Notes under the pieces: generated by a model
Seen by the model: only the letters and a program-made list of their open reading frames with translations
What the model was told of the DNA's origin: nothing
Databases searched by the model: none
Translations under genes and position numbers: made by a program
In this document: piece by piece, positions 1 to 64,000 of the stretch
Layout of the letters: every line of letters begins with the position of its first letter
Numbering within the stretch: the stretch's first letter is position 1
Source: an uncultured Alphaproteobacteria bacterium
GTDB lineage: Bacteria > Pseudomonadota > Alphaproteobacteria > HIMB59 > GCA-002718135
Length of the DNA stretch: 64,000 nt
Assembly (NCBI GenBank): GCA_902620425.1
Contig: CACNHX010000001.1
Location: 414,903 to 478,902, forward strand
Reading direction: 5' to 3'

Positions 1-1404
1 TAAATCAAAAAGTTCACCGTAGTTAGCTTCTCGGTAAATAGAAATTTTATAATTATCATTAATGTAAGTTTTTAAATGTGGCATTCTTGGATTATGTCTA
101 TTTTCAACAAATATATGTGAACGGATACTTTCCTTGGTGCCATAAAATACATCCGTTTGATCCACTCCTTGCATTTGGGTTGGTATATCAATGCCCGCGA
201 CTTTTAAAAATGTTGGCGCAAGATCAACTAAACTCAATAAAGATGAAGATGATGAATTTTGAGGAACTTTATCTGGCCATCTAACAATAAATGGTAAACG
301 GAGCATATCTTCATAGTGGAATGGTCCTTTAGCAATTAAACCATGCTGTCCTATAAAGTGACCATGATCAGTAGTAAAAATAATTATAGTATTATCAAGT
401 TCACCCATTTGATCTAACTTATTAATTATTTTTCCAATATTCTTATCCATAAAACTAACCATGCCATAATAAATTGCCATATCTTTTTTTAATTCTTCCA
501 TAGGATACAGATGACTCATGCATCCATGAGCGTTAAATGGTGAATGCCAATTTTCAAAATCAGGATTTGTCGTTTGTGTTTTTCCAAAATGTGGTGGATT
601 TAATTCGTGTTCACCTTCTTTTAACGTTCCAGGTGACATGTCTTCTGGATTATACATTGATGCCCATGGTTCACTTAATACATATGGTGGATGTGGATCC
701 TGAAAACTTGTCCAAAGAAAAAATGGCTTGTCATCTTTTTGTTGATCTAAAAATTCAATTGATCTTTCGGCTGTCCAATTTGTGTAGTGATGTTTTTCGT
801 CTAACTTCCAAACCCTATCTGGTCTTGCCCAGTAGTCATATTCACGAGCAATTGGAGGAGCATATTTAGAAGTTTCACCAGGCACTGGTTGAAAATATTC
901 TTTCCAATCACTAAGACCGTTTTGTTCCATCCAAATTGCATAATGTTGACCTACATGACTTTCATCTGCATGATTACGTGCTAGCTCAATATGTTCAAAG
1001 CCATACCAAGGACCTTTAAAATTTTTCCAAAATTCTAAATCTCTTAAAGTTGGTTGTCCTTCTATAGATTCCTGACCTGGAACTGAAGTTAATGGCTGGA
1101 AATGTGCTTTACCAATTAACCCAGTAGAGTAACCATTTTTGTATAAAAGTTCTCCAATAGTTTCTACTTCTTCATCTAATTTAACTCCAATTGTCCAAGC
1201 TCCATGAGAAGACGGATATTGTCCAGTAATAATACTTGCTCTTGATGGTGTACAAACTGGTGATGGACAATAAGCTCTTGTAAAATTCATTCCCTCGTCA
1301 CAAAGCTTATCTAAATACGGTGTTTGTATTTTTGAATTAAATTTTCCAATAGTATCATGATGTTGTTGATCGGAAGTTATTAATAAAATATTTGGCCTTT
1401 TCAT
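1..1404 (-). CDS. Sulfatase (Cys-type formylglycine-dependent family), 3' end runs off the window start
   Basis: Not in ORF track. Manual translation from ATG at 1404: MKRPNILLITSDQQHHD...YCPSPVCTPSRASIITG (CxPxR signature), LIGKAH, later FTTDHGH...KGPFHYE. No signal peptide. I translated these segments, not every codon. Confidence 0.92.
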   Translation of the reverse strand, partial: MKRPNILLITSDQQHHDTIGKFNSKIQTPYLDKLCDEGMNFTRAYCPSPVCTPSRASIITGQYPSSHGAWTIGVKLDEEVETIGELLYKNGYSTGLIGKAHFQPLTSVPGQESIEGQPTLRDLEFWKNFKGPWYGFEHIELARNHADESHVGQHYAIWMEQNGLSDWKEYFQPVPGETSKYAPPIAREYDYWARPDRVWKLDEKHHYTNWTAERSIEFLDQQKDDKPFFLWTSFQDPHPPYVLSEPWASMYNPEDMSPGTLKEGEHELNPPHFGKTQTTNPDFENWHSPFNAHGCMSHLYPMEELKKDMAIYYGMVSFMDKNIGKIINKLDQMGELDNTIIIFTTDHGHFIGQHGLIAKGPFHYEDMLRLPFIVRWPDKVPQNSSSSSLLSLVDLAPTFLKVAGIDIPTQMQGVDQTDVFYGTKESIRSHIFVENRHNPRMPHLKTYINDNYKISIYREANYGELFDL

Positions 1405-1406
1405 AT

Positions 1407-2258
1407 TTAACCTTTTACAGCTCCTTGAACACCTTCAACGAAATATTTTTGCATAAACAAAAACAAAATAATTATAGGCAAAATAGTTATAACAGATGCA
1501 GCTGCCATACCAGACCAATCAACAAAGTATTCACCTTTAAAAGCGTACACACCTACAGATAGTGTTCGTATATCAGGATTACCTAATGTGATGACGACTG
1601 GTAATAAAAAGTCATTCCATGCATGTAAAACTTGTAGAATAGAAACTGTGGCTACTACTGGTTTTGTTAAAGGTAACATGATTGAAATAAATGTTCGAAC
1701 AAAACCCGCTCCATCCATTTTAGCTGCTTCTTCAAGCTCTACAGGAACTCTTGAAAAATATCCTGCAAACAATAAAATATAAATTACAGGGGTGTGTCCT
1801 GCTGTTGCGAGTGTTAATCCAATTAAGTTTTTAGAAATATTTAAATTATTTAATAAATCAAAAACAGGAATAATTGTGTAACCTTGAGGAATAAAAATTG
1901 TACTAATTAAAATTCCAATAAGTATTTTTTTTCCTGGAAAAGAATATCTTCCAATTACGTAACCAAACATACCAGTTGTTACGACAACTATAATCACAGA
2001 AACAACTGTAATAATAAGGGTATTAAAAAAATACCTACCCATATTTGCACCAAACCATGCTCTTTCAAAATTTTCCCAAACAAGCCGGTCAGGGATTAAA
2101 CCTAAGCCTCCCCAAATTTCAAAATCAGTTTTGAAAGAGGCTGAAAGTACCCACAGTAATGGATAGATCCAAAAGAAAGAGAAAATAATAAAAGCTATTG
2201 TTATAATTAAATATTTAACTTGGTTTTTTTCAGCAATAAAATTTAAGTATCTACTCAT
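1407..2258 (-). CDS. Carbohydrate ABC transporter (CUT1) permease 2
   Basis: EAA motif (ELEEAAKMDGA), MalG-like TM pattern. Start refined to ATG 2258 (MSRYL), which overlaps the upstream TGA as ATGA. Confidence 0.9.
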   Translation of the reverse strand: MSRYLNFIAEKNQVKYLIITIAFIIFSFFWIYPLLWVLSASFKTDFEIWGGLGLIPDRLVWENFERAWFGANMGRYFFNTLIITVVSVIIVVVTTGMFGYVIGRYSFPGKKILIGILISTIFIPQGYTIIPVFDLLNNLNISKNLIGLTLATAGHTPVIYILLFAGYFSRVPVELEEAAKMDGAGFVRTFISIMLPLTKPVVATVSILQVLHAWNDFLLPVVITLGNPDIRTLSVGVYAFKGEYFVDWSGMAAASVITILPIIILFLFMQKYFVEGVQGAVKG

Positions 2259-3169
2259 ATTCTTCGAGTTTTCCTCATCCATAATCCCTGAAGTACTGTA
2301 ATAAACAAAACAGCAACACCCCAAAATACTCCTGCAGCACAAGCGTATCCGAGCCGAGGCATTGTGCCAGAGTCAGTTACAAAAGCTGTTCTAAAAATAT
2401 ATATTTCCATAACTTCACTACTAAAGAATGGTCCTCCAGCGGTCATAGTTTCAATTAAAGGAAAAACATTTAGCGCTCCAACTGCCTCAACAAGAATAAT
2501 GACAATAGCAAAAGGTAGTACAATTGGTAAAATAATATGTATCCATAATCTGTATCCCTCAGCACCATCAATTTTTGCAGCATCGTAAACATCTTGTGGA
2601 ACTGTTTGTAAAGCAGCAAGCCAATACATCATGGTTATCCCTAACCATTTCCAAACATATACTCCCATTACAGTTGGAAGCACTGTGTCTGGATTTCCAA
2701 GAAAATCAATTGGAGCAGAAGTTAAATTAGTAGACATTAAAAATTTATTAGCAGGTCCATTAAATGGGCTAAATACAAAAGTCATTACAATACCAATGAT
2801 AGCAATTGCAGTAACTACAGGCATAAAGATTACAGTACGAAAGAAAGGGGCAAGTTTTAAAACCTGATTATTTAAAAATACTGCAATAATGAAACCTAAA
2901 ACTATTTTTATTGGAACTGTTCCAAACATAAAAATAAAAGAACGAATAAATGCATCCCAAAAAAATTCATCATTGACAGCTTCATAATAATTTTGAAGGC
3001 CAATAAATTTTGCTTCTTTTGTAAAACCACTCCAATCTAATAAAGAAAAATACCAAGACATTCCGATTGGATAAATGACAAACATCCCTGTAAGAATTGA
3101 ACATGGTAAAACAAATAAGTAACACCATCTTGCATCATATATTTGTTTGGATAGAGGTTTTTTGTGCAT
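2255..3169 (-). CDS. Carbohydrate ABC transporter (CUT1) permease 1
   Basis: EAA-like motif (DVYDAAKIDGA), MalF-like features (IGLQNY, WKWLGITM). Confidence 0.9.
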   Translation of the reverse strand: MHKKPLSKQIYDARWCYLFVLPCSILTGMFVIYPIGMSWYFSLLDWSGFTKEAKFIGLQNYYEAVNDEFFWDAFIRSFIFMFGTVPIKIVLGFIIAVFLNNQVLKLAPFFRTVIFMPVVTAIAIIGIVMTFVFSPFNGPANKFLMSTNLTSAPIDFLGNPDTVLPTVMGVYVWKWLGITMMYWLAALQTVPQDVYDAAKIDGAEGYRLWIHIILPIVLPFAIVIILVEAVGALNVFPLIETMTAGGPFFSSEVMEIYIFRTAFVTDSGTMPRLGYACAAGVFWGVAVLFITVLQGLWMRKTRRI

Positions 3170-3172
3170 AGT

Positions 3173-3203
3173 AAAAAAAGGCGAATTTAAAAAATTCGCC
3201 TTT
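3173..3203 (-). terminator. Intrinsic terminator-like hairpin downstream of SBP gene
   Basis: Perfect 12-bp stem AAAGGCGAATTT/AAATTCGCCTTT (3177-3203) with a T7 tract on the minus strand. Confidence 0.8.
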
Positions 3204-3214
3204 AGATATTTTGT

Positions 3215-4747
3215 TTAAAGTTCTTGATACTTTTCAGCACCGTAGTTTGAGTATACATCCCAATTAGGGAAGACCCAATCATCACGAGTTACATTAGCAC
3301 CGTCTGCTCTTGCCTCTTCAACAGCTTTATCAAGAGCATCTTCATACCTTTGATTACAATCTTTAAGTTGTGCTTCCACACCTTTAAGTTGTCCAGTATA
3401 CAACCCTTGAATAACTAGAGCCAAAGAAGGATCTGGTACTCTAGACTTTGCAGCTACAATACCAACATCTTTATTTCTTACAATTGGATTAGGTCCAACA
3501 AGTATGTTTTCAGCAAACATAGCTAAAGCTTGTGCTGATGGTCCGGTTAAACCAGCTTTAGCAACTGCATCTGGATTAACAGCAGGGTCTGCTGCACCAA
3601 CAGTTTGAGCCCAGTAAATTTGACCTTGCTCAGTTCCCATAAATCTAATCAGATCACCAGCAAATGGTCCCATTGTACTATTAGCACTTAACCAAAAAGT
3701 ATTTGATCCACCTTCTGCAATGTAAAGTGGTTGTGCTTCTTTTCCATCTGGAACTGGTTCACTTGCAATACCATATTTCCAATCTGGAGCATCTCTTCCC
3801 CAAACTCCAATACACCAAGGGCCTTGGAATATCATTCCTGCTGCACCTTGTGGCATCAAAGCTCTAGCTTGAGGAGCGTTCATACTCATAACTCCTGGGA
3901 AAGCACTACCATCTGATTTTAATTGAAGAAGTAATTCAACTGCTTCCATATATTGATCAGATGCAATTTGGAATTTACCATTTTGGAAGTTGATGTGTCT
4001 GTTTGTGAATCCACCTCTTCCGCTATGTGCTCCACCTACTTGTCCAAACGTATGGACAACATCTTCCCATCGATTAACTTGGTTACCACCAATAATCCAA
4101 CCATAATACTGACCATTACCATTTTTAGTAATTTTTTTTGCAGCATCTCTGATTTCAGAATAGGTCATACGACCAGCTTGAGGATCATAACCAGCCTCAC
4201 TCATGTATTTTTCACTATACAATAGACAGGTTCCCGTTCTCTTGTTTGCTGTTAAGCATGTACCATAAGTCTTTCCATTGAATTGGTTGACACCAGGTAG
4301 ATAAACACCACTAGGGAATGCAGCTAACCATTCATCGATATTTTCAATGTAGTCATCCCAAGGTTGCACCCAACCTTCAGCTACTGCAACACCTGGATCC
4401 ATTCCTAAAGGTAATTGGAATACATCATGAACAGTTCCATTTCTTATAGCGATTGGAACAATTTTGTTTATTTCTTTCCATGGCAATCCATCATATTCAA
4501 TAGTTATGCCTCTTGAAGCTGCATATTCTGGAAATAATTTTTTCCAAAAGACACCTTTCATATCACCACTATCAATCCATCGCATATTGCCACCAGTTGT
4601 TGGTAATGGTTTTAGTGGATCAGGAATATTATATTCTCCAGCAAATAGTTTTGAAGGTATAGATCCTGCTGACATCATTGCACCTGCAGCAAGAGCTCCT
4701 TTCATAACTGTACGTCTAGAGATTTTTAATTCTTTTTTCTTTTTCAT
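3215..4747 (-). CDS. CUT1 ABC transporter substrate-binding protein with Tat signal
   Basis: N-terminal twin-arginine motif ISRRTVMKGALAAG; family-1 SBP features (GAAGMIFQGPW); adjacent to two CUT1 permeases. Confidence 0.85.
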   Translation of the reverse strand: MKKKKELKISRRTVMKGALAAGAMMSAGSIPSKLFAGEYNIPDPLKPLPTTGGNMRWIDSGDMKGVFWKKLFPEYAASRGITIEYDGLPWKEINKIVPIAIRNGTVHDVFQLPLGMDPGVAVAEGWVQPWDDYIENIDEWLAAFPSGVYLPGVNQFNGKTYGTCLTANKRTGTCLLYSEKYMSEAGYDPQAGRMTYSEIRDAAKKITKNGNGQYYGWIIGGNQVNRWEDVVHTFGQVGGAHSGRGGFTNRHINFQNGKFQIASDQYMEAVELLLQLKSDGSAFPGVMSMNAPQARALMPQGAAGMIFQGPWCIGVWGRDAPDWKYGIASEPVPDGKEAQPLYIAEGGSNTFWLSANSTMGPFAGDLIRFMGTEQGQIYWAQTVGAADPAVNPDAVAKAGLTGPSAQALAMFAENILVGPNPIVRNKDVGIVAAKSRVPDPSLALVIQGLYTGQLKGVEAQLKDCNQRYEDALDKAVEEARADGANVTRDDWVFPNWDVYSNYGAEKYQEL

Positions 4748-4840
4748 TAATTCCTCCCTATTTTTTTTTTATCTTACGTGAAATAGGTAAAATAACAATT
4801 GAAAATAAAATTAAAATTGTGTTAATATTTATTAATTTTT

Positions 4841-5266
4841 ATGAAATATTTACACACAATGGTGAGGGTTGAGAATATTGATGCTTCGCTAGACTTTTAT
4901 TGTAACAAACTTGGATTAAAAGAAGTACGACGAGTTGAAAACGAAAAAGGTCGTTTTACCCTCATATTTTTAGGTGCTGAAAATAGCGATGAAAGAACGG
5001 GTCTTCTTGAATTAACATATAATTGGGATCCTGAAAAATATACTGGGGGCAGAAACTTTGGTCATCTAGCTTACAGTGTTAACAATATTTATGAAGTGTG
5101 TGAAAAATTAATGAATAACGGCGTCACAATTAATAGACCACCTCGTGATGGACATATGGCTTTTGTCCGCTCTCCCGATGGAATTTCCATTGAGATATTA
5201 CAAGAAGGGGAATCTTTACCAGAACAGGAACCATGGAAGTCTATGGAAAATTCTGGAAGTTGGTAA
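4841..5266 (+). CDS. gloA: Lactoylglutathione lyase (glyoxalase I, VOC family)
   Basis: MKYLHTMVRV, LELTYNW, FGHLAY, FVRSPDGISIE metal-binding motifs. Confidence 0.88.
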   Translation: MKYLHTMVRVENIDASLDFYCNKLGLKEVRRVENEKGRFTLIFLGAENSDERTGLLELTYNWDPEKYTGGRNFGHLAYSVNNIYEVCEKLMNNGVTINRPPRDGHMAFVRSPDGISIEILQEGESLPEQEPWKSMENSGSW

Positions 5267-5267
5267 T

Positions 5268-6500
5268 TTATAAAGCTAGTTGTTTTTTTCCTAAAGGAGT
5301 TAAGTCGTCAATTGTAGCTCTGTTTTTATAAGTAACTTCATAATCCTCAGCTGCAAAATCGGGTGGGCTTTTTCCCTCGATAAATTTTTTGGATTGCTTT
5401 TGAGCATAAGCTAAATTTTTTTCACAGTAAGGTGTGGATCCAACATACACCACATTTGAATAACCTGTTCCAGAATGATGATCTTCCACTGCATGAACTA
5501 CATCTGGATGCCACCACACTGTATCACCTGCATTCATTTTTGGAATTGAGACTAATCCCCTTAATAAAAGAGAGTGATACGTCGAATTAACAGACAGTGC
5601 CCTTGCTGGTTTAGAACCACATAATTCATTTTCATTTACATCCTCCATTAAGGCTCTTGTTAAAATAAAGGCCATGGACTTTGCTATTGGTATTAATTGC
5701 AGTGTACCATCTCCAGGACCTTGTTGAGTTAAAGCCACCCAACCTTGAAAAGTTCTAAAGACATGACTAACAGCAGGAGATTCTATTTCTTGAGTTTTAT
5801 TTCTATAAGAAGCATTAAAGGGATCATATTCTAGAAATTTGTCAGCAAAAACTTTTTCGTAAACTGATTGATACCCTTTATCTATCCATCTTTCAACTGA
5901 GCCAGCATCACAGTGAGGTGATAATCCTAAAGTTGAGTCTCCTGGTTCTCTTCTTCGAATACGATCAGCATAAACAAGTTCTTGATTAGGATCAAAAATT
6001 ACTTCATCTTTATTTTTATTGATCCAAAGATTATTTAACCATTTTTTTACAACATCCATTTCAGCAGATTGTCTTATTTGCACTTGTGTTTTTGACCAAT
6101 ACAATCCAAATATCTGCGGTTTACCTGATTTTAATTCACTGAAATATTTATCTAAATCAGCTTTTTTCTTTTGATCTTCATAATAGTTATTTTCTTCAAT
6201 ATAATTTTCTAAATTTTTATTCATTTCATCCATCATATTATCTTCAAAAACATCTCTTATAATAACACAACCTTTTTGTTTAACTTCTCTTTCAAATTCT
6301 TCTGTATTTGAATTTAAATCTTGGAATTTAATCTCTGGAATAATTTGTTTATTATTTTTCTTTAAGTCTTCTATTTTTATAATTTCACTTAAAATATATT
6401 TTTCAATTTTTGAAAAATTTTCTCTAAAATTCTTTGATTTATTTCTTAAAATATTTTTTTCTTTAATAATTATGTCTTCAATATTTTTTAAATCAATCAT
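5268..6500 (-). CDS. YbiU/DUF1479-family putative Fe(II)/2-oxoglutarate oxygenase
   Basis: YADRIRRREPG, PHCDAGSVERW (HxD), FRTFQGW, WWHPDVVHAVE (distal His). Confidence 0.8.
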   Translation of the reverse strand: MIDLKNIEDIIIKEKNILRNKSKNFRENFSKIEKYILSEIIKIEDLKKNNKQIIPEIKFQDLNSNTEEFEREVKQKGCVIIRDVFEDNMMDEMNKNLENYIEENNYYEDQKKKADLDKYFSELKSGKPQIFGLYWSKTQVQIRQSAEMDVVKKWLNNLWINKNKDEVIFDPNQELVYADRIRRREPGDSTLGLSPHCDAGSVERWIDKGYQSVYEKVFADKFLEYDPFNASYRNKTQEIESPAVSHVFRTFQGWVALTQQGPGDGTLQLIPIAKSMAFILTRALMEDVNENELCGSKPARALSVNSTYHSLLLRGLVSIPKMNAGDTVWWHPDVVHAVEDHHSGTGYSNVVYVGSTPYCEKNLAYAQKQSKKFIEGKSPPDFAAEDYEVTYKNRATIDDLTPLGKKQLAL

Positions 6501-6507
6501 AGTTCAA

Positions 6508-7485
6508 TTAAATTTTTACTTTATAATATTTTTCGGGATTAGTGGCCAAAGCTATAACAGATGGAAGAACAAGTCTATAAAATTCAAATAAGCTTTTGAA
6601 AGGTTTAGGTAATTGATCGTCTATTTCTTTTCTTAATTTTTTAAGATTATAGGAAGGTATCATCGGAAACATATGATGTTCTAAATGATATTCCATATGC
6701 CAATAAAGAAAACTTAAAATTGGGTTTATTCTTACAGAATAAGTGCTTAAGCGGTGATCTTTTGTGTCAACTTTAGCAGCTAGATGTTGAGTCACATTAA
6801 CAGCAAACCAAATTGGCTTCCCAATATAAGTTGGTAAAATAATATAAATTATTGGTAAAAGAGAACCTATGTAAAAAGAATATGCAATGACTGATAACCA
6901 AATGAAGAGATATAATCTTGAGTTCCAAAGAATTTTTTTCTTTTCTTCTTTAGGTGCTGTTATATCAATAACTGGAGTGAATTTTCCAAAAGCATGTTTT
7001 AAAACTTCAAATTTAATTAATTTATGTGGGTATAATAAATCTGTAAGAGGTATAAAATTCAAAAAGAATGCAAATAATTCTATCGGTCTTGATACTTGAA
7101 TTTCGTGATCATAATCATCTTCTGTTTGTAATGTTTTTGAATGATGAAAAGTATGACTCCAACGCCATCTAAAACCTTCAAAGTCACACATGAAAGAACT
7201 GATGTGATAAAAAAATTCGTTTATCCAACGAGTCTTGAATGCAGTTCGATGAACAGTTTCATGCCAGTTTGCTACACTGAAAGCGTAAATTGTACCATAA
7301 ATAAAAAAGAATAGATATGTCCACCACGTACTTAAGGTAATGTATGCTAAATATCCTGAAATAAATAAAAATAAAAAATAAAAGAAGAAATGGATTAGTC
7401 CAGGCAGATCTCTTCTTTTACTTAAGACTTTTAATTTTTTTCTGTCGACTTCTGGTCTGTACCAATCATCGAGATTAATTTCCAT
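6508..7485 (-). CDS. Membrane diiron fatty-acid-desaturase-superfamily enzyme, MocD-like
   Basis: Three His boxes HETVH, HTFHH, HLEHH. Segments HETVHRTAFKTRW and WRWSHTFHH resemble rhizobial MocD (recalled, not searched). Confidence 0.8.
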   Translation of the reverse strand: MEINLDDWYRPEVDRKKLKVLSKRRDLPGLIHFFFYFLFLFISGYLAYITLSTWWTYLFFFIYGTIYAFSVANWHETVHRTAFKTRWINEFFYHISSFMCDFEGFRWRWSHTFHHSKTLQTEDDYDHEIQVSRPIELFAFFLNFIPLTDLLYPHKLIKFEVLKHAFGKFTPVIDITAPKEEKKKILWNSRLYLFIWLSVIAYSFYIGSLLPIIYIILPTYIGKPIWFAVNVTQHLAAKVDTKDHRLSTYSVRINPILSFLYWHMEYHLEHHMFPMIPSYNLKKLRKEIDDQLPKPFKSLFEFYRLVLPSVIALATNPEKYYKVKI

Positions 7486-7499
7486 GCTTGATAATTAAA

Positions 7500-8435
7500 T
7501 TAATTATCCCAACGATCTAACCATGACCCATCAACTGTGGAGTCAAATTGGTCTTTTTTTGAAGTCCCTCTAAATTTAGTGTGTTGTTCTTCATAACCTT
7601 TAAACCAAGAATCCCAATCAGCTGTATAGCTTGGGTCTTCTGATTTTCTCATTATGATTGGATCAACCAAACCAGTATGAAAACCAGCTTCATCTTTTGG
7701 ATTTTGAAATCGTAGGTCAACGCTCCACCTTACATCCTCAGATAAATTTTCAAGTGATCGATGAGGAACTAATTGATGTAAAAATAAAACTGAACCAGCC
7801 TTCATTTCACAAGTAACAACTTTCTCTTCTGGAATATCTTTGTCTTCAATAAATAAATACCAAGAATCTTTTACTGAACCATCTTTCTTTTCTAATTTAT
7901 GATTCAAAACTCTTTCAGGTCTATGTCCTCCAGGAACAACTTGCATGCATCCATTATTTTTATTTACATCTAGAAATGGAATCCACGCAGCAGGCTGAGT
8001 GGTTTTTTCTGCTCCATCTTTTAAATAAGCAGAATCTTGGTGCCATGGAACTGTCATCCTAGCTGTCTGAGGTGTTTTAGATCTAATATTCCAAACTGGA
8101 TGACCAGAAATATCTTTGCCAACCCAATTTTCAACCATATCTAAAAGTTTTTTTGATCCCCATAAGTTAGCGAGGGCTGGTTTTAATTCGCCTCTATGAT
8201 GAATTAAAACTGAAGAACCTTTAAAATCTCTTTCGAGAGCAGCTAGTCTTTTAAAAACATCTTTATCATCATGTTTGTTTGTAATTTTTCCAGCTTGAAA
8301 AGCTTTTTCTGCAAAATCATCAACAATTTCTTCAAATTCATTTAATATTGGATTTAAATCATCCATACTAAAAACATTTTCAACGATCGTATAACCTTCT
8401 TCGTTATATTGTTTTATTTGCGCATCACTAATCAT
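7500..8435 (-). CDS. Phytanoyl-CoA dioxygenase (PhyH) family Fe(II)/2OG oxygenase
   Basis: VPWHQD (HxD), WIPF, GCMQVVPGGH, HQLVPHRS...RWSVDLRF. Start refined to ATG 8435 behind a GGAGG SD. Confidence 0.85.
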   Translation of the reverse strand: MISDAQIKQYNEEGYTIVENVFSMDDLNPILNEFEEIVDDFAEKAFQAGKITNKHDDKDVFKRLAALERDFKGSSVLIHHRGELKPALANLWGSKKLLDMVENWVGKDISGHPVWNIRSKTPQTARMTVPWHQDSAYLKDGAEKTTQPAAWIPFLDVNKNNGCMQVVPGGHRPERVLNHKLEKKDGSVKDSWYLFIEDKDIPEEKVVTCEMKAGSVLFLHQLVPHRSLENLSEDVRWSVDLRFQNPKDEAGFHTGLVDPIIMRKSEDPSYTADWDSWFKGYEEQHTKFRGTSKKDQFDSTVDGSWLDRWDN

Positions 8436-8449
8436 AATTCCTCCCAAAA

Positions 8450-9187
8450 TTATCCATTCACTAATAAATCAGTTAGATGATCTATTGTTGTGTCTTTTTT
8501 ATCCAAATCAGCAATTTTTTCACCTCTTGCCATTACACATAAATGATCAGCAATTGGATATACATGACTCAAGTTGTGAGTAATAAATATTGATGTCACG
8601 CCTTGGCTTTTTAATCCTTCTACAAACCTTAGTACTTTATTTGTTTCTTTTACTGATAAGTGGTTTGTTGGTTCGTCTAATATTAAAACTTTTGACTTAA
8701 AATACATTGCTCTTGCAATCACAACACCTTGTCTTTCTCCTCCAGACAATTGGTTAACTGGTGTATCTGGAGATCGAAGATGCAGTTCAACATCTGTTAG
8801 TGCTTTCATCGCATCGTCCTGCATGGTTTTAGTTTTCATTAAACCAAAATTGCCAACATTATATTGAGTTTGTTCACGTCCAATAAAAATATTTCTTGCA
8901 ATAGACATTTCAGGGATCAAAGCTGAATACTGATAAATTGTTTCAATGCCTAAATTCATTGCTTCTTTTGTAGATTTAAATTTAACCTTATTACCTTCAA
9001 AATATATATGACCTGAATCAGGTTGATGTGCACCAGATAAAATTTTAATTAATGTTGATTTACCAGCACCATTGTCTCCAATAAGACCGACAACAGAGTC
9101 TTTTTTTATCTTTAAGCTTAAATCTTTTAAAGCATGAACTCCTGAATAGTATTTGTTTAAACCCTCACAAACTATTATATCTTCCAT
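8450..9187 (-). CDS. Sugar ABC transporter (CUT2) ATP-binding protein
   Basis: Walker A GDNGAGKST, signature LSGGERQ, Walker B LILDEPT. Confidence 0.93.
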   Translation of the reverse strand: MEDIIVCEGLNKYYSGVHALKDLSLKIKKDSVVGLIGDNGAGKSTLIKILSGAHQPDSGHIYFEGNKVKFKSTKEAMNLGIETIYQYSALIPEMSIARNIFIGREQTQYNVGNFGLMKTKTMQDDAMKALTDVELHLRSPDTPVNQLSGGERQGVVIARAMYFKSKVLILDEPTNHLSVKETNKVLRFVEGLKSQGVTSIFITHNLSHVYPIADHLCVMARGEKIADLDKKDTTIDHLTDLLVNG

Positions 9188-9189
9188 CT

Positions 9190-10170
9190 TTAATCCTTTG
9201 CCTTGTTTTGACCAATTCGTGTCGCTCTTCTACTTATATAAGTATTAAACACTACAGCTATGATAATTAAAGAACCTAACCCTGCTCTAAACCATTCAGC
9301 ATCTATTCTAGCCATAATGATACCACTTTCTAAAAACCTGATTAGTATTGCGCCAATAACGGCACCAAAAACTGTTCCGATACCTCCAAATAAACTGACA
9401 CCACCAATAACTGCTGCAGCAATTGACTCTAGTTCTAATAAGTATCCTTGAGATGGTAATGGTGCTTCCAATCTAAATGTTTGAATCATTCCAGCAAAGC
9501 CAGCTAAGAAACCACATAAGATGAAACAAAACATTTTAACGTTTCCAGTTTTTATTCCCATTGAAGATGCAGCGTTTTGATCTCCGCCAGTTGCATAGAT
9601 CCAGTTACCAACATTACTTCTGTGAAGCATAACACCTAAAACAACGGCAACTAAAAGAGCCCAGTACAAGGACGCTCTAAATAACTCAAATTGATAAACG
9701 AATAACTCATTTGGTAAAATATGAGGAAATGGTGGTGGAAATCCTGCAGTAGCAACAGTTGTAAGACTTCTAGCAATATAGAGCATTCCAAGAGTTGCGA
9801 TGAAAGAAGGAATACCAAATCTTAAGGTAATAAATCCATTAACAAAACCAACAATGATACCAATCATTAATCCTAGAAAAATAGCGAACCAAGGTGGTAT
9901 CCCTTGATGCACCATTTGTACAATAGTCATCGGGACTAATGCAAAAACAGAGCCTACAGATAAATCAAATTCACCTGAGATCATTAATATTGCAATCCCA
10001 ATAGCAACAATAATATATTCGGGTGTAATACCCATAACTATTCTTATATTTCTTGCATCTAAAAATCTTTCATTAGCAATATAAAATCCAATCATTATTG
10101 CTAGAAACATTAAGAAGGTTGCTACTTCTGGTCTTACTAATAAACTTCTAAGACTAAAATTTTTACTCAT
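9190..10170 (-). CDS. Sugar ABC transporter (CUT2) permease
   Basis: RbsC-like: GEFDLSVGS, IPSFIATLG, LESIAAAVIGGVSLFGG. Confidence 0.92.
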   Translation of the reverse strand: MSKNFSLRSLLVRPEVATFLMFLAIMIGFYIANERFLDARNIRIVMGITPEYIIVAIGIAILMISGEFDLSVGSVFALVPMTIVQMVHQGIPPWFAIFLGLMIGIIVGFVNGFITLRFGIPSFIATLGMLYIARSLTTVATAGFPPPFPHILPNELFVYQFELFRASLYWALLVAVVLGVMLHRSNVGNWIYATGGDQNAASSMGIKTGNVKMFCFILCGFLAGFAGMIQTFRLEAPLPSQGYLLELESIAAAVIGGVSLFGGIGTVFGAVIGAILIRFLESGIIMARIDAEWFRAGLGSLIIIAVVFNTYISRRATRIGQNKAKD

Positions 10171-10184
10171 ATTTTTTTTATTTT

Positions 10185-10218
10185 AAAAAAAACCAGGCTC
10201 TATTTAAAGAGCCTGGTT
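10185..10218 (-). terminator. Intrinsic terminator-like hairpin downstream of SBP gene
   Basis: 11-bp stem AACCAGGCTCT/AGAGCCTGGTT (10191-10218) with a T tract on the minus strand. Confidence 0.8.
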
Positions 10219-10225
10219 AAGATAT

Positions 10226-11191
10226 TTATCTAACTGACATTCCTTTGAATGATCTGATTGTTTCAACATCATCAGGACCAATCATAGCTTTACCAGTGTT
10301 GATATCTAGTGCACTTAAACCATACTTGTTCATTAAGTATAATTGGTGAACTGACATGTAACCTTGGTAGTATGGTTGTTGGTCAACTGTTAGTTGAACA
10401 TAACCTTTGTCCATTTCTTCGAAAACTACGTCAACTAAGTCAAAACCAGCAAGAAGTATTTCACCAGGTCCGTAACCTAAGTTTCTTACTGCTGCAGCTG
10501 CACCAGCTTCCCAGAAACCTACATCAAGATATGCAGTTGTATTTGGGTTAGCTTGAACATAAGCTGCCACTCTGTTTCCAACAGTTGAAAGATCTAGACC
10601 TGACTCGATTTTCTCATAAGTTACTTTTCTATCAGGGTTTGCTGCTTTGTAATCTTCCATGAAACGTGCAATACCGTTTCCTCTAGTGTATGCCCATGAT
10701 TGGTTCATATCTGCAACACCGATTAGAACGTGAATATCTCCATCAGGAAACATTTCAGAAAGATTAGCTGTTAATTCATAACCAGCTGCTTCTAAGTCTT
10801 GTCCAACATATGCTAGTCTGTTACTACCAGCAGCACCTTCTGGATCATCAGTATTAGCTGTAATTACTGGAATACCAGCAGCTAATGCTTCATCAACTGC
10901 AGCATCAAAGATAGTTGGGTTAGTAATTGTTGTTACGATACCATCAACACCTTGAGCTATTGAAGACTCTAAGTTTTGTAATTGCTCTTGTTGGTCTCCA
11001 TCACCTGAAAGAGTTAACATTTGGCAATCAGCATTAATTTGTGCACAAGCATCTTTAAAACCTTTGTGAACAGCTGCCCAGAAAGCATTGTTCGTATCAC
11101 TGTGCATTACGAAGTTAAATTTGTATTCTGCCTTCGCTGAAGTAGCAAAAAGCGCTACAGAGGCAAGAATAATTGAAGCAATTTTTTTCAT
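10226..11191 (-). CDS. Sugar ABC transporter (CUT2) periplasmic binding protein
   Basis: Sec signal peptide, RbsB/LacI-type fold motifs (FWAAVHKG, AGFDL, TVDQQPYYQGY), AGGAGG SD. Strand verified as minus (CAT at 11189-11191); the track label is wrong. Confidence 0.9.
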   Translation of the reverse strand: MKKIASIILASVALFATSAKAEYKFNFVMHSDTNNAFWAAVHKGFKDACAQINADCQMLTLSGDGDQQEQLQNLESSIAQGVDGIVTTITNPTIFDAAVDEALAAGIPVITANTDDPEGAAGSNRLAYVGQDLEAAGYELTANLSEMFPDGDIHVLIGVADMNQSWAYTRGNGIARFMEDYKAANPDRKVTYEKIESGLDLSTVGNRVAAYVQANPNTTAYLDVGFWEAGAAAAVRNLGYGPGEILLAGFDLVDVVFEEMDKGYVQLTVDQQPYYQGYMSVHQLYLMNKYGLSALDINTGKAMIGPDDVETIRSFKGMSVR

Positions 11192-11302
11192 GCATTCCTC
11201 CTATAAATAATATTTTCCTAGCAAGAATGGGTATGTAAAACAAGGAGAAATATTGGGAATTAGGCTGTAAAATTATCGCACTAATCAATAGCTAAGCAAA
11301 AT

Positions 11303-12454
11303 TTATATTTTTTTTAGGATTTGCCTTATGAAATCGTCATGCATGGGTTCAGGCTTCACACACGAAGAACGGAGCTCTACTTCCACTTTATAAATTGAAG
11401 AAATCATAGCACATTCAATTACATCTAAAACGTGAAGAGCAAGTTCTCCATTACACCTATGCATTCTATTATTTTCGATGGCGTCAATCATTTCAGCTAA
11501 CCCAATACCCCTGTAGTTTGCTTGTTCAGGCGCTTCATTACTTCTTCCACTATGGTTAACAATATTTGTTTTTCCAAGGGGTTTATCTTCGACGCTAATA
11601 TCTTTCCATTCAGATCCAAACTCACCAGATATGGAAACTGGACCACCAAACATATTTGGATCAGGAACTACTATTGAACCTTTCGTTCCATAAAGCTCCA
11701 TATGATTACGTTTATGATTTAAAACATCAAATGAAATGAAGCCTTGAATAATAGCTTTATTTTGAAACTCAATATTAAACATATAAGAAGTTGGAATTTC
11801 AACATTAAAAGTTTCTCCTTTTTTTGGACCAGCTTTGTATTCTCTTTTATCAGAAAATTTGGCTCCTCTTCCTCTTATATTTTTTACAGGACCTAGAAGA
11901 TTAACAAGTGTTGTGAAAAAATATGGACCCATGTCTATTACAGGTCCTCCTCCTTCTTGAAACCAAGACTCAGGACTTGGATGAAAATCTTGAACACCAG
12001 GAAAAGCAAAAATAAAATTACCGGTTAAAACTTGTCCAATATCATTGTTGTCAATTAAATTTCGTGTAAGTTGACCTCCTCCTCCTAAAAAAGTATCTGG
12101 TGCATTACCAATATAGAGACTATTTTTTTTTGCTAAATTTAATAATTCTTTTGCTTCATCAAACTTAACACTCATTGGTTTTTCGCAATAAACATGTTTG
12201 TTTGCCTCAAGAGCTCTTTTAGATATTTCATAATGAGCTTGGGGAATTGTGAGATTAAGAATGATGTCTACATTCTTGTCATTAAGTATTTCATCAACTG
12301 ATAAAGGAATAATATTATATTGATCAGCTGTTTTTTTAGCAGCATCTAAATTAATATCAGCACAAGCAACAAAATTTATATTATTAAAATATTCCTGAGC
12401 CCGGAAGTAGGTCTCTGCAATATTACCGCAACCAATCAGTCCAATATTTTTCAT
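11303..12454 (-). CDS. Gfo/Idh/MocA-family NAD(P)-dependent oxidoreductase
   Basis: GLIGCGNIA Rossmann motif, HVYCEKP, GGGPVIDMGPY. Strand verified as minus. Confidence 0.9.
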   Translation of the reverse strand: MKNIGLIGCGNIAETYFRAQEYFNNINFVACADINLDAAKKTADQYNIIPLSVDEILNDKNVDIILNLTIPQAHYEISKRALEANKHVYCEKPMSVKFDEAKELLNLAKKNSLYIGNAPDTFLGGGGQLTRNLIDNNDIGQVLTGNFIFAFPGVQDFHPSPESWFQEGGGPVIDMGPYFFTTLVNLLGPVKNIRGRGAKFSDKREYKAGPKKGETFNVEIPTSYMFNIEFQNKAIIQGFISFDVLNHKRNHMELYGTKGSIVVPDPNMFGGPVSISGEFGSEWKDISVEDKPLGKTNIVNHSGRSNEAPEQANYRGIGLAEMIDAIENNRMHRCNGELALHVLDVIECAMISSIYKVEVELRSSCVKPEPMHDDFIRQILKKI

Positions 12455-12493
12455 AATTTGTTTCTATAAATCAATTGTAAAAAATGGAATAGT

Positions 12494-12526
12494 AAAAAAA
12501 AAGGCCGTAAAAAATTACGGCCTTTT
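12494..12526 (-). terminator. Intrinsic terminator-like hairpin downstream of SBP gene
   Basis: 12-bp stem AAAAGGCCGTAA/TTACGGCCTTTT (12499-12526) with a T9 tract on the minus strand. Confidence 0.8.
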
Positions 12527-12546
12527 AAAAATAATTTTGCTTAGAC

Positions 12547-13464
12547 TTACATAAAGTCTGCAGCGTTTTCTTTAGTAACTAATACAGTTCCAGTATCAAT
12601 GTTATCTGGAATGCTCTCACCATTAGCTAATTTAAGTGCATTTTCTACACCCATGTATCCCATGTTGTATGAGAATTGAGCAATAGTTGCTGACATTTCA
12701 CCAGCCATTACACTTGCAGCAGCATCAGGGTTAGCATCAAATCCAACAACGACAACATCATCTAGCATATCAGCATTTTTTAATGCTTGGATAGCACCTA
12801 GACCCATATTATCGTTAGAAGCAAAGATTGCTTTTAGATTTGGGTTACCAGTGATGATATCTTCAGTTACTGACATACCTTGTGCAGTATCCCAATTAGC
12901 TGGAAGTTCAGCAACAATGTTCATGCCACATGCTTCAAGACCTTTGTGTGATCCTTCAGCTCTGTGTTGACCAGTAGTTTGTGTGATCATTCCTTGAAGG
13001 ATTGCAACATCAGAACCACTTGGAACATTATCACAAATGTATTGAGCAGCTAAAGCAGCACCATTGATATTGTTTGTACCAATGAAAGTTACACCTTCAT
13101 TAATTCCATTAGTATCAATGTATACAACTGGAACACCTGAAGCCATTGCATCATCAAGAATTGGTGCAACTGCGTTAGGGTCAGTTGGTGCAATCGCTAT
13201 ACCGTCTACACCTTTAGCAATTTGGTCTTCAATTTGTGCTACCTGAGCCATAACATCACTCTCTTGTGGTGGTGAAAGGATAATAAGGTTTACACCTAAT
13301 TCTTCAGCAGCATCTTTAGCACCAGCTTCAACTGAAGCCCAAAAAGGGTTTCCAGCACCTGGTCCTTTAGTACTTAGCATAATTGTTTTTGCATGTGAGC
13401 CTGCTAAAAGACTACCTGAAAAAAACAATACAGAAGTAGTAATTATAGAAATAAAAAATTTCAT
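12547..13464 (-). CDS. Sugar ABC transporter (CUT2) periplasmic binding protein, RbsB-like
   Basis: Signal peptide, NPFW, IGTNN, AIFASNDNMGLGA, VVGFDA, ATIAQ. Strand verified as minus. Confidence 0.92.
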   Translation of the reverse strand: MKFFISIITTSVLFFSGSLLAGSHAKTIMLSTKGPGAGNPFWASVEAGAKDAAEELGVNLIILSPPQESDVMAQVAQIEDQIAKGVDGIAIAPTDPNAVAPILDDAMASGVPVVYIDTNGINEGVTFIGTNNINGAALAAQYICDNVPSGSDVAILQGMITQTTGQHRAEGSHKGLEACGMNIVAELPANWDTAQGMSVTEDIITGNPNLKAIFASNDNMGLGAIQALKNADMLDDVVVVGFDANPDAAASVMAGEMSATIAQFSYNMGYMGVENALKLANGESIPDNIDTGTVLVTKENAADFM

Positions 13465-13553
13465 TTTTCCTCCTAAAATTTTTTTTTAATCATTAATCAA
13501 AAATGAAATTCTAATCAAGTGACTGTTTGTCAGAAAGTGATTATTTTTTGATA

Positions 13554-14561
13554 TTATGTTCTGGTTGCAAGTTGTCTTCTTAGAACATCAATATAAACAG
13601 CCAAAATAATAATTGACCCAATAAGAACTTGTTGCCAAAAAACACTGACATTCATTAGATTTAGACCATTTCGGAGTATACCCATAATCATGACTCCAGC
13701 AAATACACCTAAAACAGTTCCTCTACCCCCAAAGAAGCTTGCTCCACCTATAATTACCGCTGCAATCGCATCTAGTTCAGATTGTAAACCGGCATTTGGA
13801 TAAGCGGAATTTGTTCTTCCAGCTAAAATTAAACCTCCAATACCAGCCAAGAAACCACAAAGGGTGTAAACTACGATTAAAATACGATCGACATTTATAC
13901 CTGCTGCCCTAGCTGCTCCTGGGTTGCCTCCAATCGCATAAATCCATTTACCTATTCTTGTATGATTTAAAAATATCCAAAAGATAAAGAATATAACAAT
14001 CATTAAAATTAAACTTGTGGGTATATACTCTCTAGCGCCTTCTCCAAAAATTACATCTAGTTTAATTTTACCATTTCCGATAACTCTAATCTGTTCAGCA
14101 AAACCTGTTATTGGCACACCTCCAGAAATAAGGTTTCCAATTCCTCTAAATATATACAGCGTGCCCAATGTCATAATGAATGGATGAGGCATGCGAAGTA
14201 AGGTAATGCCAATACCATTAAACATACCACACAAAAATCCAATTGCTGGCGCAACTAACATGACAACGTACCAAGGCATTCCTGCCTTCGAAGCAATAGC
14301 GAGTCCCATTAATGATAACATAATAATTGAACCGACTGATAGATCTATACCTGCAGTTACAATGACCATAAAGACACCAAGTGCTAACATAGACTGCCAA
14401 GAAACTTGTTTAAAAATATTTGTTACATTTCTCCATGATAAAAAAACATCAGGTTGCAACAAATGCAAAACAGCAATCATTATTAGGATAAGTAATAAGA
14501 TTCCATATCTTTCAAAAAAAGGAATAAGTCTGACAAATAAAGATTCTTGACTCTTATCCAT
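13554..14561 (-). CDS. Sugar ABC transporter (CUT2) permease
   Basis: AGIDLSVGS, PFIMTLG, YAIGGNPGAARAAGI, ELDAIAAVIIGGASFFGG. Start refined to ATG 14561, which overlaps the upstream TAA. Confidence 0.92.
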   Translation of the reverse strand: MDKSQESLFVRLIPFFERYGILLLILIMIAVLHLLQPDVFLSWRNVTNIFKQVSWQSMLALGVFMVIVTAGIDLSVGSIIMLSLMGLAIASKAGMPWYVVMLVAPAIGFLCGMFNGIGITLLRMPHPFIMTLGTLYIFRGIGNLISGGVPITGFAEQIRVIGNGKIKLDVIFGEGAREYIPTSLILMIVIFFIFWIFLNHTRIGKWIYAIGGNPGAARAAGINVDRILIVVYTLCGFLAGIGGLILAGRTNSAYPNAGLQSELDAIAAVIIGGASFFGGRGTVLGVFAGVMIMGILRNGLNLMNVSVFWQQVLIGSIIILAVYIDVLRRQLATRT

Positions 14562-15307
14562 TAATCTTTTTTCCCCATGATCCATCCAATCACTTCGTCT
14601 CTTGAAGTGTTTTTTAATTCTGATTCAGCGAAGTTTGTTCCTTGAAAAAGTGCCATTACGCGATCACAAACAGTAAAAATATCATCCATTCGGTGACTAA
14701 TTACTATTACACTAACACCTAACTTTTTAAGATTTAAAATTAAATCTAAAACTTTCCCAACTTCCTTAACAGCAAGTGCAGCTGTCGGTTCATCCATCAA
14801 TACAATTTTTGCATTAAAAGCTGTAGCTCTAGCAATTGCAACTGCTTGTCTTTGTCCACCTGATAATTCTTCAACCTTTTGATCAGCACTTTTTACATTT
14901 ATTTTTAGTTTTGCAAGATGCTCTTCGGTTAACTGTTTTCTTTTTTTATGATCTAAAAAATTAAAAGGGCCGACTTTTCTTGTTGGCTCTCTTCCTAAAA
15001 AAATATTATCACCGATAGGGAGATTCCCAGCTAGCGCTAAATCTTGATAAACCATTTCTAAGCCCAAATTTTGTGAGTCTCTGGGACTATTTAAAGTTAC
15101 TTTTTCCTTATCAAAAAAAAGTGAACCTTCACTTGGCTTGTATAATCCTGATAAAACTTTCATTAATGTAGATTTCCCAGCACCGTTATCGCCGACGACA
15201 CCAAGAACTTCACCTTTATTTAAATGAAGATCTACATTTTGAAGAGCTGTGATAGTACCAAAAAATTTTGAAACTGATTTAGCTTCCAGTACTAAATTAT
15301 CTGACAT
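14561..15307 (-). CDS. Sugar ABC transporter (CUT2) ATP-binding protein
   Basis: GDNGAGKST, LSGGQRQ, LMDEPTAAL. Confidence 0.93.
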   Translation of the reverse strand: MSDNLVLEAKSVSKFFGTITALQNVDLHLNKGEVLGVVGDNGAGKSTLMKVLSGLYKPSEGSLFFDKEKVTLNSPRDSQNLGLEMVYQDLALAGNLPIGDNIFLGREPTRKVGPFNFLDHKKRKQLTEEHLAKLKINVKSADQKVEELSGGQRQAVAIARATAFNAKIVLMDEPTAALAVKEVGKVLDLILNLKKLGVSVIVISHRMDDIFTVCDRVMALFQGTNFAESELKNTSRDEVIGWIMGKKD

Positions 15308-15328
15308 AAGTGTGTTTTTAAATAAATT

Positions 15329-16357
15329 TTAATTAATATCAACTGGTTTTGATCGTAAATATTTAACAGTTTCTCTCTCAGCTTTTTTACATAATTTAGG
15401 AGGCAGGCCTTTTGAAATAAGTTTTAAATCTTGAATTACTAATTCACCCATCTCTTTAAATGCACTGTTTAATGCGCCAGCCCTATGCGGAGAAAAAATT
15501 ACATTTTTGAGTTTTCTTAATTTATGATTTTTAGGAAATGGTTCTTTTGGAAAAACATCAATGGCAGCAAACACATTTCTATTTTTTAAAAAATTAAAAA
15601 AATCATCAAAATTTATTATGGCTGCTCTACTCATTAAGACAAACACTGATCCATCTTTTATTAATTTAAGTTTAGAGCTATTAATCATAGATTCATTAGA
15701 GGAAGTAATGGATGCAAGTACATAAATGATGTCAGCATTTTTGAGTAATGAATTTAAACTGGTTGGCTTAACATCCAATTTTTCAATTTCTTTATTGGGA
15801 ATCCAAGGATCATAGGCAATGATATTGTTAGAGAATGCTTTTAGTATAGGAGTAAGTGATTTGGCTAAATCTCCAAAACCAATTAAACCGAATGTTTTAT
15901 TTTTTAATAAAAAATTATTCTGACTAATTGCACCACCATATTTTTCTTTTTTTAAAATAAAGTCTGAGTGAGCAATATGGATACTTCTGGCTATAGATAA
16001 AGTAAGGCCCATTGCCATTTCAGCAACAGGTTGAGCAAACACAGGCGATGTTGCTAAAACGTGTATTCCATTTCTAAAACAATAATCATAATCCATATTG
16101 TCCATAAAATTACTCTCTACATTAAATATTGCTTTAAGTTTTGCAGATTTAGAAATTAAAGATGAAGGTAAATTGGGTTGCCCAAATATATAATCTGCCT
16201 TTGGTAGATTTTTTTCATAAAAATTATTTTTATTTTTTTTAGGAGCAGTAATGAGTTTAAAATTTTTTTTTAAGTATATTAAATTTTCTTTAGAAAAAAG
16301 TAGATCCATTGTTCTTGGATATGGATCTATTAAAATTATAGGCTTGTTTTGACTCAT
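15329..16357 (-). CDS. D-isomer-specific 2-hydroxyacid dehydrogenase family protein
   Basis: GLIGFGDLA, AYDPW, LMSRAAII, AIDVFPKEP, FSPHRAG catalytic motif. Confidence 0.85.
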   Translation of the reverse strand: MSQNKPIILIDPYPRTMDLLFSKENLIYLKKNFKLITAPKKNKNNFYEKNLPKADYIFGQPNLPSSLISKSAKLKAIFNVESNFMDNMDYDYCFRNGIHVLATSPVFAQPVAEMAMGLTLSIARSIHIAHSDFILKKEKYGGAISQNNFLLKNKTFGLIGFGDLAKSLTPILKAFSNNIIAYDPWIPNKEIEKLDVKPTSLNSLLKNADIIYVLASITSSNESMINSSKLKLIKDGSVFVLMSRAAIINFDDFFNFLKNRNVFAAIDVFPKEPFPKNHKLRKLKNVIFSPHRAGALNSAFKEMGELVIQDLKLISKGLPPKLCKKAERETVKYLRSKPVDIN

Positions 16358-16391
16358 ACAATTTTTAAACTTTAGAAAAATAAATTTATTT

Positions 16392-18236
16392 TTATACGCC
16401 TTTACGTTGTTTATTTTTTCCTTCTAAAAATTCATTAAGAGCTGATTTCTTACCTTCGGTATTATCTACTTGAAGTGTTGGGCTTTCCCAAAAAGCTGTT
16501 CCTTCTAACCATTCATATCCATCTGTTTTCATAGAAATTACGTATGTTTTGTCTGATTCTTTTGCTCTTTTAAAAGCTGCCTCCAACTCTGAAATAGATT
16601 TAACAGTCTCACCGTTTGCCCCCATACTTTTTGCGTGAGCTTCAAAATCTACAAACTGTACATTTGTCGCTCTTGCAGCATTCAGATTGCAAAGATATTC
16701 ATTTCCACCTTTTGCTAGTTGCAATCTATTAATAACCATGTGACCACCATTATCACAAACAACTATAATTAATTTTTTATCATATAAAACTGAACTGTAG
16801 ATGTCGCTATTTTGTAAAAGGTATGAACCATCACCTACAAATACAATTACATCTTGTTCAGGTTTTGCCATTTTGATTCCGAGTGCACCTGATATTTCAT
16901 AACTCATGCAACTAAATCCCCATTCAGTTTCAAAAGTATTTAGTTCTTTAGGTTTCCATATTTGAACTACTTCACCTACTAATCCTCCAGCTGCGGTTAC
17001 AACAATATCTGATGAGTCTGAGTTTCTATAGACTGCACCTACAGCATGAGCATAGGATGGTAATTCTTGATTTGTTGGTCCACTTTCTTTGGCAACATAT
17101 TCATCCCATTTATTTCTTTCCTCAATTGAACGCTGGTACCAATTATCTGGTGCTTTCCAATCTCCTAATGCCTTTGATAATTCTTGAAGTCCAATTTTTG
17201 CATCGCTTACAACAGGAGTAGCGCGATGTTTTGTAGTATCAAATCGTGAAGTATTTATTGATACAAGTTGAAAATTTTCGTTTTCAAAATTAGTCCAAGA
17301 GCCAGTTGTAAAGTCTCCTAACTTTGTTCCCACAGCTAGTGCTAAATCTGTATCAGTAGCAAGATTATTAGATGAGCCTTCCCCTAAGCATCCAATTGCA
17401 CTTATGTAATAAGGATCATCTTTATTCATACAACCAATACCCATCACAGTTGCTGTTACAGGAATATTATGTTTTTTTGCAAAAGCGGAAATCTCCTCTT
17501 CTGCTTCTGAATATAAAACACCTCCGCCTGAAATAATAATTGGTTGTTTAGATTGTTTTAATTTATCAGCTGCCTTTTGTATTTGATTTGGATCAGGATG
17601 AATTCTTCTAATTTCATGAATTTTTTCTTCAAAAAAGATTTCAGGATAATCATACGCTTCTCCTTGAACATCTTGAGACATAGAAATTACTGCTGGGCCA
17701 CAGTCTGCAGGATCAAGCATTACATTAATTGCCTGAGGTAAAGATGTTAAAATTTGTTCAGGTCTAGTAATTCGATCAAAATATCTTGATACAGATTTAA
17801 ATGAATCATTTTGAGTTTCTGAGGGAGAATTAAAATGTTCAACTTGTTGTAAAACAGGATCTGGAAAACGACTAGAAAATGTATCACCTGGTAAAAGTAA
17901 AATTGGAAGTCTATTACTTAAAGCAACTGCAGCAGCTGTAACCATATTAGTAGAACCAGGTCCTACAGATGAAGTTGCAACAAATATTTGTTGTCTTCTT
18001 TTGGCACGAGCATATGCAATACCTGTTAGTGCCATATTTTGTTCATGATGACCTCTGTATCCAGGAAGTTCATTTTGATATTCTTCCATCGCTTGTCCGA
18101 TACAAGCAACATTACCATGGCCATAAATACCAAAAGCACCTGGAAATAGTGGTTCTTTTTTTCCATTAATTAAAATTTTTTGCATAGTTAAATATTTAAT
18201 TAATGCATGTGAACATGACATTCTAACTGTTTTCAT
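16392..18236 (-). CDS. iolD: 3D-(3,5/4)-trihydroxycyclohexane-1,2-dione hydrolase (ThDP-dependent)
   Basis: GIYGHGNV, HHEQNMA, SSVGPGSTNMVT, RFPDPVLQQVE, EWGFSCMSYE, GDGSYL ThDP motif. Start refined to ATG 18236. Confidence 0.88.
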   Translation of the reverse strand: MKTVRMSCSHALIKYLTMQKILINGKKEPLFPGAFGIYGHGNVACIGQAMEEYQNELPGYRGHHEQNMALTGIAYARAKRRQQIFVATSSVGPGSTNMVTAAAVALSNRLPILLLPGDTFSSRFPDPVLQQVEHFNSPSETQNDSFKSVSRYFDRITRPEQILTSLPQAINVMLDPADCGPAVISMSQDVQGEAYDYPEIFFEEKIHEIRRIHPDPNQIQKAADKLKQSKQPIIISGGGVLYSEAEEEISAFAKKHNIPVTATVMGIGCMNKDDPYYISAIGCLGEGSSNNLATDTDLALAVGTKLGDFTTGSWTNFENENFQLVSINTSRFDTTKHRATPVVSDAKIGLQELSKALGDWKAPDNWYQRSIEERNKWDEYVAKESGPTNQELPSYAHAVGAVYRNSDSSDIVVTAAGGLVGEVVQIWKPKELNTFETEWGFSCMSYEISGALGIKMAKPEQDVIVFVGDGSYLLQNSDIYSSVLYDKKLIIVVCDNGGHMVINRLQLAKGGNEYLCNLNAARATNVQFVDFEAHAKSMGANGETVKSISELEAAFKRAKESDKTYVISMKTDGYEWLEGTAFWESPTLQVDNTEGKKSALNEFLEGKNKQRKGV

Positions 18237-18335
18237 GTGTTCCTTTCCCAAAAAAAATAGATACTATTATAATAAAAAAATAATTTAAAGAGTTAAACAA
18301 TTTATTTTTCTAATATTTTAGAATATAAATTATTC

Positions 18336-19301
18336 ATGAAAGTTGGGGTTGTTGGTGAAATTCATCCAAGTGGATATGAGATATTTGATAAAAATAATAT
18401 TGAGTACTTTGTCACTAATAATATTGATGAAGATCATCTAATAGAAAAATTACGAGATGTGGATGGTATTGTTGTTAGAACGGCAGAACTAAATAAAAAT
18501 ATTCTCTCAAAAGCAAAGAACCTAAAAATTGTTGCAAGACACGGTGTTGGCTATGACAATGTGGATACTGATTATTTAAATAATAATAAGATAGCTATGG
18601 CCATTACTGGAACAGCAAATGCGACCAGCGTAGCTGAACATGTAATGACAATGATGCTTTGTTTAACAAAAAATATTTTTGAATCAGATAGATTAGTGAA
18701 ATTAGGTAAATTTCAAGAAAAGGGCAATCTACCCAACTACTTTGAACTCTATAATAAAAACATTTTAATTCTTGGTTTTGGTCGAATAGGAAAAGCTTTA
18801 GCAAAAAGATGTAGTGGGTTTGAAATGGAAGTTTATGTACATGATCCATTTATTTCGGATGAAGAAATAAAAAATCATAAATGTATTCCAATCAATAAAG
18901 AAGAAGGCTTAAAAATTGCTGATTATATAAGTATCCATTTACCTTTAAATGAAGAAACTAAAAATATGATTTCTTTTGATCAGTTTGAAACCTTTAAATC
19001 TAATTTGATTTTAATTAATACCGCAAGAGGTGGTATAATTAATGAAGATGCCTTATATGACGCTTTAAAAAATAAAAAAATTTTTGGAGCTGGTGTTGAT
19101 GTATTTGAAAAAGAGCCGCCAACAGAAAATCATAAACTATTTTCTTTAAGCAATACTTTGTTGACGCCACATAATGCTGCTTTAACTCTAGAATGCAGAA
19201 AAAGGATGTCTGTAGAGTCTTGTGAAAATGTTTTTGATTTTTTAACTAAAAGTAAAAATTTAAATAAAAATAATATTATAAATCTTAAGATTATAAGTTA
19301 G
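18336..19301 (+). CDS. D-3-phosphoglycerate dehydrogenase-like 2-hydroxyacid dehydrogenase (no ACT domain)
   Basis: RHGVGYDNVD, GFGRIG, INTARGGII, DVFEKEP, LTPHNA. Confidence 0.85.
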   Translation: MKVGVVGEIHPSGYEIFDKNNIEYFVTNNIDEDHLIEKLRDVDGIVVRTAELNKNILSKAKNLKIVARHGVGYDNVDTDYLNNNKIAMAITGTANATSVAEHVMTMMLCLTKNIFESDRLVKLGKFQEKGNLPNYFELYNKNILILGFGRIGKALAKRCSGFEMEVYVHDPFISDEEIKNHKCIPINKEEGLKIADYISIHLPLNEETKNMISFDQFETFKSNLILINTARGGIINEDALYDALKNKKIFGAGVDVFEKEPPTENHKLFSLSNTLLTPHNAALTLECRKRMSVESCENVFDFLTKSKNLNKNNIINLKIIS

Positions 19302-19618
19302 ATATTTAAGTAAATATTTCCATCCTCTTCAGAGATGTCAAAGATCTTAAGACCATCTAATTCAGGATCACTAATACAATCACCCGAAACAATACTATAA
19401 GTCTTACCACAACCAACACACTCTAACTCTTCTCCTTCAATTTCAGATTCACTCAAAGGTGCTTTCTCCTCACAATTACAGTTTCCCTGTGTGCAAAAAA
19501 ATCCTGGCTCTAAATGATAAACCGCATAATTAACATCGTCATGTTCAAAACTTTCTACAGTTCCAATTTCGATATCATCAGTTTCACCAACTAGTATTGG
19601 ATCAATTTCATCATTCAT
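19298..19618 (-). CDS. Rieske-fold (MocE-like) ferredoxin with His-to-Cys substituted metal motif
   Basis: Acidic 106-aa protein with Rieske ferredoxin layout. CxH...CxxH is replaced by CNC...CVGC. Strand verified as minus. Confidence 0.72.
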   Translation of the reverse strand: MNDEIDPILVGETDDIEIGTVESFEHDDVNYAVYHLEPGFFCTQGNCNCEEKAPLSESEIEGEELECVGCGKTYSIVSGDCISDPELDGLKIFDISEEDGNIYLNI

Positions 19619-19678
19619 AAAAAATTTGTAAAATAAAATTGAATTAGAATAAATATTTTTTTTAAGAAAGTTGTTGAT

Positions 19679-20833
19679 TTATCTGAATTTTAAATTTTTT
19701 CTTGTGAGTTCTTTTACGTTAGAAACTCCCATTAATTTCATATCTCGTTCAATTTCATTGCGTAAATTAGATAAGCTTTTTTCGACACCTTTTTGACCTC
19801 CTGCTGCCAAGGCGTATAAATACATTCTTCCACCAGAACAGGCTTTTGCACCAAGTGATAGTGCTTTTAAAACATGAGTACCTCTTCTGATTCCTCCTTC
19901 ACAAATTACATCTATTTTATCTCCAACTGCATCAACAATTTCAGCTAGTTGATCAAATGGTGATCTTGAGCCATCTAATTGTCTGCCTCCATGATTTGAT
20001 ACCATTATGGCTGAAGCACCTACATCTACAGCTTTTTTTGCATCGTCTACGGACATTACTCCTTTAATTGCAAATTGTCGTCCCCACTCTTTATTAATAT
20101 TTTCTACATCTTTCCAACTCATGGAATTATCAAGCATTTTTGTGAAGTAATCTCCTATGGTTGTCATTACTGTTGTACCTTCATTAATGTGATCCTTTAG
20201 ATTACTTAATTCCCATTTTGGTTTTGTAAAATAATCTACTGCCCATTTTGGATGGAGCATAAAACTTAAAACACTATTAAGTTTTAACTTCATTGGGATA
20301 GTAAAACCCGTATACAAATCTCGTTCACGGTTACCTCCAACAGCAGTATCTACAGTCACAGCCATTGCTTCAAAATTTGATTCTTTACATCTTTCTATAA
20401 GAGCTTTGTTCAGGCCTTTATCTTTGTGAACATAAAGTTGAAATAATTTTGGTGTTTTGACTAAATTTGATATTTCTTCAATACTGGCAGTACCTAAAGA
20501 AGAAATTCCAAACATTGTTCCAAATTTTTCAGCTGCTTTTGCAACTCCAATCTCACCTTCATGGTGAAATAACCTTTGCAGAGCAGTTGGTGCGCAATAC
20601 AAAGGCATATCTAACTTTTGTCCCATTACCGTAGTTGACATATCAACTTTATCAACACCGCTTAATACATTTGGAATTAAATCACATTGCTCGTAAGCGT
20701 CTGTGTTTCTTTTATAGGTTATCTCATCATCAGCAGCACCGTCAATGTAATGGAATATTGGACTAGGTAATCTTTTTTTTGCTAAGTTTCTAAAATCTTT
20801 AACATTATGACAATTATTGATATTGCCGAACAT
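19679..20833 (-). CDS. lldD: FMN-dependent alpha-hydroxy acid (L-lactate) dehydrogenase
   Basis: HYIDGAADDE, APTALQRLFH, FQLY, VSNHGGRQLD, EGGIRRG. Strand verified as minus. Confidence 0.85.
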   Translation of the reverse strand: MFGNINNCHNVKDFRNLAKKRLPSPIFHYIDGAADDEITYKRNTDAYEQCDLIPNVLSGVDKVDMSTTVMGQKLDMPLYCAPTALQRLFHHEGEIGVAKAAEKFGTMFGISSLGTASIEEISNLVKTPKLFQLYVHKDKGLNKALIERCKESNFEAMAVTVDTAVGGNRERDLYTGFTIPMKLKLNSVLSFMLHPKWAVDYFTKPKWELSNLKDHINEGTTVMTTIGDYFTKMLDNSMSWKDVENINKEWGRQFAIKGVMSVDDAKKAVDVGASAIMVSNHGGRQLDGSRSPFDQLAEIVDAVGDKIDVICEGGIRRGTHVLKALSLGAKACSGGRMYLYALAAGGQKGVEKSLSNLRNEIERDMKLMGVSNVKELTRKNLKFR

Positions 20834-21681
20834 TACGCCTGAATAGTTTTTTGAGTTTGTTCTCCTAGACCTTCAATACCAAGTTTCATTACATCACCTG
20901 CTTTTAAAAATACTTGTGGTTTCATTCCCATACCAACACCTGGCGGTGTTCCTGTAGATATGATGTCTCCAGGTTGTAATGACATAAATTGGCTTAAATA
21001 ACTTATTAAAAAGTTTACTCCGTAAACCATTGTGCTTGTTGACCCATCTTGCATTCTTTTACCATTTACATCCAACCACATTTTTAAGTTTTGAGGATCT
21101 GGTACTTCATCAGCAGTAACCAAATATGGTCCAATTGGACCAAAGGTGTCACAAGACTTACCTTTAACCCATTGACCAGAATGTTCTATTTGAAATTCTC
21201 TTTCACTTAGATCATTGATAACACAGTAACCGGCAATATGTGATTGTGATTCGTTCTCAGAAATATACTTTGCTTCTTTTCCAATAATAACACCAAGTTC
21301 AACTTCCCAATCAGACTTTACTGATTTTTTTGGAATCTCTACATTATCGTTTGGTCCAATAACGGCACTTGTTGCTTTTGCAAAAATAATTGGTTCAGGT
21401 GGAACTTTCTGACCTGTTTCTTCAGCATGATCAGAATAATTGAGGCCGATACAAATAAATTTTCCAATACTTTCTTTACAAACACAAGGTGCATATCCAT
21501 CACTATTTTCGACTAGAGGTAAAGATGTAGGATCAATTTTTTTCACTTCATTCAATTTGCTAATAGTTACATTTTTATTATCCCAATCCTTAACTAGAGA
21601 TGACACATCTCGAATATTTCCTTCTTGATCAAGTATTCCTGGTTTAACTTCATTTCCAATTCTGTATCTTAAAGTTTTCAT
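20833..21681 (-). CDS. Fumarylacetoacetate hydrolase family protein
   Basis: CIGLNYSDH, DWEVELGVIIG, NDLSERE, WVKGKSCDTFGP, GDIISTGTPPGVG. Start refined to ATG 21681. Confidence 0.92.
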   Translation of the reverse strand: MKTLRYRIGNEVKPGILDQEGNIRDVSSLVKDWDNKNVTISKLNEVKKIDPTSLPLVENSDGYAPCVCKESIGKFICIGLNYSDHAEETGQKVPPEPIIFAKATSAVIGPNDNVEIPKKSVKSDWEVELGVIIGKEAKYISENESQSHIAGYCVINDLSEREFQIEHSGQWVKGKSCDTFGPIGPYLVTADEVPDPQNLKMWLDVNGKRMQDGSTSTMVYGVNFLISYLSQFMSLQPGDIISTGTPPGVGMGMKPQVFLKAGDVMKLGIEGLGEQTQKTIQA

Positions 21682-22418
21682 TATAAAGTCCATCCTCCAT
21701 CAATTAAGTTTAATGTTCCAGTAACAAAGTCTGATTCATCACTTGCTAAATAAGTTGCAAGAGATGCTATTTCTTCTGGTTGTGCTAATCTTCCCATTGC
21801 CTGTCTTGCTATAAAATCTGATCTTGCTTTAACAGGATCATCAGCCATGTTAACTCTTCCCTCCCATGAAGGTGTTTCAACAGTTCCTGGCAAAATAGCA
21901 TTACAGCGAATTCCATCTTTAATGTGATCTATAGCTATAGCTTTTACAAATCCATTTAGTGCTGCTTTTGTAGTTCCATAAATAAACCTATTAGGCACAC
22001 CTTTAACATTAGATGCAGCAGAAGAAACAATAACGATATTACCTTTCTTTTCTTTCAGCATTTTTGGCAAAAGATTGTAGGTCATTAAATATGCAGAAAA
22101 TATATTAACATTGATTGATCGTGAAAATTCATCTTCATCACAATCAAGAATTGTTCCGTGATGTACAAAACCTACTGCGTGAAATAAAACATCAATCTTG
22201 TCTACAGAAGAACAAAAGGCCTCTACATCTTTTTTGTTAGTTGAATCCAATTTCATAGTTTGGATACTCTCATTATCTTTTTTTAATTCATTTAGTTTAT
22301 CTTCATTAATATCAGTTGCTAATACTTTAGCCCCTTCATTTGCAAACTTAAGAGCGGTTGCTCTTCCAATACCTTGTGCAGCTGCAGTAACTATAATATT
22401 TTTTTTATTTAATCTCAT
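21681..22418 (-). CDS. SDR oxidoreductase, 2-keto-3-deoxy-L-fuconate dehydrogenase/BDH2-like
   Basis: TAAAQGIG, YGTTKAA (YxxxK), NAILPGTVETPS, LASDESDFVTG. Confidence 0.85.
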   Translation of the reverse strand: MRLNKKNIIVTAAAQGIGRATALKFANEGAKVLATDINEDKLNELKKDNESIQTMKLDSTNKKDVEAFCSSVDKIDVLFHAVGFVHHGTILDCDEDEFSRSINVNIFSAYLMTYNLLPKMLKEKKGNIVIVSSAASNVKGVPNRFIYGTTKAALNGFVKAIAIDHIKDGIRCNAILPGTVETPSWEGRVNMADDPVKARSDFIARQAMGRLAQPEEIASLATYLASDESDFVTGTLNLIDGGWTL

Positions 22419-22554
22419 ATGTTAGCACAATATGTCTATCTTTAGCATTAGCAGACTTTATTTTGAATTCAATAAATAAAGAGACTCATAATATTAGTCA
22501 TTTATAAAATATATCAATTTTAAATTAATTAATTATAATTTATTAGATACTAAT

Positions 22555-23538
22555 ATGAATTTTCTTTTAACGGGTGGTGCAGGATATATCGGAAGTCATG
22601 CCGCTCTTTCTCTTCTAGATGCTGGTCATAATGTTCATATTATTGATGATTTATCTACTGGAAACGAAAGTCTTATTCCTAAAAATGCATTTTTTACAAA
22701 ATGTAATATTAATGATGAAGAAGTAATTTCTGAGCTGATAAAATCTAATAGCTTTGATTTATTGATGCACTTTGCTGGTTTTATTCAAGTTGAAGAATCT
22801 GTTAAATATCCGCAAAAATATTTTGATAATAATACTGAAAATGCAACTAAACTATTTCAAACTTGTAAAAATAATGGATTAAATAAAATAGTATTTTCTT
22901 CAACAGCTGCTGCATACGGATCGGTAAGTGAAAATAAATTAATCAATGAAAATACAAATTTAAATCCTCAAAATCCATATGCTGAATCTAAAATAAAAAC
23001 AGAAAATTTTTTATTTGAAAATAAGCATGACTACAAATTTATAATATTGCGATACTTTAATGTTGCTGGTGCTGATAAAAAATTAAGATCAGGTCAAATA
23101 TCTAAAAGATCAACACATTTAATAAAAATTTTATCTGAAGTAGTTGTAGGTAAAAGAGATCATATTGAAATATTTGGCAATGATTATAATACAGCTGATG
23201 GAACAGCTATCAGAGACTATATTCATGTCTCTGACCTTGCTGATATCCACTTAGAAGTTGCAAAATATTTATTAGAAAATTCAGAATCTAACTTATTTAA
23301 TTGTGGTTATGGAAATGGTTTTAGTGTTTTAGATGTTATAAATACTGCAAATAAAATTTCAGAAGATAAAATTAATTACAAATTTTCAAATAGAAGAGAT
23401 GGGGATGTTGAACAATTAATTGCAGATACATCAAAAATATTAAAACATATTGATTGGAGGCCGAAATATAATGATTTAAGTGAAATTATAAATTCTTCAA
23501 TTAAATGGGAAGAAAAAATTAATGAATCAAATACATAA
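22555..23538 (+). CDS. galE: UDP-glucose 4-epimerase
   Basis: GGAGYIGSH, FSSTAA, YAESK, LRYFNVAGA, DGTAIRDYIHV. Confidence 0.93.
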   Translation: MNFLLTGGAGYIGSHAALSLLDAGHNVHIIDDLSTGNESLIPKNAFFTKCNINDEEVISELIKSNSFDLLMHFAGFIQVEESVKYPQKYFDNNTENATKLFQTCKNNGLNKIVFSSTAAAYGSVSENKLINENTNLNPQNPYAESKIKTENFLFENKHDYKFIILRYFNVAGADKKLRSGQISKRSTHLIKILSEVVVGKRDHIEIFGNDYNTADGTAIRDYIHVSDLADIHLEVAKYLLENSESNLFNCGYGNGFSVLDVINTANKISEDKINYKFSNRRDGDVEQLIADTSKILKHIDWRPKYNDLSEIINSSIKWEEKINESNT

Positions 23539-24571
23539 AAGAATTTTTATAAGAAATGATAAAAAAGAACTCTATCTTTATGGCTATAAGGAACATAAAG
23601 AATCCCCAAGCCAAGAACTTGAGGTAACAGAAATTCCTAAACCTCATATGAGATGGAACCCTTCAAGAGAAGAATGGGTTACCTACTCAGCAGGAAGAAA
23701 AAATAGAACTTCATTTCCACCAAAAGAATATTGCCCACTTTGTCCAGGGGCAAATTTAAATTATCCTACAGAAATACCATTTTCAAACTTTGAAGTTGCA
23801 GTCTTTCCAAATCGTTGGGCTAGCTTTAATTCAAATGGAGAAAATATATTTTTAGAAAAAATTTTAAGTAAACCTTCAAAAGGAGAGTGTGAAGTAGTTG
23901 TATATTCCCCAGCACATCTAGATACAATTTCTGAAATGCCTTTAGACAGAATACAATTGTTAACTAAAGTTTGGATTGATAGATATGTGGAGTTACAAAA
24001 AAAACCAGAAGTGAAATATGTTCTACCTTTTGAAAACAGAGGGGAAGAGTGTGGCGTTACCTTACATCATCCTCATGGTCAAATATATGCATATCCTTTT
24101 ATTCCTCCTGCAATAGAAAAGGAAATAAGATCATTTAAAAAAGAAAACTTTTTAATTAATATTATGAGTCAACTAGAAGAAAAATATTATGTATATCAAA
24201 ATAAAAACTTTATTGTGGCTATACCACCATTTGCGAGATATGCTTATGAGGTATGGATAATACCAAGAAATCAAATTGAAGGTCCATGGAAATTTAATGA
24301 TGAGCAAATTGAAGATTTTTCTAAATGTATTCAGCAAGTTGTTAAAGGATATGATAATTTTCTTAATAAAAGATGCCCATATATAATGGGTTTACACGCA
24401 TCTCCTGAATTAAATGATAATGACTTTCATTTTCATGTAGAATTTTATCCACCTTTACGACACGGCGATAAACCAAAAATTTTAGCAGGATCAGAATCAA
24501 TGGCTGGTGTTTTCATTATGGATGTATTGCCTGAAGATTCTGCTAAAGTGTTAAGAAAATTTATGTCATGA
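23522..24571 (+). CDS. galT: Galactose-1-phosphate uridylyltransferase
   Basis: CPLCPG, VFPNRW, FENRGEECGVTLHHPHGQIYA (HPHGQ active site). Confidence 0.9.
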   Translation: MNQIHKRIFIRNDKKELYLYGYKEHKESPSQELEVTEIPKPHMRWNPSREEWVTYSAGRKNRTSFPPKEYCPLCPGANLNYPTEIPFSNFEVAVFPNRWASFNSNGENIFLEKILSKPSKGECEVVVYSPAHLDTISEMPLDRIQLLTKVWIDRYVELQKKPEVKYVLPFENRGEECGVTLHHPHGQIYAYPFIPPAIEKEIRSFKKENFLINIMSQLEEKYYVYQNKNFIVAIPPFARYAYEVWIIPRNQIEGPWKFNDEQIEDFSKCIQQVVKGYDNFLNKRCPYIMGLHASPELNDNDFHFHVEFYPPLRHGDKPKILAGSESMAGVFIMDVLPEDSAKVLRKFMS

Positions 24572-24981
24572 AAACAATTGAAGAAAAAATAAATTACTAC
24601 AAGGAGAGTCTAGATCTATTCGATGACGGAATGGACAAGTATAAGTTTTTAATTGATCAGGCGAAAAATGCTAAACATTTTCCAGAAGAATATAGAAATG
24701 ACTCGTTTAAAGTTTCTGGATGTCAGGCACAAGTTTGGTTGGTTCCTAAACTAAAAGAAAATAAACTTTCATTTTATTACGACTCAGATGCATTTATATC
24801 AAAGGGTATGGTAACAATTCTATGCGATATTTATGGTGACAGAAATCCATCTGAAATTAAAAATTCTGATTTTAGTATGTTAAATACTTTAGAGCTTGAT
24901 ACTCTTTTAACTCCAGGGAGAAGGAATGGGGTCTATTCTATGCTTGAAAAAATAAAAGAATACGCAAATTCTTATTTATAA
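24568..24981 (+). CDS. sufE: Cysteine desulfurase activator SufE family protein
   Basis: VSGCQAQVWL, DSDAFISKG, LTPGRRNG. Confidence 0.88.
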   Translation: MKTIEEKINYYKESLDLFDDGMDKYKFLIDQAKNAKHFPEEYRNDSFKVSGCQAQVWLVPKLKENKLSFYYDSDAFISKGMVTILCDIYGDRNPSEIKNSDFSMLNTLELDTLLTPGRRNGVYSMLEKIKEYANSYL

Positions 24982-24989
24982 AATAGATA

Positions 24990-25592
24990 ATGTTTTATGA
25001 GCCAAAAAAAGGAAGTCCTTTTAAAATAGATCCATTTAAGTCACTAGTTTTTCCTAGACCTATTGGATGGATTTCTTCAATTAGTAAAAATGGAATAGCG
25101 AACCTAGCACCATATTCATATTTTAACGCTGTGGCTGATGAGCCTCCTCAAGTTATGTTTTGTTCAAATGGTAGTTCAACATATGGGAAATATAAGGATA
25201 CGTTATCAAATATTTTAACTACAAAAGAATTTGTTGTAAATTTTGCAACCGCCACTTCAAGAAATCAAATGAATATATCTTCCAGGGATTACAAACCTGA
25301 TGAAGATGAGTTTATTTTATCAAATTTAAAAAAGAAAAAATCAAGACTTGTTAAAACTCCATCAGTTAAAGATAGTCCTGTTAATTTAGAATGTAAATTA
25401 GTTAAAACAATTAAATTAAAATCAAATTCAAAAAAAATCTCTACAATGATTATTGGTGAAGTAATTGGAATTTTTATAAATAAAAAATTTATTAAGAATA
25501 ATAGAGTTGATAGTGTTGCAATGAGATATATAGCAAGAATGGGATATAGTGAGTACACGACTATTTCTTCAAAATTTAATCTAAAAAGATAG
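24990..25592 (+). CDS. Flavin reductase-like (DIM6/NTAB) FMN-binding protein
   Basis: PRPIGWISS, NLAPYSYFN, KDTLSNI...EFVVN, LECK, ARMG. Confidence 0.85.
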   Translation: MFYEPKKGSPFKIDPFKSLVFPRPIGWISSISKNGIANLAPYSYFNAVADEPPQVMFCSNGSSTYGKYKDTLSNILTTKEFVVNFATATSRNQMNISSRDYKPDEDEFILSNLKKKKSRLVKTPSVKDSPVNLECKLVKTIKLKSNSKKISTMIIGEVIGIFINKKFIKNNRVDSVAMRYIARMGYSEYTTISSKFNLKR

Positions 25593-25662
25593 TCGTAATA
25601 AAAATAAATAAATCATTAAAACTAATAGACTAATAATTAAATCCAGAGTAAACCTTAACTAA

Positions 25663-25706
25663 GGGAGTATGGCGGAACTGGTTGACGCGCCGGATTCAAA
25701 ATCCGG
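25663..25706 (+). pseudogene. 5' fragment (44 bp) of tRNA-Leu(CAA), direct repeat of 26764-26807
   Basis: GGGAGTATGGCGGAACTGGTTGACGCGCCGGATTCAAAATCCGG matches the full tRNA at 26764 except one D-loop base, then diverges right after the anticodon stem. Confidence 0.9.
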
Positions 25707-25783
25707 GAGTTATTTTAAAAAGCTTAGCTTATCCAATATAATTATTCTTATTTAATATTTTAAGACACTTACACGACACTTTT

Positions 25784-25828
25784 CTACAGATCTAGAGGTT
25801 AGGAGTTCGACTCTTCTCGGATGTGCCA
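25784..25828 (+). pseudogene. Orphan tRNA 3' half (anticodon-loop remnant, T-arm, acceptor 3' strand, CCA), tRNA-Arg-like
   Basis: CTACAGATCTAG-AGGTT-AGGAG TTCGACT CTTCT-CGGATGT-G-CCA. The T-arm folds, but no matching 5' half lies upstream. Arg identity is from recalled similarity. Confidence 0.7.
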
Positions 25829-25985
25829 ATCTTTACTTACATTTTTTCTAGTACAACAAAATTATTTTAGTAATTTGTTGCACTCTGTAGTACTCGGTTT
25901 TGAAAACGGAGTGATTAAGACAAAACAATTTTATTATAATTTATTAAATCTAAACTTTTATATTTTTTAGTGATAAAAGTCTTTT

Positions 25986-26567
25986 ATGACTACTTATGTT
26001 GTGTGTGACATAGAAGCGGACGGACCTATTCCAGGACCACATTCTATGATAAGCCTTGGTGCTGTAGCCGTTAATAAAGAAGGAGAAAATTTTGGAGAAT
26101 GTGAAATTAATTTCTTGCCACTAGAAAATGCCAAACCTCACTCCGCTACTATGCATTGGTTTACAACAGAAGCGCCAGAAGCTTTAAAACATACTCAGCA
26201 TAATCAAATCTCACCCAAAGAAGGAATGAACAAATTTGGTGATTGGCTTCTTACATTGCCAACACCGCGAGTTATGGCTGCTCATCCAGCTCCATTAGAT
26301 TTTATGTGGATCAATTGGTATATCCAAACTTTTCTTACAGAAAGATTAGAAAAAATTCCTTTCTCTATGCCTTTTTTTGATAAGAATGGACAAACAGCCT
26401 TTGATATCAAATCCTATGCTGCTGCTGTGCTGAAAAAAGATTATAAAGATATAGGTAGAGATAATTACTCTATAGAATTACATGATAATACAAAACATAC
26501 TCATAAAGCCATAGACGACGCAAGAGAGTACGCACAATTATTAATTAAACTTCTTAATCATAAATAA
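25986..26567 (+). CDS. DEDDh 3'-5' exonuclease (Rv2179c-like exoribonuclease family)
   Basis: Exo I CDIEADGP, Exo II APLDFMW, Exo III HTHKAIDDA. Confidence 0.82.
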   Translation: MTTYVVCDIEADGPIPGPHSMISLGAVAVNKEGENFGECEINFLPLENAKPHSATMHWFTTEAPEALKHTQHNQISPKEGMNKFGDWLLTLPTPRVMAAHPAPLDFMWINWYIQTFLTERLEKIPFSMPFFDKNGQTAFDIKSYAAAVLKKDYKDIGRDNYSIELHDNTKHTHKAIDDAREYAQLLIKLLNHK

Positions 26568-26582
26568 TTAAAGTTCCACTAT

Positions 26583-26720
26583 TTAAGAGGTGCAAATCTG
26601 TAACACTTCAATTTCATTTTTTTCACTCAAGGAATGATTTTTAGCAGTCCCAGTTTTAATCAATAATTGAGCGACACTCTTACGACGCTTTTCGAATTCA
26701 ATTTCTTCAAATAAGCTCAT
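26583..26720 (-). CDS. Possible 45-aa hypothetical protein
   Basis: Manual translation MSLFEEIEFEKRRKSVAQLLIKTGTAKNHSLSEKNEIEVLQICTS*. It fills the gap between the exonuclease and the tRNA; no clear SD. Confidence 0.3.
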   Translation of the reverse strand: MSLFEEIEFEKRRKSVAQLLIKTGTAKNHSLSEKNEIEVLQICTS

Positions 26721-26763
26721 AGACTTAGTTTTCAAAACCAAGTATTACTGGGAAAAATAATAT

Positions 26764-26848
26764 GGGAGTATGGCGGAACTGGTAGACGCGCCGGATTCAA
26801 AATCCGGTCACTTCGGTGGTGTGGGTTCGATTCCCTCTACTCCTACCA
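26764..26848 (+). tRNA. tRNA-Leu (anticodon CAA)
   Basis: Acceptor GGGAGTA/TACTCCT, discriminator A, encoded CCA, anticodon arm CCGGA-TTCAAAA-TCCGG, long variable arm, GGTTCGATTCC T-arm. Confidence 0.97.
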
Positions 26849-28004
26849 ATTTATCTTCACGCATTATAAAAAACATTAGTAAAGCAATCAAAAACATTAT
26901 TACGCCTAATGCATACATATTAAATGTTAAACCAAAAGCTTCAGCTGAAATTCCAACGACAGCAGGTCCAAATATAGCTCCAACAAAAGCAATACTTGAT
27001 ACATGAGAAATAGTAACTGGAATTGGATTTTGAGAATTTTTTACTGCCTGTCTAAATACTATGGGCATAACGTTGGAAATTAACATTCCAAAAAGTGTTA
27101 TTGCTATAAAAATAATAATTATATTTTGAGAAAAAATACTTAACACCAATATTGTGGATCCAACCATTGCAAAACATGGACCTACAATTACTTCACCAAG
27201 TTTTGTAATTAATTTTGATGCAAACATATTACTTATGATCTCACCTAAATTAAAAAAAATAACTATTGAACCGACTAAAAAAATTGGCGCAGAAAGATCA
27301 GTAACGAGCCATAAAGGTGACCATTGAATTATTATTCCCATAAATGCGATAATACACATGTTAATTGATGCGAACATGATAATTTTATAGTTTGGAATTG
27401 AAAATCTAGGATTTTTGTTAACTACATCATACTTTACATGCAATCCAAAAAAGTACATTGTCAAAGTTGATATAAAAACAAACAAACCTACAATAAAAGT
27501 AGTATTAACAGGGTCAATTTCTAAACCTAGACATAAACTAGATATTCCTGCACCAAAAAGAAATCCAAAATTAAACGATGATTTAAAAATTGGATTAAGA
27601 ATTTTTTTAGTTTTTTCTTCTATTATCGCAACTTGTGTAAAAATATTTGGTGCTTGTATGCCAATAGAAATACCCCACAACATAGATACAAAAATAAAAA
27701 AATTATAAGAAGAGAAATAAAAAATAGAAAAAGGAATAAATGCATACAATAGCCTGGCAATAATTAAACAATTTGTGCTTCCTATTTTTGGGAGTAAAAA
27801 ACGGGTTGTTAGTTGATTGGTAATTACATTACAAATACCAAAAATAATAAATCCTATAGAAAATTCTGTTTTTGTCATATCAATCAAATCAAAAAGAATT
27901 GGTGAATTTACCATGAACATACTGAAGGTAAGCGTTGCAAAGAATCCTTGTGAAAAGGTAGCATAAAATGCGGTTTTTAATTCTTTAGTTTCTATATTTT
28001 CCAT
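26808..28004 (-). CDS. MFS transporter
   Basis: About 12 hydrophobic segments, MFS-like topology. The last ~13 codons are the antisense of the tRNA-Leu 3' half. Confidence 0.8.
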   Translation of the reverse strand: MENIETKELKTAFYATFSQGFFATLTFSMFMVNSPILFDLIDMTKTEFSIGFIIFGICNVITNQLTTRFLLPKIGSTNCLIIARLLYAFIPFSIFYFSSYNFFIFVSMLWGISIGIQAPNIFTQVAIIEEKTKKILNPIFKSSFNFGFLFGAGISSLCLGLEIDPVNTTFIVGLFVFISTLTMYFFGLHVKYDVVNKNPRFSIPNYKIIMFASINMCIIAFMGIIIQWSPLWLVTDLSAPIFLVGSIVIFFNLGEIISNMFASKLITKLGEVIVGPCFAMVGSTILVLSIFSQNIIIIFIAITLFGMLISNVMPIVFRQAVKNSQNPIPVTISHVSSIAFVGAIFGPAVVGISAEAFGLTFNMYALGVIMFLIALLMFFIMREDKLVGVEGIEPTPPK

Positions 28005-28079
28005 GTAGGTAATATTTATGATAATTTAGATTTAGTATCATTAATAGTATAAATCAAAATTATAAAAAAAAATAATTAA

Positions 28080-28664
28080 ATGAATTTTCTTAAAAAAACT
28101 TACAATTGGACTTTAGAAAAAGCACAACATAAAAATGCAAAATGGTATTTAAGTTTAATATCATTTGCAGAAAGCTCATTTTTTCCAATTCCACCAGACA
28201 TATTGTTAATACCAATGGCATTAGCTTCCAAAGCAAGGGCTTTGTTTTATGCTTTTATGTGTACACTGTTTTCAGTTCTAGGTGGAATACTAGGATACGC
28301 AATAGGATATTTTTTTTATAATTCATTAGGTATTTATATTGTAGACTTTTATCATTTAGAAAATTCTTTTAATATTTTTGAAAATTATTACAAAGAATTT
28401 GGTATATTGATTGTTCTTGGCGCTGGAATAACTCCATTTCCTTATAAATTTATTACAATTGCGAGTGGTGTATTTGGATTAAATATTTTTTTGTTTATTA
28501 TTGTTTCTATTATTGGTCGAGGATTAAGATTTTTTTTAATTGCAATACTTCTTTATTTTTTTGGTGAAAAAATTAAGTTAATTATTGATAAATATTTTAA
28601 TATTTTAACTATTGTGTTTATTATTTTACTTGTTGGTAGTGTTTTTATAATTAGATTTTTATGA
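28080..28664 (+). CDS. DedA/YqaA family membrane protein
   Basis: SFAESSFFPIPPD, GITPFPYK, GRGLRFF. Confidence 0.88.
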   Translation: MNFLKKTYNWTLEKAQHKNAKWYLSLISFAESSFFPIPPDILLIPMALASKARALFYAFMCTLFSVLGGILGYAIGYFFYNSLGIYIVDFYHLENSFNIFENYYKEFGILIVLGAGITPFPYKFITIASGVFGLNIFLFIIVSIIGRGLRFFLIAILLYFFGEKIKLIIDKYFNILTIVFIILLVGSVFIIRFL

Positions 28665-29155
28665 TAATTCGTAATTGGACAACACTTTTATTTTTTATTT
28701 CGCTTATTTCGATATCATCAGCGTTAATTGCAGAATATTTTTTTAATCTTCAGCCATGTGAATTGTGTTTAAAGCAAAGACATCCGTATTATTTAATTTT
28801 AATATGTTTAATTTTGATATTTTTATTCAAAAATTTAAATAAAATTTGGCTTTATTTAATTATACAGTTTGCATCAGTTTATGGTCTTTTTTATTCTATA
28901 TGGCACGTAGGAGTTGAAAATAAAATTCTTAAAGGACCAGCAGGTTGTTCAGCAATGCTAACTAACAGTGATAATGCTGCAGATCTCAAAGCGCAGATAT
29001 TATCAAAGCAGGTAATTAGTTGTGATGAAGTTATTTGGAGTTTTTATGGAATTTCTGCTGCTTCAATTAATACGCTTGTTTTACTAGTTATTTTTATTTT
29101 AAATGCTATTTATTTATTTAGAAACTATGGCTCTAAAAAAGAAAAAAACGTCTAA
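28661..29155 (+). CDS. dsbB: Disulfide bond formation protein B
   Basis: PCELCLKQR (CxxC), second Cys pair (AGCS...SCDEV), TM pattern. Confidence 0.85.
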   Translation: MIIRNWTTLLFFISLISISSALIAEYFFNLQPCELCLKQRHPYYLILICLILIFLFKNLNKIWLYLIIQFASVYGLFYSIWHVGVENKILKGPAGCSAMLTNSDNAADLKAQILSKQVISCDEVIWSFYGISAASINTLVLLVIFILNAIYLFRNYGSKKEKNV

Positions 29156-29696
29156 AAAAAAATCTTCGTCAAATAGAACTACTCATAGGGAGATTTTAGA
29201 AGAAATTATAAGAGTCGATCATGCTGGTGAATATGGTGCCACTAAAATATATGATGGTCAAATAGCAGTTTTTGGGAAAAGTTCAAAGCTTGGCAAAACT
29301 ATTCAACATATGGCTGATCAGGAACAAGAGCATATTGATAAATTTAATGAATTAATATTAGAGCATAGAGTTAGACCAACTGCTCTTTTACCTTTGTGGA
29401 ATGTTGCGGGTTACGCGCTTGGCGCATCCACTGCCTTAATGGGTGAAAAAGCTGCCATGGCATGTACTGTTGCTGTTGAAAAAGTAATTGGTGAACATTA
29501 CCAAGAACAATTAGAGCTCTTAGGAGATGACCATAAAGATTTAAAAAAAACAATTTCCAAATTCCGAGATGATGAACTTGAACATCATGATATTGGAATA
29601 GAACATGATGCAGAAAGTGCGCCAGGGTATAAAATTATGTCAAAAGTAATAGAACTTGGATGTAAAACGGCAATCGCTATATCAAAAAAAATTTAA
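29127..29696 (+). CDS. coq7: Demethoxyubiquinone hydroxylase (Coq7/Clk-1 diiron family)
   Basis: RVDHAGEYGA, QEQEH, AMACTVAVE, DELEHH. Start refined to ATG 29127. Confidence 0.9.
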   Translation: MALKKKKTSKKKSSSNRTTHREILEEIIRVDHAGEYGATKIYDGQIAVFGKSSKLGKTIQHMADQEQEHIDKFNELILEHRVRPTALLPLWNVAGYALGASTALMGEKAAMACTVAVEKVIGEHYQEQLELLGDDHKDLKKTISKFRDDELEHHDIGIEHDAESAPGYKIMSKVIELGCKTAIAISKKI

Positions 29697-30247
29697 TTTT
29701 CTAATTCTGTATCCCAATATAAATAGTCTCTCCAAGTCTCATGCAAAAAATTAGGAGGGAAATTTCTACCATTATTTTGTAATTGAATTGACGATGGTCG
29801 AAGAGGTTTTTTAAAAAGTTTCATATCTGTATTCTGTATAAGTTTTCTTCCTTTTTTTAAATTACAGGATGTGCACGCAGAGACAACATTTTCCCAAGTA
29901 GTTTTTCCATTCAGACATTTAGGAACTAGATGGTCAAATGTTAGTTCGTTTGCAGGAAAACGATTGGTACAATACTGACAAGTAAAATTATCTCTCAAAA
30001 AAACGTTAAAACGTGTAAAAGCAGGTCTTCGTTGTGGAGTAACATAATCTTTTAAAGCTATTACACTTGGTAACTTAAAAGTAAGATTTGGAGAATGAAC
30101 TTCTTGTTCGTAATTTTCGATTACTGAAACTCTTTCTAGAAAAACGGCTTTGATGGCATCTTGCCATGAACATAAAGAAAGTGGGTAATAAGATAGCGGC
30201 CGAAAATCAGCATTAAGAACCAAAGCTGGATTTTCTGCGGTACTCAT
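29693..30247 (-). CDS. HNH endonuclease family protein
   Basis: RFNVFLRDNFTCQYC, TFDHLVP, WENVVSACTSCNLKKG. Confidence 0.88.
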   Translation of the reverse strand: MSTAENPALVLNADFRPLSYYPLSLCSWQDAIKAVFLERVSVIENYEQEVHSPNLTFKLPSVIALKDYVTPQRRPAFTRFNVFLRDNFTCQYCTNRFPANELTFDHLVPKCLNGKTTWENVVSACTSCNLKKGRKLIQNTDMKLFKKPLRPSSIQLQNNGRNFPPNFLHETWRDYLYWDTELEN

Positions 30248-30311
30248 TTTAGTTTCTACTCACCCAAGTCATAATATTCAGATAGTAATATAATATGAAG
30301 ATTCGATTACT

Positions 30312-30986
30312 TTAAATATTTTTTTTAATAAAATTTTGGAAAAAAGTTATTGTTTCTTGTGACATTGTATGCTCGTCAGTTTTAATAAGATAATTTTCAT
30401 AATTGTAGTTATACTTTTTTAAGACTTCAAGTGACTCGTTGTAATTGGAAATAGGCAAAACAGCATCTTGAGCTCCATGAGAAATAAAAATTGGTGTTTT
30501 TAAAAATGCATTATTAGGCTTATGCTCTTTTGATATAATTCTTGAAGATATAAGTGCTAAGCCTGCCAACTGATTTTGAAGTATTTGCCCAAGTTCAAAT
30601 GCCATCATACCTCCTTGAGAAAAACCCATAACAAAACAATCGGTCATTTTTAAATTTAAATTTTCTAATAAAAGAGAAATAGAGTTATAAATTTTTTCAA
30701 CATTCTCAAAAATTTTCTTTTTGGCTACATCATATTCTTTTACACCAGCATTAGAAATATGAGTGCCATTGAGATATAATTGAAACCATTCATGCCCCAT
30801 AGGATAATCTTGAATTGTATCTGGTGCATTTAAAGCAACATATTTCATCCCAAATTCATCTTGATCAATTAAATTTGCAATTTGAATAAAATTAGTAGCG
30901 TTATCTCCATATCCATGAAGCATAATCATCAATTTTTTTGGATTTTGATGTTTAGTAATTGACGGGCCTTTTAAAATATCAACCAT
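30312..30986 (-). CDS. Phospholipase/carboxylesterase (alpha/beta hydrolase)
   Basis: LHGYG, GFSQGG nucleophile elbow, HGAQDAVLP, distal His (EHTMS). Confidence 0.85.
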   Translation of the reverse strand: MVDILKGPSITKHQNPKKLMIMLHGYGDNATNFIQIANLIDQDEFGMKYVALNAPDTIQDYPMGHEWFQLYLNGTHISNAGVKEYDVAKKKIFENVEKIYNSISLLLENLNLKMTDCFVMGFSQGGMMAFELGQILQNQLAGLALISSRIISKEHKPNNAFLKTPIFISHGAQDAVLPISNYNESLEVLKKYNYNYENYLIKTDEHTMSQETITFFQNFIKKNI

Positions 30987-31048
30987 AATAAAACACTTTA
31001 TTCAAGTTATCTTGTTTCATAGAATAAAAGTTTTATATAGATATTATT

Positions 31049-31243
31049 ATGAGCACAATGCAAATAATACTTGTCTTGTTCATGGCAGCAACTCTAGCAG
31101 TTGTTGTTGTTGGTGTTATTGCCATGGCAGTAAATGGAAAGCTTAACAAAAATCACAGCAATAAACTAATGCGGTTGAGAGTACTATTTCAGGCAATTGC
31201 TATATTTGTCTTTGTTGTAATTGTTTGGTTAGCTAGAAATTAG
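31049..31243 (+). CDS. Twin-transmembrane-helix small protein (HIG1-domain-like)
   Basis: Two hydrophobic helices joined by SNKLMRLRVLFQ. Confidence 0.8.
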   Translation: MSTMQIILVLFMAATLAVVVVGVIAMAVNGKLNKNHSNKLMRLRVLFQAIAIFVFVVIVWLARN

Positions 31244-31298
31244 CAAATTAGAGTCTAGAAATATTTCATAATATTTAGTATATAGTTGCCAGGTTTAT

Positions 31299-31481
31299 AT
31301 GGGCATTCACTTTAATCACAAATCTAAAGCGGGAGACCGCAAAATGCAGAAAGAGCTTAAACTAAAAATGAAAGCTGAGGAACGCAAAAGAAAACGTGAA
31401 GAGCAAGAAAAGCTTAAAATGGAAGAGGAAATGCGTAAACTCGAAGAACTTACAAGACCTGATAAAGAAGAAAATCGGTAA
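31299..31481 (+). CDS. Small highly charged hypothetical protein
   Basis: 60-aa Lys/Glu/Arg-rich ORF filling an intergenic gap; no recognised family. Confidence 0.6.
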   Translation: MGIHFNHKSKAGDRKMQKELKLKMKAEERKRKREEQEKLKMEEEMRKLEELTRPDKEENR

Positions 31482-31519
31482 TAGCAGAAATATTAATTAA
31501 TAAAAATTTTTAAAATTTA

Positions 31520-32335
31520 CTAACTGGGTAAAGGATAATGTTCGGCTATAAATTTCTTTAGAATTTCTAATGTTTGATCTGCTTCTTCTAGGAGCATCAT
31601 ATGACCACAATCTTCAATGATCTTTACTTCCGATCCTTTAATATAATCAGCAAGAATTTTTCCATCTTTTAAACGGCACATTCTATCTTGTGCACCTAAT
31701 ATAGAAAGAGTAGGTAAATCCAATTTCTTAGCAACCTCAGGTCCATTTTTATAATTATCACATGCTCTAAAATCAACACCTAGAGTATCTTTAATTTCTT
31801 TATTTTGAACAATCATGGAACCAACATTTAGGTGATATAAACCTGGAACAGGATGGCCTCCAAAATGTCCTGCAGGCCCGTGCGCAAAATCCATCATAAG
31901 ATCAACGGCCTTAGGATTACTCTCTTCAGCAAGCCTTAATAGTTCAGGATTCATTGGAATTGCAGATGCGCCACCCATAAGAGTTAACGTTTTAATTTTT
32001 TCTGGGTGTTGAGCAACACATTCCATTGTTACAAGACATCCTTGGGAATGTCCAACTAGTGAAGCTTCTTTACATCCAACTGCTCCAATTACATCACCAA
32101 CCCAGTTTCCCATTTCTTCAATAGTTTTTAGACTTTCACCAGAAGAAAGTCCGTGACCTGGTAAATCAACGGCTAAAACGCTGTATCCACGAAATGCAAA
32201 GTAGCGTGTTTGTAAAACCCAAACCATGTGACTTAGTCCACTACCGTGAACGAAGATTATAAGAGGTTTGTTTTTATCAAAAGGTCTGCCTCCAGTGGAG
32301 GCAAACGTATCAATTCCGCGAACTTTAAACTTCAT
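31520..32335 (-). CDS. Alpha/beta-fold hydrolase
   Basis: FVHGSG, DLPGHG, GHSQG, catalytic Asp/His (GAQDRM, CGHMM). Strand verified as minus. Confidence 0.87.
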   Translation of the reverse strand: MKFKVRGIDTFASTGGRPFDKNKPLIIFVHGSGLSHMVWVLQTRYFAFRGYSVLAVDLPGHGLSSGESLKTIEEMGNWVGDVIGAVGCKEASLVGHSQGCLVTMECVAQHPEKIKTLTLMGGASAIPMNPELLRLAEESNPKAVDLMMDFAHGPAGHFGGHPVPGLYHLNVGSMIVQNKEIKDTLGVDFRACDNYKNGPEVAKKLDLPTLSILGAQDRMCRLKDGKILADYIKGSEVKIIEDCGHMMLLEEADQTLEILKKFIAEHYPLPS

Positions 32336-33646
32336 TTATTTGTTTGCAACTAAACGAGGTTTTTTTGCAGCTCTAAATCCATCTTCGAAATCGTTTACGA
32401 TATCTTCAAAGTCTTCTAGGCCAACAGACAATCTAATCATATCATGAGATAGTCCAGCAAATTTTAAAGTTGCCTCATCCATTTGTGAGTGCGTTGCAGA
32501 TGCTGGATGTATAACTAGTGTTCTCGCGTCACCTACATTTGCTAAATGAGATGCAAGCTTAACATTATTAATGAAAGCTGCACCTGCTTCTTTCCCACCT
32601 TTAATTCCAAAGGCAATCATTGATCCAGTTCCTTTAGGAAGAATTTTTTTTGCTAGTTCCTTATCAGGATGTCCTGGTGCACTTGCATGGGATACCCAAG
32701 CGACACTTTCATGATTAGATAAATACTCAACCATCTTTAAAGCATTGGAGCAATGTTTTTCCATACGAAGAGAAAGAGTTTCAAGTCCGTGTAAAATGTT
32801 CCATGCATTTTGAGGAGCTAAGCAAGGTCCCATGTCTCTCATTCCTTCAGCTCTTGCCATCATTGTAAACGCTGTTGGGCCAAATTCTTCTGCAAATGAC
32901 AATCCATGATAGCCTTCATAAGGTTCTGTCATTGAAGGAAACTTATCATTTTGCATCCAATCAAATGTTCCACCTTCAACTAAAATACCAGCCATAGAAG
33001 AACCATTACCACTCATCCATTTAGTTAAAGAGTGAACTACAAGGTCAGCTCCGTGTTCAAAAGGTCTACACAAATAAGGAGTTTGATACGTACTATCAAT
33101 TATTAGTGGGATACCTGCTTCTTTTGCTATGTTTGAAACTTCAGGCATATTCATCAATTCATTACCAGGATTACCAACAAGCTCACCAAAAATACCTTTG
33201 GTATTTGGTTGAATTGCTTTTTTAAAACCTTCTGTATCTCTTGGTTTTACAAAAGTTGTTTTAATACCAAACTTAGGAAGCGTTAATCTAAATAAATTTA
33301 CAGTTCCACCGTAAAGCTGAGAAGAAACAACCATGTGATCACCGGCGTTACAAAGGGTCATAATAGTTAAAAATATTGCGCTCATTCCAGATGCAGTTGC
33401 AAGAGCAGCTGTTCCTCCTTCAAGTGCACAAACTCTTTCTTCAAGGACTTGTACTGTTGGGTTGGACATACGACTATAAATATGACCACCTCTTTCTAAA
33501 TTAAAAAGTGCTGCCGCATGATCAACATCATCAAACATATATGAAGTTGTTTGATAAATTGGTACTTGCCTTGAGCCAGCGTTTTTACTTGGTTGATAAC
33601 CAGCGTGTAGACTTAGTGTGTCAAATTTATAAGTTTTTGGATCCAT
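32336..33646 (-). CDS. metY: O-acetylhomoserine aminocarboxypropyltransferase (sulfhydrylase)
   Basis: VPIYQTTSY, IYSRMSNPT, HSLTKW (PLP lysine), HLANVGD, HPASATH, IRLSVGLE. Confidence 0.87.
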   Translation of the reverse strand: MDPKTYKFDTLSLHAGYQPSKNAGSRQVPIYQTTSYMFDDVDHAAALFNLERGGHIYSRMSNPTVQVLEERVCALEGGTAALATASGMSAIFLTIMTLCNAGDHMVVSSQLYGGTVNLFRLTLPKFGIKTTFVKPRDTEGFKKAIQPNTKGIFGELVGNPGNELMNMPEVSNIAKEAGIPLIIDSTYQTPYLCRPFEHGADLVVHSLTKWMSGNGSSMAGILVEGGTFDWMQNDKFPSMTEPYEGYHGLSFAEEFGPTAFTMMARAEGMRDMGPCLAPQNAWNILHGLETLSLRMEKHCSNALKMVEYLSNHESVAWVSHASAPGHPDKELAKKILPKGTGSMIAFGIKGGKEAGAAFINNVKLASHLANVGDARTLVIHPASATHSQMDEATLKFAGLSHDMIRLSVGLEDFEDIVNDFEDGFRAAKKPRLVANK

Positions 33647-35278
33647 TTATAACTCCTTTGCTTTTGTTCTTAATTCAAACTTTTGTATCTTCCCAGTTGA
33701 TGTTTTTGGTAATTCACCAAAGATTACATGCTTTGGTCTTTTAAATCCAGCCATATTTTCTTTGCAAAACTGAATTATATCATCTTCTGTGGCATTTTTT
33801 CCAGGAGCTAGTTCTACAAAAGCACATGGTGTTTCACCCCACTTATCATCTGGCTTGGCAACTACTGCAACCAAGGAAACAGCTGGGTGTTTAGCAACAA
33901 CATTTTCCACTTCCACAGATGAAATATTTTCTCCTCCAGAAATTATGATATCTTTCGACCTATCTTTTATTTGAATATATCCATCAGGATAGACTACAGC
34001 TAAATCACCAGAGTGAAACCATCCTTTTTTCATAGATGTTTCAGTTGCCTCTTTATTTTTGTAATATCCTTTCATTACAACATTTCCTCGAATTAAAATC
34101 TCTCCCATGGTTTCTCCATCCATTGGAACTTTTTCATAAGTCTCTGGATCTGCTACACAAACTTCTTCAGTGTTTGGATAACGAACACCTTGTCTTGCTT
34201 TAATATCAGCTTTTTCAGATTTTGATTGTGATTCCCATTCTTCATTCCAAGCACACTGAAGAATATGACCATATGTTTCAGTTAATCCATATACGTGCAT
34301 AACTTCAAAACCTAAGTTATCCATCTTTTCAAGTATTGCACTCGTTGGTGGAGCCCCAGCAGTTAATACGTATACTTTATGATTTATTTCTTTTTTATCT
34401 TTCTCATCTGCGTTAGCAATTAAACTTAAAACTATAGGAGCACCTCCAAAATGAGTTACTTTATATTTATCTATTAAGTTATAAATATCTTTTGCAACAA
34501 TGTATCTGCAGCAAATAATCTTTGCATGTATTAAAGCAGCTGTCCAAGGATACCCCCATCCGTTACAGTGGAACATTGGAACTGTATAAAGAAATGTTAA
34601 TTTATTAGGCATGTTCCATGCCGTAACACTTCCTGTTGACATTAAATATGATCCACGGTGGTGATACACAACGCCTTTTGGTTTACCAGTTGTACCTGAT
34701 GTATAGCTTAGTGAGATTGCTTGCCATTCATCTTTAGGTAAAGACCAATTATAATTATCATCACCTGTTTGTAAAAATTCTTCATATGTCATTTCACCAA
34801 TTTTTTCACCCTCACCATCTTTAAAAACTGCCTGATCATCATGAATGTCAATAATAGGAATATTCTTCCCATATATTTTTAAAGCCTTTTTCATTGTAGG
34901 TGAAAATTGAGTATCAGTTATAAGAAGTTTTGCATCACTATGATCTAGAATATACGCAATTGTATCTGCATCAAGTCTAGTATTGATCGTATTAATAACG
35001 CCACCAGTCATTGGGATAGAATAATGTGCTTCGAATAATTCTGGAGTATTTGCCGCTATGATTGAAACGGTACTTCCTTTTGTAATTCCTTTTTTTGCTA
35101 ATGCACTAGCAAACTTGGTACATCGATTATAGGTTTCAAGCCAAGTGTAACTTCTTTTTCCATAAACTAAAGAGTCATAGTTTGGATAAATATCTTTCAC
35201 GCGAGTTATAAAACTTAATGGTGATAGTGGAACAAAATTGGCTGAATTTTTATCTAGGTTTGTATCAAAATTACTCAT
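33647..35278 (-). CDS. dmdB: Acyl-CoA synthetase, 3-methylmercaptopropionyl-CoA ligase (DmdB)-like
   Basis: YTSGTTGKPKG AMP-binding motif, YGLTE, PKTSTGKIQK. N-terminus (LDKNSANFVPLSPL) and GSYLMSTGSVTAWNMP resemble Pelagibacter DmdB as recalled; substrate not proven. Confidence 0.7.
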   Translation of the reverse strand: MSNFDTNLDKNSANFVPLSPLSFITRVKDIYPNYDSLVYGKRSYTWLETYNRCTKFASALAKKGITKGSTVSIIAANTPELFEAHYSIPMTGGVINTINTRLDADTIAYILDHSDAKLLITDTQFSPTMKKALKIYGKNIPIIDIHDDQAVFKDGEGEKIGEMTYEEFLQTGDDNYNWSLPKDEWQAISLSYTSGTTGKPKGVVYHHRGSYLMSTGSVTAWNMPNKLTFLYTVPMFHCNGWGYPWTAALIHAKIICCRYIVAKDIYNLIDKYKVTHFGGAPIVLSLIANADEKDKKEINHKVYVLTAGAPPTSAILEKMDNLGFEVMHVYGLTETYGHILQCAWNEEWESQSKSEKADIKARQGVRYPNTEEVCVADPETYEKVPMDGETMGEILIRGNVVMKGYYKNKEATETSMKKGWFHSGDLAVVYPDGYIQIKDRSKDIIISGGENISSVEVENVVAKHPAVSLVAVVAKPDDKWGETPCAFVELAPGKNATEDDIIQFCKENMAGFKRPKHVIFGELPKTSTGKIQKFELRTKAKEL

Positions 35279-35316
35279 CTGTTTCCTAAAAGGATCAAAT
35301 ACTACAAGAAATTAAT

Positions 35317-37551
35317 TTAATTTACTAATGGTTTTCCAGTTTCAAGTGTATGTTTTATTCGCTCTTGAGTTTTAGGCATCTGGATAAGTCTCATGAAAGC
35401 TTCCAATTCAAGATTATAAAGATCATCTTCACTTAATTCATTATCAATATTTGTATTTCCACCACTAAGTACAAAAGCAATTTGCTTACCTACTTCTAAC
35501 CCGTGGTCTAAGATTTTATTTTCATTATATAGTGCTTCAAGTTTTTCAAACATTTTATCTCTGACAGCACTACCGCCTAAATTGAATTTAGGTTGAGATG
35601 GTTTTTCATAATCTCCCTCAATATTATTTAATAAATCGATAGCTGTTGATAATTGTCTGTCTCTATTTATTACCACCTTATCCTTTTCTAAAAAGAATTG
35701 ATTTGGCAGCGCTTCATTTGGTGAGGTAGCAGTAATAGCATAACCAATAAGATCAAAAACTTTCATAGAAGCATGTTCAGAATTTTCTTTACCTTCTGGA
35801 GTTTGTAACCAACGCCACAGCATTTCCTTACAACCCCCACCAGCAGGAATGAGTCCAACTAAAGATTCAACTAGTCCAAGAACAACATTTGTATGAGCAA
35901 CGTTATAATCACAATGCAATACCACTTCAAAACCACCGCCAATAGCAAGTCCTGATGGCGCAGCAATAAAAGGCTTATCTGCATATTTTATTTTTTTACA
36001 CGTTTGTTGGAAATCAATTATAAATTTTTCAATTTTAGACCATTCATTATTTTTAGCAAATTCCATGACATAATTTAAATTTACACCAGCAGAAAATTGC
36101 ATTGCATCATTAATCACAATTGTGCTTTTATTATTTTGAGCAGCTTCTTTTAAAGCTAACATAGAGTCAGTATCTAAAGCGTTTGCCTTAGTAGTAAATT
36201 CAACAACCTGATATGATGAAGCATTTTTAATATTAGCAGAAGGGTTCTCAAAAGTTTTTTGTAAATTTAAAGATCTTAAATTATCAATACTTGATTCTAA
36301 ATATCCTGGTCTTTTTTTAAATTCAAAAACTCCCTTTAGATCTTTAAAGAAGTTAATATCAGTATTTTGATCAATAAAATTTTTTGTATCAATATTTGAA
36401 AGCATTTCAAAAGGGCCAACAGTCCAATTAAAACCTAATCTTAGTGCATCATCTATGTCTATATATTTTGATGATACATCAGGGATTAAATATGCAGCAT
36501 ACCTAATTACTTTTGTCAGAATTGATTTTGCATATTCACCATATTTGTCTTTTCTTTGAATGAGTTTATTTATGTCAATTTTATCTCCGATACCTAAATT
36601 AATTTTCTGACTTGGGTGATACTCGCCAGTTTCTAAATTAATTGCTTCAAGAATTTTTTTACCATCAGATTTATTCATTCTATAAAAACCACCCTTACCT
36701 TTTCTTCCTGTATACCCAGTCTCAATAAGTTTTGTGACCAATGGAATTTCTTGTGCAACCTCGTGGAAAGGATCTTCTTTTGGGAGTTCTTTGATAAAAC
36801 TTTTTAAAACATCAGCCATCAAATCGATACCAATTAAATCGTATAGCCCAAAAATTCCAGTCTTCGGGATACCCATTGGTCTTCCAAATACTGCATCAGC
36901 TTCTTCAATTGATATCTTCATTTTAAAAGCTTCAGTCATAGCAACTTGCATTGCATAAACTCCAATTCTGTTTCCAATAAATCCTGGAGTGTCGTTACAA
37001 ATAATGACACCTTTACCAAGTTTTTCATCACAAAATTGTTTTAATAAATTTATTTTTTCAATATCATTAACTTCTTCAGTTACTATCTCGAGCAATGCCA
37101 TATATCGAACTGGGTTAAAAAAATGGGTAATGCAAAAATTTTTTTTCATTTCATCTGACATATTTGCAGATAAGATTTTCAATGGAATTGTAGATGTATT
37201 AGATGAAATTATAGAATTGTTCTTTCTTGTAGTTTGAATTTTATCATAAATGTTATGTTTAATATCTATTCTCTCAACAACAGCCTCCACAACCCAATCA
37301 GCTTCTGCAACTTCATTAAAGTCATCCTCAATATTTCCAACCTTAATTAATTCTGCTTTGTTTTTTTCTACTAAAAGTGGAGGTCGTGATTTTATAATTC
37401 TTTCTTTAGCGTTTTCTGTAATTTGGTTTCTAGATCCTTCTTTTGAAGGTAAGTCTAGAAGTGTAACATCAATATTAGCATTTGCTATTTGGGCTGCGAT
37501 TCCACTGCCCATAGTGCCAGATCCTATTACTACTACTTTTTTAATATTCAT
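35317..37551 (-). CDS. 3-hydroxyacyl-CoA dehydrogenase/enoyl-CoA hydratase fusion (FadN-like)
   Basis: GSGTMGSGIA, EAVVE, SSNTSTIP, HFFNP, DTPGFIGNRIG; C-terminal crotonase domain (FSAGVNL, GGGFE). Confidence 0.88.
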   Translation of the reverse strand: MNIKKVVVIGSGTMGSGIAAQIANANIDVTLLDLPSKEGSRNQITENAKERIIKSRPPLLVEKNKAELIKVGNIEDDFNEVAEADWVVEAVVERIDIKHNIYDKIQTTRKNNSIISSNTSTIPLKILSANMSDEMKKNFCITHFFNPVRYMALLEIVTEEVNDIEKINLLKQFCDEKLGKGVIICNDTPGFIGNRIGVYAMQVAMTEAFKMKISIEEADAVFGRPMGIPKTGIFGLYDLIGIDLMADVLKSFIKELPKEDPFHEVAQEIPLVTKLIETGYTGRKGKGGFYRMNKSDGKKILEAINLETGEYHPSQKINLGIGDKIDINKLIQRKDKYGEYAKSILTKVIRYAAYLIPDVSSKYIDIDDALRLGFNWTVGPFEMLSNIDTKNFIDQNTDINFFKDLKGVFEFKKRPGYLESSIDNLRSLNLQKTFENPSANIKNASSYQVVEFTTKANALDTDSMLALKEAAQNNKSTIVINDAMQFSAGVNLNYVMEFAKNNEWSKIEKFIIDFQQTCKKIKYADKPFIAAPSGLAIGGGFEVVLHCDYNVAHTNVVLGLVESLVGLIPAGGGCKEMLWRWLQTPEGKENSEHASMKVFDLIGYAITATSPNEALPNQFFLEKDKVVINRDRQLSTAIDLLNNIEGDYEKPSQPKFNLGGSAVRDKMFEKLEALYNENKILDHGLEVGKQIAFVLSGGNTNIDNELSEDDLYNLELEAFMRLIQMPKTQERIKHTLETGKPLVN

Positions 37552-37655
37552 GTGAGTTCTATAAAGGTGAGCTTATATAAGAAAAATTTGCTGTATGAAA
37601 ATAATTTAAGCATAAGAGTGGAAATTAATATAAATATCTCTTATAGGCGCGCAAA

Positions 37656-39038
37656 ATGAAAAAAAATCCTTCAAGAAATGTCCATTTTTCAAAAGGACCT
37701 AGTGAGATTTTAGATGCAATTAATTCGTCTATAGATATCGATCAACGTCTGTATAAAGAAGATATAACTGGGTCAATAGCGCATGCTAGAATGCTAGGTA
37801 AACAAAAAATAATAAATAAAAAAGAACAAAGTGCAATAGTCTCTGGACTTAAAGCAATTGAAAGAGATATTGAAAAAAACAAGGTCGTATTTTCAAAAAA
37901 ACTTGAAGATATTCATATGAACATTGAAAGTTTATTATTTAAGAAAATTGGAAAAATTGCAGGAAAGCTTCATACTGCAAGATCTAGAAATGATCAGGTA
38001 GTAACTGATTTAAAATTATGGGTTAAAAAAGAATCTAAAATTTTAGATAGTGAACTAAAAAAATTTCAGAGAACTTTAATTAATATTGCAACAAAAAATA
38101 CTGAAACAATTATGCCAGGTTACACTCATTTACAGATTGCTCAACCAATAACATTGGCTCATCATGTTTTAGCTTACGTTGAAATGATTGGTAGAGACAG
38201 AACAAGACTTGAAGATTGTTTATATCGTCTTAATGAAAACCCATTAGGCGCAGCTGCACTTGCAGGGACTTCTTTTCCTATTGATAGAAAATATACAACT
38301 AAAAAGTTGGGATTTAGAGAGCCAACAAAAAATGCTATGGACACTGTCTCAGATAGAGACTTTGTAATAGAATTTTTATTTGTTCTATCACTAATTGCTG
38401 TTCATTTATCAAAAATAGCAGAGGAAATAGTACTTTGGTCAAATCAACAATTTAATTTTATCAATTTACCAGATGATCTTTCAACTGGTAGTTCAATTAT
38501 GCCTCAGAAAAAAAATCCAGATGGTGCAGAGCTTGTTAGAGGAAAAACAAGTATTATCATTAGTAATTTAAGTTCAATGCTTAATGTTATTAAAGGGTTA
38601 CCGCTTTCTTATAGTAAAGACTTACAAGACGATAAACAAATAACATTTAATTCATACGACAATGTTTCTTTATGTATTAAAGTTATGAATGAAATATTAT
38701 CAAAATCTACATTCAACAAAACTAGAATGAAAGAGTTGATTGATAATTCAAATGCAACCGCTACCGATTTGGCTAATTGGTTGGCTCAAAATCTTAAATA
38801 TTCATTTAGAGATGCTTATGTTGTTACAGGAAAGATTGTTTCTTATTGTTCAAAACAAGATAGAAACATAGATTCATTATCTCTTGGAGAATTAAAAAAA
38901 TTTGACAAAAATATAACAGCTGACGCAAAAAAAGTGCTATCAGCTACTAACAGTGTTAAATCAAAATCAAGTTTTGGGGGTACGGCTCCTGAAATTACTA
39001 AAAAAATTATAAAACTTGTTATAAAAAAATACTTATGA
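37656..39038 (+). CDS. argH: Argininosuccinate lyase
   Basis: HTARSRNDQ, MPGYTHLQ, GSSIMPQKKNPD. Confidence 0.96.
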   Translation: MKKNPSRNVHFSKGPSEILDAINSSIDIDQRLYKEDITGSIAHARMLGKQKIINKKEQSAIVSGLKAIERDIEKNKVVFSKKLEDIHMNIESLLFKKIGKIAGKLHTARSRNDQVVTDLKLWVKKESKILDSELKKFQRTLINIATKNTETIMPGYTHLQIAQPITLAHHVLAYVEMIGRDRTRLEDCLYRLNENPLGAAALAGTSFPIDRKYTTKKLGFREPTKNAMDTVSDRDFVIEFLFVLSLIAVHLSKIAEEIVLWSNQQFNFINLPDDLSTGSSIMPQKKNPDGAELVRGKTSIIISNLSSMLNVIKGLPLSYSKDLQDDKQITFNSYDNVSLCIKVMNEILSKSTFNKTRMKELIDNSNATATDLANWLAQNLKYSFRDAYVVTGKIVSYCSKQDRNIDSLSLGELKKFDKNITADAKKVLSATNSVKSKSSFGGTAPEITKKIIKLVIKKYL

Positions 39039-39223
39039 TGATCAGATTAATATTATTATCATTTCTATTGTTTACTTTTAGCTGTGGTAAAGTTGGTCCT
39101 TTAAGTTTGCCAGAAGATCAAGTAGACAAATCCGTAATTACATATCCATGTGATGAGGCATGTTTAGAGAAATTAGAAGAAGAGAAAAAACGTCAACAAT
39201 CCGTTATTATAAATACTGAATAA
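39035..39223 (+). CDS. Small lipoprotein (YifL/LptM-like)
   Basis: Lipobox then CGKVGPLSLP; typical position between argH and lysA. Confidence 0.75.
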   Translation: MMIRLILLSFLLFTFSCGKVGPLSLPEDQVDKSVITYPCDEACLEKLEEEKKRQQSVIINTE

Positions 39224-40465
39224 ATGCTCACTTATAAAAATAATGAACCGTATATTGAGGGTACTTCTTTATATGACTTAGTTAAAGTTTGTCAGACACC
39301 TTTTTATGTGTATTCACAACAAAAAATTATAAATCAAGTAAATAAAACTAAAGAAATTTTAGGTAACAACATTTTTTATTCAATTAAATCTAATTCAAAT
39401 CAAGCTATTTTGAAATTAATGAACTCGTTAGATATTGGAGCAGATGTAGTGTCAGTTGGTGAATTAAAAAGGGCCTTGGAAGCTGGTTTCGATCCAAAAA
39501 AAATAATTTTTGAAGGTGTTGGAAAATCTGAACAAGACTTACTCTATGCTATGCATAAAAATATACGTTTAATTAATACTGAATCTTTAGAAGAAATAAA
39601 ACTACTCGATAATTTAGCAAATGAAAAAAATAAAAACGTTGATATTGGTGTTAGACTTAATCCAGATGTTGATGGTGAGACTTTAAGTAAAATTTCAACA
39701 GGAAAAAAAACTGATAAGTTTGGTATTGAATTTGAAAATTTAGATAAAATTATCAAATTAGTTAAAAGTTGTAAAAATTTAAATTTAATTGGTATTAGTT
39801 GTCATATTGGAAGTCAAATTAGTAAAATTGAGGCATATAAAAATACGTTTTCTCAAATGAAAATGGCTGCAAATAAGTTTATTGAATCAGGTATTAATAT
39901 CAAGCATGTAGATTTGGGTGGAGGTTTTCATGTTAAATATGAAGAATCTGATCCTGATTTTAATATTGAGATGGTAAAAGAAGAACTTGATAATTGTTTT
40001 ACGCAAACAAACTATGAATTATCGTTTGAGCCTGGTAGGTATTTAATTGCTGAGGCTGGAGTTATAGTTACCTCTATTCTTACAATTAAGAATAATGGAG
40101 GTATAAATTATTTAATTGTTGATGCTGGTATGAATACATTGATACGTCCAGCGATGTATGGTGCACATCATGAAATATCAGCGATAAATGTAAACTCAGA
40201 GGAATTTATGGATTATGCTATTGCTGGTCCTATTTGTGAAAGTTCAGATGTTTTTTTAAAAAATATTAAATTGGCTAAACAAAAAATTGGCAATCTACTG
40301 GTTATAAAAAATACAGGAGCCTATGGAAAAGTAATGTCTTCAAATTATAACGGTAGACCACTGCCCTCTGAAATTTTAGTACACAATGATAATTATGCAA
40401 TTATTTATTCTCCAGAGAAAATTGAGAAAACAATTGAAGCTGATATTATTCCTAGCTGGTTGTAA
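39224..40465 (+). CDS. lysA: Diaminopimelate decarboxylase
   Basis: YSIKSN (PLP Lys), CHIGSQ, DLGGG, EPGR, GPICESSD, GAYG. Confidence 0.94.
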   Translation: MLTYKNNEPYIEGTSLYDLVKVCQTPFYVYSQQKIINQVNKTKEILGNNIFYSIKSNSNQAILKLMNSLDIGADVVSVGELKRALEAGFDPKKIIFEGVGKSEQDLLYAMHKNIRLINTESLEEIKLLDNLANEKNKNVDIGVRLNPDVDGETLSKISTGKKTDKFGIEFENLDKIIKLVKSCKNLNLIGISCHIGSQISKIEAYKNTFSQMKMAANKFIESGINIKHVDLGGGFHVKYEESDPDFNIEMVKEELDNCFTQTNYELSFEPGRYLIAEAGVIVTSILTIKNNGGINYLIVDAGMNTLIRPAMYGAHHEISAINVNSEEFMDYAIAGPICESSDVFLKNIKLAKQKIGNLLVIKNTGAYGKVMSSNYNGRPLPSEILVHNDNYAIIYSPEKIEKTIEADIIPSWL

Positions 40466-40909
40466 CTAATTTAAAGTATTGTGTATAATTTTAGCTAAGT
40501 CTGAAATTATCAAATTTAAATTAAAGAAAAATTCCCTAATATAGAAATCAATAATAATAAAAGTATTTACACCGTAGGATCGATAAATCCATATTGCTAA
40601 AATTACAACTATAGCTAGAGCAATTACTATCGTTGAATTAATAACACTTGGTTTTTCTTGTCTTACAACTGTGCTTGGTAAATTTCTGACTGGATCTTTT
40701 TCTAATTTTTCTTTTTGGTTATTATTTTTTATATTTTGATCTAATTCTTCTTTTTTTGTAGATGGGACTGATGATGTAATGTCAGTATCATCTAATTCTT
40801 GAAACCATTGATGATTACAATTTGCGCATTCAACCATTCTACCATTTGGTTTAAGATCTGCAGAATTTACTAAATACTTGAATTCACAATTAGAGCAAAC
40901 AATGAACAT
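40466..40909 (-). CDS. MJ0042-type zinc-ribbon domain membrane protein
   Basis: CSNC...VECANCNHQW and one TM helix. Strand verified as minus. Confidence 0.8.
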   Translation of the reverse strand: MFIVCSNCEFKYLVNSADLKPNGRMVECANCNHQWFQELDDTDITSSVPSTKKEELDQNIKNNNQKEKLEKDPVRNLPSTVVRQEKPSVINSTIVIALAIVVILAIWIYRSYGVNTFIIIDFYIREFFFNLNLIISDLAKIIHNTLN

Positions 40910-40959
40910 AAATTATATATAGATCAGTCAGGCTAGTATATAAAACAAAATCATTAAGT

Positions 40960-41667
40960 ATGTTAATTTTAAAAAGTATAATATTTTATATTTCCTTGGT
41001 TATCTGGACTGTGTTGATGGGTATTGTATGTTTACCTTTTCTCTTATTACCAAGTTATTTACTTAAATATCCAACAAAACTTTGGATACGTATTATTTTT
41101 GTTTTTCTTAATCTTATATGTAATATTAAACATAAAATTGAGGGTTTAGAAAATATTCCAAATGAAAGTGTCTTAATTACGTCTAAACATCAGTCCGCAT
41201 TTGAGACACTTGCACTCTATTACTATTTAAAAGATTGTTTCTTTATCCATAAAAGAGAGCTTTTCTTTATACCAATTTTTGGACAATATTTATTCAAGTC
41301 TAATATGGTTGCAATTAATAGAGATGGTGGAACAAAAGCTATGAGAGATATGTTACAAAAAGTTCAATCAAAATTATCTTTTGGATCTTCAATTATTATT
41401 TTCCCCGAGGGAACAAGAAAGCTGCCTGGGAGCAAACCTGATTATAAGACAGGTTTTATTGGAATTTATAATCATACGAAAAGAAAAATCCTTCCTGTAG
41501 CTTTAAATTCAGGTTTATGTTGGCCAAAACAATCATGGGTACTAGAAAAAGGATTAATTACTATAAAATTTTTACCGACGATTGATGAAGGTTTAGATAA
41601 AAAAGTTTTATTAAACGAAGTTCAAAATAGAATAGAAACTGCTTCAAATTTATTATTGGATAACTAA
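40960..41667 (+). CDS. plsC: 1-acyl-sn-glycerol-3-phosphate acyltransferase
   Basis: KHQSAFET (HxxxxD/E), IFPEGTR, PVALNSG. Confidence 0.88.
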   Translation: MLILKSIIFYISLVIWTVLMGIVCLPFLLLPSYLLKYPTKLWIRIIFVFLNLICNIKHKIEGLENIPNESVLITSKHQSAFETLALYYYLKDCFFIHKRELFFIPIFGQYLFKSNMVAINRDGGTKAMRDMLQKVQSKLSFGSSIIIFPEGTRKLPGSKPDYKTGFIGIYNHTKRKILPVALNSGLCWPKQSWVLEKGLITIKFLPTIDEGLDKKVLLNEVQNRIETASNLLLDN

Positions 41668-42575
41668 TTCTTTTCTGTGGGATCAAAAGTTCCTGCTTGA
41701 CCAATCTCTTCAATAATTTTTCTAATTTCTTTTGATTTTATAAATTTTTCTTCCAAATATTTTAAATCATTATTTCTTATTGCTTTTTGATAAGTAAGTA
41801 GATCTTCACTGAAACGACCAAGCATTTCTAAAACGGCTTCTTTATTTTTTTCATAAACATCACGCCACATTACTGGATCACTACCTGCCAATCTTGTGAA
41901 ATCTCTAAAACCTGCAGCTGAATACTTAATTACTTCATCTTTCATTTGAGATTCAAGCTCTGTTGCAGTTCCTACGACAGAATATGCAATGAGTTGTGGA
42001 ATATGAGATGTCATAGCTAGTACTCTGTCATGACGTTTAGGTTCCATGATTTCTATATTCATTCCAAATGACTCCCAAATATCTGAAATTGATCTTGTTA
42101 TCTCACTCTGAGTTTCTATTGGGGTCAAAATACAATACCTATTTTCAAACAGCTTTGCGAAACCAAATTCTGGTCCGCTTTTCTCTAATCCTGCAATAGG
42201 GTGAGCAGGAACAAATAAAATTTTTTTATTATTAATTGATTCTTTAAAATCTTCTATAACACTTACTTTTGTTGAACCAACATCTGTTACTAGTGTTGTT
42301 TTATTAACATAGCTATTCAATTGCTTAAATATATCCCTATATGAGCTCAAAGGCGTACAAATAAAAATAATATCAAATTGTTGATTATATTTATTTAAAT
42401 CACTCTCTATTGCATCCACAAGATTTAAATTTTTTGAAATATTTATTACCTCACTATCTCTATCAATAGCAAAAATTTTTTTTGATATTTGTTTTTCCTT
42501 GATTGCCCTAACTATGGATGATCCAATTAATCCCATACCAATGACCAGAGCTGAATCATAAGTTATTTTAGACAT
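41664..42575 (-). CDS. tyrC: Prephenate/arogenate (cyclohexadienyl) dehydrogenase
   Basis: IGMGLIGSS, TDVGSTK, HPIAGLEKSG, HDRVLAMTSHIPQ, GFRDFTRLA. Confidence 0.9.
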   Translation of the reverse strand: MSKITYDSALVIGMGLIGSSIVRAIKEKQISKKIFAIDRDSEVINISKNLNLVDAIESDLNKYNQQFDIIFICTPLSSYRDIFKQLNSYVNKTTLVTDVGSTKVSVIEDFKESINNKKILFVPAHPIAGLEKSGPEFGFAKLFENRYCILTPIETQSEITRSISDIWESFGMNIEIMEPKRHDRVLAMTSHIPQLIAYSVVGTATELESQMKDEVIKYSAAGFRDFTRLAGSDPVMWRDVYEKNKEAVLEMLGRFSEDLLTYQKAIRNNDLKYLEEKFIKSKEIRKIIEEIGQAGTFDPTEKN

Positions 42576-43917
42576 TAAATTTCTTCAAACTTTCAACTGT
42601 CAAATCCATTTCTTCTTTTGTACCAATACTAATTCTCAAAAAATTGGGCAGATTATAACTATTTAAACGCCTTATAATAATGCCATCATTCATAAGATGA
42701 TTACTAATTTTCTCAGCTTCTTCTTCTGAAGTTTCAATTAAAGTAAAATTACCTTCAGTTTGTCTGGTTTTAATATTTAGGAGTTTGAGCTCTTTTTCAA
42801 ACCAATCTTTAATTTCAGAATTTAATTTAACAGAGTTTTCAATATGTTCTTTATCCTCCAAAGCTTTAATTGCAAGAGACTGTGAAATAGTTGTCGTATT
42901 AAAAGGAGGTTTTATTTTATTAATTATATCAGCTATTTTTTGACTGGTATAACACCAGCCTACTCTTAAAGCTGCGAGTCCATATGTTTTTGAAAATGTT
43001 CTTGTTAAAATAATATTCTCATATTCATCCGTTAAACTAAATCCTTTATCATAATCGTCTTTTTGCACATATTCGACATATGCTCCGTCTATAACAACTA
43101 TAATATTTTTAGAAATACTATTCATTAATTTAACAAGTTGGTCTCTAGACAAATAAGTGCCGGTTGGATTATTAGGTGATGCAATATAAATTACTTTGGT
43201 AGCGTCATTTGTTTGATCTATGAGATTTTCAATATTTAAATTGAAATTTACATCTTCCTTAATTTTTTTTGGAACTGCACCAACTACTTTACTGACAATT
43301 GAATACATCTCAAAGCCGTGGTTTGCGTGGAGAATTTCATCGCCATCTTGACAAAATGCCAAAGCTGCAAATAATAAAACTTCATCTGAGCCAGAGCCAA
43401 GAATAATTCTATTATTATCAATAGAAAAATTTTTAGCTATTGCTTCTCTTAATGATGATCCATCAATTTCTGGGTATCTATGTAAATCATGATTAATATT
43501 TTTTGTTTCCAACAATTCAATTGCTTTCGGTGAAGCACCATAGGGATTTTCATTTGAAGAAAGTTTGATAACTCTTTTATTGTTATTTAACTTTGCCTTA
43601 CCACCTTTATAAACATTAATGTTTTCTATAGATCTTTTTGATTGAATATTTTCTTTAGTTAACTTTTGAAGTTTTTCAGAAGATTGAAAAATTTCTCTCC
43701 AAAGTCTAACGATAGTATCTTTTGGATAAGATCCTGTAAATTTAGAACTTAATCTGTCGAGAATTTTTTGTTCTCTATCTAGATCAACAACTGAATTATC
43801 TTTTTTGTGTTTTCCTATTTCTAAAACAATTTTAGATCGATTAGATAATAAAGATAAAATTTCATCATCAATGTTATTAATTTTGCTTCTTAAATTGTCT
43901 AATTCTTTATTTTTCAT
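42568..43917 (-). CDS. hisC: Chorismate mutase (AroQ-type) fused to histidinol-phosphate/aromatic aminotransferase
   Basis: N-terminal LRSKINNIDDEILSLLSNR...DREQKIL, then KLSSNENP, PNNPTG, DGAY, RTFSKTYGLAALRVGW in one ORF. Start refined to ATG 43917. Confidence 0.85.
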   Translation of the reverse strand: MKNKELDNLRSKINNIDDEILSLLSNRSKIVLEIGKHKKDNSVVDLDREQKILDRLSSKFTGSYPKDTIVRLWREIFQSSEKLQKLTKENIQSKRSIENINVYKGGKAKLNNNKRVIKLSSNENPYGASPKAIELLETKNINHDLHRYPEIDGSSLREAIAKNFSIDNNRIILGSGSDEVLLFAALAFCQDGDEILHANHGFEMYSIVSKVVGAVPKKIKEDVNFNLNIENLIDQTNDATKVIYIASPNNPTGTYLSRDQLVKLMNSISKNIIVVIDGAYVEYVQKDDYDKGFSLTDEYENIILTRTFSKTYGLAALRVGWCYTSQKIADIINKIKPPFNTTTISQSLAIKALEDKEHIENSVKLNSEIKDWFEKELKLLNIKTRQTEGNFTLIETSEEEAEKISNHLMNDGIIIRRLNSYNLPNFLRISIGTKEEMDLTVESLKKFNV

Positions 43918-43995
43918 AATTTTGGACGTTTCTTTACAAACTATCTTACGATAAATCAAAATAAAGTAGTATTTAATTTAAAAAATGACGATTTA

Positions 43996-44023
43996 TTGAC
44001 TTAGAAAGATATATAAATATAAG
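43996..44023 (+). promoter_or_regulatory. Putative sigma70 promoter for the riboswitch-metXW transcript
   Basis: TTGACT (43996-44001), 16 bp spacer, TATAAG (44018-44023), just upstream of the aptamer. Confidence 0.45.
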
Positions 44024-44030
44024 ACCAATT

Positions 44031-44079
44031 ATCACCGATTTGAGACAGCTTGCGGGTGGAGCAATAATCAGCTAAAGCG
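44031..44079 (+). ncRNA. SAM-II (SAM-alpha)-like riboswitch aptamer
   Basis: TCACC-GATTTGA...CTTGC-GGGTGG...GCTAAA matches the SAM-II pseudoknot pattern and lies directly upstream of metX. Confidence 0.78.
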
Positions 44080-44126
44080 TTTACACTCCTCCTTCATTCT
44101 TTCAAATAGTGTTAGACTAAAAAGAT

Positions 44127-45275
44127 ATGAAAACAAAATTTACTACTGACACAAAACTTGAAAGCGAAATAGCCTATTTCCAGAATATTAATTTAAAACT
44201 AGAATCAGGAGATATAATAGATAGTTTTAAACTAGCATTCAAAACATATGGCAAATTAAATCCTGATAAAACTAATGCTATTCTTGTTTGCCATGCTTTA
44301 ACTGGAGATCAATATGTTGCTGGGAATAATCCCATTACTGGGAGAGAAGGTTGGTGGTCTAGAATGGTTGGGCCTAATAAACCAATTGATACAAACAAAT
44401 TTTTTGTAATTTGCTCAAATGTACTCGGCGGTTGTGCTGGCTCAACGGGTCCTAAAGAGTTACAAAATGGAAGTGATATTGCATATGGTGGTAATTTTCC
44501 TTCCGTAACAATAAAAGATATGGTGAAGGCTCAATCTTTATTGATTGAAAATTTAAATATAGAGAAGTTATTTTCTGTCATTGGTGGTTCGATGGGAGCA
44601 ATGCAAGCGCTTCAATGGGCAATCGATTTTCCAGATAAAATTTTAAATATAATACATATTGCGGGCGCGTTAAAACATTCGGCTCAAAATATTGCATTTC
44701 ATGAAGTTGGGCGACAGGCAATAATGAGTGATCCTATTTGGAAAAATGGAAAGTATTTTGAAAATAATGAAGTGCCAGAAAGAGGTCTATCAGTAGCAAG
44801 AATGATTGCGCATATCACATATTTATCCGAAAATGCAATGCATAGAAAATTTGGAAGAAAACTTCAATCAAGAGATATTATTTCTTTTGGATTTGATGCT
44901 GATTTTCAAGTTGAGAGTTATCTGAGATATCAAGGTAAATCATTTGTTGAAAGATTTGATGCAAATTCATATCTTTATTTAACAAGGGCTATGGATTATT
45001 TTGATCATGATGAAACATTTAGAAAAAATATTGAGTTTAGTCATAATCCAAATAATCATTTAAAATATTTAATTGTCTCATTTACCTCGGATTGGTTATT
45101 CCCTACAATAGAAAGTAAAATGATTGTAAATCAATTAAATTCTCTATCAAGAGAAGTAAGCTTTCTAGAAATTGATACTGATAAAGGGCATGATAGTTTT
45201 TTATTAGAGGAACCACAGTTAGATGATGTAATAAAAGGTTTCCTAACAAACAACTTTGCGAAAATAGATGAATAA
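44127..45275 (+). CDS. metX: Homoserine O-acetyltransferase
   Basis: CHALTGD, GGSMGAMQA, RFDANSYL, SDWLFP, GHDSFLL. Confidence 0.93.
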   Translation: MKTKFTTDTKLESEIAYFQNINLKLESGDIIDSFKLAFKTYGKLNPDKTNAILVCHALTGDQYVAGNNPITGREGWWSRMVGPNKPIDTNKFFVICSNVLGGCAGSTGPKELQNGSDIAYGGNFPSVTIKDMVKAQSLLIENLNIEKLFSVIGGSMGAMQALQWAIDFPDKILNIIHIAGALKHSAQNIAFHEVGRQAIMSDPIWKNGKYFENNEVPERGLSVARMIAHITYLSENAMHRKFGRKLQSRDIISFGFDADFQVESYLRYQGKSFVERFDANSYLYLTRAMDYFDHDETFRKNIEFSHNPNNHLKYLIVSFTSDWLFPTIESKMIVNQLNSLSREVSFLEIDTDKGHDSFLLEEPQLDDVIKGFLTNNFAKIDE

Positions 45276-45951
45276 AATTAATAGCATAAGAAAAGATTGG
45301 TCTCTTATTGAAACACTTATCGCAGAAGATAGAAAAATCCTAGATATTGGATGTGGTGATGGCGGTCTTATGGAACAATTAGAAAATAATCGTAATGCGA
45401 TAACTCACGGCATTGAATTAAATAGAGACCTAGCTGCAAATGCTATTGCAAGAGGTTTCAATGTTGTACATGGAAATGCCGAATTAGATTTGTCCCAATA
45501 TTCAAATAATAGTTTTGATTATGTAATTTTAAGTCAAACTTTACAAGCAATGATGAAGCCTAAAGATATTCTGTCTGAATTATTAAGAATAGGATCAAAA
45601 GCAATAGTTTCTTTTCCTAACTTTGGACATTGGAAAATAAGATTACAGCTTTTAATATCTGGAAGAATGCCAGTAACAGAAAGTTTACCTTATACATGGT
45701 ATGACACACCTAACATTCATTTTTTTACAATTAAGGATTTTTTGAATTTGTGTAATGAAATGAATATTGTAATTGAAAAAAGTATTGGATTAACATCAAA
45801 AGGTAAGCAATTTGATATAAGTGAATCAATTACTGGAGTTAATTTTTTCACTCACGAAGCTATCTTTTTATTAAGTTATAAAAATTTTGAACCAATAAAA
45901 ATTAAATCATCAAAAAAAGTTTTTGCAAAAAATTCTGTTATTGCAAATTAG
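45268..45951 (+). CDS. metW: Methionine biosynthesis protein MetW
   Basis: LDIGCGDG, SQTLQA, SFPNFGHW, WYDTPNIH; follows metX. Confidence 0.92.
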   Translation: MNKINSIRKDWSLIETLIAEDRKILDIGCGDGGLMEQLENNRNAITHGIELNRDLAANAIARGFNVVHGNAELDLSQYSNNSFDYVILSQTLQAMMKPKDILSELLRIGSKAIVSFPNFGHWKIRLQLLISGRMPVTESLPYTWYDTPNIHFFTIKDFLNLCNEMNIVIEKSIGLTSKGKQFDISESITGVNFFTHEAIFLLSYKNFEPIKIKSSKKVFAKNSVIAN

Positions 45952-45958
45952 TTATTAG

Positions 45959-46711
45959 ATGAAAGTTGAAATTATAAATCAATTAAAAGACAACTACTCT
46001 TTTGTTTTATATAATGACACACTTAAGAGTTGTGTTATAGATCCTGCTGACAGTAATCCTATATTAAATTTTGCTCTTGAAAACAATTTAACCATAGAAG
46101 ATATATTTATTACACATCATCATAAAGATCATACATCAGGTGTAAAAGGAATACTTAATGCTTTTCCAGAAGTTAATATACACTCTCCCAGTGCTCAGAT
46201 TGAAAATACAAGATTCGTTTTACGTGATGGAGATGAAGTCAACTCCTGCTTAAATACATTTAGAATAATAAAAACACCCGGGCATACATTAGATCATATA
46301 ATTTACTATGATGAAAACAATGGTGTTTTATTTTGTGGTGATACACTGTTCAGACTTGGTTGTGGTCGTGTGTTCGAAGGAACATTAAATGAAATGTTTA
46401 ACAGTTTACAAAAAATTAATGAATTTGATAAAAATACAATTATTTATTGTGGTCATGAATATACTTTAAACAATTTAAATTTTCTTGAGAAAACACTCAA
46501 AAAAGAAAGTTCTTATTTGACAGTTAGAAACAAAATTAATGATGATTTAAATAATAAAGGAAAATCCGTACCTTTTTTATTAGATGATGAACAACGCTAT
46601 AACTTATTCCTGAATCAAAATTCAAAAATAGGTACTATAATTAAGAAAGAGCTAGGTTTTACAGACTTTGAATTATTTGCTTATTTGCGAAAAGCAAAGG
46701 ATAGCTTTTAA
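45959..46711 (+). CDS. gloB: Hydroxyacylglutathione hydrolase (glyoxalase II)
   Basis: THHHKDH, TPGHTLDH, FCGDTLF, YCGHEYT. Confidence 0.9.
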   Translation: MKVEIINQLKDNYSFVLYNDTLKSCVIDPADSNPILNFALENNLTIEDIFITHHHKDHTSGVKGILNAFPEVNIHSPSAQIENTRFVLRDGDEVNSCLNTFRIIKTPGHTLDHIIYYDENNGVLFCGDTLFRLGCGRVFEGTLNEMFNSLQKINEFDKNTIIYCGHEYTLNNLNFLEKTLKKESSYLTVRNKINDDLNNKGKSVPFLLDDEQRYNLFLNQNSKIGTIIKKELGFTDFELFAYLRKAKDSF

Positions 46712-46791
46712 GGTCTTTATTTCCAGTATTTACGCCATATTTTTAATTTGACTATTAGCATAGTTCACTATAAACCGCGCCATCTAAAGAT

Positions 46792-47313
46792 ATGTTAGCA
46801 ATTTTCAAAACTGGTGGAAAGCAATACTCAGCAAGAGCTGGTCAGGTACTTAAGGTAGAAAAACTTGAGGGATCCAAAGGTGATAAAGTGTCTATTACTG
46901 ATGTATTAGCGATCAGTGATAAAAGCACAAATAGCTTAGGCGAGCCATTACTAAAAGATGCTTCAATTGAAGCAAAAATTGTTGATCAAATCAGAGATAA
47001 AAAAATAATAGTTTTTAAAAAAAGAAAAAGACAAAATTACAGACTAACACAAGGTCATAGACAATATCTAACTGTATTAAGAATAGAATCAATTTCTTAT
47101 GGTGGAAAAAAATCCACTGCTGAACCTGAAACAAAAAAAGTTAAAAAAACTGAAACTAAAGTTACTAAAGAAAAAATTGAGTCTAAAGAGGTAAAAGTTA
47201 CAAAAAAGAAGACGGTTGCAAAAAAAGCAGTAAATAAAGCTTCACCTACTAAGAAAAAATCAGTAAAGAAAACTGTTAAAAAAACTGTTAAAACTAAAAA
47301 AGAAGATAAATAA
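46792..47313 (+). CDS. rplU: 50S ribosomal protein L21 with Lys-rich C-terminal extension
   Basis: KTGGKQY...GHRQ core plus a ~70-aa basic tail. Confidence 0.95.
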
Positions 47314-47570
47314 TGGCAACGAAAAAAGCAGGTGGTAGTTCTAGGAATGGAAGAGACTCGGCGGGTCGAAGACTTGGAGTTAAGAAATTTGGCGGTGAAA
47401 ACGTAATAGCAGGAAACATTATTATTAGACAAAGAGGTACAAAGTTTCATCCAGGTGATAATGTTGGCATAGGTAAGGATCACACAATATTTGCTACAAT
47501 AAATGGAAAAGTAGCTTTTAAAAAAACAAGAGTAAGAACTTTTGTATCAGTTGTTCCCACAGAACAATAA
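47313..47570 (+). CDS. rpmA: 50S ribosomal protein L27
   Basis: [34 protein letters not shown]. Confidence 0.98.
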
Positions 47571-47584
47571 TCCCAATTAATTAA

Positions 47585-49678
<2,094 letters not shown>

Positions 49679-49682
<4 letters not shown>

Positions 49683-50932
49683 GTATTGAAAATAATATTA
49701 TTGAATTAGGCAAAAAAGCAAAATCTGCCTCTCTAAATATGAAAGTCTGTAGCAGTGATCAAAAAAATCTTGCTTTAACAAAACTCACTAAAAATTTAGA
49801 TAAAAATAGAAATAAAATTCTTGAAGCAAATAAAATAGATTTAGAAAATGGTGAAAAAAAATCTTTAGCTAAGCCTTTAATAAATAGACTTACATTAACT
49901 GAAAAATCTATTGATGGATTGATTACATCAATTGAAGATATAATCGAAATACCAGATCCAATTGGCATTACGTTAGAAGAATGGGAAAGACCTAATGGTT
50001 TAAAGTTTCGTAAAATTTCAACACCACTTGGTGTATTAGGGGTAATTTATGAATCCAGACCGAACGTCACTGTTGATGCGTCTTGTCTTTCCATAAAATC
50101 TGGTAATTGTATAATTTTAAGAGGCGGTAGTGATAGTTTTCATTCCTCTAAAGAATTGGTAAATAATATTACAAATGCTTTCACGGAAGCTGGCCTCCCA
50201 GAACATTGTGTCCAAATGATTAATACACCTGAAAGAGAAGCAGTTGATCATTTACTAAGCATGAGAGATTATGTTGACGTTATTATTCCTAGGGGTGGCA
50301 AAGGTTTGATTGAAAAAATTAATTCAGCAAGCAAAATACCCGTTATCAAACATTTAGATGGTATATGTCATGTGTATGTAGATAAAGATGCTGATTTAAG
50401 CATTGCTGAAAAAGTAGTTTTTAATAGTAAAATGAGACGTCCTGAAATTTGTGGTGCTGCAGAAACACTTTTAATTGATGAAAAAATTAAAGACGAAGCA
50501 ATGAAAATATTAAAACCTCTAAAAGAAGTAAATTGTGAAATTCGAGGCGATGAATATATTCAGTCTTTAGATAACGATTTTAAAACGGCAAGTGAAGAAG
50601 ATTGGTCATTAGAATATTTAGATAAAATTTTATCAGTAAAAATTGTTTCAGGAGTTGATGAAGCGGTTAAGCATATAAATAATTATTCTTCTGGACATAC
50701 GGAAAGTATAATTACACAAAGTGAAAAAACCTTTGAAAAATTTTATAATAAAATTGACAGCGCAATAATACTTAAAAATGCATCTACACAATTTGCAGAT
50801 GGCGGTGAATTTGGTTTTGGTGCTGAGATAGGAATCTCAACAGACAAAATACATGTAAGAGGACCAGTGGGAACAAAACATTTAACTACATTTAAATATG
50901 TAGTTAATGGTAGTGGTCAGGAAAGACCTTAA
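49679..50932 (+). CDS. proA: Gamma-glutamyl phosphate reductase
   Basis: IYESRPNVT, ICGAAET, FADGGEFGFGAEIGIST, RGPVG. Confidence 0.96.
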
Positions 50933-51511
50933 TTGAAAAAGATTGGACTTCTGGGAGGGTCTTTTGATCCACCACATCGAGGGCATCTATTTATTTCAAA
51001 TGAAGCTAAAAAAGTATTACATCTAGATGAAATTTGGTGGTTAGTTACACCTCAGAACCCTTTGAAGATTTCAAAACCTGCAACATACGAAGAAAGATTA
51101 CAAAATTGTAAACAAATTACAAAAAATTTTCCTATAAAAATATTAGAAGTAGAAAAAAAAATTAAATCTCAATACTCTTATCAAACAATTAAATTTCTAA
51201 TTCAATATTATAAAAATATTAAATTTTTTTGGTTAATGGGTGCAGACAATTTAGTTAATTTCCACGAATGGGAAAAATGGCAATCAATTTTTCATATTAT
51301 CTCTATTGTTATTTTTAGAAGACATGGATATAATACAAATGCTTTGAAAAGTGTTGCAGCAAAAAAATTTATTCATCACAAATATATAGCTCAAGACATA
51401 GAACATGTTTCAAAAAAAATTCCTGCATGGACTTTGATTCAAAATAAAGAAATTAAAATTTCATCATCTGAAATTAGAAATCAAAGAAATAAATTAAGAG
51501 GCAAATATTAA
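50933..51511 (+). CDS. nadD: Nicotinate-nucleotide adenylyltransferase
   Basis: GGSFDPPHRGH, LMGADNL, ISSSEIR; TTG start. Confidence 0.92.
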   Translation: MKKIGLLGGSFDPPHRGHLFISNEAKKVLHLDEIWWLVTPQNPLKISKPATYEERLQNCKQITKNFPIKILEVEKKIKSQYSYQTIKFLIQYYKNIKFFWLMGADNLVNFHEWEKWQSIFHIISIVIFRRHGYNTNALKSVAAKKFIHHKYIAQDIEHVSKKIPAWTLIQNKEIKISSSEIRNQRNKLRGKY

Positions 51512-51860
51512 TAAAATTACTTCATTAACAGAAAATATTGTATCAATACTAAGTGATGCAAAAGCTGAAGATATAAAAGTAATTGATTTATCTAATAAAT
51601 CATCCGTTGCTGATGCCTTTGTGATTGCTACCTGTAGATCAACTAGACATTCAGATGCTACAGCAGATGAAATGGTAAAAAAATTAAAAAAAGCAGGGAT
51701 AAAATGTCCGAATCCTGAAGGAAGACCTCAATGTGACTGGATAATTGTTGATGCAGGTGAGATCATTGTTCATTTGTTTCGACAAGAAATTAGAGAATTA
51801 TATGCATTAGAAAAATTATGGGAAGTAAGCTTTGATTCTTCACAAACTAAACTAGCTTAA
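51507..51860 (+). CDS. rsfS: Ribosome silencing factor RsfS (probable non-canonical ATT start)
   Basis: In-frame extension upstream of the track's GTG gives KAEDIKVIDL...ADAFVIATCRSTRH, plus WIIVDAGEIIVHLF and YALEKLW. Start coordinate is inferred. Confidence 0.85.
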   Translation: MNKITSLTENIVSILSDAKAEDIKVIDLSNKSSVADAFVIATCRSTRHSDATADEMVKKLKKAGIKCPNPEGRPQCDWIIVDAGEIIVHLFRQEIRELYALEKLWEVSFDSSQTKLA

Positions 51861-51865
51861 AATAT

Positions 51866-53161
51866 ATGATAATTTCAAAAAATGTATTTTTAAAAGTAAT
51901 ACTACTGTTCACCCTCGTTACACTTCTTGCACCTAAAACATATGGATCTTCTTCAGATGAAGAAAAATATAAATATTTAGATCTATTTGGACAAGTATTT
52001 GATAGGGTAAGATCTTCCTATGTGGAAGAGGTTACGGATCAAGAATTAATTGAAAAAGCGATTGATGGAATGTTGTCAGGTTTAGATCCTCATTCTGGTT
52101 TTATGAATGAAGAAGTATTTCAAGAAATGCAAATGGATACTGAGGGTAAATTTGGTGGATTAGGTATTGAAATTACCATGGAGGAAGGTTTTGTGAAAGT
52201 CATTGCTCCGATAGAAGACACACCGGCATATGATGCTGGAGTTCTTGCAGGTGATTATATTATTCAAATAGACGAAACACCTGTTTTTGGTCTAACTCTA
52301 AATGAAGCTGTTGAATTAATGAGAGGTAAAAAAGGTGAGCCAATAGTAATTACTATTTCAAGAGCAAATACTGAACCCTTTGAGATTGAAATTATCAGAG
52401 ATTATATCAAAATTAGATCAGTTAAAAGTGAAGTGCTTAACAATATTGGATACTTAAGAATAACATCTTTTAATGAACAAACAGAAAGTGGTCTTCTAAA
52501 TGCTATAAAAAAGATTGAACAAGAAAAGAAAATAAAAGGTTACGTTTTAGATGTACGGTCAAACCCAGGCGGTCTTCTTACACAAGCAGTTAAGGTAACG
52601 GATATATTCTTGGAAAGAGGAGAAATTGTTTCAACAAGAGGTAGAGATAAAAAAGACATAAGAAGATATCGTGCAAAAAAATCTGATAGAACTAATGGAA
52701 AACCACTTGTTGTAATTATTGATGGTGGTTCTGCATCAGCTTCTGAAATTGTTGCAGGCGCACTTCAAGATCATAAAAGAGCAATCATTATAGGTACACA
52801 ATCTTTTGGAAAGGGTTCAGTTCAAACAATAATTCCTTTCCAAGTTTCAAATAGTGATAATCTAACTGGTATAAGATTAACTACCGCCAGATATTATACT
52901 CCTTCAGGTGAATCAATCCAAGGCAAGGGTATTGTTCCAGATATAATCATTGAACAAGGAGAATTTGAATCTTTTGATTATAAAAGATTTTCTGAATCGG
53001 ATCTAAAAGACTCTCTTGATAAAAATAATGAAGAAGATGTAGAAGAAAATGAAGATAATGAATTAAGTGAATTTGAAAAACGTTTAGAGATTGATTATCA
53101 ACTTCGAAGAGCCTTTGATCTTGTGCAAGGTGTAAGTCTCTTTAATGAAACTCAAGAATAA
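51866..53161 (+). CDS. ctpA: Carboxy-terminal processing protease (S41)
   Basis: LDPHS, GGLGIE (PDZ), DVRSNPGG, SASASEIVAG, FGKGSVQ. Confidence 0.93.
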   Translation: MIISKNVFLKVILLFTLVTLLAPKTYGSSSDEEKYKYLDLFGQVFDRVRSSYVEEVTDQELIEKAIDGMLSGLDPHSGFMNEEVFQEMQMDTEGKFGGLGIEITMEEGFVKVIAPIEDTPAYDAGVLAGDYIIQIDETPVFGLTLNEAVELMRGKKGEPIVITISRANTEPFEIEIIRDYIKIRSVKSEVLNNIGYLRITSFNEQTESGLLNAIKKIEQEKKIKGYVLDVRSNPGGLLTQAVKVTDIFLERGEIVSTRGRDKKDIRRYRAKKSDRTNGKPLVVIIDGGSASASEIVAGALQDHKRAIIIGTQSFGKGSVQTIIPFQVSNSDNLTGIRLTTARYYTPSGESIQGKGIVPDIIIEQGEFESFDYKRFSESDLKDSLDKNNEEDVEENEDNELSEFEKRLEIDYQLRRAFDLVQGVSLFNETQE

Positions 53162-53163
53162 TA

Positions 53164-53628
53164 ATGCAAAAAAAATATAGAAAATGTGTGGGAATGATGA
53201 TTCTCAATGCAAGAAATCAAATTTTAGTTGGTCGAAGATTAGATCATCCAAGTGGATATTGGCAAATGCCTCAAGGTGGTATCGATGAAAATGAAAATCC
53301 TGAAGAAGCAGTTTGGAGAGAAATGATGGAAGAAATTGGGACCAATAATGCTGATTTACATAAAATTTCTTCACAGTGGATTAATTATGAAATTCCAGAG
53401 GAGACCTTAAAACACCTTCCATGGGGAAAAACTTATATTGGTCAGACTCAAAAATGGTTTATTTTTAATTTTACTGGAAATAATGAAGACATAAATGTTG
53501 AAACACAAAATCCAGAATTTAGTGAATGGAAGTGGATAGAGCATTCAGAGCTTATTGAAAATGCTGTCCCTTTTAAAAGAAAAGTTTATGAGACTGTTTT
53601 GGCTGAATTTGAAGATAAATTTAATTAA
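53164..53628 (+). CDS. rppH: RNA pyrophosphohydrolase (Nudix)
   Basis: WQMPQGGID...REMMEEIG Nudix box, GQTQKWF, PEFSEWKW, PFKR. Confidence 0.92.
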   Translation: MQKKYRKCVGMMILNARNQILVGRRLDHPSGYWQMPQGGIDENENPEEAVWREMMEEIGTNNADLHKISSQWINYEIPEETLKHLPWGKTYIGQTQKWFIFNFTGNNEDINVETQNPEFSEWKWIEHSELIENAVPFKRKVYETVLAEFEDKFN

Positions 53629-53654
53629 ATAAAATTCAAACATCAAAATATCCT

Positions 53655-56600
53655 TTAATCATAAACGTTAGATAAAAGATCCACATTACCTCCCATTGCA
53701 ACTACATTATTTGAAATACTATATTCATAACAAAATTTCTTTAGATATTCAGGACCTCCTGCCTTAGGTCCTGTTCCTGACTTATTGTGTCCGCCAAATG
53801 GTTGTGAACCAACAACAGCTCCTACAATGTTCCTATTTATATATATATTTCCAACATTTATATTATTAATCACAGTACTTATTACTCTATCAATTCTACT
53901 ATGAATTCCTAAAGTTAAACCATAATTCAATGAATTTATTTGATTGCATAATTCATTTAAATTTTTCGATTTAAAAGTTAACACGTGAAGAACGGGGCCA
54001 AATATTTCATCCCTTACATCACTTATATTTTCAATTTCTATAATTGCAGGAGGGATGAAATTTCCCTGATTGACGTCTATAGCTAGTTGAAATTTTTTAT
54101 TAAACTGACTTAAATACCTCTCTATTTTTTCTAGAGACTGAACATCAATGACTGGGCCAACATCGGTAGAAATTAATTCTGGAGATGAAATAGATAGAGT
54201 CTCTAATGCCCCTTTTAGCATTAACATAGTTTTATTGTATACATTCTCCTCGATAAATAAAATTCTACACGCTGAACATCTTTGTCCAGCACTATTAAAT
54301 GCTGAATTAATAACATCATCCACCACATGTTCGGTAAGAGCAGAACTATCAGCAATAAGACAATTTAGTCCTCCTGTCTCAGCAATAAGATTAATTAGAT
54401 CTTCTCTTTGATGAAGTTGTTGTTGAATGATTTTAGCTGTGTTTAAAGACCCTGTAAATACAACGTTTTGCAACCCCTTTGTAGAAAAAACTGTTGGTCC
54501 AATATTTTCTCCTTTTCCAAGTACTAATGCTGCAGCCTCTTTTGGCAGACCTGCTTTTAATAATAACTTAAAAATGAAATAACTAATACCCGATGTTTGT
54601 TCTGCAGGTTTAACTAGCGTAACATTGCCAGTAATCAATGAAGCTATCATTTGACCAACATAAATAGCAACAGGAAAATTCCATGGGCTAATAACACATG
54701 TTAGACCACGTGCTTTTAATTTGTAGATGTTTTTTTCACCAGTTGGTCCTGGTAAATTATTTTCCTGAAGAATTTTTTTTGCTTCTTCAGCGTAATATCT
54801 ACAAAAATCTACAGCTTCACGTATGTCTGCGATAGAGTCTTGAATAGTTTTACCTGCCTCTTGAACGCAATAAGATACTAAGTTGTGATAATTTTTTTCT
54901 AATAAGTTTGCAAATTTATGGACTATTAAAATTCTTTCATCAAGAGAGCTACTTTTCCAATTTTGACTAAACCCATTTAGAGATTTAATTGCAGCGTTGA
55001 TTACAGACTCATCAGCAAAATAAGCCTCACCTATTTTTAAATTTAAGTCATATGGCTTTGCTATTTTTTCTTTTACTTTAGTAATTTGATCAATTCCATT
55101 AATAATAGAATAGGCCTTAACATCATGCAAAATTTGTAAATTTGAAAAAGTTGTAATATTTTTTTCTTCCGTTAGATCAACGCCATAAGAATTTTTTCTA
55201 TTAGGAAAAATACTTTCAGGTTTATTTATTTGGTTGTGCTCTATCATCGGTATTTTAGATAAAGGAGATTGGGTCAATTCATCTATAGTTGAATTTTTTT
55301 TATTCAACTGATGGATAAATGATGTGTTTGCTCCATTTTCTAGAAGTCTTCTCACTAAATAAGGGAGAAGGTCATTGTGTCCACCAACTGGCGCATATAC
55401 TCTGCATGAAAAATCTTCGTTATTATCAAAATGGTTGTAAATTTCGTCTCCCATTCCGTGTAGTTTTTGAAACTCATGAGGTTTATCCTTAAATAAGCAT
55501 TGCACATAAGCGATGGTAAAAGCATTATGAGTTGCAAACTGAGGAAAAATATTTTGTGATGTTTCTAAGATGTGAGCACATCTCAAATAAGATAAATCGG
55601 TTATAAATTTTTTAGTAAAAACAGGATAATTAATTAAGCCTTTTTCCTGCGCTAATTTTATTTCTGTATCCCAATATGCTCCTTTAACAAGACGCACATT
55701 CATTTTTTTATTTAATAATAAGAGTTTTGAACTTAACCAATGCAAAACAAACATCGCTCGTTGTTGATACGCTTGAACAGCTATACCAAACCCCGTATAT
55801 TCGCTATCAATTAGATCGCTATTCAAAATATCTTCAACTAAAAATAGAGATAGATTTAATCGATCCGCTTCTTCCGCATCAAAACAAATATCAACATTCA
55901 TGCTTTTAGCTAAATTTATTAATTCAAATAATTTTGGTAACAGTTCCTTTCTTAGAAGATCAAGTTTACTACGTTCATAACGAGGATGTAATGCTGATAA
56001 CTTAATAGAAATGCTATGTTGTTTTTTAGAAGTTGACTTACCTATCGTTAATATTGCATTTTTATAATTCTCAAAATACTTTGTTGAATCTGCATAAGTT
56101 CTTGCTCCTTCACCAAGCATATCAAAGGAATAGGCGTATATTGAGTCCTTTAACTTTGAAGAAAGCTTTGATGCTTTATGAATATCTTTTTCAAATATAA
56201 ATTGTTTAGCTAATAAATTAATTGATTGTTTAATTATTGTTCTTAAAACTGGCTTACTAATATTTTTTAATGCGGAGATGAATATATCAGTTTCATTTAG
56301 TTCCCCTTGCCTTAAGATTTTTCCTGTCATCAAAAAAGCAATAGATGAGATATTTACGAATATACTATTATCATTTTTAATATGATCTTTCCATTTACCT
56401 GAAGGTATTTTGTCTTCAATTAAATCATTAATGGTTTTGCTATCTGGAATTCTTAGCAGAGCCTCAGCGAGACACATCAATACTATACCTTCATCACTGG
56501 ACAAATCATATTCTTGCATTAACTTTTCAAAAGCATTGTAAGAATTATATTGCTTAGCAGAATCAATTATCTTTTTAGCATTATCTTTTATTTCATATTC

Positions 56601-56693
56601 ATGAATTGCCAGATACTCTGTAATCTGGGGAGTTAAATGCTCATGAGTAAATCTGACTTGATCAGTAAATTTGTTATTAAGTACATCTTTCAT
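53655..56693 (-). CDS. putA: Bifunctional proline dehydrogenase/P5C dehydrogenase (minimal type, no RHH DNA-binding domain)
   Basis: FDMLGEGA, SIKLSALHP, FDAEE, RLVKGAYWD, ATHNA, YLVRRLLENGAN, SAGQRCSA. Start refined to ATG 56693. Confidence 0.95.
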   Translation of the reverse strand: MKDVLNNKFTDQVRFTHEHLTPQITEYLAIHEYEIKDNAKKIIDSAKQYNSYNAFEKLMQEYDLSSDEGIVLMCLAEALLRIPDSKTINDLIEDKIPSGKWKDHIKNDNSIFVNISSIAFLMTGKILRQGELNETDIFISALKNISKPVLRTIIKQSINLLAKQFIFEKDIHKASKLSSKLKDSIYAYSFDMLGEGARTYADSTKYFENYKNAILTIGKSTSKKQHSISIKLSALHPRYERSKLDLLRKELLPKLFELINLAKSMNVDICFDAEEADRLNLSLFLVEDILNSDLIDSEYTGFGIAVQAYQQRAMFVLHWLSSKLLLLNKKMNVRLVKGAYWDTEIKLAQEKGLINYPVFTKKFITDLSYLRCAHILETSQNIFPQFATHNAFTIAYVQCLFKDKPHEFQKLHGMGDEIYNHFDNNEDFSCRVYAPVGGHNDLLPYLVRRLLENGANTSFIHQLNKKNSTIDELTQSPLSKIPMIEHNQINKPESIFPNRKNSYGVDLTEEKNITTFSNLQILHDVKAYSIINGIDQITKVKEKIAKPYDLNLKIGEAYFADESVINAAIKSLNGFSQNWKSSSLDERILIVHKFANLLEKNYHNLVSYCVQEAGKTIQDSIADIREAVDFCRYYAEEAKKILQENNLPGPTGEKNIYKLKARGLTCVISPWNFPVAIYVGQMIASLITGNVTLVKPAEQTSGISYFIFKLLLKAGLPKEAAALVLGKGENIGPTVFSTKGLQNVVFTGSLNTAKIIQQQLHQREDLINLIAETGGLNCLIADSSALTEHVVDDVINSAFNSAGQRCSACRILFIEENVYNKTMLMLKGALETLSISSPELISTDVGPVIDVQSLEKIERYLSQFNKKFQLAIDVNQGNFIPPAIIEIENISDVRDEIFGPVLHVLTFKSKNLNELCNQINSLNYGLTLGIHSRIDRVISTVINNINVGNIYINRNIVGAVVGSQPFGGHNKSGTGPKAGGPEYLKKFCYEYSISNNVVAMGGNVDLLSNVYD

Positions 56694-56825
56694 ATATTGC
56701 AATTTTAATATATTTTATGCAATAATTTTTACTGATAATTCTTAATTTATAATAAATTTTTCTTGTTAAAACGTGATAAATAAAATATTTTATTATAAAT
56801 ATACATAAATACGAGAAATTTTATT

Positions 56826-57263
56826 ATGATAGATAAAATAGATGATCAAATAATACGTATATTGGCAAAAAATGGACGCATTACTCTCAGTGATCTTGCC
56901 AAAGAAGTTAATTTGTCAATTTCTCCCTGCCAAGCTCGCTTAAAAAAATTAGAAGAAAAAAAATACATACTAGGATATCATGCAAGGATAAATTACGAGC
57001 AACTCCAAAAAGCTCATGTAGCTTTTGTTCAGGTAGTTTTGTCTGATACCAGGGCAAGTGCGTTAGAAAATTTTAATAGAGAGGTTAGTAAGTTAGAAAG
57101 TATAGAGCAATGTCATATGATAGCAGGGAGTTTCGATTATTTGTTAAAAGTAAGAACAAAAAATATATCAGAGTATAGATTGTTACTAGCAGAAAAAATT
57201 TCTTCTCTACCTAACGTAGCGTCCACGTCTACTTTTGTTTCAATGGAGTCGGTTAAAGATTAA
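56826..57263 (+). CDS. putR: Lrp/AsnC-family regulator divergent from putA
   Basis: N-terminal HTH (IDDQIIRIL...LSISPCQARLKKLE), CHMIAGSFDYLLKV; divergent from putA. Confidence 0.82.
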   Translation: MIDKIDDQIIRILAKNGRITLSDLAKEVNLSISPCQARLKKLEEKKYILGYHARINYEQLQKAHVAFVQVVLSDTRASALENFNREVSKLESIEQCHMIAGSFDYLLKVRTKNISEYRLLLAEKISSLPNVASTSTFVSMESVKD

Positions 57264-57268
57264 AACTA

Positions 57269-57666
57269 TTAAATCTTTTCGTAAAAACTAGAGTCAAGTG
57301 CTTCAATTTTTGCTTTAGCAATCGCTAGTTGATCTTTAGCTACATCAGTTTCTTGGCCACTTAGCTCCTCAATTTCTTTTTCAATAGATTGTTTTTCAAT
57401 TGTGTTTATTTCGTTAACACTCTCTGCTAAAACAATACACTTCTCCGGATTTACTTCAGCAAAACCACCAGAGACAAAGAAAGCCTTAAGAAGGTTTTTA
57501 TCTTCACCATAAACCATTACTCTTCCTGGTCTCAGTGAAGACATTACTTTGCTGTGTCCAGGAAGAACACCAAAATCGCCATCCTTTCCTGGAACAATAA
57601 TCATTCCAACCTCATCATTAAAAATGAGATTTTCAGGTGAAACTAAATCAAAAGAAATTGTTGCCA

Positions 57667-57667
<1 letters not shown>
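57269..57667 (-). CDS. atpC: ATP synthase F1 epsilon subunit
   Basis: LVSPE, GDFGVLPGH, VSGGFAEV. Confidence 0.96.
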
Positions 57668-59996
<2,329 letters not shown>

Positions 59997-59999
59997 AGA

Positions 60000-61535
60000 T
60001 TAGTTACTTGCAAACTTTCCAACCAAATCATCTAAGATTGATTTTAATTTATCATCATTTTCTTTAGATAATTCTTTTTCATTAGCAATCGCGTCTAATA
60101 AATCACTATGCTTAGTTCTAATCTCATTTAAAACTTTTGCTTCAAACTTGACTACATCGCCTACTGCAACTTTATCAAGATATCCGCGCACACCTGCATA
60201 AATAGATACCACTTGCTCTGAGACCGTTAGTGGTGAATACTGACCTTGTTTTAAGATTTCAACAAGTCTTGCACCACGATCAAGTAATTGTTTCGTTGAA
60301 GCGTCTAAGTCTGATGCAAACTGAGCAAAAGCAGCCATCTCACGATACTGAGCTAATTCTAGTTTTACCGGACCAGCAATTTTTTTCATTGCTTTTGTTT
60401 GAGCTGCAGAACCAACACGACTTACAGAAAGACCAACGTTAATAGCAGGACGAATACCAGCAAAGAAGAGGTTTGTTTCTAGGAAGATTTGTCCATCTGT
60501 AATTGATATTACGTTTGTTGGAATATAAGCAGACAAGTCACCAGCCTGAGTTTCAATAATTGGCAGGGCAGTTAAACTTCCGCCACCATGCTCATCACTC
60601 ATTTTAGCTGCTCTTTCTAAAAGACGACTATGAATATAAAATACATCTCCAGGATATGCTTCACGTCCAGGAGGTCTTCTTAATAAAAGAGACATCTGTC
60701 TGTAAGCAACAGCTTGCTTTGATAAATCATCATAAACGATTAATGCATGCATACCATTATCTCTAAAATACTCACCCATTGTACAGCCAGTATAAGCAGA
60801 TAAAAATTGCAACGGTGCAGGCTCTGATGCAGTTGCAGATACAACAATTGTATATTCCATTGCACCATTATCTTCTAGCGTTTTTACAATTTGAGCAACT
60901 GTTGATCTTTTCTGACCAATAGCAACGTAGATACAATATAGCTTTTCTTTTTCATTGTCTGATTGATTTACAGATTTTTGATTTAAGATTGTATCAATAG
61001 CAACAGCAGTTTTACCTGTTTGTCTATCACCAATTATTAATTCACGCTGTCCTCTTCCAACTGGAACAAGAGCATCAAGTGCTTTAATTCCTGTCTGCAT
61101 AGGTTCAGATACACTTTGACGAGGAATAATACCTGGGGCTTTTAATTCAATTCTTCTCTTTTCAGAAGATTGAATAGGACCTTTTCCATCAATAGGATTT
61201 CCTAAACCATCAACAACACGTCCTAACAATTCTTTTCCAACAGGAACGTCAACGATTTCTCCTGTACGTTTAACTGTGTCACCTTCTTTAATTCCAGTAT
61301 CATCACCGAAGATTGAGACACCAACGTTATCCATTTCAAGGTTGAGGGCCATACCTTTAATGCCGCCTGGGAATTCTACCATCTCTCCAGCTTGTACTTG
61401 ATCAAGACCATACACACGTGCAATTCCATCTCCAACACTTAGTACTGTTCCAACCTCAGCAACATCAGCTTTAGTTTCAAAATTAGCTATTTGGTCTTTA
61501 ATTACAGATGATATTTCTGCAGCTTTAATTTCCAT
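60000..61535 (-). CDS. atpA: ATP synthase F1 alpha subunit
   Basis: [20 protein letters not shown]. Confidence 0.99.
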
Positions 61536-62092
61536 TATGCCCCCTTCATTGCAATTTTAAGTTTATTAATTTTATTCGCTATAGATGTATCAATCATTTT
61601 GGAACCAACCTTAACAATTAAACCACCAATAATGTCTTCATCAACATCAAAATTTAAAGATAATTTTTCACCTAAAGATTTTTTAAGTTGATTTGTAATA
61701 TTATTTTTTTCATCATCAGATAATATGTTTGCTGATGTTATGTCAGCAGTAATATCACCTCTTTTTTCAGAGTTTATTTTTTTAAATTGTAAAATAATAG
61801 AACCGATATTTGAAATTCTTTTATTGTTATCAAGAACTTTTAAAAAAGTTGTCGTAAGATTATGTAAATTTGCTTTAGAAAATAATTTTAGCAAAATATT
61901 AAGCTTCTCATCTGAATTTACTAATGGACTTTTAATTACTTGTCTTAATTCTGAACTTTCTTTCAATGCTTTTAGCACTAATTCAAAGTCATTTAGAATA
62001 TCATCAATACATTTTTTTTCAGAAGCAAGATCATAGAGAGCAGCTCCGTACCTTTCAGATATAAGGACTCCAGATAATGTATTAGATGCCAT
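61535..62092 (-). CDS. atpH: ATP synthase F1 delta subunit
   Basis: [24 protein letters not shown]. Confidence 0.96.
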
Positions 62093-62210
62093 AAATTACG
62101 CTCATAAGAAGTTTAGAGATAGGCTATTAACACATCAGAAAAAGTAGGTAAACTGTCAGTTTGTGCGTCAAATGAGTTAAATCGAAGATATTTTTAAAAT
62201 TGTGGGTAAA

Positions 62211-64000
62211 TTACATAAATGAGTAGGGATCGACATCAATAATTAACTTTACAGAAGAAGGTAATTTAGTCTTTTCGACAATTTTTTTTGTGAATTTATT
62301 CAGATTTTTTCTACTATTGCTCTTCAATAATATTCTGTACCGATATTGTCCTCTAAGCAAAAAAATTGGAGCTTCAACTGGACCTAGAATTTTAATATTT
62401 TCAGTATTTTGATCTTGTTGAGCCAGTCTTGAAGCTTGTTTAAGAACTAAAGCTTTTGTATGACTAGAAAGAATTATTGAAGTCATAAAACCAAAAGGAG
62501 GTATATTAAAATTCTTTCTCTCTTCCAAAGCCCTTTCAATAAAAGCTTCTCTTTCTCGAAGTTGAATCGACTTAATTATTTCTTGGTCTGGAAAATATGT
62601 TTGAAGAAAAACTTTACCAATTTTTTTTCCTCTACCAGCTCTTCCTCCAACTTGCTGAAGTAGATTAAAAGTTTTTTCTATAGCTCTAGGATCACCACCA
62701 AATAATCCTGCGTCCGCATCAACTATTCCTACTAATGACAAATTTGGAAAATCATATCCTTTTGCCATTATTTGTGTAGCTACAATTATATCTATATCTT
62801 TGTTGTTTATATCAGTAATAAATTTTTTAATTTTGTTTGGTGTGTTAACGTTGTCGCTAGACATGATGGAAATATTTTTCCCAGGAAAGAATTCTTTTAG
62901 CTCCTCTGCAACTCTCTCAACTCCAGGACCAACAAATTTTATACTATCTTTTTCATTACATTGAGGACAATCTAAATTTAATTTTTTTATAGTTCCACAT
63001 TGATGACATAAGAAAACTTTTTTGTGTTGATGCATAACCATCCATGATGAACACTGATCACATTCATATCTGAATCCACAACTGTTACATAAGGTTAATG
63101 GAGAATATCCTCTACGGTTTAAAAAAATAAGAGTTTGTTCCTTATTTTCTAAGCACTGAGAAATAGAATCTATAATTGATTGTGAAATCCATTTATCTTT
63201 ATCAAGTTTATTTTTATTTAAATCAATTATAGAAATTTCAGGTAATGGAGTTCCAGAAAATTGTTTTGATAAATAGACTTGATCATATTTTTTAATTTTA
63301 ACATTATTTATTGTTTCTAAAGACGGCGTTGCTGAAGCTAATAATATAAAATTTTTTTCAATTTTAGCTCTTACAACTGCAAGATCTCTTGCTTGGTAAC
63401 GTATATTGTCCTCTTGTTTATAACTAGAATCATGTTCTTCATCGACAACAATCAATCCTAAGTTTGTAAAAGGAAGAAACAAACTTGAACGAGCACCAAT
63501 AACAATTACTGGATCTCCAGCAAAACATTTATGCCAAATTTTTTGCCTATTTTTTTTTGTAATTTTAGAATGCCACAAACACACTTCCATTCCAAAACGC
63601 TTCTTTACTCTTGACTCTAATTGCGGTGTTAGGCTAATTTCTGGAACCATTATTAATATTTGTTTTTTTTCTTTTAAAAATTTATCTATTATTTCAAAAT
63701 ATACTTCAGTTTTACCAGAGCCTGTTACACCTTCTAATAAAACAGGTTTATTTGATTTATTAAATGATTGAGTAATTTCTTTGAATGAATTTGCTTGCTC
63801 TTCACTTAAGGTCACTAAAGAAGGTTTGGTGTTATTGAAACTATCTAATTTTTCGTTATCAAATTCAACTATATCATTATTAATAAGAAATAATTTTAAA
63901 ACTGCTCCTAGTGGAGCTAAAGTATAATTTGCGATCCAATTTATAAAATCGATTGAAGAACTCTGAAGGATAAGATCATTACAAATTTTTGTAACCTCTT
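62211..64000 (-). CDS. priA: Primosomal protein N' (5' end lies beyond the window end)
   Basis: GVTGSGKTEVY, VDEEHD, SATPS, CxxC zinc motifs, QVGGRAGR. The frame stays open from the track's GTG (63815) to the window end (…FINWIANYTLAPLGAVLK…). Confidence 0.96.
   Translation of the reverse strand, partial: EVTKICNDLILQSSSIDFINWIANYTLAPLGAVLKLFLINNDIVEFDNEKLDSFNNTKPSLVTLSEEQANSFKEITQSFNKSNKPVLLEGVTGSGKTEVYFEIIDKFLKEKKQILIMVPEISLTPQLESRVKKRFGMEVCLWHSKITKKNRQKIWHKCFAGDPVIVIGARSSLFLPFTNLGLIVVDEEHDSSYKQEDNIRYQARDLAVVRAKIEKNFILLASATPSLETINNVKIKKYDQVYLSKQFSGTPLPEISIIDLNKNKLDKDKWISQSIIDSISQCLENKEQTLIFLNRRGYSPLTLCNSCGFRYECDQCSSWMVMHQHKKVFLCHQCGTIKKLNLDCPQCNEKDSIKFVGPGVERVAEELKEFFPGKNISIMSSDNVNTPNKIKKFITDINNKDIDIIVATQIMAKGYDFPNLSLVGIVDADAGLFGGDPRAIEKTFNLLQQVGGRAGRGKKIGKVFLQTYFPDQEIIKSIQLREREAFIERALEERKNFNIPPFGFMTSIILSSHTKALVLKQASRLAQQDQNTENIKILGPVEAPIFLLRGQYRYRILLKSNSRKNLNKFTKKIVEKTKLPSSVKLIIDVDPYSFM

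What the first reader, a model, noticed from the sequence alone, without database searches (positions are those of the whole stretch)
5268..8435. Three mechanistically different non-heme iron oxygenases in tandem behind a sugar ABC transporter
Seen: PhyH-like (HxD...H), membrane diiron (three His boxes) and YbiU/DUF1479 (HxD...H) genes, 7-14 bp apart, directly after a CUT2 SBP-permease-ATPase. Established: YbiU/DUF1479 has no well-defined substrate; PhyH-like and desaturase-like enzymes hydroxylate or oxidatively demethylate small molecules. Inference: an uncharacterised oxidative unlocking pathway for a modified (e.g. O- or N-methylated) sugar or cyclitol, giving functional context for DUF1479.
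Basis: partly seen in the sequence, partly recalled or inferred. Interest (0 to 1): 0.7.

Follow-up and report, generated by a model that had tools for sequence, protein, structure and literature searches.

The report
Oxygenase pair behind marine sugar importer
A tiny-genome marine alphaproteobacterium links a sugar/cyclitol importer to a conserved pair of iron oxygenases that probably strip a methyl group from, or hydroxylate, a decorated sugar or inositol, while the third oxygenase (DUF1479) is an optional add-on found in few strains.

Summary
On the minus strand lie a PhyH-type Fe/2OG oxygenase (7500-8435), a three-His-box membrane di-iron protein (6508-7485) and a DUF1479/Gig2-like protein (5268-6500). 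They are 14 and 7 bp apart and sit directly behind a CUT2 SBP-permease-ATPase.

In 62 syntenic species-level loci the PhyH gene and the di-iron gene stay together (60 of 62). DUF1479 is present in only 6 of the 58 loci where the junction is visible, and in 7 of 48 species of the genus. Outside this genus none of about 80 DUF1479 loci has either partner within 8 kb. So the stated refutation test, that the trio is not conserved, is largely met.

The di-iron protein belongs to the rhizobial MocD family. Its relatives sit beside a MocE ferredoxin, a MocF reductase, a PanB-like protein and folD/purU. This genome has six such paralogs and one MocE/MocF set about 62 kb away. IolD and a MocA-type dehydrogenase lie just upstream.

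Most likely the pair is an oxidative unmasking module for an imported methylated or deoxy cyclitol or sugar. The substrate is unknown. PhyH and DUF1479 belong to one mechanistic class, so there are two classes here, not three.

The parts
10226..11191 (-). CUT2 periplasmic substrate-binding protein (SBP1) with a Sec signal peptide (MKKIASIILASVALFATSAKA|EY)
   Evidence: Pfam Peripla_BP_4, E = 3.5e-43. Its best NCBIfam match is the rhizopine SBP at 98.5 bits, far below the 420-bit cut-off. Its best PDB match is the Thermotoga glucose/xylose-binding protein. Summed contig depth in metatranscriptomes is 190-3000, against 3-36 over most of FAdes. A promoter-like TTTACA-16-GAAAAT and an AGGAGG ribosome-binding site lie upstream.
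10191..10218 (-). Hairpin of 11 base pairs followed by a T-run, directly after SBP1; a likely attenuator that sets a high SBP-to-membrane-component ratio
   Evidence: Terminator scan. Contig depth drops several-fold after it, yet RNA contigs read through it (X3 record 20, 8853-10993).
9190..10170 (-). CUT2 permease (BPD_transp_2)
   Evidence: Pfam E = 2.9e-42. It resembles the GguB and RbsC permeases.
8450..9187 (-). ABC ATPase, half-size (245 aa, a single nucleotide-binding domain)
   Evidence: Pfam ABC_tran. It matches only the first half of the ~500-aa CUT2 ATPase models such as YtfR, AraG and RbsA.
7500..8435 (-). PhyH-family Fe(II)/2-oxoglutarate-type oxygenase; cytoplasmic; conserved partner of the MocD-like gene
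   Evidence: HxD...H...R aligned to 2A1X. Orthologues are present in 60 of 62 syntenic loci and 29 of 48 species of the genus. Its best-matching 90%-identity cluster (94% identical) holds 1557 metagenomic sequences. dN/dS is about 0.05.
6508..7485 (-). MocD-like membrane di-iron oxygenase (FA_desaturase family, three His boxes)
   Evidence: Rhizobial homologues at 35-40% identity sit in FAdes-MocE-MocF-PanB-like clusters. The 75%-identical orthologue in MarineAlpha5_Bin7 is followed directly by MocF and MocE. There is no PDB relative by sequence.
5268..6500 (-). DUF1479/Gig2-like (YbiU family) HxD...H oxygenase-fold protein; a strain-variable last gene of the operon
   Evidence: Pfam E = 7e-121. 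PDB matches are 4RGK, 7TWC, 7TWE, 2CSG and 2DBI. Present in 6 of 58 syntenic loci and 7 of 48 species. The two haplotypes, with and without the gene, diverge in the last ~50 codons of FAdes. dN/dS is 0.06-0.12.
11303..12454 (-). GFO/IDH/MocA-family NAD(P) dehydrogenase (MocA/IolG-like, but not an IolG equivalog)
   Evidence: Pfam. It scores only 58.9 bits against TIGR04380. It is conserved in nearly all syntenic loci.
12547..15307 (-). Second CUT2 importer: RbsB-like SBP2 (12547-13464), permease (13554-14585) and ATPase (14561-15307)
   Evidence: A hairpin with a T-run follows SBP2 at 12499-12526.
15329..16357 (-). D-2-hydroxyacid dehydrogenase family gene between IolD and the importers
16392..18251 (-). 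IolD (3D-(3,5/4)-trihydroxycyclohexane-1,2-dione acylhydrolase); the upstream anchor of the island
   Evidence: TIGR04377 at 770 bits, above the 715-bit cut-off. It holds the same position in every island variant seen.
4841..5266 (+). Glyoxalase I gene, convergent with DUF1479; its stop codon is 1 bp from the DUF1479 stop; downstream boundary of the variable operon
   Evidence: TIGR00068 at 118 bits, just under the 120-bit cut-off. It is present at this junction in 58 loci.

Best explanation
The functional unit is SBP1-permease-ATPase-PhyH-MocD-like, not a three-oxygenase pathway.

A periplasmic CUT2 binding protein captures a decorated carbohydrate and the ABC system imports it. At the inner face of the membrane the MocD-like di-iron monooxygenase acts first or alongside the PhyH enzyme. 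It receives electrons from NAD(P)H through the genome's single MocF-type FAD reductase and MocE-type Rieske ferredoxin, which are encoded about 62 kb away. The soluble PhyH-type Fe(II)/2OG oxygenase acts on the same molecule. Each enzyme hydroxylates an unactivated C-H bond. The most likely targets are O-methyl groups, which then leave as formaldehyde or a C1 unit, or a deoxy CH2 position.

The unmasked polyol is then oxidised by the adjacent MocA-type dehydrogenase. It is fed to IolD and the rest of the scattered iol pathway (IolG, IolE, IolB, IolC, IolJ).

I favour a methylated or deoxy inositol-type cyclitol as substrate. A methylated aldose is nearly as likely.

DUF1479 is a third oxygenase of the same HxD...H class as PhyH. 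It is an optional terminal cassette carried by a minority of strains, and probably extends or alters the range of decorated substrates.

What is shown: gene content, motifs, conservation of the pair, variability of DUF1479, family context and read-through RNA contigs. What is inferred: the chemistry, the electron donors acting in trans, and the substrate.
For: - Families and catalytic motifs are intact.
- The pair is conserved: 60 of 62 loci with the FAdes orthologue also carry the PhyH orthologue. This holds even where the importer differs (SBP only 41% identical; L039, L050, L051 and L064) or where extra genes are inserted.
- In MarineAlpha5_Bin7 the FAdes orthologue (75%) is followed by MocF and MocE, with the PhyH orthologue (82%) as the next gene.
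- Rhizobial homologues lie in clusters of LacI regulator, TIM-barrel protein and SBP on one side, and FAdes, 'MocE family ferredoxin', FAD reductase, PanB-like, iolG, purU and folD on the other. This is the classical moc layout plus C1-folate genes, as expected for a demethylase.
- The window's genome has six His-box-intact paralogs but one MocE/MocF/PanB-like set, at C1:356975-359407. MocE is present in 24 of the 29 PhyH-positive species, although these SAGs are incomplete.
- IolD lies upstream as an equivalog-level match. IolG is also an equivalog-level match. IolC, IolB, IolJ and IolE are found elsewhere in the genome, and in AG-464-G03 they sit inside the same island.
- Metatranscriptome contigs bridge SBP1-permease-ATPase, ATPase-PhyH and PhyH-FAdes.
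- MocD-like genes pair with 2OG-type oxygenases in other, non-orthologous modules: PhyH265-rhaM-FAdes, FAdes-CUT1 importer-2OG-FeII_Oxy, and PhyH240-PanB-like / FAdes-GFO at C1:104-116 kb of this genome.
Against: - There is no biochemical evidence here, and the MocD family itself is known only genetically.
- The operon carries no MocE, MocF, PanB-like protein or regulator of its own.
- SBP1 is far below the rhizopine-SBP cut-off (98 versus 420 bits), and its nearest solved relatives bind glucose or xylose.
- The dehydrogenase is not an IolG equivalog.
- The paralogous MocD cluster at C1:352-364 kb carries a lactonase and an IlvD/EDD dehydratase. That points to aldoses, not cyclitols.
- More distant PhyH homologues (49-56% identity) lie in mixed contexts, one of them with no sugar genes at all.
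- Contig depth is a poor measure of expression, and DNA carry-over in the RNA libraries cannot be excluded.
Confidence: 0.55

Rival explanations
1. The architecture is the same, but the substrate is a methylated or deoxy aldose from algal polysaccharide or marine DOM, for example an O-methyl hexose or O-methyl deoxyhexose. After demethylation the GFO enzyme acts as an aldose 1-dehydrogenase or 3-dehydrogenase. IolD is merely a neighbour in the island.
For: - The paralogous MocD cluster of this genome sits with an SGL lactonase and an IlvD/EDD dehydratase, which form an oxidative aldose route.
- AG-426-I04 has PhyH-rhaM-FAdes-GFO-IlvD/EDD.
- The island also carries a CUT1 importer, four sulfatases, GalE/GalT and an SDR-FAH-LldD deoxyhexose end-pathway.
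- SBP1's nearest solved relatives bind glucose or xylose.
- Oxidative demethylation of 6-O-methyl-galactose is an established need of marine bacteria (PMC6292453 and PMC9400963).
Against: - IolD heads every variant of the operon seen.
- iolC, iolB, iolJ and iolE lie in the same island in AG-464-G03.
- The best NCBIfam match of SBP1 is the rhizopine (inosamine) SBP, though weakly.
- No lactonase or sugar-acid dehydratase is present in this operon.
Confidence: 0.25
2. The genes do not share a pathway. The region is a hypervariable flexible island in which cassettes accumulate. Under this reading the FA_desaturase-family protein modifies membrane lipids, and PhyH and DUF1479 act on unrelated small molecules. 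Their adjacency to the importer is hitch-hiking.
For: - The island is highly mosaic. It has many alternative cassettes between IolD and ribF/ileS, and DUF1479 shows presence/absence polymorphism with a recombination breakpoint inside the 3' end of FAdes.
- PF00487 is primarily a lipid desaturase family.
- SAR11 DUF1479 orthologues sit with MsrB and glutaredoxin, not with sugar genes.
Against: - The PhyH-FAdes pair persists across importer swaps and in another lineage.
- Spacing is tight (2-14 bp) and RNA contigs read through the junctions.
- The family sits next to MocE/MocF ferredoxin systems and C1-folate genes rather than lipid genes, in rhizobia, SAR11 and MarineAlpha5.
- Six paralogs in a 1.5-Mb genome are hard to explain by lipid desaturation.
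Confidence: 0.1
3. One reading: an obligate three-oxygenase pathway in which PhyH, the MocD-like protein and DUF1479 each carry out a necessary step on one imported molecule.
For: - The three genes are 7-14 bp apart on one strand.
- In this genus DUF1479 is found only at the end of this island's operons, and is twice translationally coupled to the GFO gene.
- DUF1479 homologues are linked to sugar metabolism in E. coli (the ybiUVWY-fsaA operon, PMC8464067), Candida (GlcNAc-inducible GIG2, reference 5 in PMC7832408) and Neurospora (the CLR-1/CLR-2 regulon, PMC4620465).
Against: - 52 of 58 syntenic loci lack DUF1479 while keeping everything else.
- Only 4 of the 29 PhyH-positive species have it.
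- Three DUF1479-positive species lack this PhyH.
- No DUF1479 locus outside the genus has either partner within 8 kb. That covers about 69 SAR11 loci, 3 distant loci and 10 from a 400-genome phylum sample.
Confidence: 0.07

Closest known systems
Rhizopine catabolism genes mocCABR-mocDEF of Sinorhizobium meliloti L5-30 and Rhizobium leguminosarum (a genetic model: the MocDEF ferredoxin-oxygenase, MocA dehydrogenase, MocB SBP, then the inositol pathway; cited in PMC10107442)
   Same: Both have a FA_desaturase-family membrane di-iron protein of the same family (35-40% identity to rhizobial proteins that are followed by a 'MocE family ferredoxin' and an FAD reductase). Both have a GFO/IDH/MocA dehydrogenase, a CUT2 SBP and a link to iol genes.
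   Different: The operon has no MocE or MocF; the genome's single set is about 62 kb away. There is no MocR or LacI regulator and no MocC TIM-barrel gene. SBP1 is far below the rhizopine-SBP cut-off. A PhyH-type oxygenase is the constant partner, which is not part of the moc genes as described in PMC10107442 or of the rhizobial clusters viewed here. The host is a streamlined marine oligotroph with six paralogs.
Cytochrome P450 / ferredoxin / ferredoxin-reductase system for oxidative demethylation of 6-O-methyl-D-galactose in marine Flavobacteriia (PMC6292453, PMC9400963, PMC10033563)
   Same: The proposed logic is the same: an oxygenase fed by a ferredoxin chain removes an O-methyl group from an algal carbohydrate so that normal catabolism can proceed, releasing a C1 unit.
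   Different: The catalysts are entirely different: membrane di-iron plus Fe/2OG enzymes instead of a haem P450. Uptake is by an ABC importer rather than a polysaccharide-utilisation locus. The activity here is inferred, not measured.
YbiU / DUF1479 / Gig2-like proteins (PDB 2CSG, 2DBI, 4RGK, 7TWC, 6AKZ), all without an assigned reaction
   Same: The match is full-length (397 bits to 4RGK, 330 bits to 2CSG) with conserved HxD...H. Homologues in other organisms also carry carbohydrate-linked hints (PMC8464067, PMC4620465, PMC7832408).
   Different: Here it is a strain-variable last gene of a cyclitol/sugar operon. SAR11 orthologues (64-70% identity) sit in an unrelated DAO-EamA-2Hacid_dh-deacetylase-MsrB context.
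PhnY*/PhnZ and TmpA/TmpB, in which a PhyH-type 2OG hydroxylase works with a di-iron oxygenase in sequence (from my own knowledge; not tested here)
   Same: They set a precedent for a PhyH-family hydroxylase and a di-iron oxygenase acting one after the other on a single small imported molecule in marine bacteria.
   Different: The di-iron partner there is a soluble HD-domain enzyme that cleaves a C-P bond. Here it is a membrane His-box enzyme, and no phosphonate genes are present.

Membership tests
PhyH family Fe(II)/2-oxoglutarate oxygenases (PF05721) | Profile match above the curated cut-off | tested here: met
   104.9 bits against a 22-bit cut-off, covering profile positions 1-211 of 213.
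PhyH family Fe(II)/2-oxoglutarate oxygenases (PF05721) | HxD...H iron triad and the Arg that binds the 2OG C5 carboxylate | tested here: met
   pwHQDsay, lvpHRS and vRWsv align with plHQDlhy, liHGS and fRKai of human PAHX 2A1X.
PhyH family Fe(II)/2-oxoglutarate oxygenases (PF05721) | 2OG-dependent turnover | not testable with these tools
   Needs an enzyme assay.
MocD-type membrane di-iron oxygenases (a subset of PF00487) | FA_desaturase profile match, three His boxes and a membrane-embedded topology | tested here: met
   120.8 bits against a 29.7-bit cut-off. HETVH at 75, HTFHH at 111 and HLEHH at 267, with hydrophobic blocks at 26-53 and 191-222.
MocD-type membrane di-iron oxygenases (a subset of PF00487) | Homology to proteins encoded directly upstream of a MocE Rieske-type ferredoxin and a MocF FAD reductase | tested here: met
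   35-40% identity over the full length to rhizobial plasmid proteins with that layout. The 75% orthologue in L084 is followed by MocF and MocE.
MocD-type membrane di-iron oxygenases (a subset of PF00487) | Its own MocE/MocF partners in the same operon | tested here: not met
   None lies in window 4700-18500. The only set in the genome is at C1:357826-359407, about 62 kb away. Use of this set in trans is inferred.
Rhizopine (3-O-methyl-scyllo-inosamine) catabolic locus | A MocB-type SBP at equivalog level | tested here: not met
   NF052284 at 98.5 bits against a 420-bit cut-off.
Rhizopine (3-O-methyl-scyllo-inosamine) catabolic locus | A MocR or LacI regulator and a MocC TIM-barrel gene in the locus | tested here: not met
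   Neither appears among the genes from 4841 to 18251.
DUF1479 / Gig2-like (PF07350) | Full-length profile match with conserved HxD...H | tested here: met
   404 bits, covering positions 3-407 of 408. SPHCDAGS and DVVHAV align to 4RGK and 2CSG.
CUT2 carbohydrate ABC importers | A Peripla_BP_4 SBP, a BPD_transp_2 permease and an ABC ATPase in one operon | tested here: met
   The ATPase is atypical: it has a single nucleotide-binding domain of 245 aa, against the ~500-aa fused form in the reference models.
myo-Inositol catabolic (iol) pathway | IolD and IolG at equivalog level, with the other iol genes present in the genome | tested here: met
   IolD at 770 bits against 715. IolG at C1:140135-141124 scores 385 bits against 355. 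IolC, IolB and IolJ (C7:897-3549) and IolE (C1:51889-52773) were found by 61-81% identity to the L169 island genes, which were labelled from their Pfam families only. They were not checked against curated cut-offs.

The most novel reading that the evidence does not exclude
MocD-like membrane di-iron oxygenases, paired with PhyH-type or other 2OG oxygenases, may form a modular two-oxygenase front end. It would have radiated in the most abundant oligotrophic marine alphaproteobacteria (the HIMB59/AEGEAN-169-like group and SAR11). This genome has six paralogs sharing one MocE/MocF pair. Each module would be tied to its own importer and would strip methyl groups from, or hydroxylate deoxy positions of, algal cyclitols and sugars. 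Examples are di-O-methyl inositols and cyclohexanetetrol converted to inositol. The C1 units would pass to folate through the PanB-like proteins. Within this frame DUF1479 would be a carbohydrate or cyclitol hydroxylase, which would give that orphan family its first substrate class.
Probability: 0.15. Interest if true: 0.75.

Novelty: new variant of a known kind. Interest (0 to 1): 0.5.

Why it matters
Methylated and deoxy sugars and cyclitols make up a sizeable part of algal exudates and marine dissolved organic matter. Yet the only demethylation route for carbohydrates that turned up in my literature searches for marine bacteria is a P450 system in Flavobacteriia. If the MocD-like/PhyH pair is an unmasking module, then some of the most numerous oligotrophs in the surface ocean use a different, iron-dependent route. 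It is highly represented in metatranscriptomes: SBP1 contig depth reaches about 3000. It would link carbohydrate use to C1/formaldehyde metabolism and to iron demand. It would also give the genetically defined but biochemically untested MocD family, and possibly DUF1479, a tractable test system. The module is small enough to screen for SBP ligands and to reconstitute in vitro. The specific claim about DUF1479 is weak, because that gene is dispensable in most strains.

Tried and rejected
- **An obligate trio.** Rejected by distribution.
- **Recent horizontal transfer of DUF1479 from SAR11.** Rejected. The sequences from this genus form their own clade beside, not inside, the SAR11 clade. GC3 (0.16) is like that of neighbouring genes.
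- **A true rhizopine locus.** Rejected: the SBP is below the cut-off and there is no MocR or MocC.
- **The all-Cys Rieske-like ORF at 19298-19618 as the dedicated ferredoxin.** Not pursued. It is only 37-43% identical to MocE over part of its length, and an earlier follow-up ties it to the FMN dehydrogenase.
- **A riboswitch or sRNA in the operon.** Nothing reached an Rfam threshold. The STnc430 match at 12491-12572 (41 bits against 47) overlaps the terminator hairpin after SBP2.
- **Sigma-70 promoter scan.** Not above chance: 50 sites found against 61 expected.
- **Literature.** Searches for DUF1479, MocD, SAR11 with rhizopine, pinitol demethylase and SAR11 SBP screens found no characterised enzyme of this kind. 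One search was wasted on off-target terms.
- **Context of distant PhyH homologues.** Mixed: 2 of 3 are near sugar genes, which is not decisive.
- **Failed look-ups.** Two encoding-contig look-ups failed because the chosen start codon was wrong.
- **Structure prediction and fold search.** Not run. Close solved homologues already exist for DUF1479, and a fold match would not identify the substrate.

Full report
**1. What is there**

The window comes from contig C1 (414903-478902) of a 1.54-Mb, 33% GC, 91%-complete assembly. Its closest public relatives are GORG single-cell genomes labelled "uncultured Alphaproteobacteria", plus MarineAlpha5_Bin7. The sister family in the same order includes a closed 1.4-Mb genome. 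I therefore infer the HIMB59/AEGEAN-169 group, but no tool names it.

The genes of interest lie on the minus strand. In transcription order they are:

| Gene | Coordinates |
|---|---|
| IolD | 16392-18251 |
| 2-hydroxyacid dehydrogenase | 15329-16357 |
| First CUT2 importer: ATPase, permease, RbsB-like SBP2 | 12547-15307 |
| GFO/IDH/MocA dehydrogenase | 11303-12454 |
| SBP1 | 10226-11191 |
| Permease | 9190-10170 |
| Half-size ATPase | 8450-9187 |
| PhyH | 7500-8435 |
| FA_desaturase-family protein | 6508-7485 |
| DUF1479/Gig2-like | 5268-6500 |

A convergent glyoxalase I gene (4841-5266) ends 1 bp from the DUF1479 stop. Beyond it lie a CUT1 importer and four sulfatases.

**2. Observation check**

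Family assignments are strong: E = 9e-30, 1e-34 and 7e-121. The catalytic motifs are intact.
- PhyH has HQD, a distal His and an Arg aligned to human PAHX.
- The membrane protein has three His boxes and two long hydrophobic blocks.
- DUF1479 has HCD and a distal His aligned to 4RGK and 2CSG, scoring 397 and 330 bits.

The gaps are 14, 14 and 7 bp. dN/dS is 0.04-0.12 for all three genes.

One correction is needed. The Pfam PhyH model also hits the DUF1479 protein (E = 2e-7). The operon therefore holds two mechanistic classes, not three.

**3. Is the trio a unit? No; the pair is**

A scan of one genome per species returned 62 loci with an orthologue (at least 80% identity) of the membrane protein.
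- 60 of them carry the PhyH orthologue. Of the two exceptions, L043 has less than 600 bp of sequence upstream of FAdes, and L052 carries only a different, 265-aa PhyH.
- 58 show the junction with glyoxalase I. DUF1479 is present in only 6 of those.

Whole-genome searches of 48 species of the genus give DUF1479 in 7 and PhyH in 29. Both occur together in 4. Neither occurs in 32 genomes of the sister family.

The haplotypes with and without DUF1479 are about 98% identical across PhyH and most of the membrane gene. Identity falls to 88% and then 73% over the last 200 nt of that gene. This looks like an old presence/absence polymorphism with a breakpoint inside the 3' end.

The pair persists under several changes:
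- when the importer is swapped (SBP only 41% identical; L039, L050, L051 and L064);
- when extra paralogs are inserted (L048);
- in MarineAlpha5_Bin7, where the 75% orthologue is followed by a MocF-type reductase and a MocE-type Rieske ferredoxin, with the 82% PhyH orthologue as the next gene.

**4. DUF1479 elsewhere**

- About 69 SAR11 loci carry an orthologue at 64-72% identity. The locus annotated with Pfam families has the context DAO-EamA-2Hacid_dh-deacetylase-MsrB-DUF1479, convergent with glutaredoxin.
- An HMM scan found no MocD-like or PhyH gene within 8 kb of any of these SAR11 loci.
- Three distant loci also have neither partner.
- In a 400-genome sample of the phylum only 10 other genomes have the family, again without either partner within 8 kb.

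The genus's own DUF1479 sequences form a clade beside, not inside, the SAR11 clade. Recent transfer from SAR11 is therefore unlikely.

Within the genus the gene lies in this island in all six DUF1479-bearing species whose loci I examined. It is the last gene of the operon in three of the four layouts:
- after the MocD-like gene (this window; 4 of the 7 species);
- after PhyH282-GFO with an 8-bp overlap (AG-447-J18);
- after FAdes46-TIM barrel-GFO with a 1-bp overlap (AG-464-G03);
- before a 47% paralog (L071).

This gives DUF1479 a carbohydrate-island context here. It fits hints from E. coli ybiUVWY-fsaA (PMC8464067), the Neurospora cellulase regulon (PMC4620465) and Candida GIG2 (cited in PMC7832408). 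It does not give DUF1479 a fixed partnership.

**5. What the membrane protein is**

It has no solved relative by sequence.

Rhizobial plasmids encode full-length homologues at 35-40% identity. These sit in clusters of LacI regulator, TIM-barrel protein and sugar SBP on one side. On the other side are the FA desaturase, a "MocE family 2Fe-2S ferredoxin", an FAD reductase, a PanB-like hydroxymethyltransferase, iolG, purU and folD. This is the moc layout with C1-folate genes attached.

The same four-gene core (FAdes, MocF, Rieske ferredoxin, PanB-like) occurs in Pelagibacter sp. Uisw_094 and in MarineAlpha5.

In the tree, the window protein groups at 100/100 support with the MocF-adjacent MarineAlpha5 protein, inside a family that includes the rhizobial proteins.

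The window's genome holds six paralogs, all with His boxes. It holds only one MocF/MocE/PanB-like set, at C1:356975-359407, about 62 kb from the window gene. MocE is found in 24 of the 29 PhyH-positive species, although these assemblies are only 53-90% complete. I infer that the window enzyme draws electrons from this shared pair.

**6. Pathway context**

- IolD passes its equivalog cut-off (770 against 715 bits).
- A true IolG is at C1:140135 (385 against 355 bits), among 18 GFO-family matches.
- IolC, IolB and IolJ are on C7, and IolE is at C1:51889.
- In AG-464-G03 the genes iolC, iolB, iolJ and iolE lie in the same island, just past glyoxalase I.

The island runs from the FMN dehydrogenase, Rieske-like ORF, 2Hacid_dh and IolD at one end to ribF and ileS at the other. 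It is hypervariable and carries alternative importers, oxygenases, ThuA/GFO, sulfatases and PanB-like genes.

This favours a cyclitol derivative. However, the paralogous MocD cluster at C1:352-364 kb carries a lactonase and an IlvD/EDD dehydratase, and SBP1's nearest solved relatives bind glucose or xylose. A methylated aldose therefore remains a serious rival.

**7. Expression**

Contigs were laid from four marine metatranscriptomes. Approximate summed contig depths were:

| Gene | Depth |
|---|---|
| SBP1 | 190-3000 in three runs (about 20-30 in X3) |
| Permease and ATPase | 11-260 |
| PhyH | 10-110 |
| Membrane (MocD-like) gene | 0-36 |
| DUF1479 | 0-10 |

Contigs bridge SBP1-permease-ATPase (8853-10993), ATPase-PhyH (7959-9273) and PhyH-FAdes (7051-8357 and 6800-7928).

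A hairpin of 11 base pairs with a T-run after SBP1 (10191-10218) fits attenuation. The low depth over DUF1479 and over the 3' end of the membrane gene fits the minority haplotype.

Two caveats apply. Contig depth is a poor measure of expression, and DNA carry-over is possible.

**8. A recurring theme**

MocD-like genes sit next to 2OG-type oxygenases in modules that are not orthologous to this one:
- PhyH265-rhaM-FAdes-GFO in AG-426-I04;
- MFS-FAdes-CUT1 importer-DIOX_N/2OG-FeII_Oxy for the closest (62%) paralog;
- CUT1 importer-PanB-like-PhyH240, divergent from FAdes-GFO, at C1:104-116 kb of this genome.

This supports a functional coupling of the two enzyme types on carbohydrates. Examples would be two regiospecific demethylations, or two hydroxylations of a deoxy-cyclitol. 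The chemistry is inferred.

**9. Comparison and novelty**

The closest known system is the genetically defined rhizopine moc locus. This operon shares the MocD family, a MocA-type dehydrogenase, a CUT2 SBP and the iol link. It fails the membership tests for the MocB equivalog, for MocR and MocC, and for in-operon MocE/MocF. It also adds a constant PhyH partner.

The analogous characterised chemistry in the sea is the P450 system for 6-O-methyl-galactose (PMC6292453, PMC9400963).

The literature I could search does not describe MocD-type modules in SAR11 or HIMB59-type bacteria, apart from a passing mocD hit in a 2007 metagenome (PMC1976395). Another agent of this scan reached a similar reading for a SAR11 island (e1-2329923). 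That agrees with mine but is not independent evidence.

**10. Verdict**

DUF1479 is an accessory cassette, so the stated refutation test for the trio is met.

I class this as a new variant of a known kind, of moderate interest. Its value lies mainly in the wider MocD-like/2OG-oxygenase radiation in abundant marine oligotrophs.

Noticed in passing
G000 C1:352000-364000 (locus L178), about 51-63 kb before the window start: A canonical moc-like cluster: IlvD/EDD dehydratase, SGL lactonase, FA_hydroxylase, FAdes, PanB-like, MocE Rieske ferredoxin, MocF reductase and FAdes, divergent from a CUT2 SBP-ATPase-permease. It holds the only MocE/MocF set in the genome and looks like an oxidative route for a methylated aldose.
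   Followed up: partly
G000 C1:104000-116000 (locus L181): A second PhyH plus MocD-like module in the same genome: a CUT1 importer, a PanB-like gene and PhyH (240 aa) on one strand, divergent from FAdes, GFO and a 499-aa protein with no Pfam match.
   Followed up: partly
Whole genome G000: A 1.54-Mb genome holds 18 matches to the GFO/IDH/MocA (IolG) profile and six MocD-like paralogs. This is an unusual investment in sugar/cyclitol oxidation for a streamlined cell.
   Followed up: partly
L170 (Mesorhizobium huakuii pMHb) and L171 (Rhizobium rosettiformans p1): A PanB-like 'ketopantoate hydroxymethyltransferase' follows MocDEF, together with purU and folD. The same PanB-like gene accompanies MocD-like genes in SAR11, MarineAlpha5 and this genus. 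It may pass the oxidised methyl group to tetrahydrofolate.
   Followed up: partly
window 1-4747 and downstream (L078 11754-21069): A CUT1 SBP with a TAT signal, two permeases and four sulfatases lie directly beyond glyoxalase I. This may be a sulfated-sugar cassette inserted between glyoxalase I and XylA2-like/ribF in this strain.
   Followed up: no
window 19298-19618 (-): A small Rieske-fold ORF, 37-43% identical to MocE over part of its length, lies at the fixed end of the island after the FMN dehydrogenase. Whether it serves the island's oxygenases was not tested.
   Followed up: no
window 8450-9187 and 14561-15307: Both CUT2 ATPases are half-size (245 and 248 aa, one nucleotide-binding domain). 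The reference CUT2 models have the ~500-aa fused double domain.
   Followed up: no
window 5266-5268: The DUF1479 and glyoxalase I genes converge with their stop codons 1 bp apart. No terminator-like hairpin lies between them, so their transcripts should overlap.
   Followed up: no
window 10226-11191: SBP1 reaches summed contig depths of 300-3000 in three marine metatranscriptome assemblies, far above its neighbours. Its ligand is probably common in surface seawater.
   Followed up: partly
L167 (Ca. Pelagibacter communis SCGC AAA795-O19) 3635-9487: The SAR11 DUF1479 orthologues sit in an operon of DAO, EamA, 2Hacid_dh, histone-deacetylase-like, MsrB and DUF1479, convergent with glutaredoxin. 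This is a quite different, redox-flavoured context.
   Followed up: partly
window 12491-12572 (-): A sub-threshold Rfam match to the enterobacterial sRNA STnc430 (41 bits against 47) overlaps the hairpin and T-run after SBP2. It is probably only the terminator.
   Followed up: no
L174 (unnamed 3.4-Mb metagenome contig) 4441-9930: A 49%-identical PhyH homologue ends an operon of CUT2 SBP, permease, ATPase, PfkB kinase and TenA/THI-4-like protein. This is another sugar-importer-linked PhyH outside the genus.
   Followed up: no

What the first reader, a model, noticed from the sequence alone, without database searches (positions are those of the whole stretch)
6508..19618. Rhizopine-catabolism-like (MocD/MocE/MocA + IolD) gene set outside the rhizobial context
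Seen: MocD-like diiron enzyme, MocE-like small ferredoxin, Gfo/Idh/MocA dehydrogenase, iolD and two CUT2 transporters within 13 kb. Established: rhizobial MocDEF is proposed to demethylate 3-O-methyl-scyllo-inosamine before inositol catabolism. Inference: catabolism of a methylated cyclitol, possibly an algal osmolyte. No MocF-like reductase is in the window.
Basis: partly seen in the sequence, partly recalled or inferred. Interest (0 to 1): 0.65.

Follow-up and report, generated by a model that had tools for sequence, protein, structure and literature searches.

The report
MocD-type oxygenase sugar cassette beside IolD
This stretch of a small-genome ocean bacterium is two separate gene units side by side rather than one rhizopine-like pathway: a core inositol gene (iolD) with a sugar importer, and a swappable importer cassette with a true relative of the rhizobial MocD oxygenase, which probably removes methyl groups from an imported sugar or cyclitol.

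Summary
All the genes listed are present, but only part of the rhizopine analogy holds.

**What holds**
- The desaturase-like protein (6508-7485) belongs to the MocD family. It is 34.5% identical (E 6e-67) to MocD of a genuine S. meliloti mocCABRDEF locus, against 22-27% (E 1e-11 to 1e-13) to lipid-type desaturases. All three His boxes are intact.
- IolD is genuine (770 bits, cut-off 715).
- The genome also encodes IolG, IolE, IolB, IolC and IolJ, scattered.

**What does not hold**
- The "MocE-like" protein has both Rieske His ligands replaced by Cys. It also stays beside IolD in a relative with no MocD-like gene.
- The Gfo/Idh/MocA gene is not the genome's best MocA homologue.
- IolD is a near-universal core gene. 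It borders a variable island and is separated from the MocD cassette by a strong terminator-like hairpin.

**Wider picture**
- The genome has six MocD paralogues but only one canonical MocE/MocF pair, about 62 kb from the window copy.
- The conserved cassette is GFO, CUT2 importer, PhyH dioxygenase and MocD.

**Most likely function:** oxidative O-demethylation or hydroxylation of an imported methylated carbohydrate, with electrons supplied in trans. The substrate is unknown; a methyl-cyclitol is possible but not favoured.

The parts
4841..5266 (+). Glyoxalase/VOC-family protein (141 aa), divergent from the cassette. It marks the far boundary of the variable island.
   Evidence: Pfam PF00903. 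Present beside the MocD orthologue in 60 of 64 related loci, and also beside other MocD paralogues in L018 and L092.
5268..6500 (-). Gig2-like/DUF1479 2OG-Fe(II) oxygenase (410 aa), last gene of the cassette. It is an accessory addition.
   Evidence: PF07350, 404 bits. Closest solved chains are uncharacterised DUF1479 proteins and E. coli YbiU. Present in only 6 of 64 related loci.
6508..7485 (-). MocD-family membrane di-iron oxygenase, paralogue 'p5' (325 aa).
   Evidence: PF00487. 34.5% identity and E 6e-67 to S. meliloti BL225C MocD, against E 1e-11 to 1e-13 to lipid-type desaturases. His boxes H75/H79, H111/H114/H115 and H267/H270/H271, plus H234, are invariant in 28 homologues.
7500..8447 (-). 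PhyH-type 2OG-Fe(II) dioxygenase (315 aa), the constant partner of p5.
   Evidence: PF05721, 104.9 bits. Adjacent to the p5 orthologue in 62 of 64 loci. Only distant solved relatives: PhyH, PtlH, EvdO2, SnoK.
8450..11191 (-). CUT2 ABC importer no. 2: SBP2 (10226-11191), permease (9190-10170) and ATPase (8450-9187).
   Evidence: Peripla_BP_4, BPD_transp_2 and ABC_tran. The best curated family for SBP2 is the rhizopine SBP, at only 98.5 bits against a cut-off of 420. Conserved with p5 in 54-59 of 64 loci.
10191..10218 (-). Terminator-like hairpin (11-bp stem plus T-run) just after SBP2. Likely an intra-operon attenuator.
11303..12454 (-). Gfo/Idh/MocA-family oxidoreductase (383 aa), first gene of the MocD cassette.
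   Evidence: PF01408 and PF22725. Far below every NCBIfam cut-off (IolG model 58.9 of 355 bits, N-terminal part only). Closest solved chains are 3evn and the C-glycoside 3-oxidoreductase DgpA. Not the best MocA homologue in the genome. Present in 54 of 64 loci.
12499..12526 (-). Strong terminator-like hairpin (12-bp stem plus T5) between SBP1 and the GFO gene. It separates the iolD unit from the MocD unit.
12547..15307 (-). CUT2 ABC importer no. 1: ATPase (14561-15307), permease (13554-14585) and SBP1 (12547-13464).
   Evidence: Pfam. SBP1 is RbsB-like (177.8 bits, cut-off 337). It is also the genome's best homologue of S. meliloti MocB (32.5%, E 4e-38). Present in 38-40 of 64 loci, nearly always together with 2HADH_a and IolD (37 of 64 each).
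15329..16357 (-). D-2-hydroxyacid dehydrogenase-family protein (2HADH_a), downstream of iolD.
   Evidence: PF02826. Follows iolD in two of the four relatives examined that lack p5 (L103, L105).
16392..18251 (-). IolD (3D-(3,5/4)-trihydroxycyclohexane-1,2-dione acylhydrolase), single copy, a core gene.
   Evidence: TIGR04377, 770.2 bits, above the 715 cut-off. Single copy in the genome. Present in 38 of 46 family genomes.
18336..19301 (+). D-2-hydroxyacid dehydrogenase (2HADH_b), divergent from iolD. Part of the conserved backbone.
   Evidence: PF02826 and PF00389. Synteny in L103-L107.
19298..19618 (-). All-Cys Rieske-fold protein (106 aa).
   Evidence: Rieske 26 bits; MocE family 34.3 bits against a cut-off of 136. 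CxC...CxxC replaces CxH...CxxH, and this is conserved in orthologues. It stays next to iolD in a genome without any MocD-like gene.

Best explanation
The 13-kb stretch is a junction between two units, not one pathway.

Unit A is the core unit, transcribed from 18251 down to 12547. It contains iolD, a 2-hydroxyacid dehydrogenase and CUT2 importer no. 1. It ends in a strong terminator-like hairpin. It belongs to a conserved backbone: SDR, FAH, FMN-dehydrogenase, all-Cys Rieske protein, 2HADH_b, IolD. IolD serves the genome's complete but scattered inositol pathway.

Unit B is an accessory cassette, transcribed from 12454 down to 5268. Its order is Gfo/Idh/MocA oxidoreductase, CUT2 importer no. 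2, PhyH-type 2OG dioxygenase, MocD-family membrane di-iron oxygenase, and in this lineage a DUF1479 oxygenase. It is one of six MocD-containing loci in the genome, most of them in sugar-uptake or sugar-catabolic gene neighbourhoods.

Inferred mechanism:
- The importer brings in a modified monosaccharide or cyclitol, most likely O-methylated.
- MocD p5 receives electrons along NAD(P)H to MocF to MocE. These are encoded once, about 62 kb away, and are probably shared by all six paralogues.
- MocD p5 hydroxylates the methyl ether, which collapses to the free hydroxyl plus formaldehyde.
- The PhyH enzyme performs a second oxidative unmasking step.
- The GFO enzyme then oxidises the freed sugar for entry into central pathways.

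What is shown: family membership, an intact metal site, cassette conservation, partners in trans, and independence from iolD. What is inferred: the chemistry and the substrate class.
For: 1. MocD family membership.
- Full-length 34.5% identity, E 6e-67, to MocD of S. meliloti BL225C.
- In the near-identical (99.9% over the mocD region) S. meliloti RCAM1115 locus, that gene lies between mocR and mocE-mocF in a mocC, mocA, mocB, mocR, D, E, F, panB-like, purU locus.
- In the plasmid collection, hits fall from E<=1e-26 for MocD-like genes sitting beside MocE and MocF straight to E>=7e-5 for annotated desaturases.
- The His boxes are invariant.

2. Electron partners.
- The genome has six MocD paralogues but one canonical MocE (58% to the R. 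leguminosarum MocE, 57% to the S. meliloti one) and one MocF.
- These lie in a mocD, mocF, mocE, panB-like, mocD, FA_hydroxylase cluster at C1:355.9-360.4 kb.
- Canonical MocE is present in 27 of 29 family genomes that carry the p5 orthologue.
- Relatives in the 50%-identity library are fused to Rieske, Rieske plus FNR, or rubredoxin plus reductase domains.

3. Cassette conservation in 64 related loci.
- PhyH 62, ATPase 59, permease 55, SBP2 54, GFO 54, Gig2 6.

4. Independence from iolD.
- Terminator-like hairpin at 12499-12526.
- IolD is in 38 of 46 genomes, including 11 without p5 and one (G021) without any MocD-like gene.
- The backbone SDR, FAH, FMNdh, RieskeCys, 2HADH_b, IolD is conserved in p5-less genomes, where a different CUT2 system lies downstream of iolD.

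5. One-carbon and sugar context.
- PanB-like and PurU genes follow mocF in the genuine moc locus.
- The genome has three PanB-like copies, two of them beside other MocD paralogues.
- Other paralogues sit with CUT2 importers, PhyH, GFO, aldehyde dehydrogenase, sulfatase, lactonase and IlvD-type dehydratase.
- The MocDEF demethylation model is cited from Bahar et al. 1998 in PMC13434037.
Against: - No MocD-family enzyme has been characterised biochemically. The demethylation role rests on rhizobial genetics.
- There is no PanB-like gene or formaldehyde-handling gene in this cassette.
- The electron donors are about 62 kb away, and sharing them among paralogues is inferred only from copy number and co-occurrence.
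- Two p5-bearing genomes lack a detectable canonical MocE, though they are only 86-88% complete.
- The terminator is a pattern match, and read-through from iolD cannot be excluded.
- The tree with distant outgroups is unresolved at its base. The AU test merely fails to reject a MocD-like clade (p = 0.21).
- IolD lies within about 10 kb of p5 in at least 37 of 64 loci, so some functional link to cyclitol catabolism is not excluded.
Confidence: 0.55

Rival explanations
1. The whole stretch is one functional pathway for a methylated cyclitol such as an O-methyl-inositol. It is imported by one or both CUT2 systems, demethylated by the MocD-like enzyme, oxidised by the GFO enzyme, and fed through IolD into the inositol pathway.
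For: - The only genetically defined MocD substrate is a methyl-cyclitol (PMC13434037).
- IolD is genuine, and the genome has IolG, IolE, IolB, IolC and IolJ.
- IolD lies within reach of p5 in at least 37 of 64 loci, and also near other MocD paralogues in L018 and L092.
- The best curated family for SBP2 is the rhizopine SBP (98.5 bits), and SBP1 is the best MocB homologue.
- All twelve genes from iolD to the Gig2-like gene point the same way, with gaps of 111 bp or less.
Against: - IolD is a core gene and is present in genomes without p5 or any MocD-like gene.
- A terminator-like hairpin lies between the two units.
- The cassette has no IolE/MocC, IolG/MocA-type or MocR gene.
- The SBP2 match is far below its cut-off (98.5 of 420 bits).
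- The 77% orthologue is followed by aldose epimerase, xylulokinase and XylA2.
- The 'MocE-like' gene is not a MocE.
Confidence: 0.2
2. The MocD-like enzyme and its PhyH partner perform a different oxidation on an imported carbohydrate. Candidates are C-H hydroxylation of a deoxy or C-methyl sugar or cyclitol, desaturation, or cleavage of another ether such as a lactyl, glyceryl or carboxyethyl ether. O-demethylation is not the reaction.
For: - The FA_desaturase superfamily performs hydroxylation, desaturation and other oxidations. The nearest curated families include an arginine hydroxylase (GntB) and a desaturase (DesB).
- This cassette has no PanB-like or C1-handling gene, unlike the clusters around paralogues p2 and p3.
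- A deoxy-sugar-type SDR, FAH, FMN-dehydrogenase operon is nearby.
- Three different oxygenases in a row suggest multi-step oxidative tailoring.
Against: - The only functional model for the family is demethylation.
- PanB-like and PurU genes are attached to mocDEF in the genuine locus.
- The 77% orthologue's cassette does carry a PanB-like gene.
Confidence: 0.2
3. The protein is an ordinary lipid desaturase or hydroxylase, or a carotenoid ketolase/hydroxylase, that happens to lie in a sugar island.
For: Its only Pfam hit is FA_desaturase. Weak NCBIfam hit to the Delta(10) desaturase DesB (45.6 bits against a cut-off of 500).
Against: - E-values to annotated desaturases are about 50 orders of magnitude worse than to MocD.
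- It is fixed next to an ABC sugar importer and a PhyH gene in 62 of 64 relatives.
- There are six paralogues in a 1.54-Mb genome, most of them in carbohydrate-uptake or carbohydrate-catabolic contexts.
Confidence: 0.03

Closest known systems
[quoted passage not shown]
   Same: - The window protein is a full-length homologue of MocD (34.5% identity, E 6e-67) with the same His boxes.
- The genome has a canonical MocE (57-58% identical to the rhizobial proteins), a MocF (32%) and a PanB-like gene, as found next to mocF in S. meliloti.
- There is a CUT2 binding protein related to MocB.
   Different: - The E and F components are not in cis but about 62 kb away, and there is one pair for six MocD paralogues.
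- There is no MocR regulator and no MocC or MocA orthologue in the cassette.
- The constant partner is a PhyH-type 2OG dioxygenase.
- The host is a streamlined marine planktonic alphaproteobacterium, not a rhizobium.
- The substrate is unknown.
Cytochrome P450 6-O-methyl-D-galactose demethylase with ferredoxin and ferredoxin reductase in marine Bacteroidota (PMC6292453, PMC9400963)
   Same: A three-component, O2- and NAD(P)H-dependent oxidative demethylation of an algal methyl sugar that yields formaldehyde. This is the only characterised marine carbohydrate O-demethylase and is functionally analogous to what is proposed here.
   Different: - The catalytic protein is unrelated: a soluble haem P450 rather than a membrane di-iron enzyme.
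- It sits in polysaccharide utilisation loci of particle-associated Bacteroidota, not in ABC-importer cassettes of oligotrophs.
AlkB and XylM membrane di-iron hydroxylases with rubredoxin or ferredoxin-type reductases
   Same: - Same Pfam superfamily (FA_desaturase) and the same His-box di-iron site.
- Dependence on a small FeS protein plus an NAD(P)H reductase.
- Some MocD-like relatives are fused to rubredoxin plus rubredoxin reductase.
   Different: - Their substrates are hydrocarbons.
- No detectable sequence match from the window protein to any solved AlkB or SCD1 chain.
- The genomic context here is carbohydrate uptake.
mocDEF-xylA2 cluster of woody-host Pseudomonas syringae (reviewed in PMC13434037)
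   Same: A MocD-type oxygenase genetically linked to a XylA2-type sugar isomerase. The same link is seen in the 77%-identical marine orthologue locus L018.
   Different: - It is uncharacterised too.
- It carries its own E and F genes in cis.
- The window's own locus lacks the isomerase and kinase genes.
Canonical inositol catabolic operon (iolABCDEFGHIJ of Bacillus subtilis; iolCDEB of rhizobia)
   Same: IolD passes the equivalog cut-off, and the genome encodes IolG, IolE, IolB, IolC and an IolJ-type aldolase.
   Different: - The genes are scattered over at least four loci on two contigs.
- iolD is flanked by 2-hydroxyacid dehydrogenases and an all-Cys Rieske-fold protein instead of other iol genes.

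Membership tests
MocD family (membrane di-iron oxygenase of mocDEF) | Full-length sequence similarity to MocD from a genuine mocCABRDEF locus, clearly above similarity to lipid-type desaturases | tested here: met
   34.5% identity over 322 aa, E 6e-67, to S. meliloti BL225C MocD. By contrast 22-27% and E 1e-11 to 1e-13 to annotated desaturases. There is a clear E-value gap in the plasmid collection.
MocD family (membrane di-iron oxygenase of mocDEF) | Three His boxes (HxxxH, HxxHH, HxxHH) of the di-iron site | tested here: met
   H75/H79, H111/H114/H115 and H267/H270/H271 are present and invariant in 28 homologues.
MocD family (membrane di-iron oxygenase of mocDEF) | Monophyly with MocD to the exclusion of desaturases in a tree | tested here: inconclusive
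   The base of the tree is unresolved because outgroup branches are very long (2.4-5.2). The AU test does not reject the MocD-like clade (p = 0.21).
MocD family (membrane di-iron oxygenase of mocDEF) | Rieske ferredoxin (MocE) and FAD reductase (MocF) genes adjacent in cis | tested here: not met
   None in the window. The canonical pair lies at C1:357.8-359.4 kb, about 62 kb away.
MocD family (membrane di-iron oxygenase of mocDEF) | Oxidative O-demethylation activity | not testable with these tools
   Needs an enzyme assay.
MocE family 2Fe-2S ferredoxin (TIGR02377), for the 19298-19618 protein | Score above the family cut-off | tested here: not met
   34.3 bits against a cut-off of 136.15.
MocE family 2Fe-2S ferredoxin (TIGR02377), for the 19298-19618 protein | Rieske ligands CxH...CxxH | tested here: not met
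   C-N-C and C-V-G-C in the window protein. All-Cys is conserved in four orthologues. The genome's true MocE has CTH...CPMH.
MocE family 2Fe-2S ferredoxin (TIGR02377), for the 19298-19618 protein | Co-occurrence with MocD | tested here: not met
   It is retained next to iolD in G021, which has no MocD-like gene.
MocA (rhizopine-locus dehydrogenase), for the 11303-12454 protein | Best homologue of MocA in the genome | tested here: not met
   S. meliloti MocA hits IolG (C1:140 kb) best. The window GFO is not among the top six hits.
IolD (TIGR04377 equivalog) | Score above the curated cut-off over the full length | tested here: met
   770.2 bits against 715, model positions 1-616.
Complete inositol catabolic pathway in the genome | IolG, IolE, IolD, IolB, IolC and an IolJ-type aldolase present | tested here: met
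   - IolG 384.9 bits (cut-off 355).
- IolE 376.7 bits (cut-off 290).
- IolC 301.9 bits (cut-off 300).
- IolB-like 169 bits, below its cut-off of 205, but KduI/IolB Pfam scores 253 bits.
- A class-II aldolase lies next to IolB.

Rhizopine (moc) catabolic locus as a whole | MocR-type regulator and MocC (IolE-like) within the locus | tested here: not met
   No MocR-like gene, only 21-22% aminotransferase-type hits elsewhere. The only IolE lies at C1:51.9 kb.
CUT2 ABC sugar importer | Peripla_BP_4 binding protein, BPD_transp_2 permease and ABC_tran ATPase | tested here: met
   Two complete sets.

The most novel reading that the evidence does not exclude
MocD-family proteins may be a large, unrecognised class of membrane di-iron carbohydrate O-demethylases or ether oxygenases in streamlined ocean bacteria.
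- In this lineage one MocE/MocF electron-transfer pair would act as a shared hub.
- That hub would serve up to seven substrate-specific MocD paralogues, each plugged into its own importer cassette.
- This would let very small genomes harvest the methylated sugars and cyclitols of marine dissolved organic matter.
- The window cassette (GFO, CUT2, PhyH, MocD) would be one such plug-in, inserted at a hot spot next to iolD.
Probability: 0.35. Interest if true: 0.75.

Novelty: new variant of a known kind. Interest (0 to 1): 0.5.

Why it matters
Methylated sugars are a recognised component of algal polysaccharides. The only characterised marine demethylase for them is a P450 from Bacteroidota.

If MocD-type enzymes do this job in small-genome planktonic alphaproteobacteria, a whole enzyme class is currently mislabelled 'fatty acid desaturase'. 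These bacteria carry up to seven copies per genome of roughly 1.2-1.6 Mb, and 43 of 46 family genomes have at least one copy. It would also mean an abundant oligotroph group has an unappreciated carbon source.

For annotation, the finding shows that co-location of 'Moc-like' names within 13 kb can be positional. Here an island lies next to a core iolD gene, and the genes need not share a pathway.

Tried and rejected
- **Sequence search against solved structures:** the MocD-like protein gave no hit even at E<=10.
- **Structure prediction and fold search:** the AlphaFold2 model was of moderate quality (pLDDT 71.6, pTM 0.72). Foldseek against the PDB gave only two marginal matches, to subunits of algal Ycf2/Orf2971-FtsHi complexes (TM 0.50-0.57), and no SCD1 or AlkB. 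This was uninformative.
- **Tree with three plasmid-borne desaturases as outgroups:** the base was unresolved because of very long branches. I rely instead on pairwise scores and an AU test that does not reject the clade.
- **Ligand assignment from solved structures:** SBP1, SBP2 and the GFO enzyme have only distant relatives (ribose-, allose- and glucose-binding proteins; DgpA). No substrate call is justified.
- **Literature search:** I found no biochemical characterisation of MocD, no description of the marine paralogue expansion, and no report of inositol catabolism in this group.
- **Considered and rejected:** that the 19298-19618 protein is the dedicated ferredoxin of the window MocD, and that the absence of MocF means a non-functional system.

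Full report
**Observation**

The window is C1:414,903-478,902 of a 1.54-Mb, roughly 31% GC genome in 19 contigs. Its closest named relatives are marine single-cell genomes. They are labelled 'uncultured Alphaproteobacteria' or 'Pelagibacteraceae bacterium', so this is a SAR11-type planktonic lineage.

From 22418 down to 5268 nearly all genes are on the minus strand. In order they are:
- SDR, FAH-family hydrolase, FMN-dependent dehydrogenase
- a 106-aa Rieske-fold protein (19298-19618)
- a plus-strand 2-hydroxyacid dehydrogenase
- IolD (16392-18251; TIGR04377, 770 bits, cut-off 715)
- a second 2-hydroxyacid dehydrogenase
- CUT2 importer no. 1 (ATPase, permease, SBP1)
- a Gfo/Idh/MocA oxidoreductase (11303-12454)
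- CUT2 importer no. 2 (SBP2, permease, ATPase)
- a PhyH-type 2OG dioxygenase (7500-8447)
- the FA_desaturase-family protein (6508-7485)
- a Gig2-like/DUF1479 oxygenase (5268-6500)

So the listed genes exist.

**Is the desaturase-like protein a MocD?**

- In the plasmid collection its full-length hits (30-41% identity, E<=1e-26) are overwhelmingly rhizobial.
- In the two hit loci inspected (R. leguminosarum, Aminobacter), the hit gene is followed by a Rieske-type ferredoxin (annotated MocE-family in R. leguminosarum) and an FAD-dependent oxidoreductase, with a LacI-family regulator next to the triple.
- The next hits, annotated desaturases, start at E 7e-5.
- I located a genuine rhizopine locus in S. 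meliloti RCAM1115. Its order is iolE-like mocC, Gfo/Idh/MocA (mocA), SBP (mocB), PLP-dependent MocR, mocD, Rieske (mocE), FAD oxidoreductase (mocF), then a PanB-like gene and purU. In that strain mocD is frameshifted.
- The intact 361-aa MocD is present in strain BL225C.
- The window protein is 34.5% identical to it over 322 aa (E 6e-67). It is 22-27% identical (E 1e-11 to 1e-13) to three annotated desaturases from Ralstonia, Leptolyngbya and Bacillus records.
- All three His boxes and the extra conserved His are present and invariant in 28 homologues.
- A maximum-likelihood tree could not resolve the base because the outgroup branches are very long. The AU test does not reject a MocD-like clade (p = 0.21).
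- I treat family membership as established by the pairwise and context evidence, not by the tree.

**Partners and paralogues**

- tblastn with rhizobial MocD, MocE and MocF shows six MocD-like genes in this small genome. There is one canonical MocE (58% to the R. leguminosarum protein, 57% to the S. meliloti one; ligands CTH...CPMH) and one MocF (32%).
- MocE and MocF lie at C1:355.9-360.4 kb in a cluster: mocD, mocF, mocE, PanB-like, mocD, FA_hydroxylase, lactonase, IlvD-type dehydratase. A CUT2 importer sits beside it.
- That is about 62 kb from the window copy.
- The other paralogues sit with PhyH, PanB-like, GFO, aldehyde dehydrogenase, sulfatase and CUT2 genes.
- In the 50%-identity library the family has 101 clusters at E<=1e-30. 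Members include fusions to Rieske, Rieske plus FNR, and rubredoxin plus rubredoxin reductase. A small FeS carrier plus a reductase is therefore a family trait.

**The other 'Moc' labels**

- The 19298-19618 protein scores 34 bits against the MocE cut-off of 136. It has Cys at both His-ligand positions (C-N-C, C-V-G-C), and this pattern is conserved in orthologues.
- It stays beside iolD in nearly all family genomes, including G021, which has no MocD-like gene. It is not the ferredoxin of the window MocD.
- S. meliloti MocA finds IolG (C1:140 kb) as its best homologue, not the window GFO.
- MocB finds SBP1 best (32.5%).
- MocC finds the distant IolE.
- No MocR-type gene exists.

**Inositol pathway**

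- IolE (C1:51.9 kb, 377 bits), IolG (C1:140 kb, 385 bits) and IolC (302 bits) all pass their cut-offs.
- An IolB-like protein (169 bits against a cut-off of 205, but 253 bits to Pfam KduI/IolB) and a class-II aldolase follow IolC on contig 7.
- The three-gene IolC, IolB-like, aldolase run is preceded by a glutathione-dependent formaldehyde-activating enzyme homologue.
- IolD is single-copy.

**Is iolD functionally tied to the MocD gene?**

In 64 related loci with a p5 orthologue at 75% identity or more, the neighbours found were:

| Neighbour | Loci (of 64) |
|---|---|
| PhyH | 62 |
| Glyoxalase | 60 |
| Importer no. 2 | 54-59 |
| GFO | 54 |
| Importer no. 1 | 38-40 |
| 2HADH_a | 37 |
| IolD | 37 |
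| Gig2-like | 6 |

- The count for IolD is limited by the 10-kb flank.
- Importer no. 1, 2HADH_a and IolD occur together as a block.
- Across the 46 family genomes that are at least 80% complete, 43 have MocD-like genes (0-7 copies) and 29 have the p5 orthologue.
- In the same set 38 have IolD. These include 11 without p5. The two p5-bearing genomes without IolD are only 81-83% complete.
- In p5-less genomes the backbone SDR, FAH, FMNdh, all-Cys Rieske, 2HADH_b, IolD is intact. 2HADH_a follows iolD in two of the four examined, and a different CUT2 system lies downstream.
- In other genomes extra MocD paralogues are inserted between iolD and p5.
- In the window, a 12-bp-stem hairpin with a T-run lies exactly between SBP1 and the GFO gene (12499-12526). 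A second hairpin follows SBP2.
- Together this indicates a core iolD unit bordering a variable island of importer and oxygenase cassettes. The island's other edge is the glyoxalase gene.

**Substrate clues**

- SBP1 is ribose-binding-protein-like.
- SBP2 is distant from everything. Its best curated family is the rhizopine SBP at 98.5 of 420 bits, and its best solved relative is a Thermotoga sugar-binding protein.
- The nearest solved relatives of the GFO enzyme include the C-glycoside 3-oxidoreductase DgpA.
- A 77%-identical orthologue locus (L018) has an IolD-like gene, lactonase, RbsD/FucU, GFO, glyoxalase, the same importer, a PanB-like gene, a second MocD, PhyH and p5. These are followed by aldose epimerase, an FGGY kinase and a XylA2-type isomerase.
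- The same mocDEF-xylA2 link is reported for woody-host Pseudomonas syringae (PMC13434037).
- These clues point at least as much to methylated aldoses as to cyclitols.

**Mechanism proposed**

1. CUT2 importer no. 2 imports a modified carbohydrate.
2. MocD p5 takes electrons along NAD(P)H to MocF to MocE, supplied in trans, and hydroxylates an O-methyl group. The hemiacetal collapses to the free hydroxyl and formaldehyde.
3. The PhyH enzyme carries out a second oxidative unmasking.
4. The GFO enzyme oxidises the product.

The demethylation chemistry is inferred from two things. One is the rhizobial model (Bahar et al. 1998, as cited in PMC13434037). The other is the PanB-like and PurU genes attached to mocDEF in the genuine locus. 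It has not been shown for any family member.

**Comparison, novelty and limits**

- The system is a variant of MocDEF, with the catalytic subunit detached from its redox partners, multiplied, and paired with a 2OG dioxygenase in ABC-importer cassettes of a marine oligotroph.
- The only characterised marine sugar O-demethylase is an unrelated P450 (PMC6292453).
- I found no paper describing the marine MocD expansion.
- Earlier notes of this scan describe similar MocD cassettes in other genomes. I used them as leads and re-tested the relevant points here.
- A cultured relative, Ca. Pelagibacter sp. Uisw_094, carries the mocD, mocF, mocE, PanB-like, mocD cluster but not p5. This makes part of the model testable.

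Noticed in passing
window 19298-19618: The Rieske-fold protein has both His ligands replaced by Cys (CxC...CxxC). This is conserved in four orthologues, and the gene is fixed next to iolD and the 2-hydroxyacid dehydrogenase even in a genome lacking MocD-like genes. Its redox partner is unknown.
   Followed up: partly
L098 (S. meliloti RCAM1115 p_1) 12536-14274; also L001 14630-15445: In the genuine rhizopine locus, mocF is followed by a PanB-like ('3-methyl-2-oxobutanoate hydroxymethyltransferase') gene and purU (formyl-THF deformylase). This hints that the C1 unit released by MocDEF is passed to folate. The window genome has three PanB-like copies: C2:102150-102977, C1:356972-357799 and C1:109412-110236.
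   Followed up: partly
L098 9768-10852: mocD of S. meliloti RCAM1115 is split by a frameshift into 108-aa and 288-aa ORFs. The 99.9%-identical BL225C copy (L102:9129-10214) is intact.
   Followed up: yes
genome contig C7:549-3555 (L016): iolC, an iolB-like gene and a class-II aldolase form an operon. It is directly preceded by a glutathione-dependent formaldehyde-activating enzyme (GFA) homologue.
   Followed up: no
whole genome: There are eighteen Gfo/Idh/MocA-family genes in a 1.54-Mb genome, only one of which passes the IolG cut-off.
   Followed up: no
P0180, P0240, P0131, P0125, P0139: MocD-like relatives occur as single-chain fusions with Rieske, Rieske plus FNR-type reductase, or rubredoxin plus rubredoxin reductase domains.
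   Followed up: partly
L018 11014-14900: In a 77%-identical orthologue locus the PhyH-MocD pair is followed by aldose 1-epimerase, an FGGY kinase and a XylA2-type isomerase. This parallels the mocDEF-xylA2 linkage reported in Pseudomonas syringae.
   Followed up: partly
window 19679-22418: The SDR, FAH-family hydrolase and FMN-dependent dehydrogenase genes overlap tightly. They are part of the conserved backbone next to iolD in all relatives examined. This looks like the end of a non-phosphorylative deoxy-sugar route.
   Followed up: no
window 1407-4747: A CUT1-type binding protein with a TAT signal, permease genes and a sulfatase-like ORF lie just beyond the glyoxalase boundary of the island. 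They are present in about half of the related loci.
   Followed up: no

What the first reader, a model, noticed from the sequence alone, without database searches (positions are those of the whole stretch)
19298..19618. Natural all-cysteine Rieske-fold protein (CxH...CxxH changed to CxC...CxxC): possible rubredoxin-like electron carrier
Seen: a MocE/Rieske-ferredoxin-like sequence in which both His ligand positions are Cys (G-N-C-N-C and E-C-V-G-C-G). Both are TGT codons, two changes from His codons, so a single sequencing error is unlikely; CxxCG is a rubredoxin knuckle. Established: the Rieske cluster-binding subdomain is rubredoxin-like, engineered His-to-Cys Rieske variants can bind mononuclear iron, and the related diiron enzyme AlkB uses rubredoxin. 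Inference: a natural Fe(Cys)4 or 4-Cys [2Fe-2S] carrier serving the MocD-like oxygenase, possibly reduced by a nearby flavoenzyme.
Basis: partly seen in the sequence, partly recalled or inferred. Interest (0 to 1): 0.8.

Follow-up and report, generated by a model that had tools for sequence, protein, structure and literature searches.

The report
All-cysteine Rieske-fold protein beside lactate dehydrogenase

Summary
ORF 19298-19618 (-) encodes a 106-aa protein, here called R4C. It passes the Pfam Rieske threshold, and its model matches Rieske ferredoxins (TM 0.85-0.88). Its motifs C47-N-C49 and C67-V-G-C70 align with CxH and CxxH. It is not a singleton. All four Cys are invariant in 82 sequences down to 42% identity, with TGT/TGC switches and dN/dS of 0.03-0.25.

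In 80 of 80 species-representative loci R4C lies 42-75 nt downstream of an FMN-dependent L-lactate-dehydrogenase-like gene. That gene ends an SDR-FAH-FMN_dh deoxyhexose operon. Within the genus the two genes co-occur perfectly (71 genomes with both, 18 with neither). RNA contigs bridge the junction. No MocD-like gene lies within 4 kb in any locus, and co-occurrence with the MocD orthologue is weak (p=0.07). The genome also has a canonical MocD-MocF-MocE-MocD cluster 77 kb away.

The cofactor is open. The engineered equivalent (ARF H44C/H64C) assembled its cluster poorly. My best guess (0.4) is a small redox partner of the flavoenzyme. The main rival is a structural Zn(Cys)4 accessory protein.

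One extra finding: the gene is a sharply bounded island of deep allelic dimorphism. I rate it a new variant of a known kind, interest about 0.6.

The parts
19298..19618 (-). R4C: 106-aa, very acidic (28 D+E, 3 K+R, pI about 4) Rieske-fold protein with the Cys4 motif C47-x-C49 ... C67-x-x-C70
19472..19480 (-). Loop 1, codons C47-N48-C49 (TGT AAT TGT). It takes the place of the canonical C-x-H
19409..19420 (-). Loop 2, codons C67-V68-G69-C70 (TGT GTT GGT TGT). It takes the place of the canonical C-P-x-H
19619..19678 (-). 60-nt spacer between FMN_dh and R4C. No terminator or promoter match was found. It holds a core, AAAAAAAATATTTATT (19648-19663), that is at least 95% conserved. Metatranscriptome contigs bridge it
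19679..20833 (-). FMN-dependent alpha-hydroxy-acid (L-lactate) dehydrogenase-like gene (PF01070; LldD-like). It is the invariant upstream neighbour of R4C
20833..21693 (-). FAH-family hydrolase; best match is 2,4-didehydro-3-deoxy-L-rhamnonate hydrolase (E 2e-117, below the curated cut-off)
21681..22418 (-). SDR dehydrogenase, first gene of the SDR-FAH-FMN_dh-R4C unit in this window
18336..19301 (+). Convergent D-2-hydroxyacid dehydrogenase whose 3' end overlaps R4C by 4 bp. It is the downstream neighbour in 76 of 80 loci, so it is not universal
6508..7485 (-). No conserved link to R4C was found

Best explanation
R4C is a metal-binding Rieske-fold protein. It arose once, from a MocE-type Rieske ferredoxin, in one genus-level clade of marine alphaproteobacteria; record titles suggest the AEGEAN-169/HIMB59 group. 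Both His ligands became Cys. R4C is the last gene of the SDR-FAH-FMN_dh unit. By homology, that unit turns 2-keto-3-deoxy-L-fuconate or -rhamnonate into pyruvate plus L-lactate and then oxidises the lactate. R4C is co-transcribed with this unit.

The most likely mechanism is inferred, not shown. The very acidic R4C carries a redox-active iron centre ligated by four cysteines: either mononuclear Fe(Cys)4 or an all-Cys [2Fe-2S]. It docks transiently on the basic FMN dehydrogenase and takes electrons one at a time from reduced FMN. This would be functionally like the haem domain of flavocytochrome b2. R4C would then pass the electrons to an unidentified acceptor.

Shown here: the fold, the invariant Cys4 motif, purifying selection, single origin, invariant adjacency and co-occurrence with FMN_dh, and RNA contigs spanning the junction. 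Inferred: metal identity, redox activity, physical interaction and direction of electron flow.
For: Fold and motif.

Conservation and selection: the four Cys are invariant in 82 sequences, with synonymous Cys codon switches and dN/dS of 0.03-0.25.

Single origin: the clade has 100/99 support on a long stem and is sister (92/46) to the MocE-type clade that contains the genome's own MocE.

Synteny: FMN_dh lies directly upstream on the same strand in 80 of 80 species-representative loci, with a gap of 42-75 nt. The same holds in metagenome contigs and for the 42%-identical relative P0126.

Phyletic pattern within the genus: 71 genomes have both genes and 18 have neither, with no exception.

Transcription: there is no terminator or promoter match in the spacer. 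Seawater metatranscriptome contigs span 19536-19947 and 19508-19723.

Charge: R4C has a net charge of about -25 and the FMN_dh has pI 8.7.

Residues: those invariant across the deeply diverged alleles cluster around the two ligand loops (T43, G45, C47, C49, L55-E57, E63-E66, C67, C70, G71, S75-D80). This fits a conserved functional face at the metal site.

Thermodynamics, from my own recall of redox potentials: a rubredoxin-like centre (about -50 to 0 mV) would suit electrons from lactate/pyruvate (-190 mV) via FMN.
Against: No metal or activity data exist.

The engineered equivalent, ARF H44C/H64C, largely failed to assemble a cluster (PMC2946596).

The sister family has 64-84%-identical FMN_dh of the same length, and in G093 the same SDR-FAH-FMN_dh operon, without any R4C. 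The flavoenzyme therefore does not need R4C.

FMN_dh pI is the same with and without R4C.

FMN_dh proteins that are 100% identical are paired with R4C alleles only about 70% identical. This argues against a tight co-evolving complex.

The enzyme is LldD-like, and LldD enzymes normally reduce quinone directly.

An all-Cys [2Fe-2S] centre would probably be too low in potential to accept lactate electrons.

The perfect co-occurrence is partly a consequence of the two genes lying 60 nt apart in incomplete genomes.

Metatranscriptomes can contain DNA.
Confidence: 0.4

Rival explanations
1. R4C is a non-redox accessory protein with a structural Zn(Cys)4 site. It would be a small Rieske-fold subunit or regulator attached to the FMN dehydrogenase or the pathway, comparable to NirD, the cluster-less Rieske-fold small subunit of nitrite reductase NirBD.
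For: The cluster-binding subdomain of Rieske proteins resembles zinc ribbons and rubredoxin (PMC2946596). There are weak Trm112p and LysW zinc-ribbon hits over residues 48-79. NirD is the second-best NCBIfam hit and appears among the structural matches (3c0d). The engineered CxC...CxxC variant did not assemble Fe-S well. The FMN_dh works without R4C in the sister family.
Against: Strong acidity and small size are typical of electron carriers. The exact Rieske ligand register is kept, rather than drifting as it does in NirD. Nothing shows binding to FMN_dh. FMN_dh does not co-vary with the R4C alleles.
Confidence: 0.3
2. R4C is the electron carrier of the MocD-like membrane di-iron oxygenase or oxygenases, in place of MocE. 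It might be reduced by the FMN dehydrogenase, so that lactate oxidation would drive oxygenation.
For: R4C descends from MocE-type ferredoxins. The genus that has R4C also has a large MocD-like expansion: 6 copies in this genome and up to 7 elsewhere, against 1 in the sister family. Related di-iron enzymes of the AlkB type use rubredoxin (established knowledge). An all-Cys [2Fe-2S] centre would be low-potential, which suits a donor.
Against: None of 80 loci has a MocD-like gene within 4 kb. The orthologue of the window's MocD-like gene co-occurs only weakly with R4C (45/26/7/11, p=0.07). Seventeen R4C-positive genomes have one MocD-like gene or none, among them G057, which is 85% complete and has none. 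Ten R4C-negative genomes have three or more. A canonical MocD-MocF-MocE-MocD cluster exists in the same genome.
Confidence: 0.12
3. R4C has a function unrelated to electron transfer with its neighbours. Examples are a thiol/disulfide or metal-handling protein, or a small cassette kept by selection of another kind, as its allelic dimorphism might suggest. On this view it sits after FMN_dh only by history.
For: The gene is a sharply bounded island of ancient dimorphism inside nearly identical flanks. That is unusual for a housekeeping redox partner. The gene is confined to one genus among 307 alphaproteobacterial genera sampled.
Against: Adjacency to FMN_dh holds without exception over 42-100% identity, with a conserved spacer. 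Purifying selection acts in both allele classes.
Confidence: 0.1

Closest known systems
Soluble Rieske-type [2Fe-2S] ferredoxins of multicomponent oxygenases (BphF/BphA3 1fqt/2e4p, CarAc 1vck, NDO ferredoxin 2qpz, 3-nitrotoluene dioxygenase ferredoxin 5bok; MocE family TIGR02377)
   Same: Same size of about 105 aa and same fold (TM 0.85-0.88, rmsd 1.6-1.9 A). Same positions of the four ligands, the Gly after the last ligand, and a mostly retained Pro loop. The protein is acidic. The tree places it next to MocE-type sequences.
   Different: Both His ligands are Cys. The inter-loop spacer is one residue longer than in the genome's own MocE. The MocE model score is 34 bits against a cut-off of 136. 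There is no adjacent reductase or oxygenase; the gene follows an FMN-dependent dehydrogenase instead.
Engineered variants of the Sulfolobus solfataricus Rieske-type ferredoxin ARF (Kounosu/Iwasaki; reviewed in PMC2946596)
   Same: H44C/H64C gives the same CxC...CxxC ligand set on a Rieske scaffold. H64C alone gives a low-potential 3Cys/1His [2Fe-2S] centre. H44I/K45C/H64C gives a rubredoxin-like Fe(Cys)4 (or Zn) site.
   Different: Those are laboratory mutants, and the direct double mutant was largely impaired in cluster assembly. R4C is a natural family under purifying selection with co-adapted loops (CNC or CPC; C[VA][GS]C or CP[TS]C). Its cofactor is unknown.
Rubredoxin (Fe(Cys)4, two CxxCG knuckles)
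   Same: Four Cys, a CxxCG second loop, a small acidic protein, and a metal-binding subdomain of related geometry.
   Different: The first loop is CxC, not CxxC. There is no rubredoxin Pfam hit. The whole protein is a three-sheet Rieske fold about twice the size of rubredoxin.
NirD, small subunit of assimilatory nitrite reductase (Rieske-fold, no cluster)
   Same: A Rieske-fold protein of about 105 aa that serves as the small partner of a flavoenzyme. It gives weak sequence and structural matches (TIGR02378 at 28.6 bits; 3c0d).
   Different: NirD has lost the ligands, whereas R4C keeps four invariant metal ligands. The score is far below the cut-off of 74.65. No NirB gene is adjacent.
Flavocytochrome b2 (yeast L-lactate:cytochrome c oxidoreductase)
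   Same: An FMN_dh-family lactate dehydrogenase coupled to a dedicated small one-electron carrier module. This is the functional analogy for the proposed mechanism (established knowledge; an analogy only).
   Different: There the carrier is a fused cytochrome b5-type haem domain. Here it is a separate Rieske-fold Cys4 protein, and the coupling is not demonstrated.

Membership tests
Rieske [2Fe-2S] domain superfamily (PF00355) | Profile score above the Pfam gathering threshold | tested here: met
   26.1 bits against 20.3, residues 8-93
Rieske [2Fe-2S] domain superfamily (PF00355) | Rieske fold: three antiparallel sheets with a cluster-binding subdomain | tested here: met
   AF2 pLDDT 83.3. Foldseek top 25 hits are all Rieske ferredoxins, TM 0.83-0.88, rmsd 1.5-1.9 A
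Rieske [2Fe-2S] domain superfamily (PF00355) | Ligand motif C-x-H ... C-x-x-H (2 Cys + 2 His) | tested here: not met
   The motif is C47-N-C49 ... C67-V-G-C70. Both His positions are Cys in all 82 sequences
Rieske [2Fe-2S] domain superfamily (PF00355) | Binds a [2Fe-2S] cluster | not testable with these tools
   Needs metal analysis and spectroscopy. The engineered analogue assembled poorly
MocE family 2Fe-2S ferredoxin (TIGR02377) | Score at or above the curated cut-off of 136.15 bits | tested here: not met
   34.3 bits. The genome's other small Rieske protein scores 136.0
MocE family 2Fe-2S ferredoxin (TIGR02377) | Encoded with a MocD-type oxygenase and a MocF-type reductase | tested here: not met
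   0 of 80 loci have a MocD-like gene within 4 kb. The canonical MocD-MocF-MocE-MocD cluster lies elsewhere, at G000:C1 about 355.9-360.4 kb
Rubredoxin | Two C-x-x-C(-G) knuckles and the rubredoxin fold or profile | tested here: not met
   The first loop is CxC. There is no rubredoxin Pfam or NCBIfam hit at E<=0.1. The fold is Rieske
Rubredoxin | Mononuclear Fe(Cys)4 centre | not testable with these tools
   Requires UV-vis, EPR and metal analysis
NirD (TIGR02378) | Score at or above 74.65 bits, and partnered with NirB | tested here: not met
   28.6 bits. The neighbours are FMN_dh and 2-Hacid_dh

The most novel reading that the evidence does not exclude
R4C is a natural iron centre ligated by four cysteines on a Rieske scaffold, either rubredoxin-like Fe(Cys)4 or an all-Cys [2Fe-2S]. 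Protein engineers obtained such a centre only poorly or only after redesign. In this reading R4C is the dedicated one-electron acceptor of an FMN-dependent L-lactate dehydrogenase. That would be a two-protein bacterial counterpart of flavocytochrome b2. Two ancient allele classes (CNC/CVGC and CPC/CPTC) would be kept in the population because they tune the centre differently.
Probability: 0.25. Interest if true: 0.8.

Novelty: new variant of a known kind. Interest (0 to 1): 0.62.

Why it matters
The 2His/2Cys ligand set defines Rieske centres and sets their high, pH-dependent potential. A natural family under purifying selection that keeps the Rieske scaffold and ligand register but uses four cysteines is an evolutionary experiment. 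It addresses what the histidines are for and how far the cluster-binding loops tolerate change. Mutagenesis of ARF addressed this with mostly negative results.

The protein is small (106 aa) and soluble, so its metal content, spectra and potential can be measured directly after expression in E. coli.

If R4C proves to be a redox partner of an FMN_dh-family enzyme, it would add a new kind of electron outlet for lactate or hydroxy-acid oxidation. It would do so in an abundant group of ocean heterotrophs that specialise in sugars. If it binds only zinc, it is one more Rieske-fold protein that has left redox chemistry, as NirD has.

Tried and rejected
1. Sequencing error or singleton: rejected. 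There are 311 metagenomic homologues and 80 genome loci, and the Cys are invariant.

2. MocD partnership: tested by neighbourhood, orthologue co-occurrence and paralogue copy number. No support was found.

3. A charge adaptation of FMN_dh specific to genomes with R4C: none. pI is 8.4-9.0 with R4C and 7.6-8.6 without.

4. A replacement partner downstream of FMN_dh in the sister family: only a 162-aa ORF without any Pfam hit (G093), or unrelated genes. No Rieske-like sequence was found by tblastn.

5. A known RNA element, promoter or terminator in the conserved 60-nt spacer: none.

6. Other all-Cys Rieske lineages: among the 125 cluster representatives with E<=1e-3, everything outside this clade is CxH...CxxH, apart from three with CxH plus a possible CxxC that I did not follow up. 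The wider Rieske superfamily was not surveyed.

7. Literature: two full-text searches for natural His-to-Cys Rieske proteins found nothing relevant. A NirD-focused search also found nothing. Two papers on AEGEAN-169 and the SAR11 'unknome' do not mention it. Subscription journals are not covered.

8. Cys-Cys distances in the model could not be measured, because coordinates are not exposed.

9. A model of the FMN_dh-R4C complex could not be run with the tools allowed.
Full report
**1. Observation**

The ORF at 19298-19618 on the minus strand encodes a 106-aa protein. I call it R4C.
- Its sequence holds G-N-C47-N-C49-E-E and E-C67-V-G-C70-G. All four ligand codons are TGT in this window.
- It passes the Pfam Rieske gathering threshold (26.1 bits against 20.3).
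- Its best NCBIfam match is the MocE family, at 34.3 bits against a cut-off of 136.15.
- phmmer alignments to solved Rieske ferredoxins (BphF, BphA3, CarAc) put C47 and C67 on the Cys ligands and C49 and C70 on the His ligands.
- An AlphaFold2 model built on 81 sequences has mean pLDDT 83, and 86-89 over the ligand loops.
- Foldseek ranks only Rieske ferredoxins at the top, with TM 0.85-0.88 and rmsd 1.6-1.9 A.

**2. A selected family trait, not an accident**

- A word-indexed search found 311 homologues, nearly all from marine metagenomes and single-cell genomes. In the best 120, the four Cys are invariant apart from a single C49S.
- An exhaustive HMMER scan of 1.84 billion cluster representatives shows a tight clade, down to a 42%-identical member (P0126, CTC...CPIC). 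Everything more distant is canonical CxH...CxxH.
- In 82 genomic sequences, C47, C49, C67 and C70 are invariant.
- TGT/TGC switches occur at three of the four ligand codons, and dN/dS is 0.03-0.25.
- A maximum-likelihood tree gives the clade 100/99 support on a long stem. It places the clade, with modest support (92/46), beside the MocE-type group that includes this genome's own MocE.
- Among 401 alphaproteobacterial genomes from 307 genera, strong matches occur only in the window's own genus.

Record titles are 'uncultured Alphaproteobacteria' GORG single-cell genomes, 'Pelagibacteraceae bacterium AG-337-I02' and 'MarineAlpha5'. The sister family contains a single-contig genome of 1,410,127 bp. 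Together these suggest the AEGEAN-169/HIMB59 group. This is an inference from the titles and from my memory of the HIMB59 genome size.

**3. What R4C is linked to**

Upstream on the same strand lie three genes, with 1-13 bp overlaps:
- an SDR (21681-22418);
- an FAH-family hydrolase (20833-21693), whose best match is 2,4-didehydro-3-deoxy-L-rhamnonate hydrolase at 2e-117;
- an FMN-dependent, LldD-like dehydrogenase (19679-20833).

This is the diketo-hydrolase end of non-phosphorylative L-fucose/L-rhamnose catabolism, which yields pyruvate plus L-lactate and then oxidises the lactate. In relatives, enolase-superfamily dehydratases and a RhaM mutarotase lie just upstream.

R4C follows after 60 nt. 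The link to FMN_dh rests on the following:
- In 80 of 80 species-representative loci, FMN_dh is the immediate upstream neighbour on the same strand. The gap is 42-75 nt, and exactly 60 nt in 58 loci.
- The 42%-identical P0126 also follows an FMN_dh C-terminus, after 61 nt.
- In the genus, 71 genomes have both genes and 18 have neither, with no exceptions. Two genes 60 nt apart are expected to be found or missed together in incomplete assemblies, so this adds little beyond the synteny.
- The spacer has no terminator or promoter match and no Rfam hit.
- Seawater metatranscriptome contigs span the junction, at 19536-19947 with 4 mismatches and at 19508-19723. DNA carry-over cannot be excluded.

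The downstream neighbour, a convergent 2-hydroxyacid dehydrogenase, is present in 76 of 80 loci. In two loci iolD follows directly.

**4. The MocD hypothesis**

- The MocD-like gene (6508-7485) is 12 kb away. No MocD-like gene lies within 4 kb of R4C in any of the 80 loci.
- Its orthologue (at least 80% identity) shows 45 genomes with both, 26 with R4C only, 7 with MocD only and 11 with neither (Fisher p=0.07).
- MocD-like copy number does not differ significantly with R4C presence (p=0.06).
- Seventeen R4C-positive genomes have at most one copy, including G057, which is 85% complete and has none. Ten R4C-negative genomes have three or more.
- The same genome holds a canonical cluster 77 kb upstream of R4C, outside the window. 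It runs MocD-like, MocF-like ferredoxin reductase, a Rieske ferredoxin with CTH...CPMH scoring 136.0 bits on the MocE model, then a second MocD-like gene and a sterol-desaturase-like gene.

The MocD-like enzymes therefore already have a standard electron supply. The genus that gained R4C also expanded MocD-like genes, to 6 in this genome and up to 7, against 1 in the sister family. R4C also descends from MocE.

**5. Is R4C needed by the flavoenzyme?**

The sister family has FMN_dh orthologues of the same length at 64-84% identity. In G093 it has the same SDR-FAH-FMN_dh operon, but no R4C. What follows there is an unrelated 162-aa ORF without Pfam hits. FMN_dh pI does not differ with and without R4C. 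R4C is therefore an add-on, not an obligatory subunit.

**6. Cofactor**

The review by Iwasaki (PMC2946596) reports results for the S. solfataricus Rieske-type ferredoxin ARF:
- H64C assembles a low-potential 3Cys/1His [2Fe-2S] centre.
- H44C fails.
- The double mutant H44C/H64C, which gives the motif found here, is largely impaired in cluster assembly.

The natural family keeps the Rieske register (CxC) rather than moving to CxxC. Its CxxCG is inherited from CPxHG. The loops are otherwise changed: N or P between the first two Cys, V/A/P plus G/S/T between the second two, and a spacer one residue longer than in the genome's own MocE. Geometry allows either a binuclear or a mononuclear site. 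This is my reasoning, not a test.

From my recall of redox potentials, a mononuclear Fe(Cys)4 centre would suit an acceptor of lactate-derived electrons. An all-Cys [2Fe-2S] centre would suit a low-potential donor. Zn(Cys)4 would make the protein structural. My rough odds:
- some metal is bound: about 0.9;
- redox-active iron: about 0.55;
- zinc only: about 0.35.

**7. An unexpected feature: deep allelic dimorphism**

The R4C ORF is a sharply bounded island of deep divergence. Against L074, another species of the genus, nucleotide identity runs as follows:

| Segment | Nucleotide identity |
|---|---|
| FMN_dh | 94% |
| 60-nt spacer | 100% |
| R4C ORF, from the ATG | 69% |
| 2-hydroxyacid dehydrogenase, from about 60 nt in | 90-93% |

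Among 47 loci whose FMN_dh genes join at 90% nucleotide identity or more, R4C falls into two classes, 23 and 23, that are only 69% identical in protein. One is the CNC/C[VA][GS]C class of this window. The other is CPC/CP[TS]C. Synonymous sites between the classes are saturated (pS 0.83) while pN is 0.19. These are therefore old alleles under constraint, not decay.

FMN_dh proteins that are 100% identical pair with either class. This argues against a tight co-evolving complex. It is compatible with transient docking through the invariant face around the metal site. SDR and FAH are also dimorphic, but less deeply, and independently of R4C.

**8. Verdict**

R4C works most plausibly like a small ferredoxin- or rubredoxin-type partner of the FMN-dependent lactate dehydrogenase (0.4). 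A structural zinc accessory protein is the main rival (0.3).

It is a member of the Rieske fold superfamily by profile and structure. It fails the defining 2His/2Cys ligand test, so I file it as a new variant of a known kind.

Earlier notes of this scan on other genomes describe the same family and reach similar conclusions. I re-derived those points here. New in this report are the canonical MocDEF cluster, the phyletic tests, the absence from the sister family, the RNA contigs and the allelic dimorphism.

Noticed in passing
window 19298-19618 compared with L074, L083, L090 and other loci: The R4C ORF is a gene-sized island of ancient dimorphism. Flanks are 94-100% identical in nucleotides (the spacer 100%) while the ORF is 69%, and the drop starts at the ATG. 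Two allele classes (CNC/CVGC-type and CPC/CPTC-type) split 23:23 among 47 species whose FMN_dh genes are at least 90% identical. The cause is unknown; balancing selection or cassette exchange by recombination are possibilities.
   Followed up: partly
window 19648-19663 (minus strand), within spacer 19619-19678: The A/T-rich core AAAAAAAATATTTATT is at least 95% conserved in 63 distinct FMN_dh-R4C spacers. It is kept in loci with a 43-nt spacer and in the 42%-identity P0126 locus. There is no Rfam, promoter or terminator match. It may be a translation-initiation or regulatory element.
   Followed up: partly
G000:C1 about 354900-360400 (L042 6910-12412), 77 kb upstream of R4C and outside the window: A canonical rhizopine-type electron-transfer cluster: MocD-like, MocF-like reductase, MocE (136.0 bits against a cut-off of 136.15), a second MocD-like gene and a sterol-desaturase/fatty-acid-hydroxylase-like gene. 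It sits next to a CUT2 sugar ABC transporter.
   Followed up: partly
whole genome G000 and relatives: The MocD-like (FA_desaturase family) genes are expanded to 6 copies in this 1.54-Mb genome and up to 7 in the genus, against 1 in the sister family. This is striking for a streamlined genome. Substrates are unknown.
   Followed up: no
window 20833-22418 compared with loci: The SDR and FAH genes of the operon also occur as two allele classes (about 80% and 90% against 93-100% protein identity). They assort independently of each other's flanks and of R4C, so the locus is a recombination mosaic.
   Followed up: no
L029 (AG-470-M17 contig) and L046/L106 (G029): Local rearrangements: in L029 iolD lies directly upstream of FAH and no SDR is present. 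In G029 R4C is followed directly by iolD, without the convergent 2-hydroxyacid dehydrogenase. The FAH-FMN_dh-R4C core is kept in both.
   Followed up: no
G001:C10:33668-34552: The FMN_dh match in this genome covers only residues 1-295 and contains an in-frame TGA, while R4C next to it is intact. It is either a pseudogene or an assembly error.
   Followed up: no
L044 6059-6547 (G093, sister family): A 162-aa ORF without any Pfam hit occupies the position after FMN_dh where R4C sits in the window's genus.
   Followed up: partly
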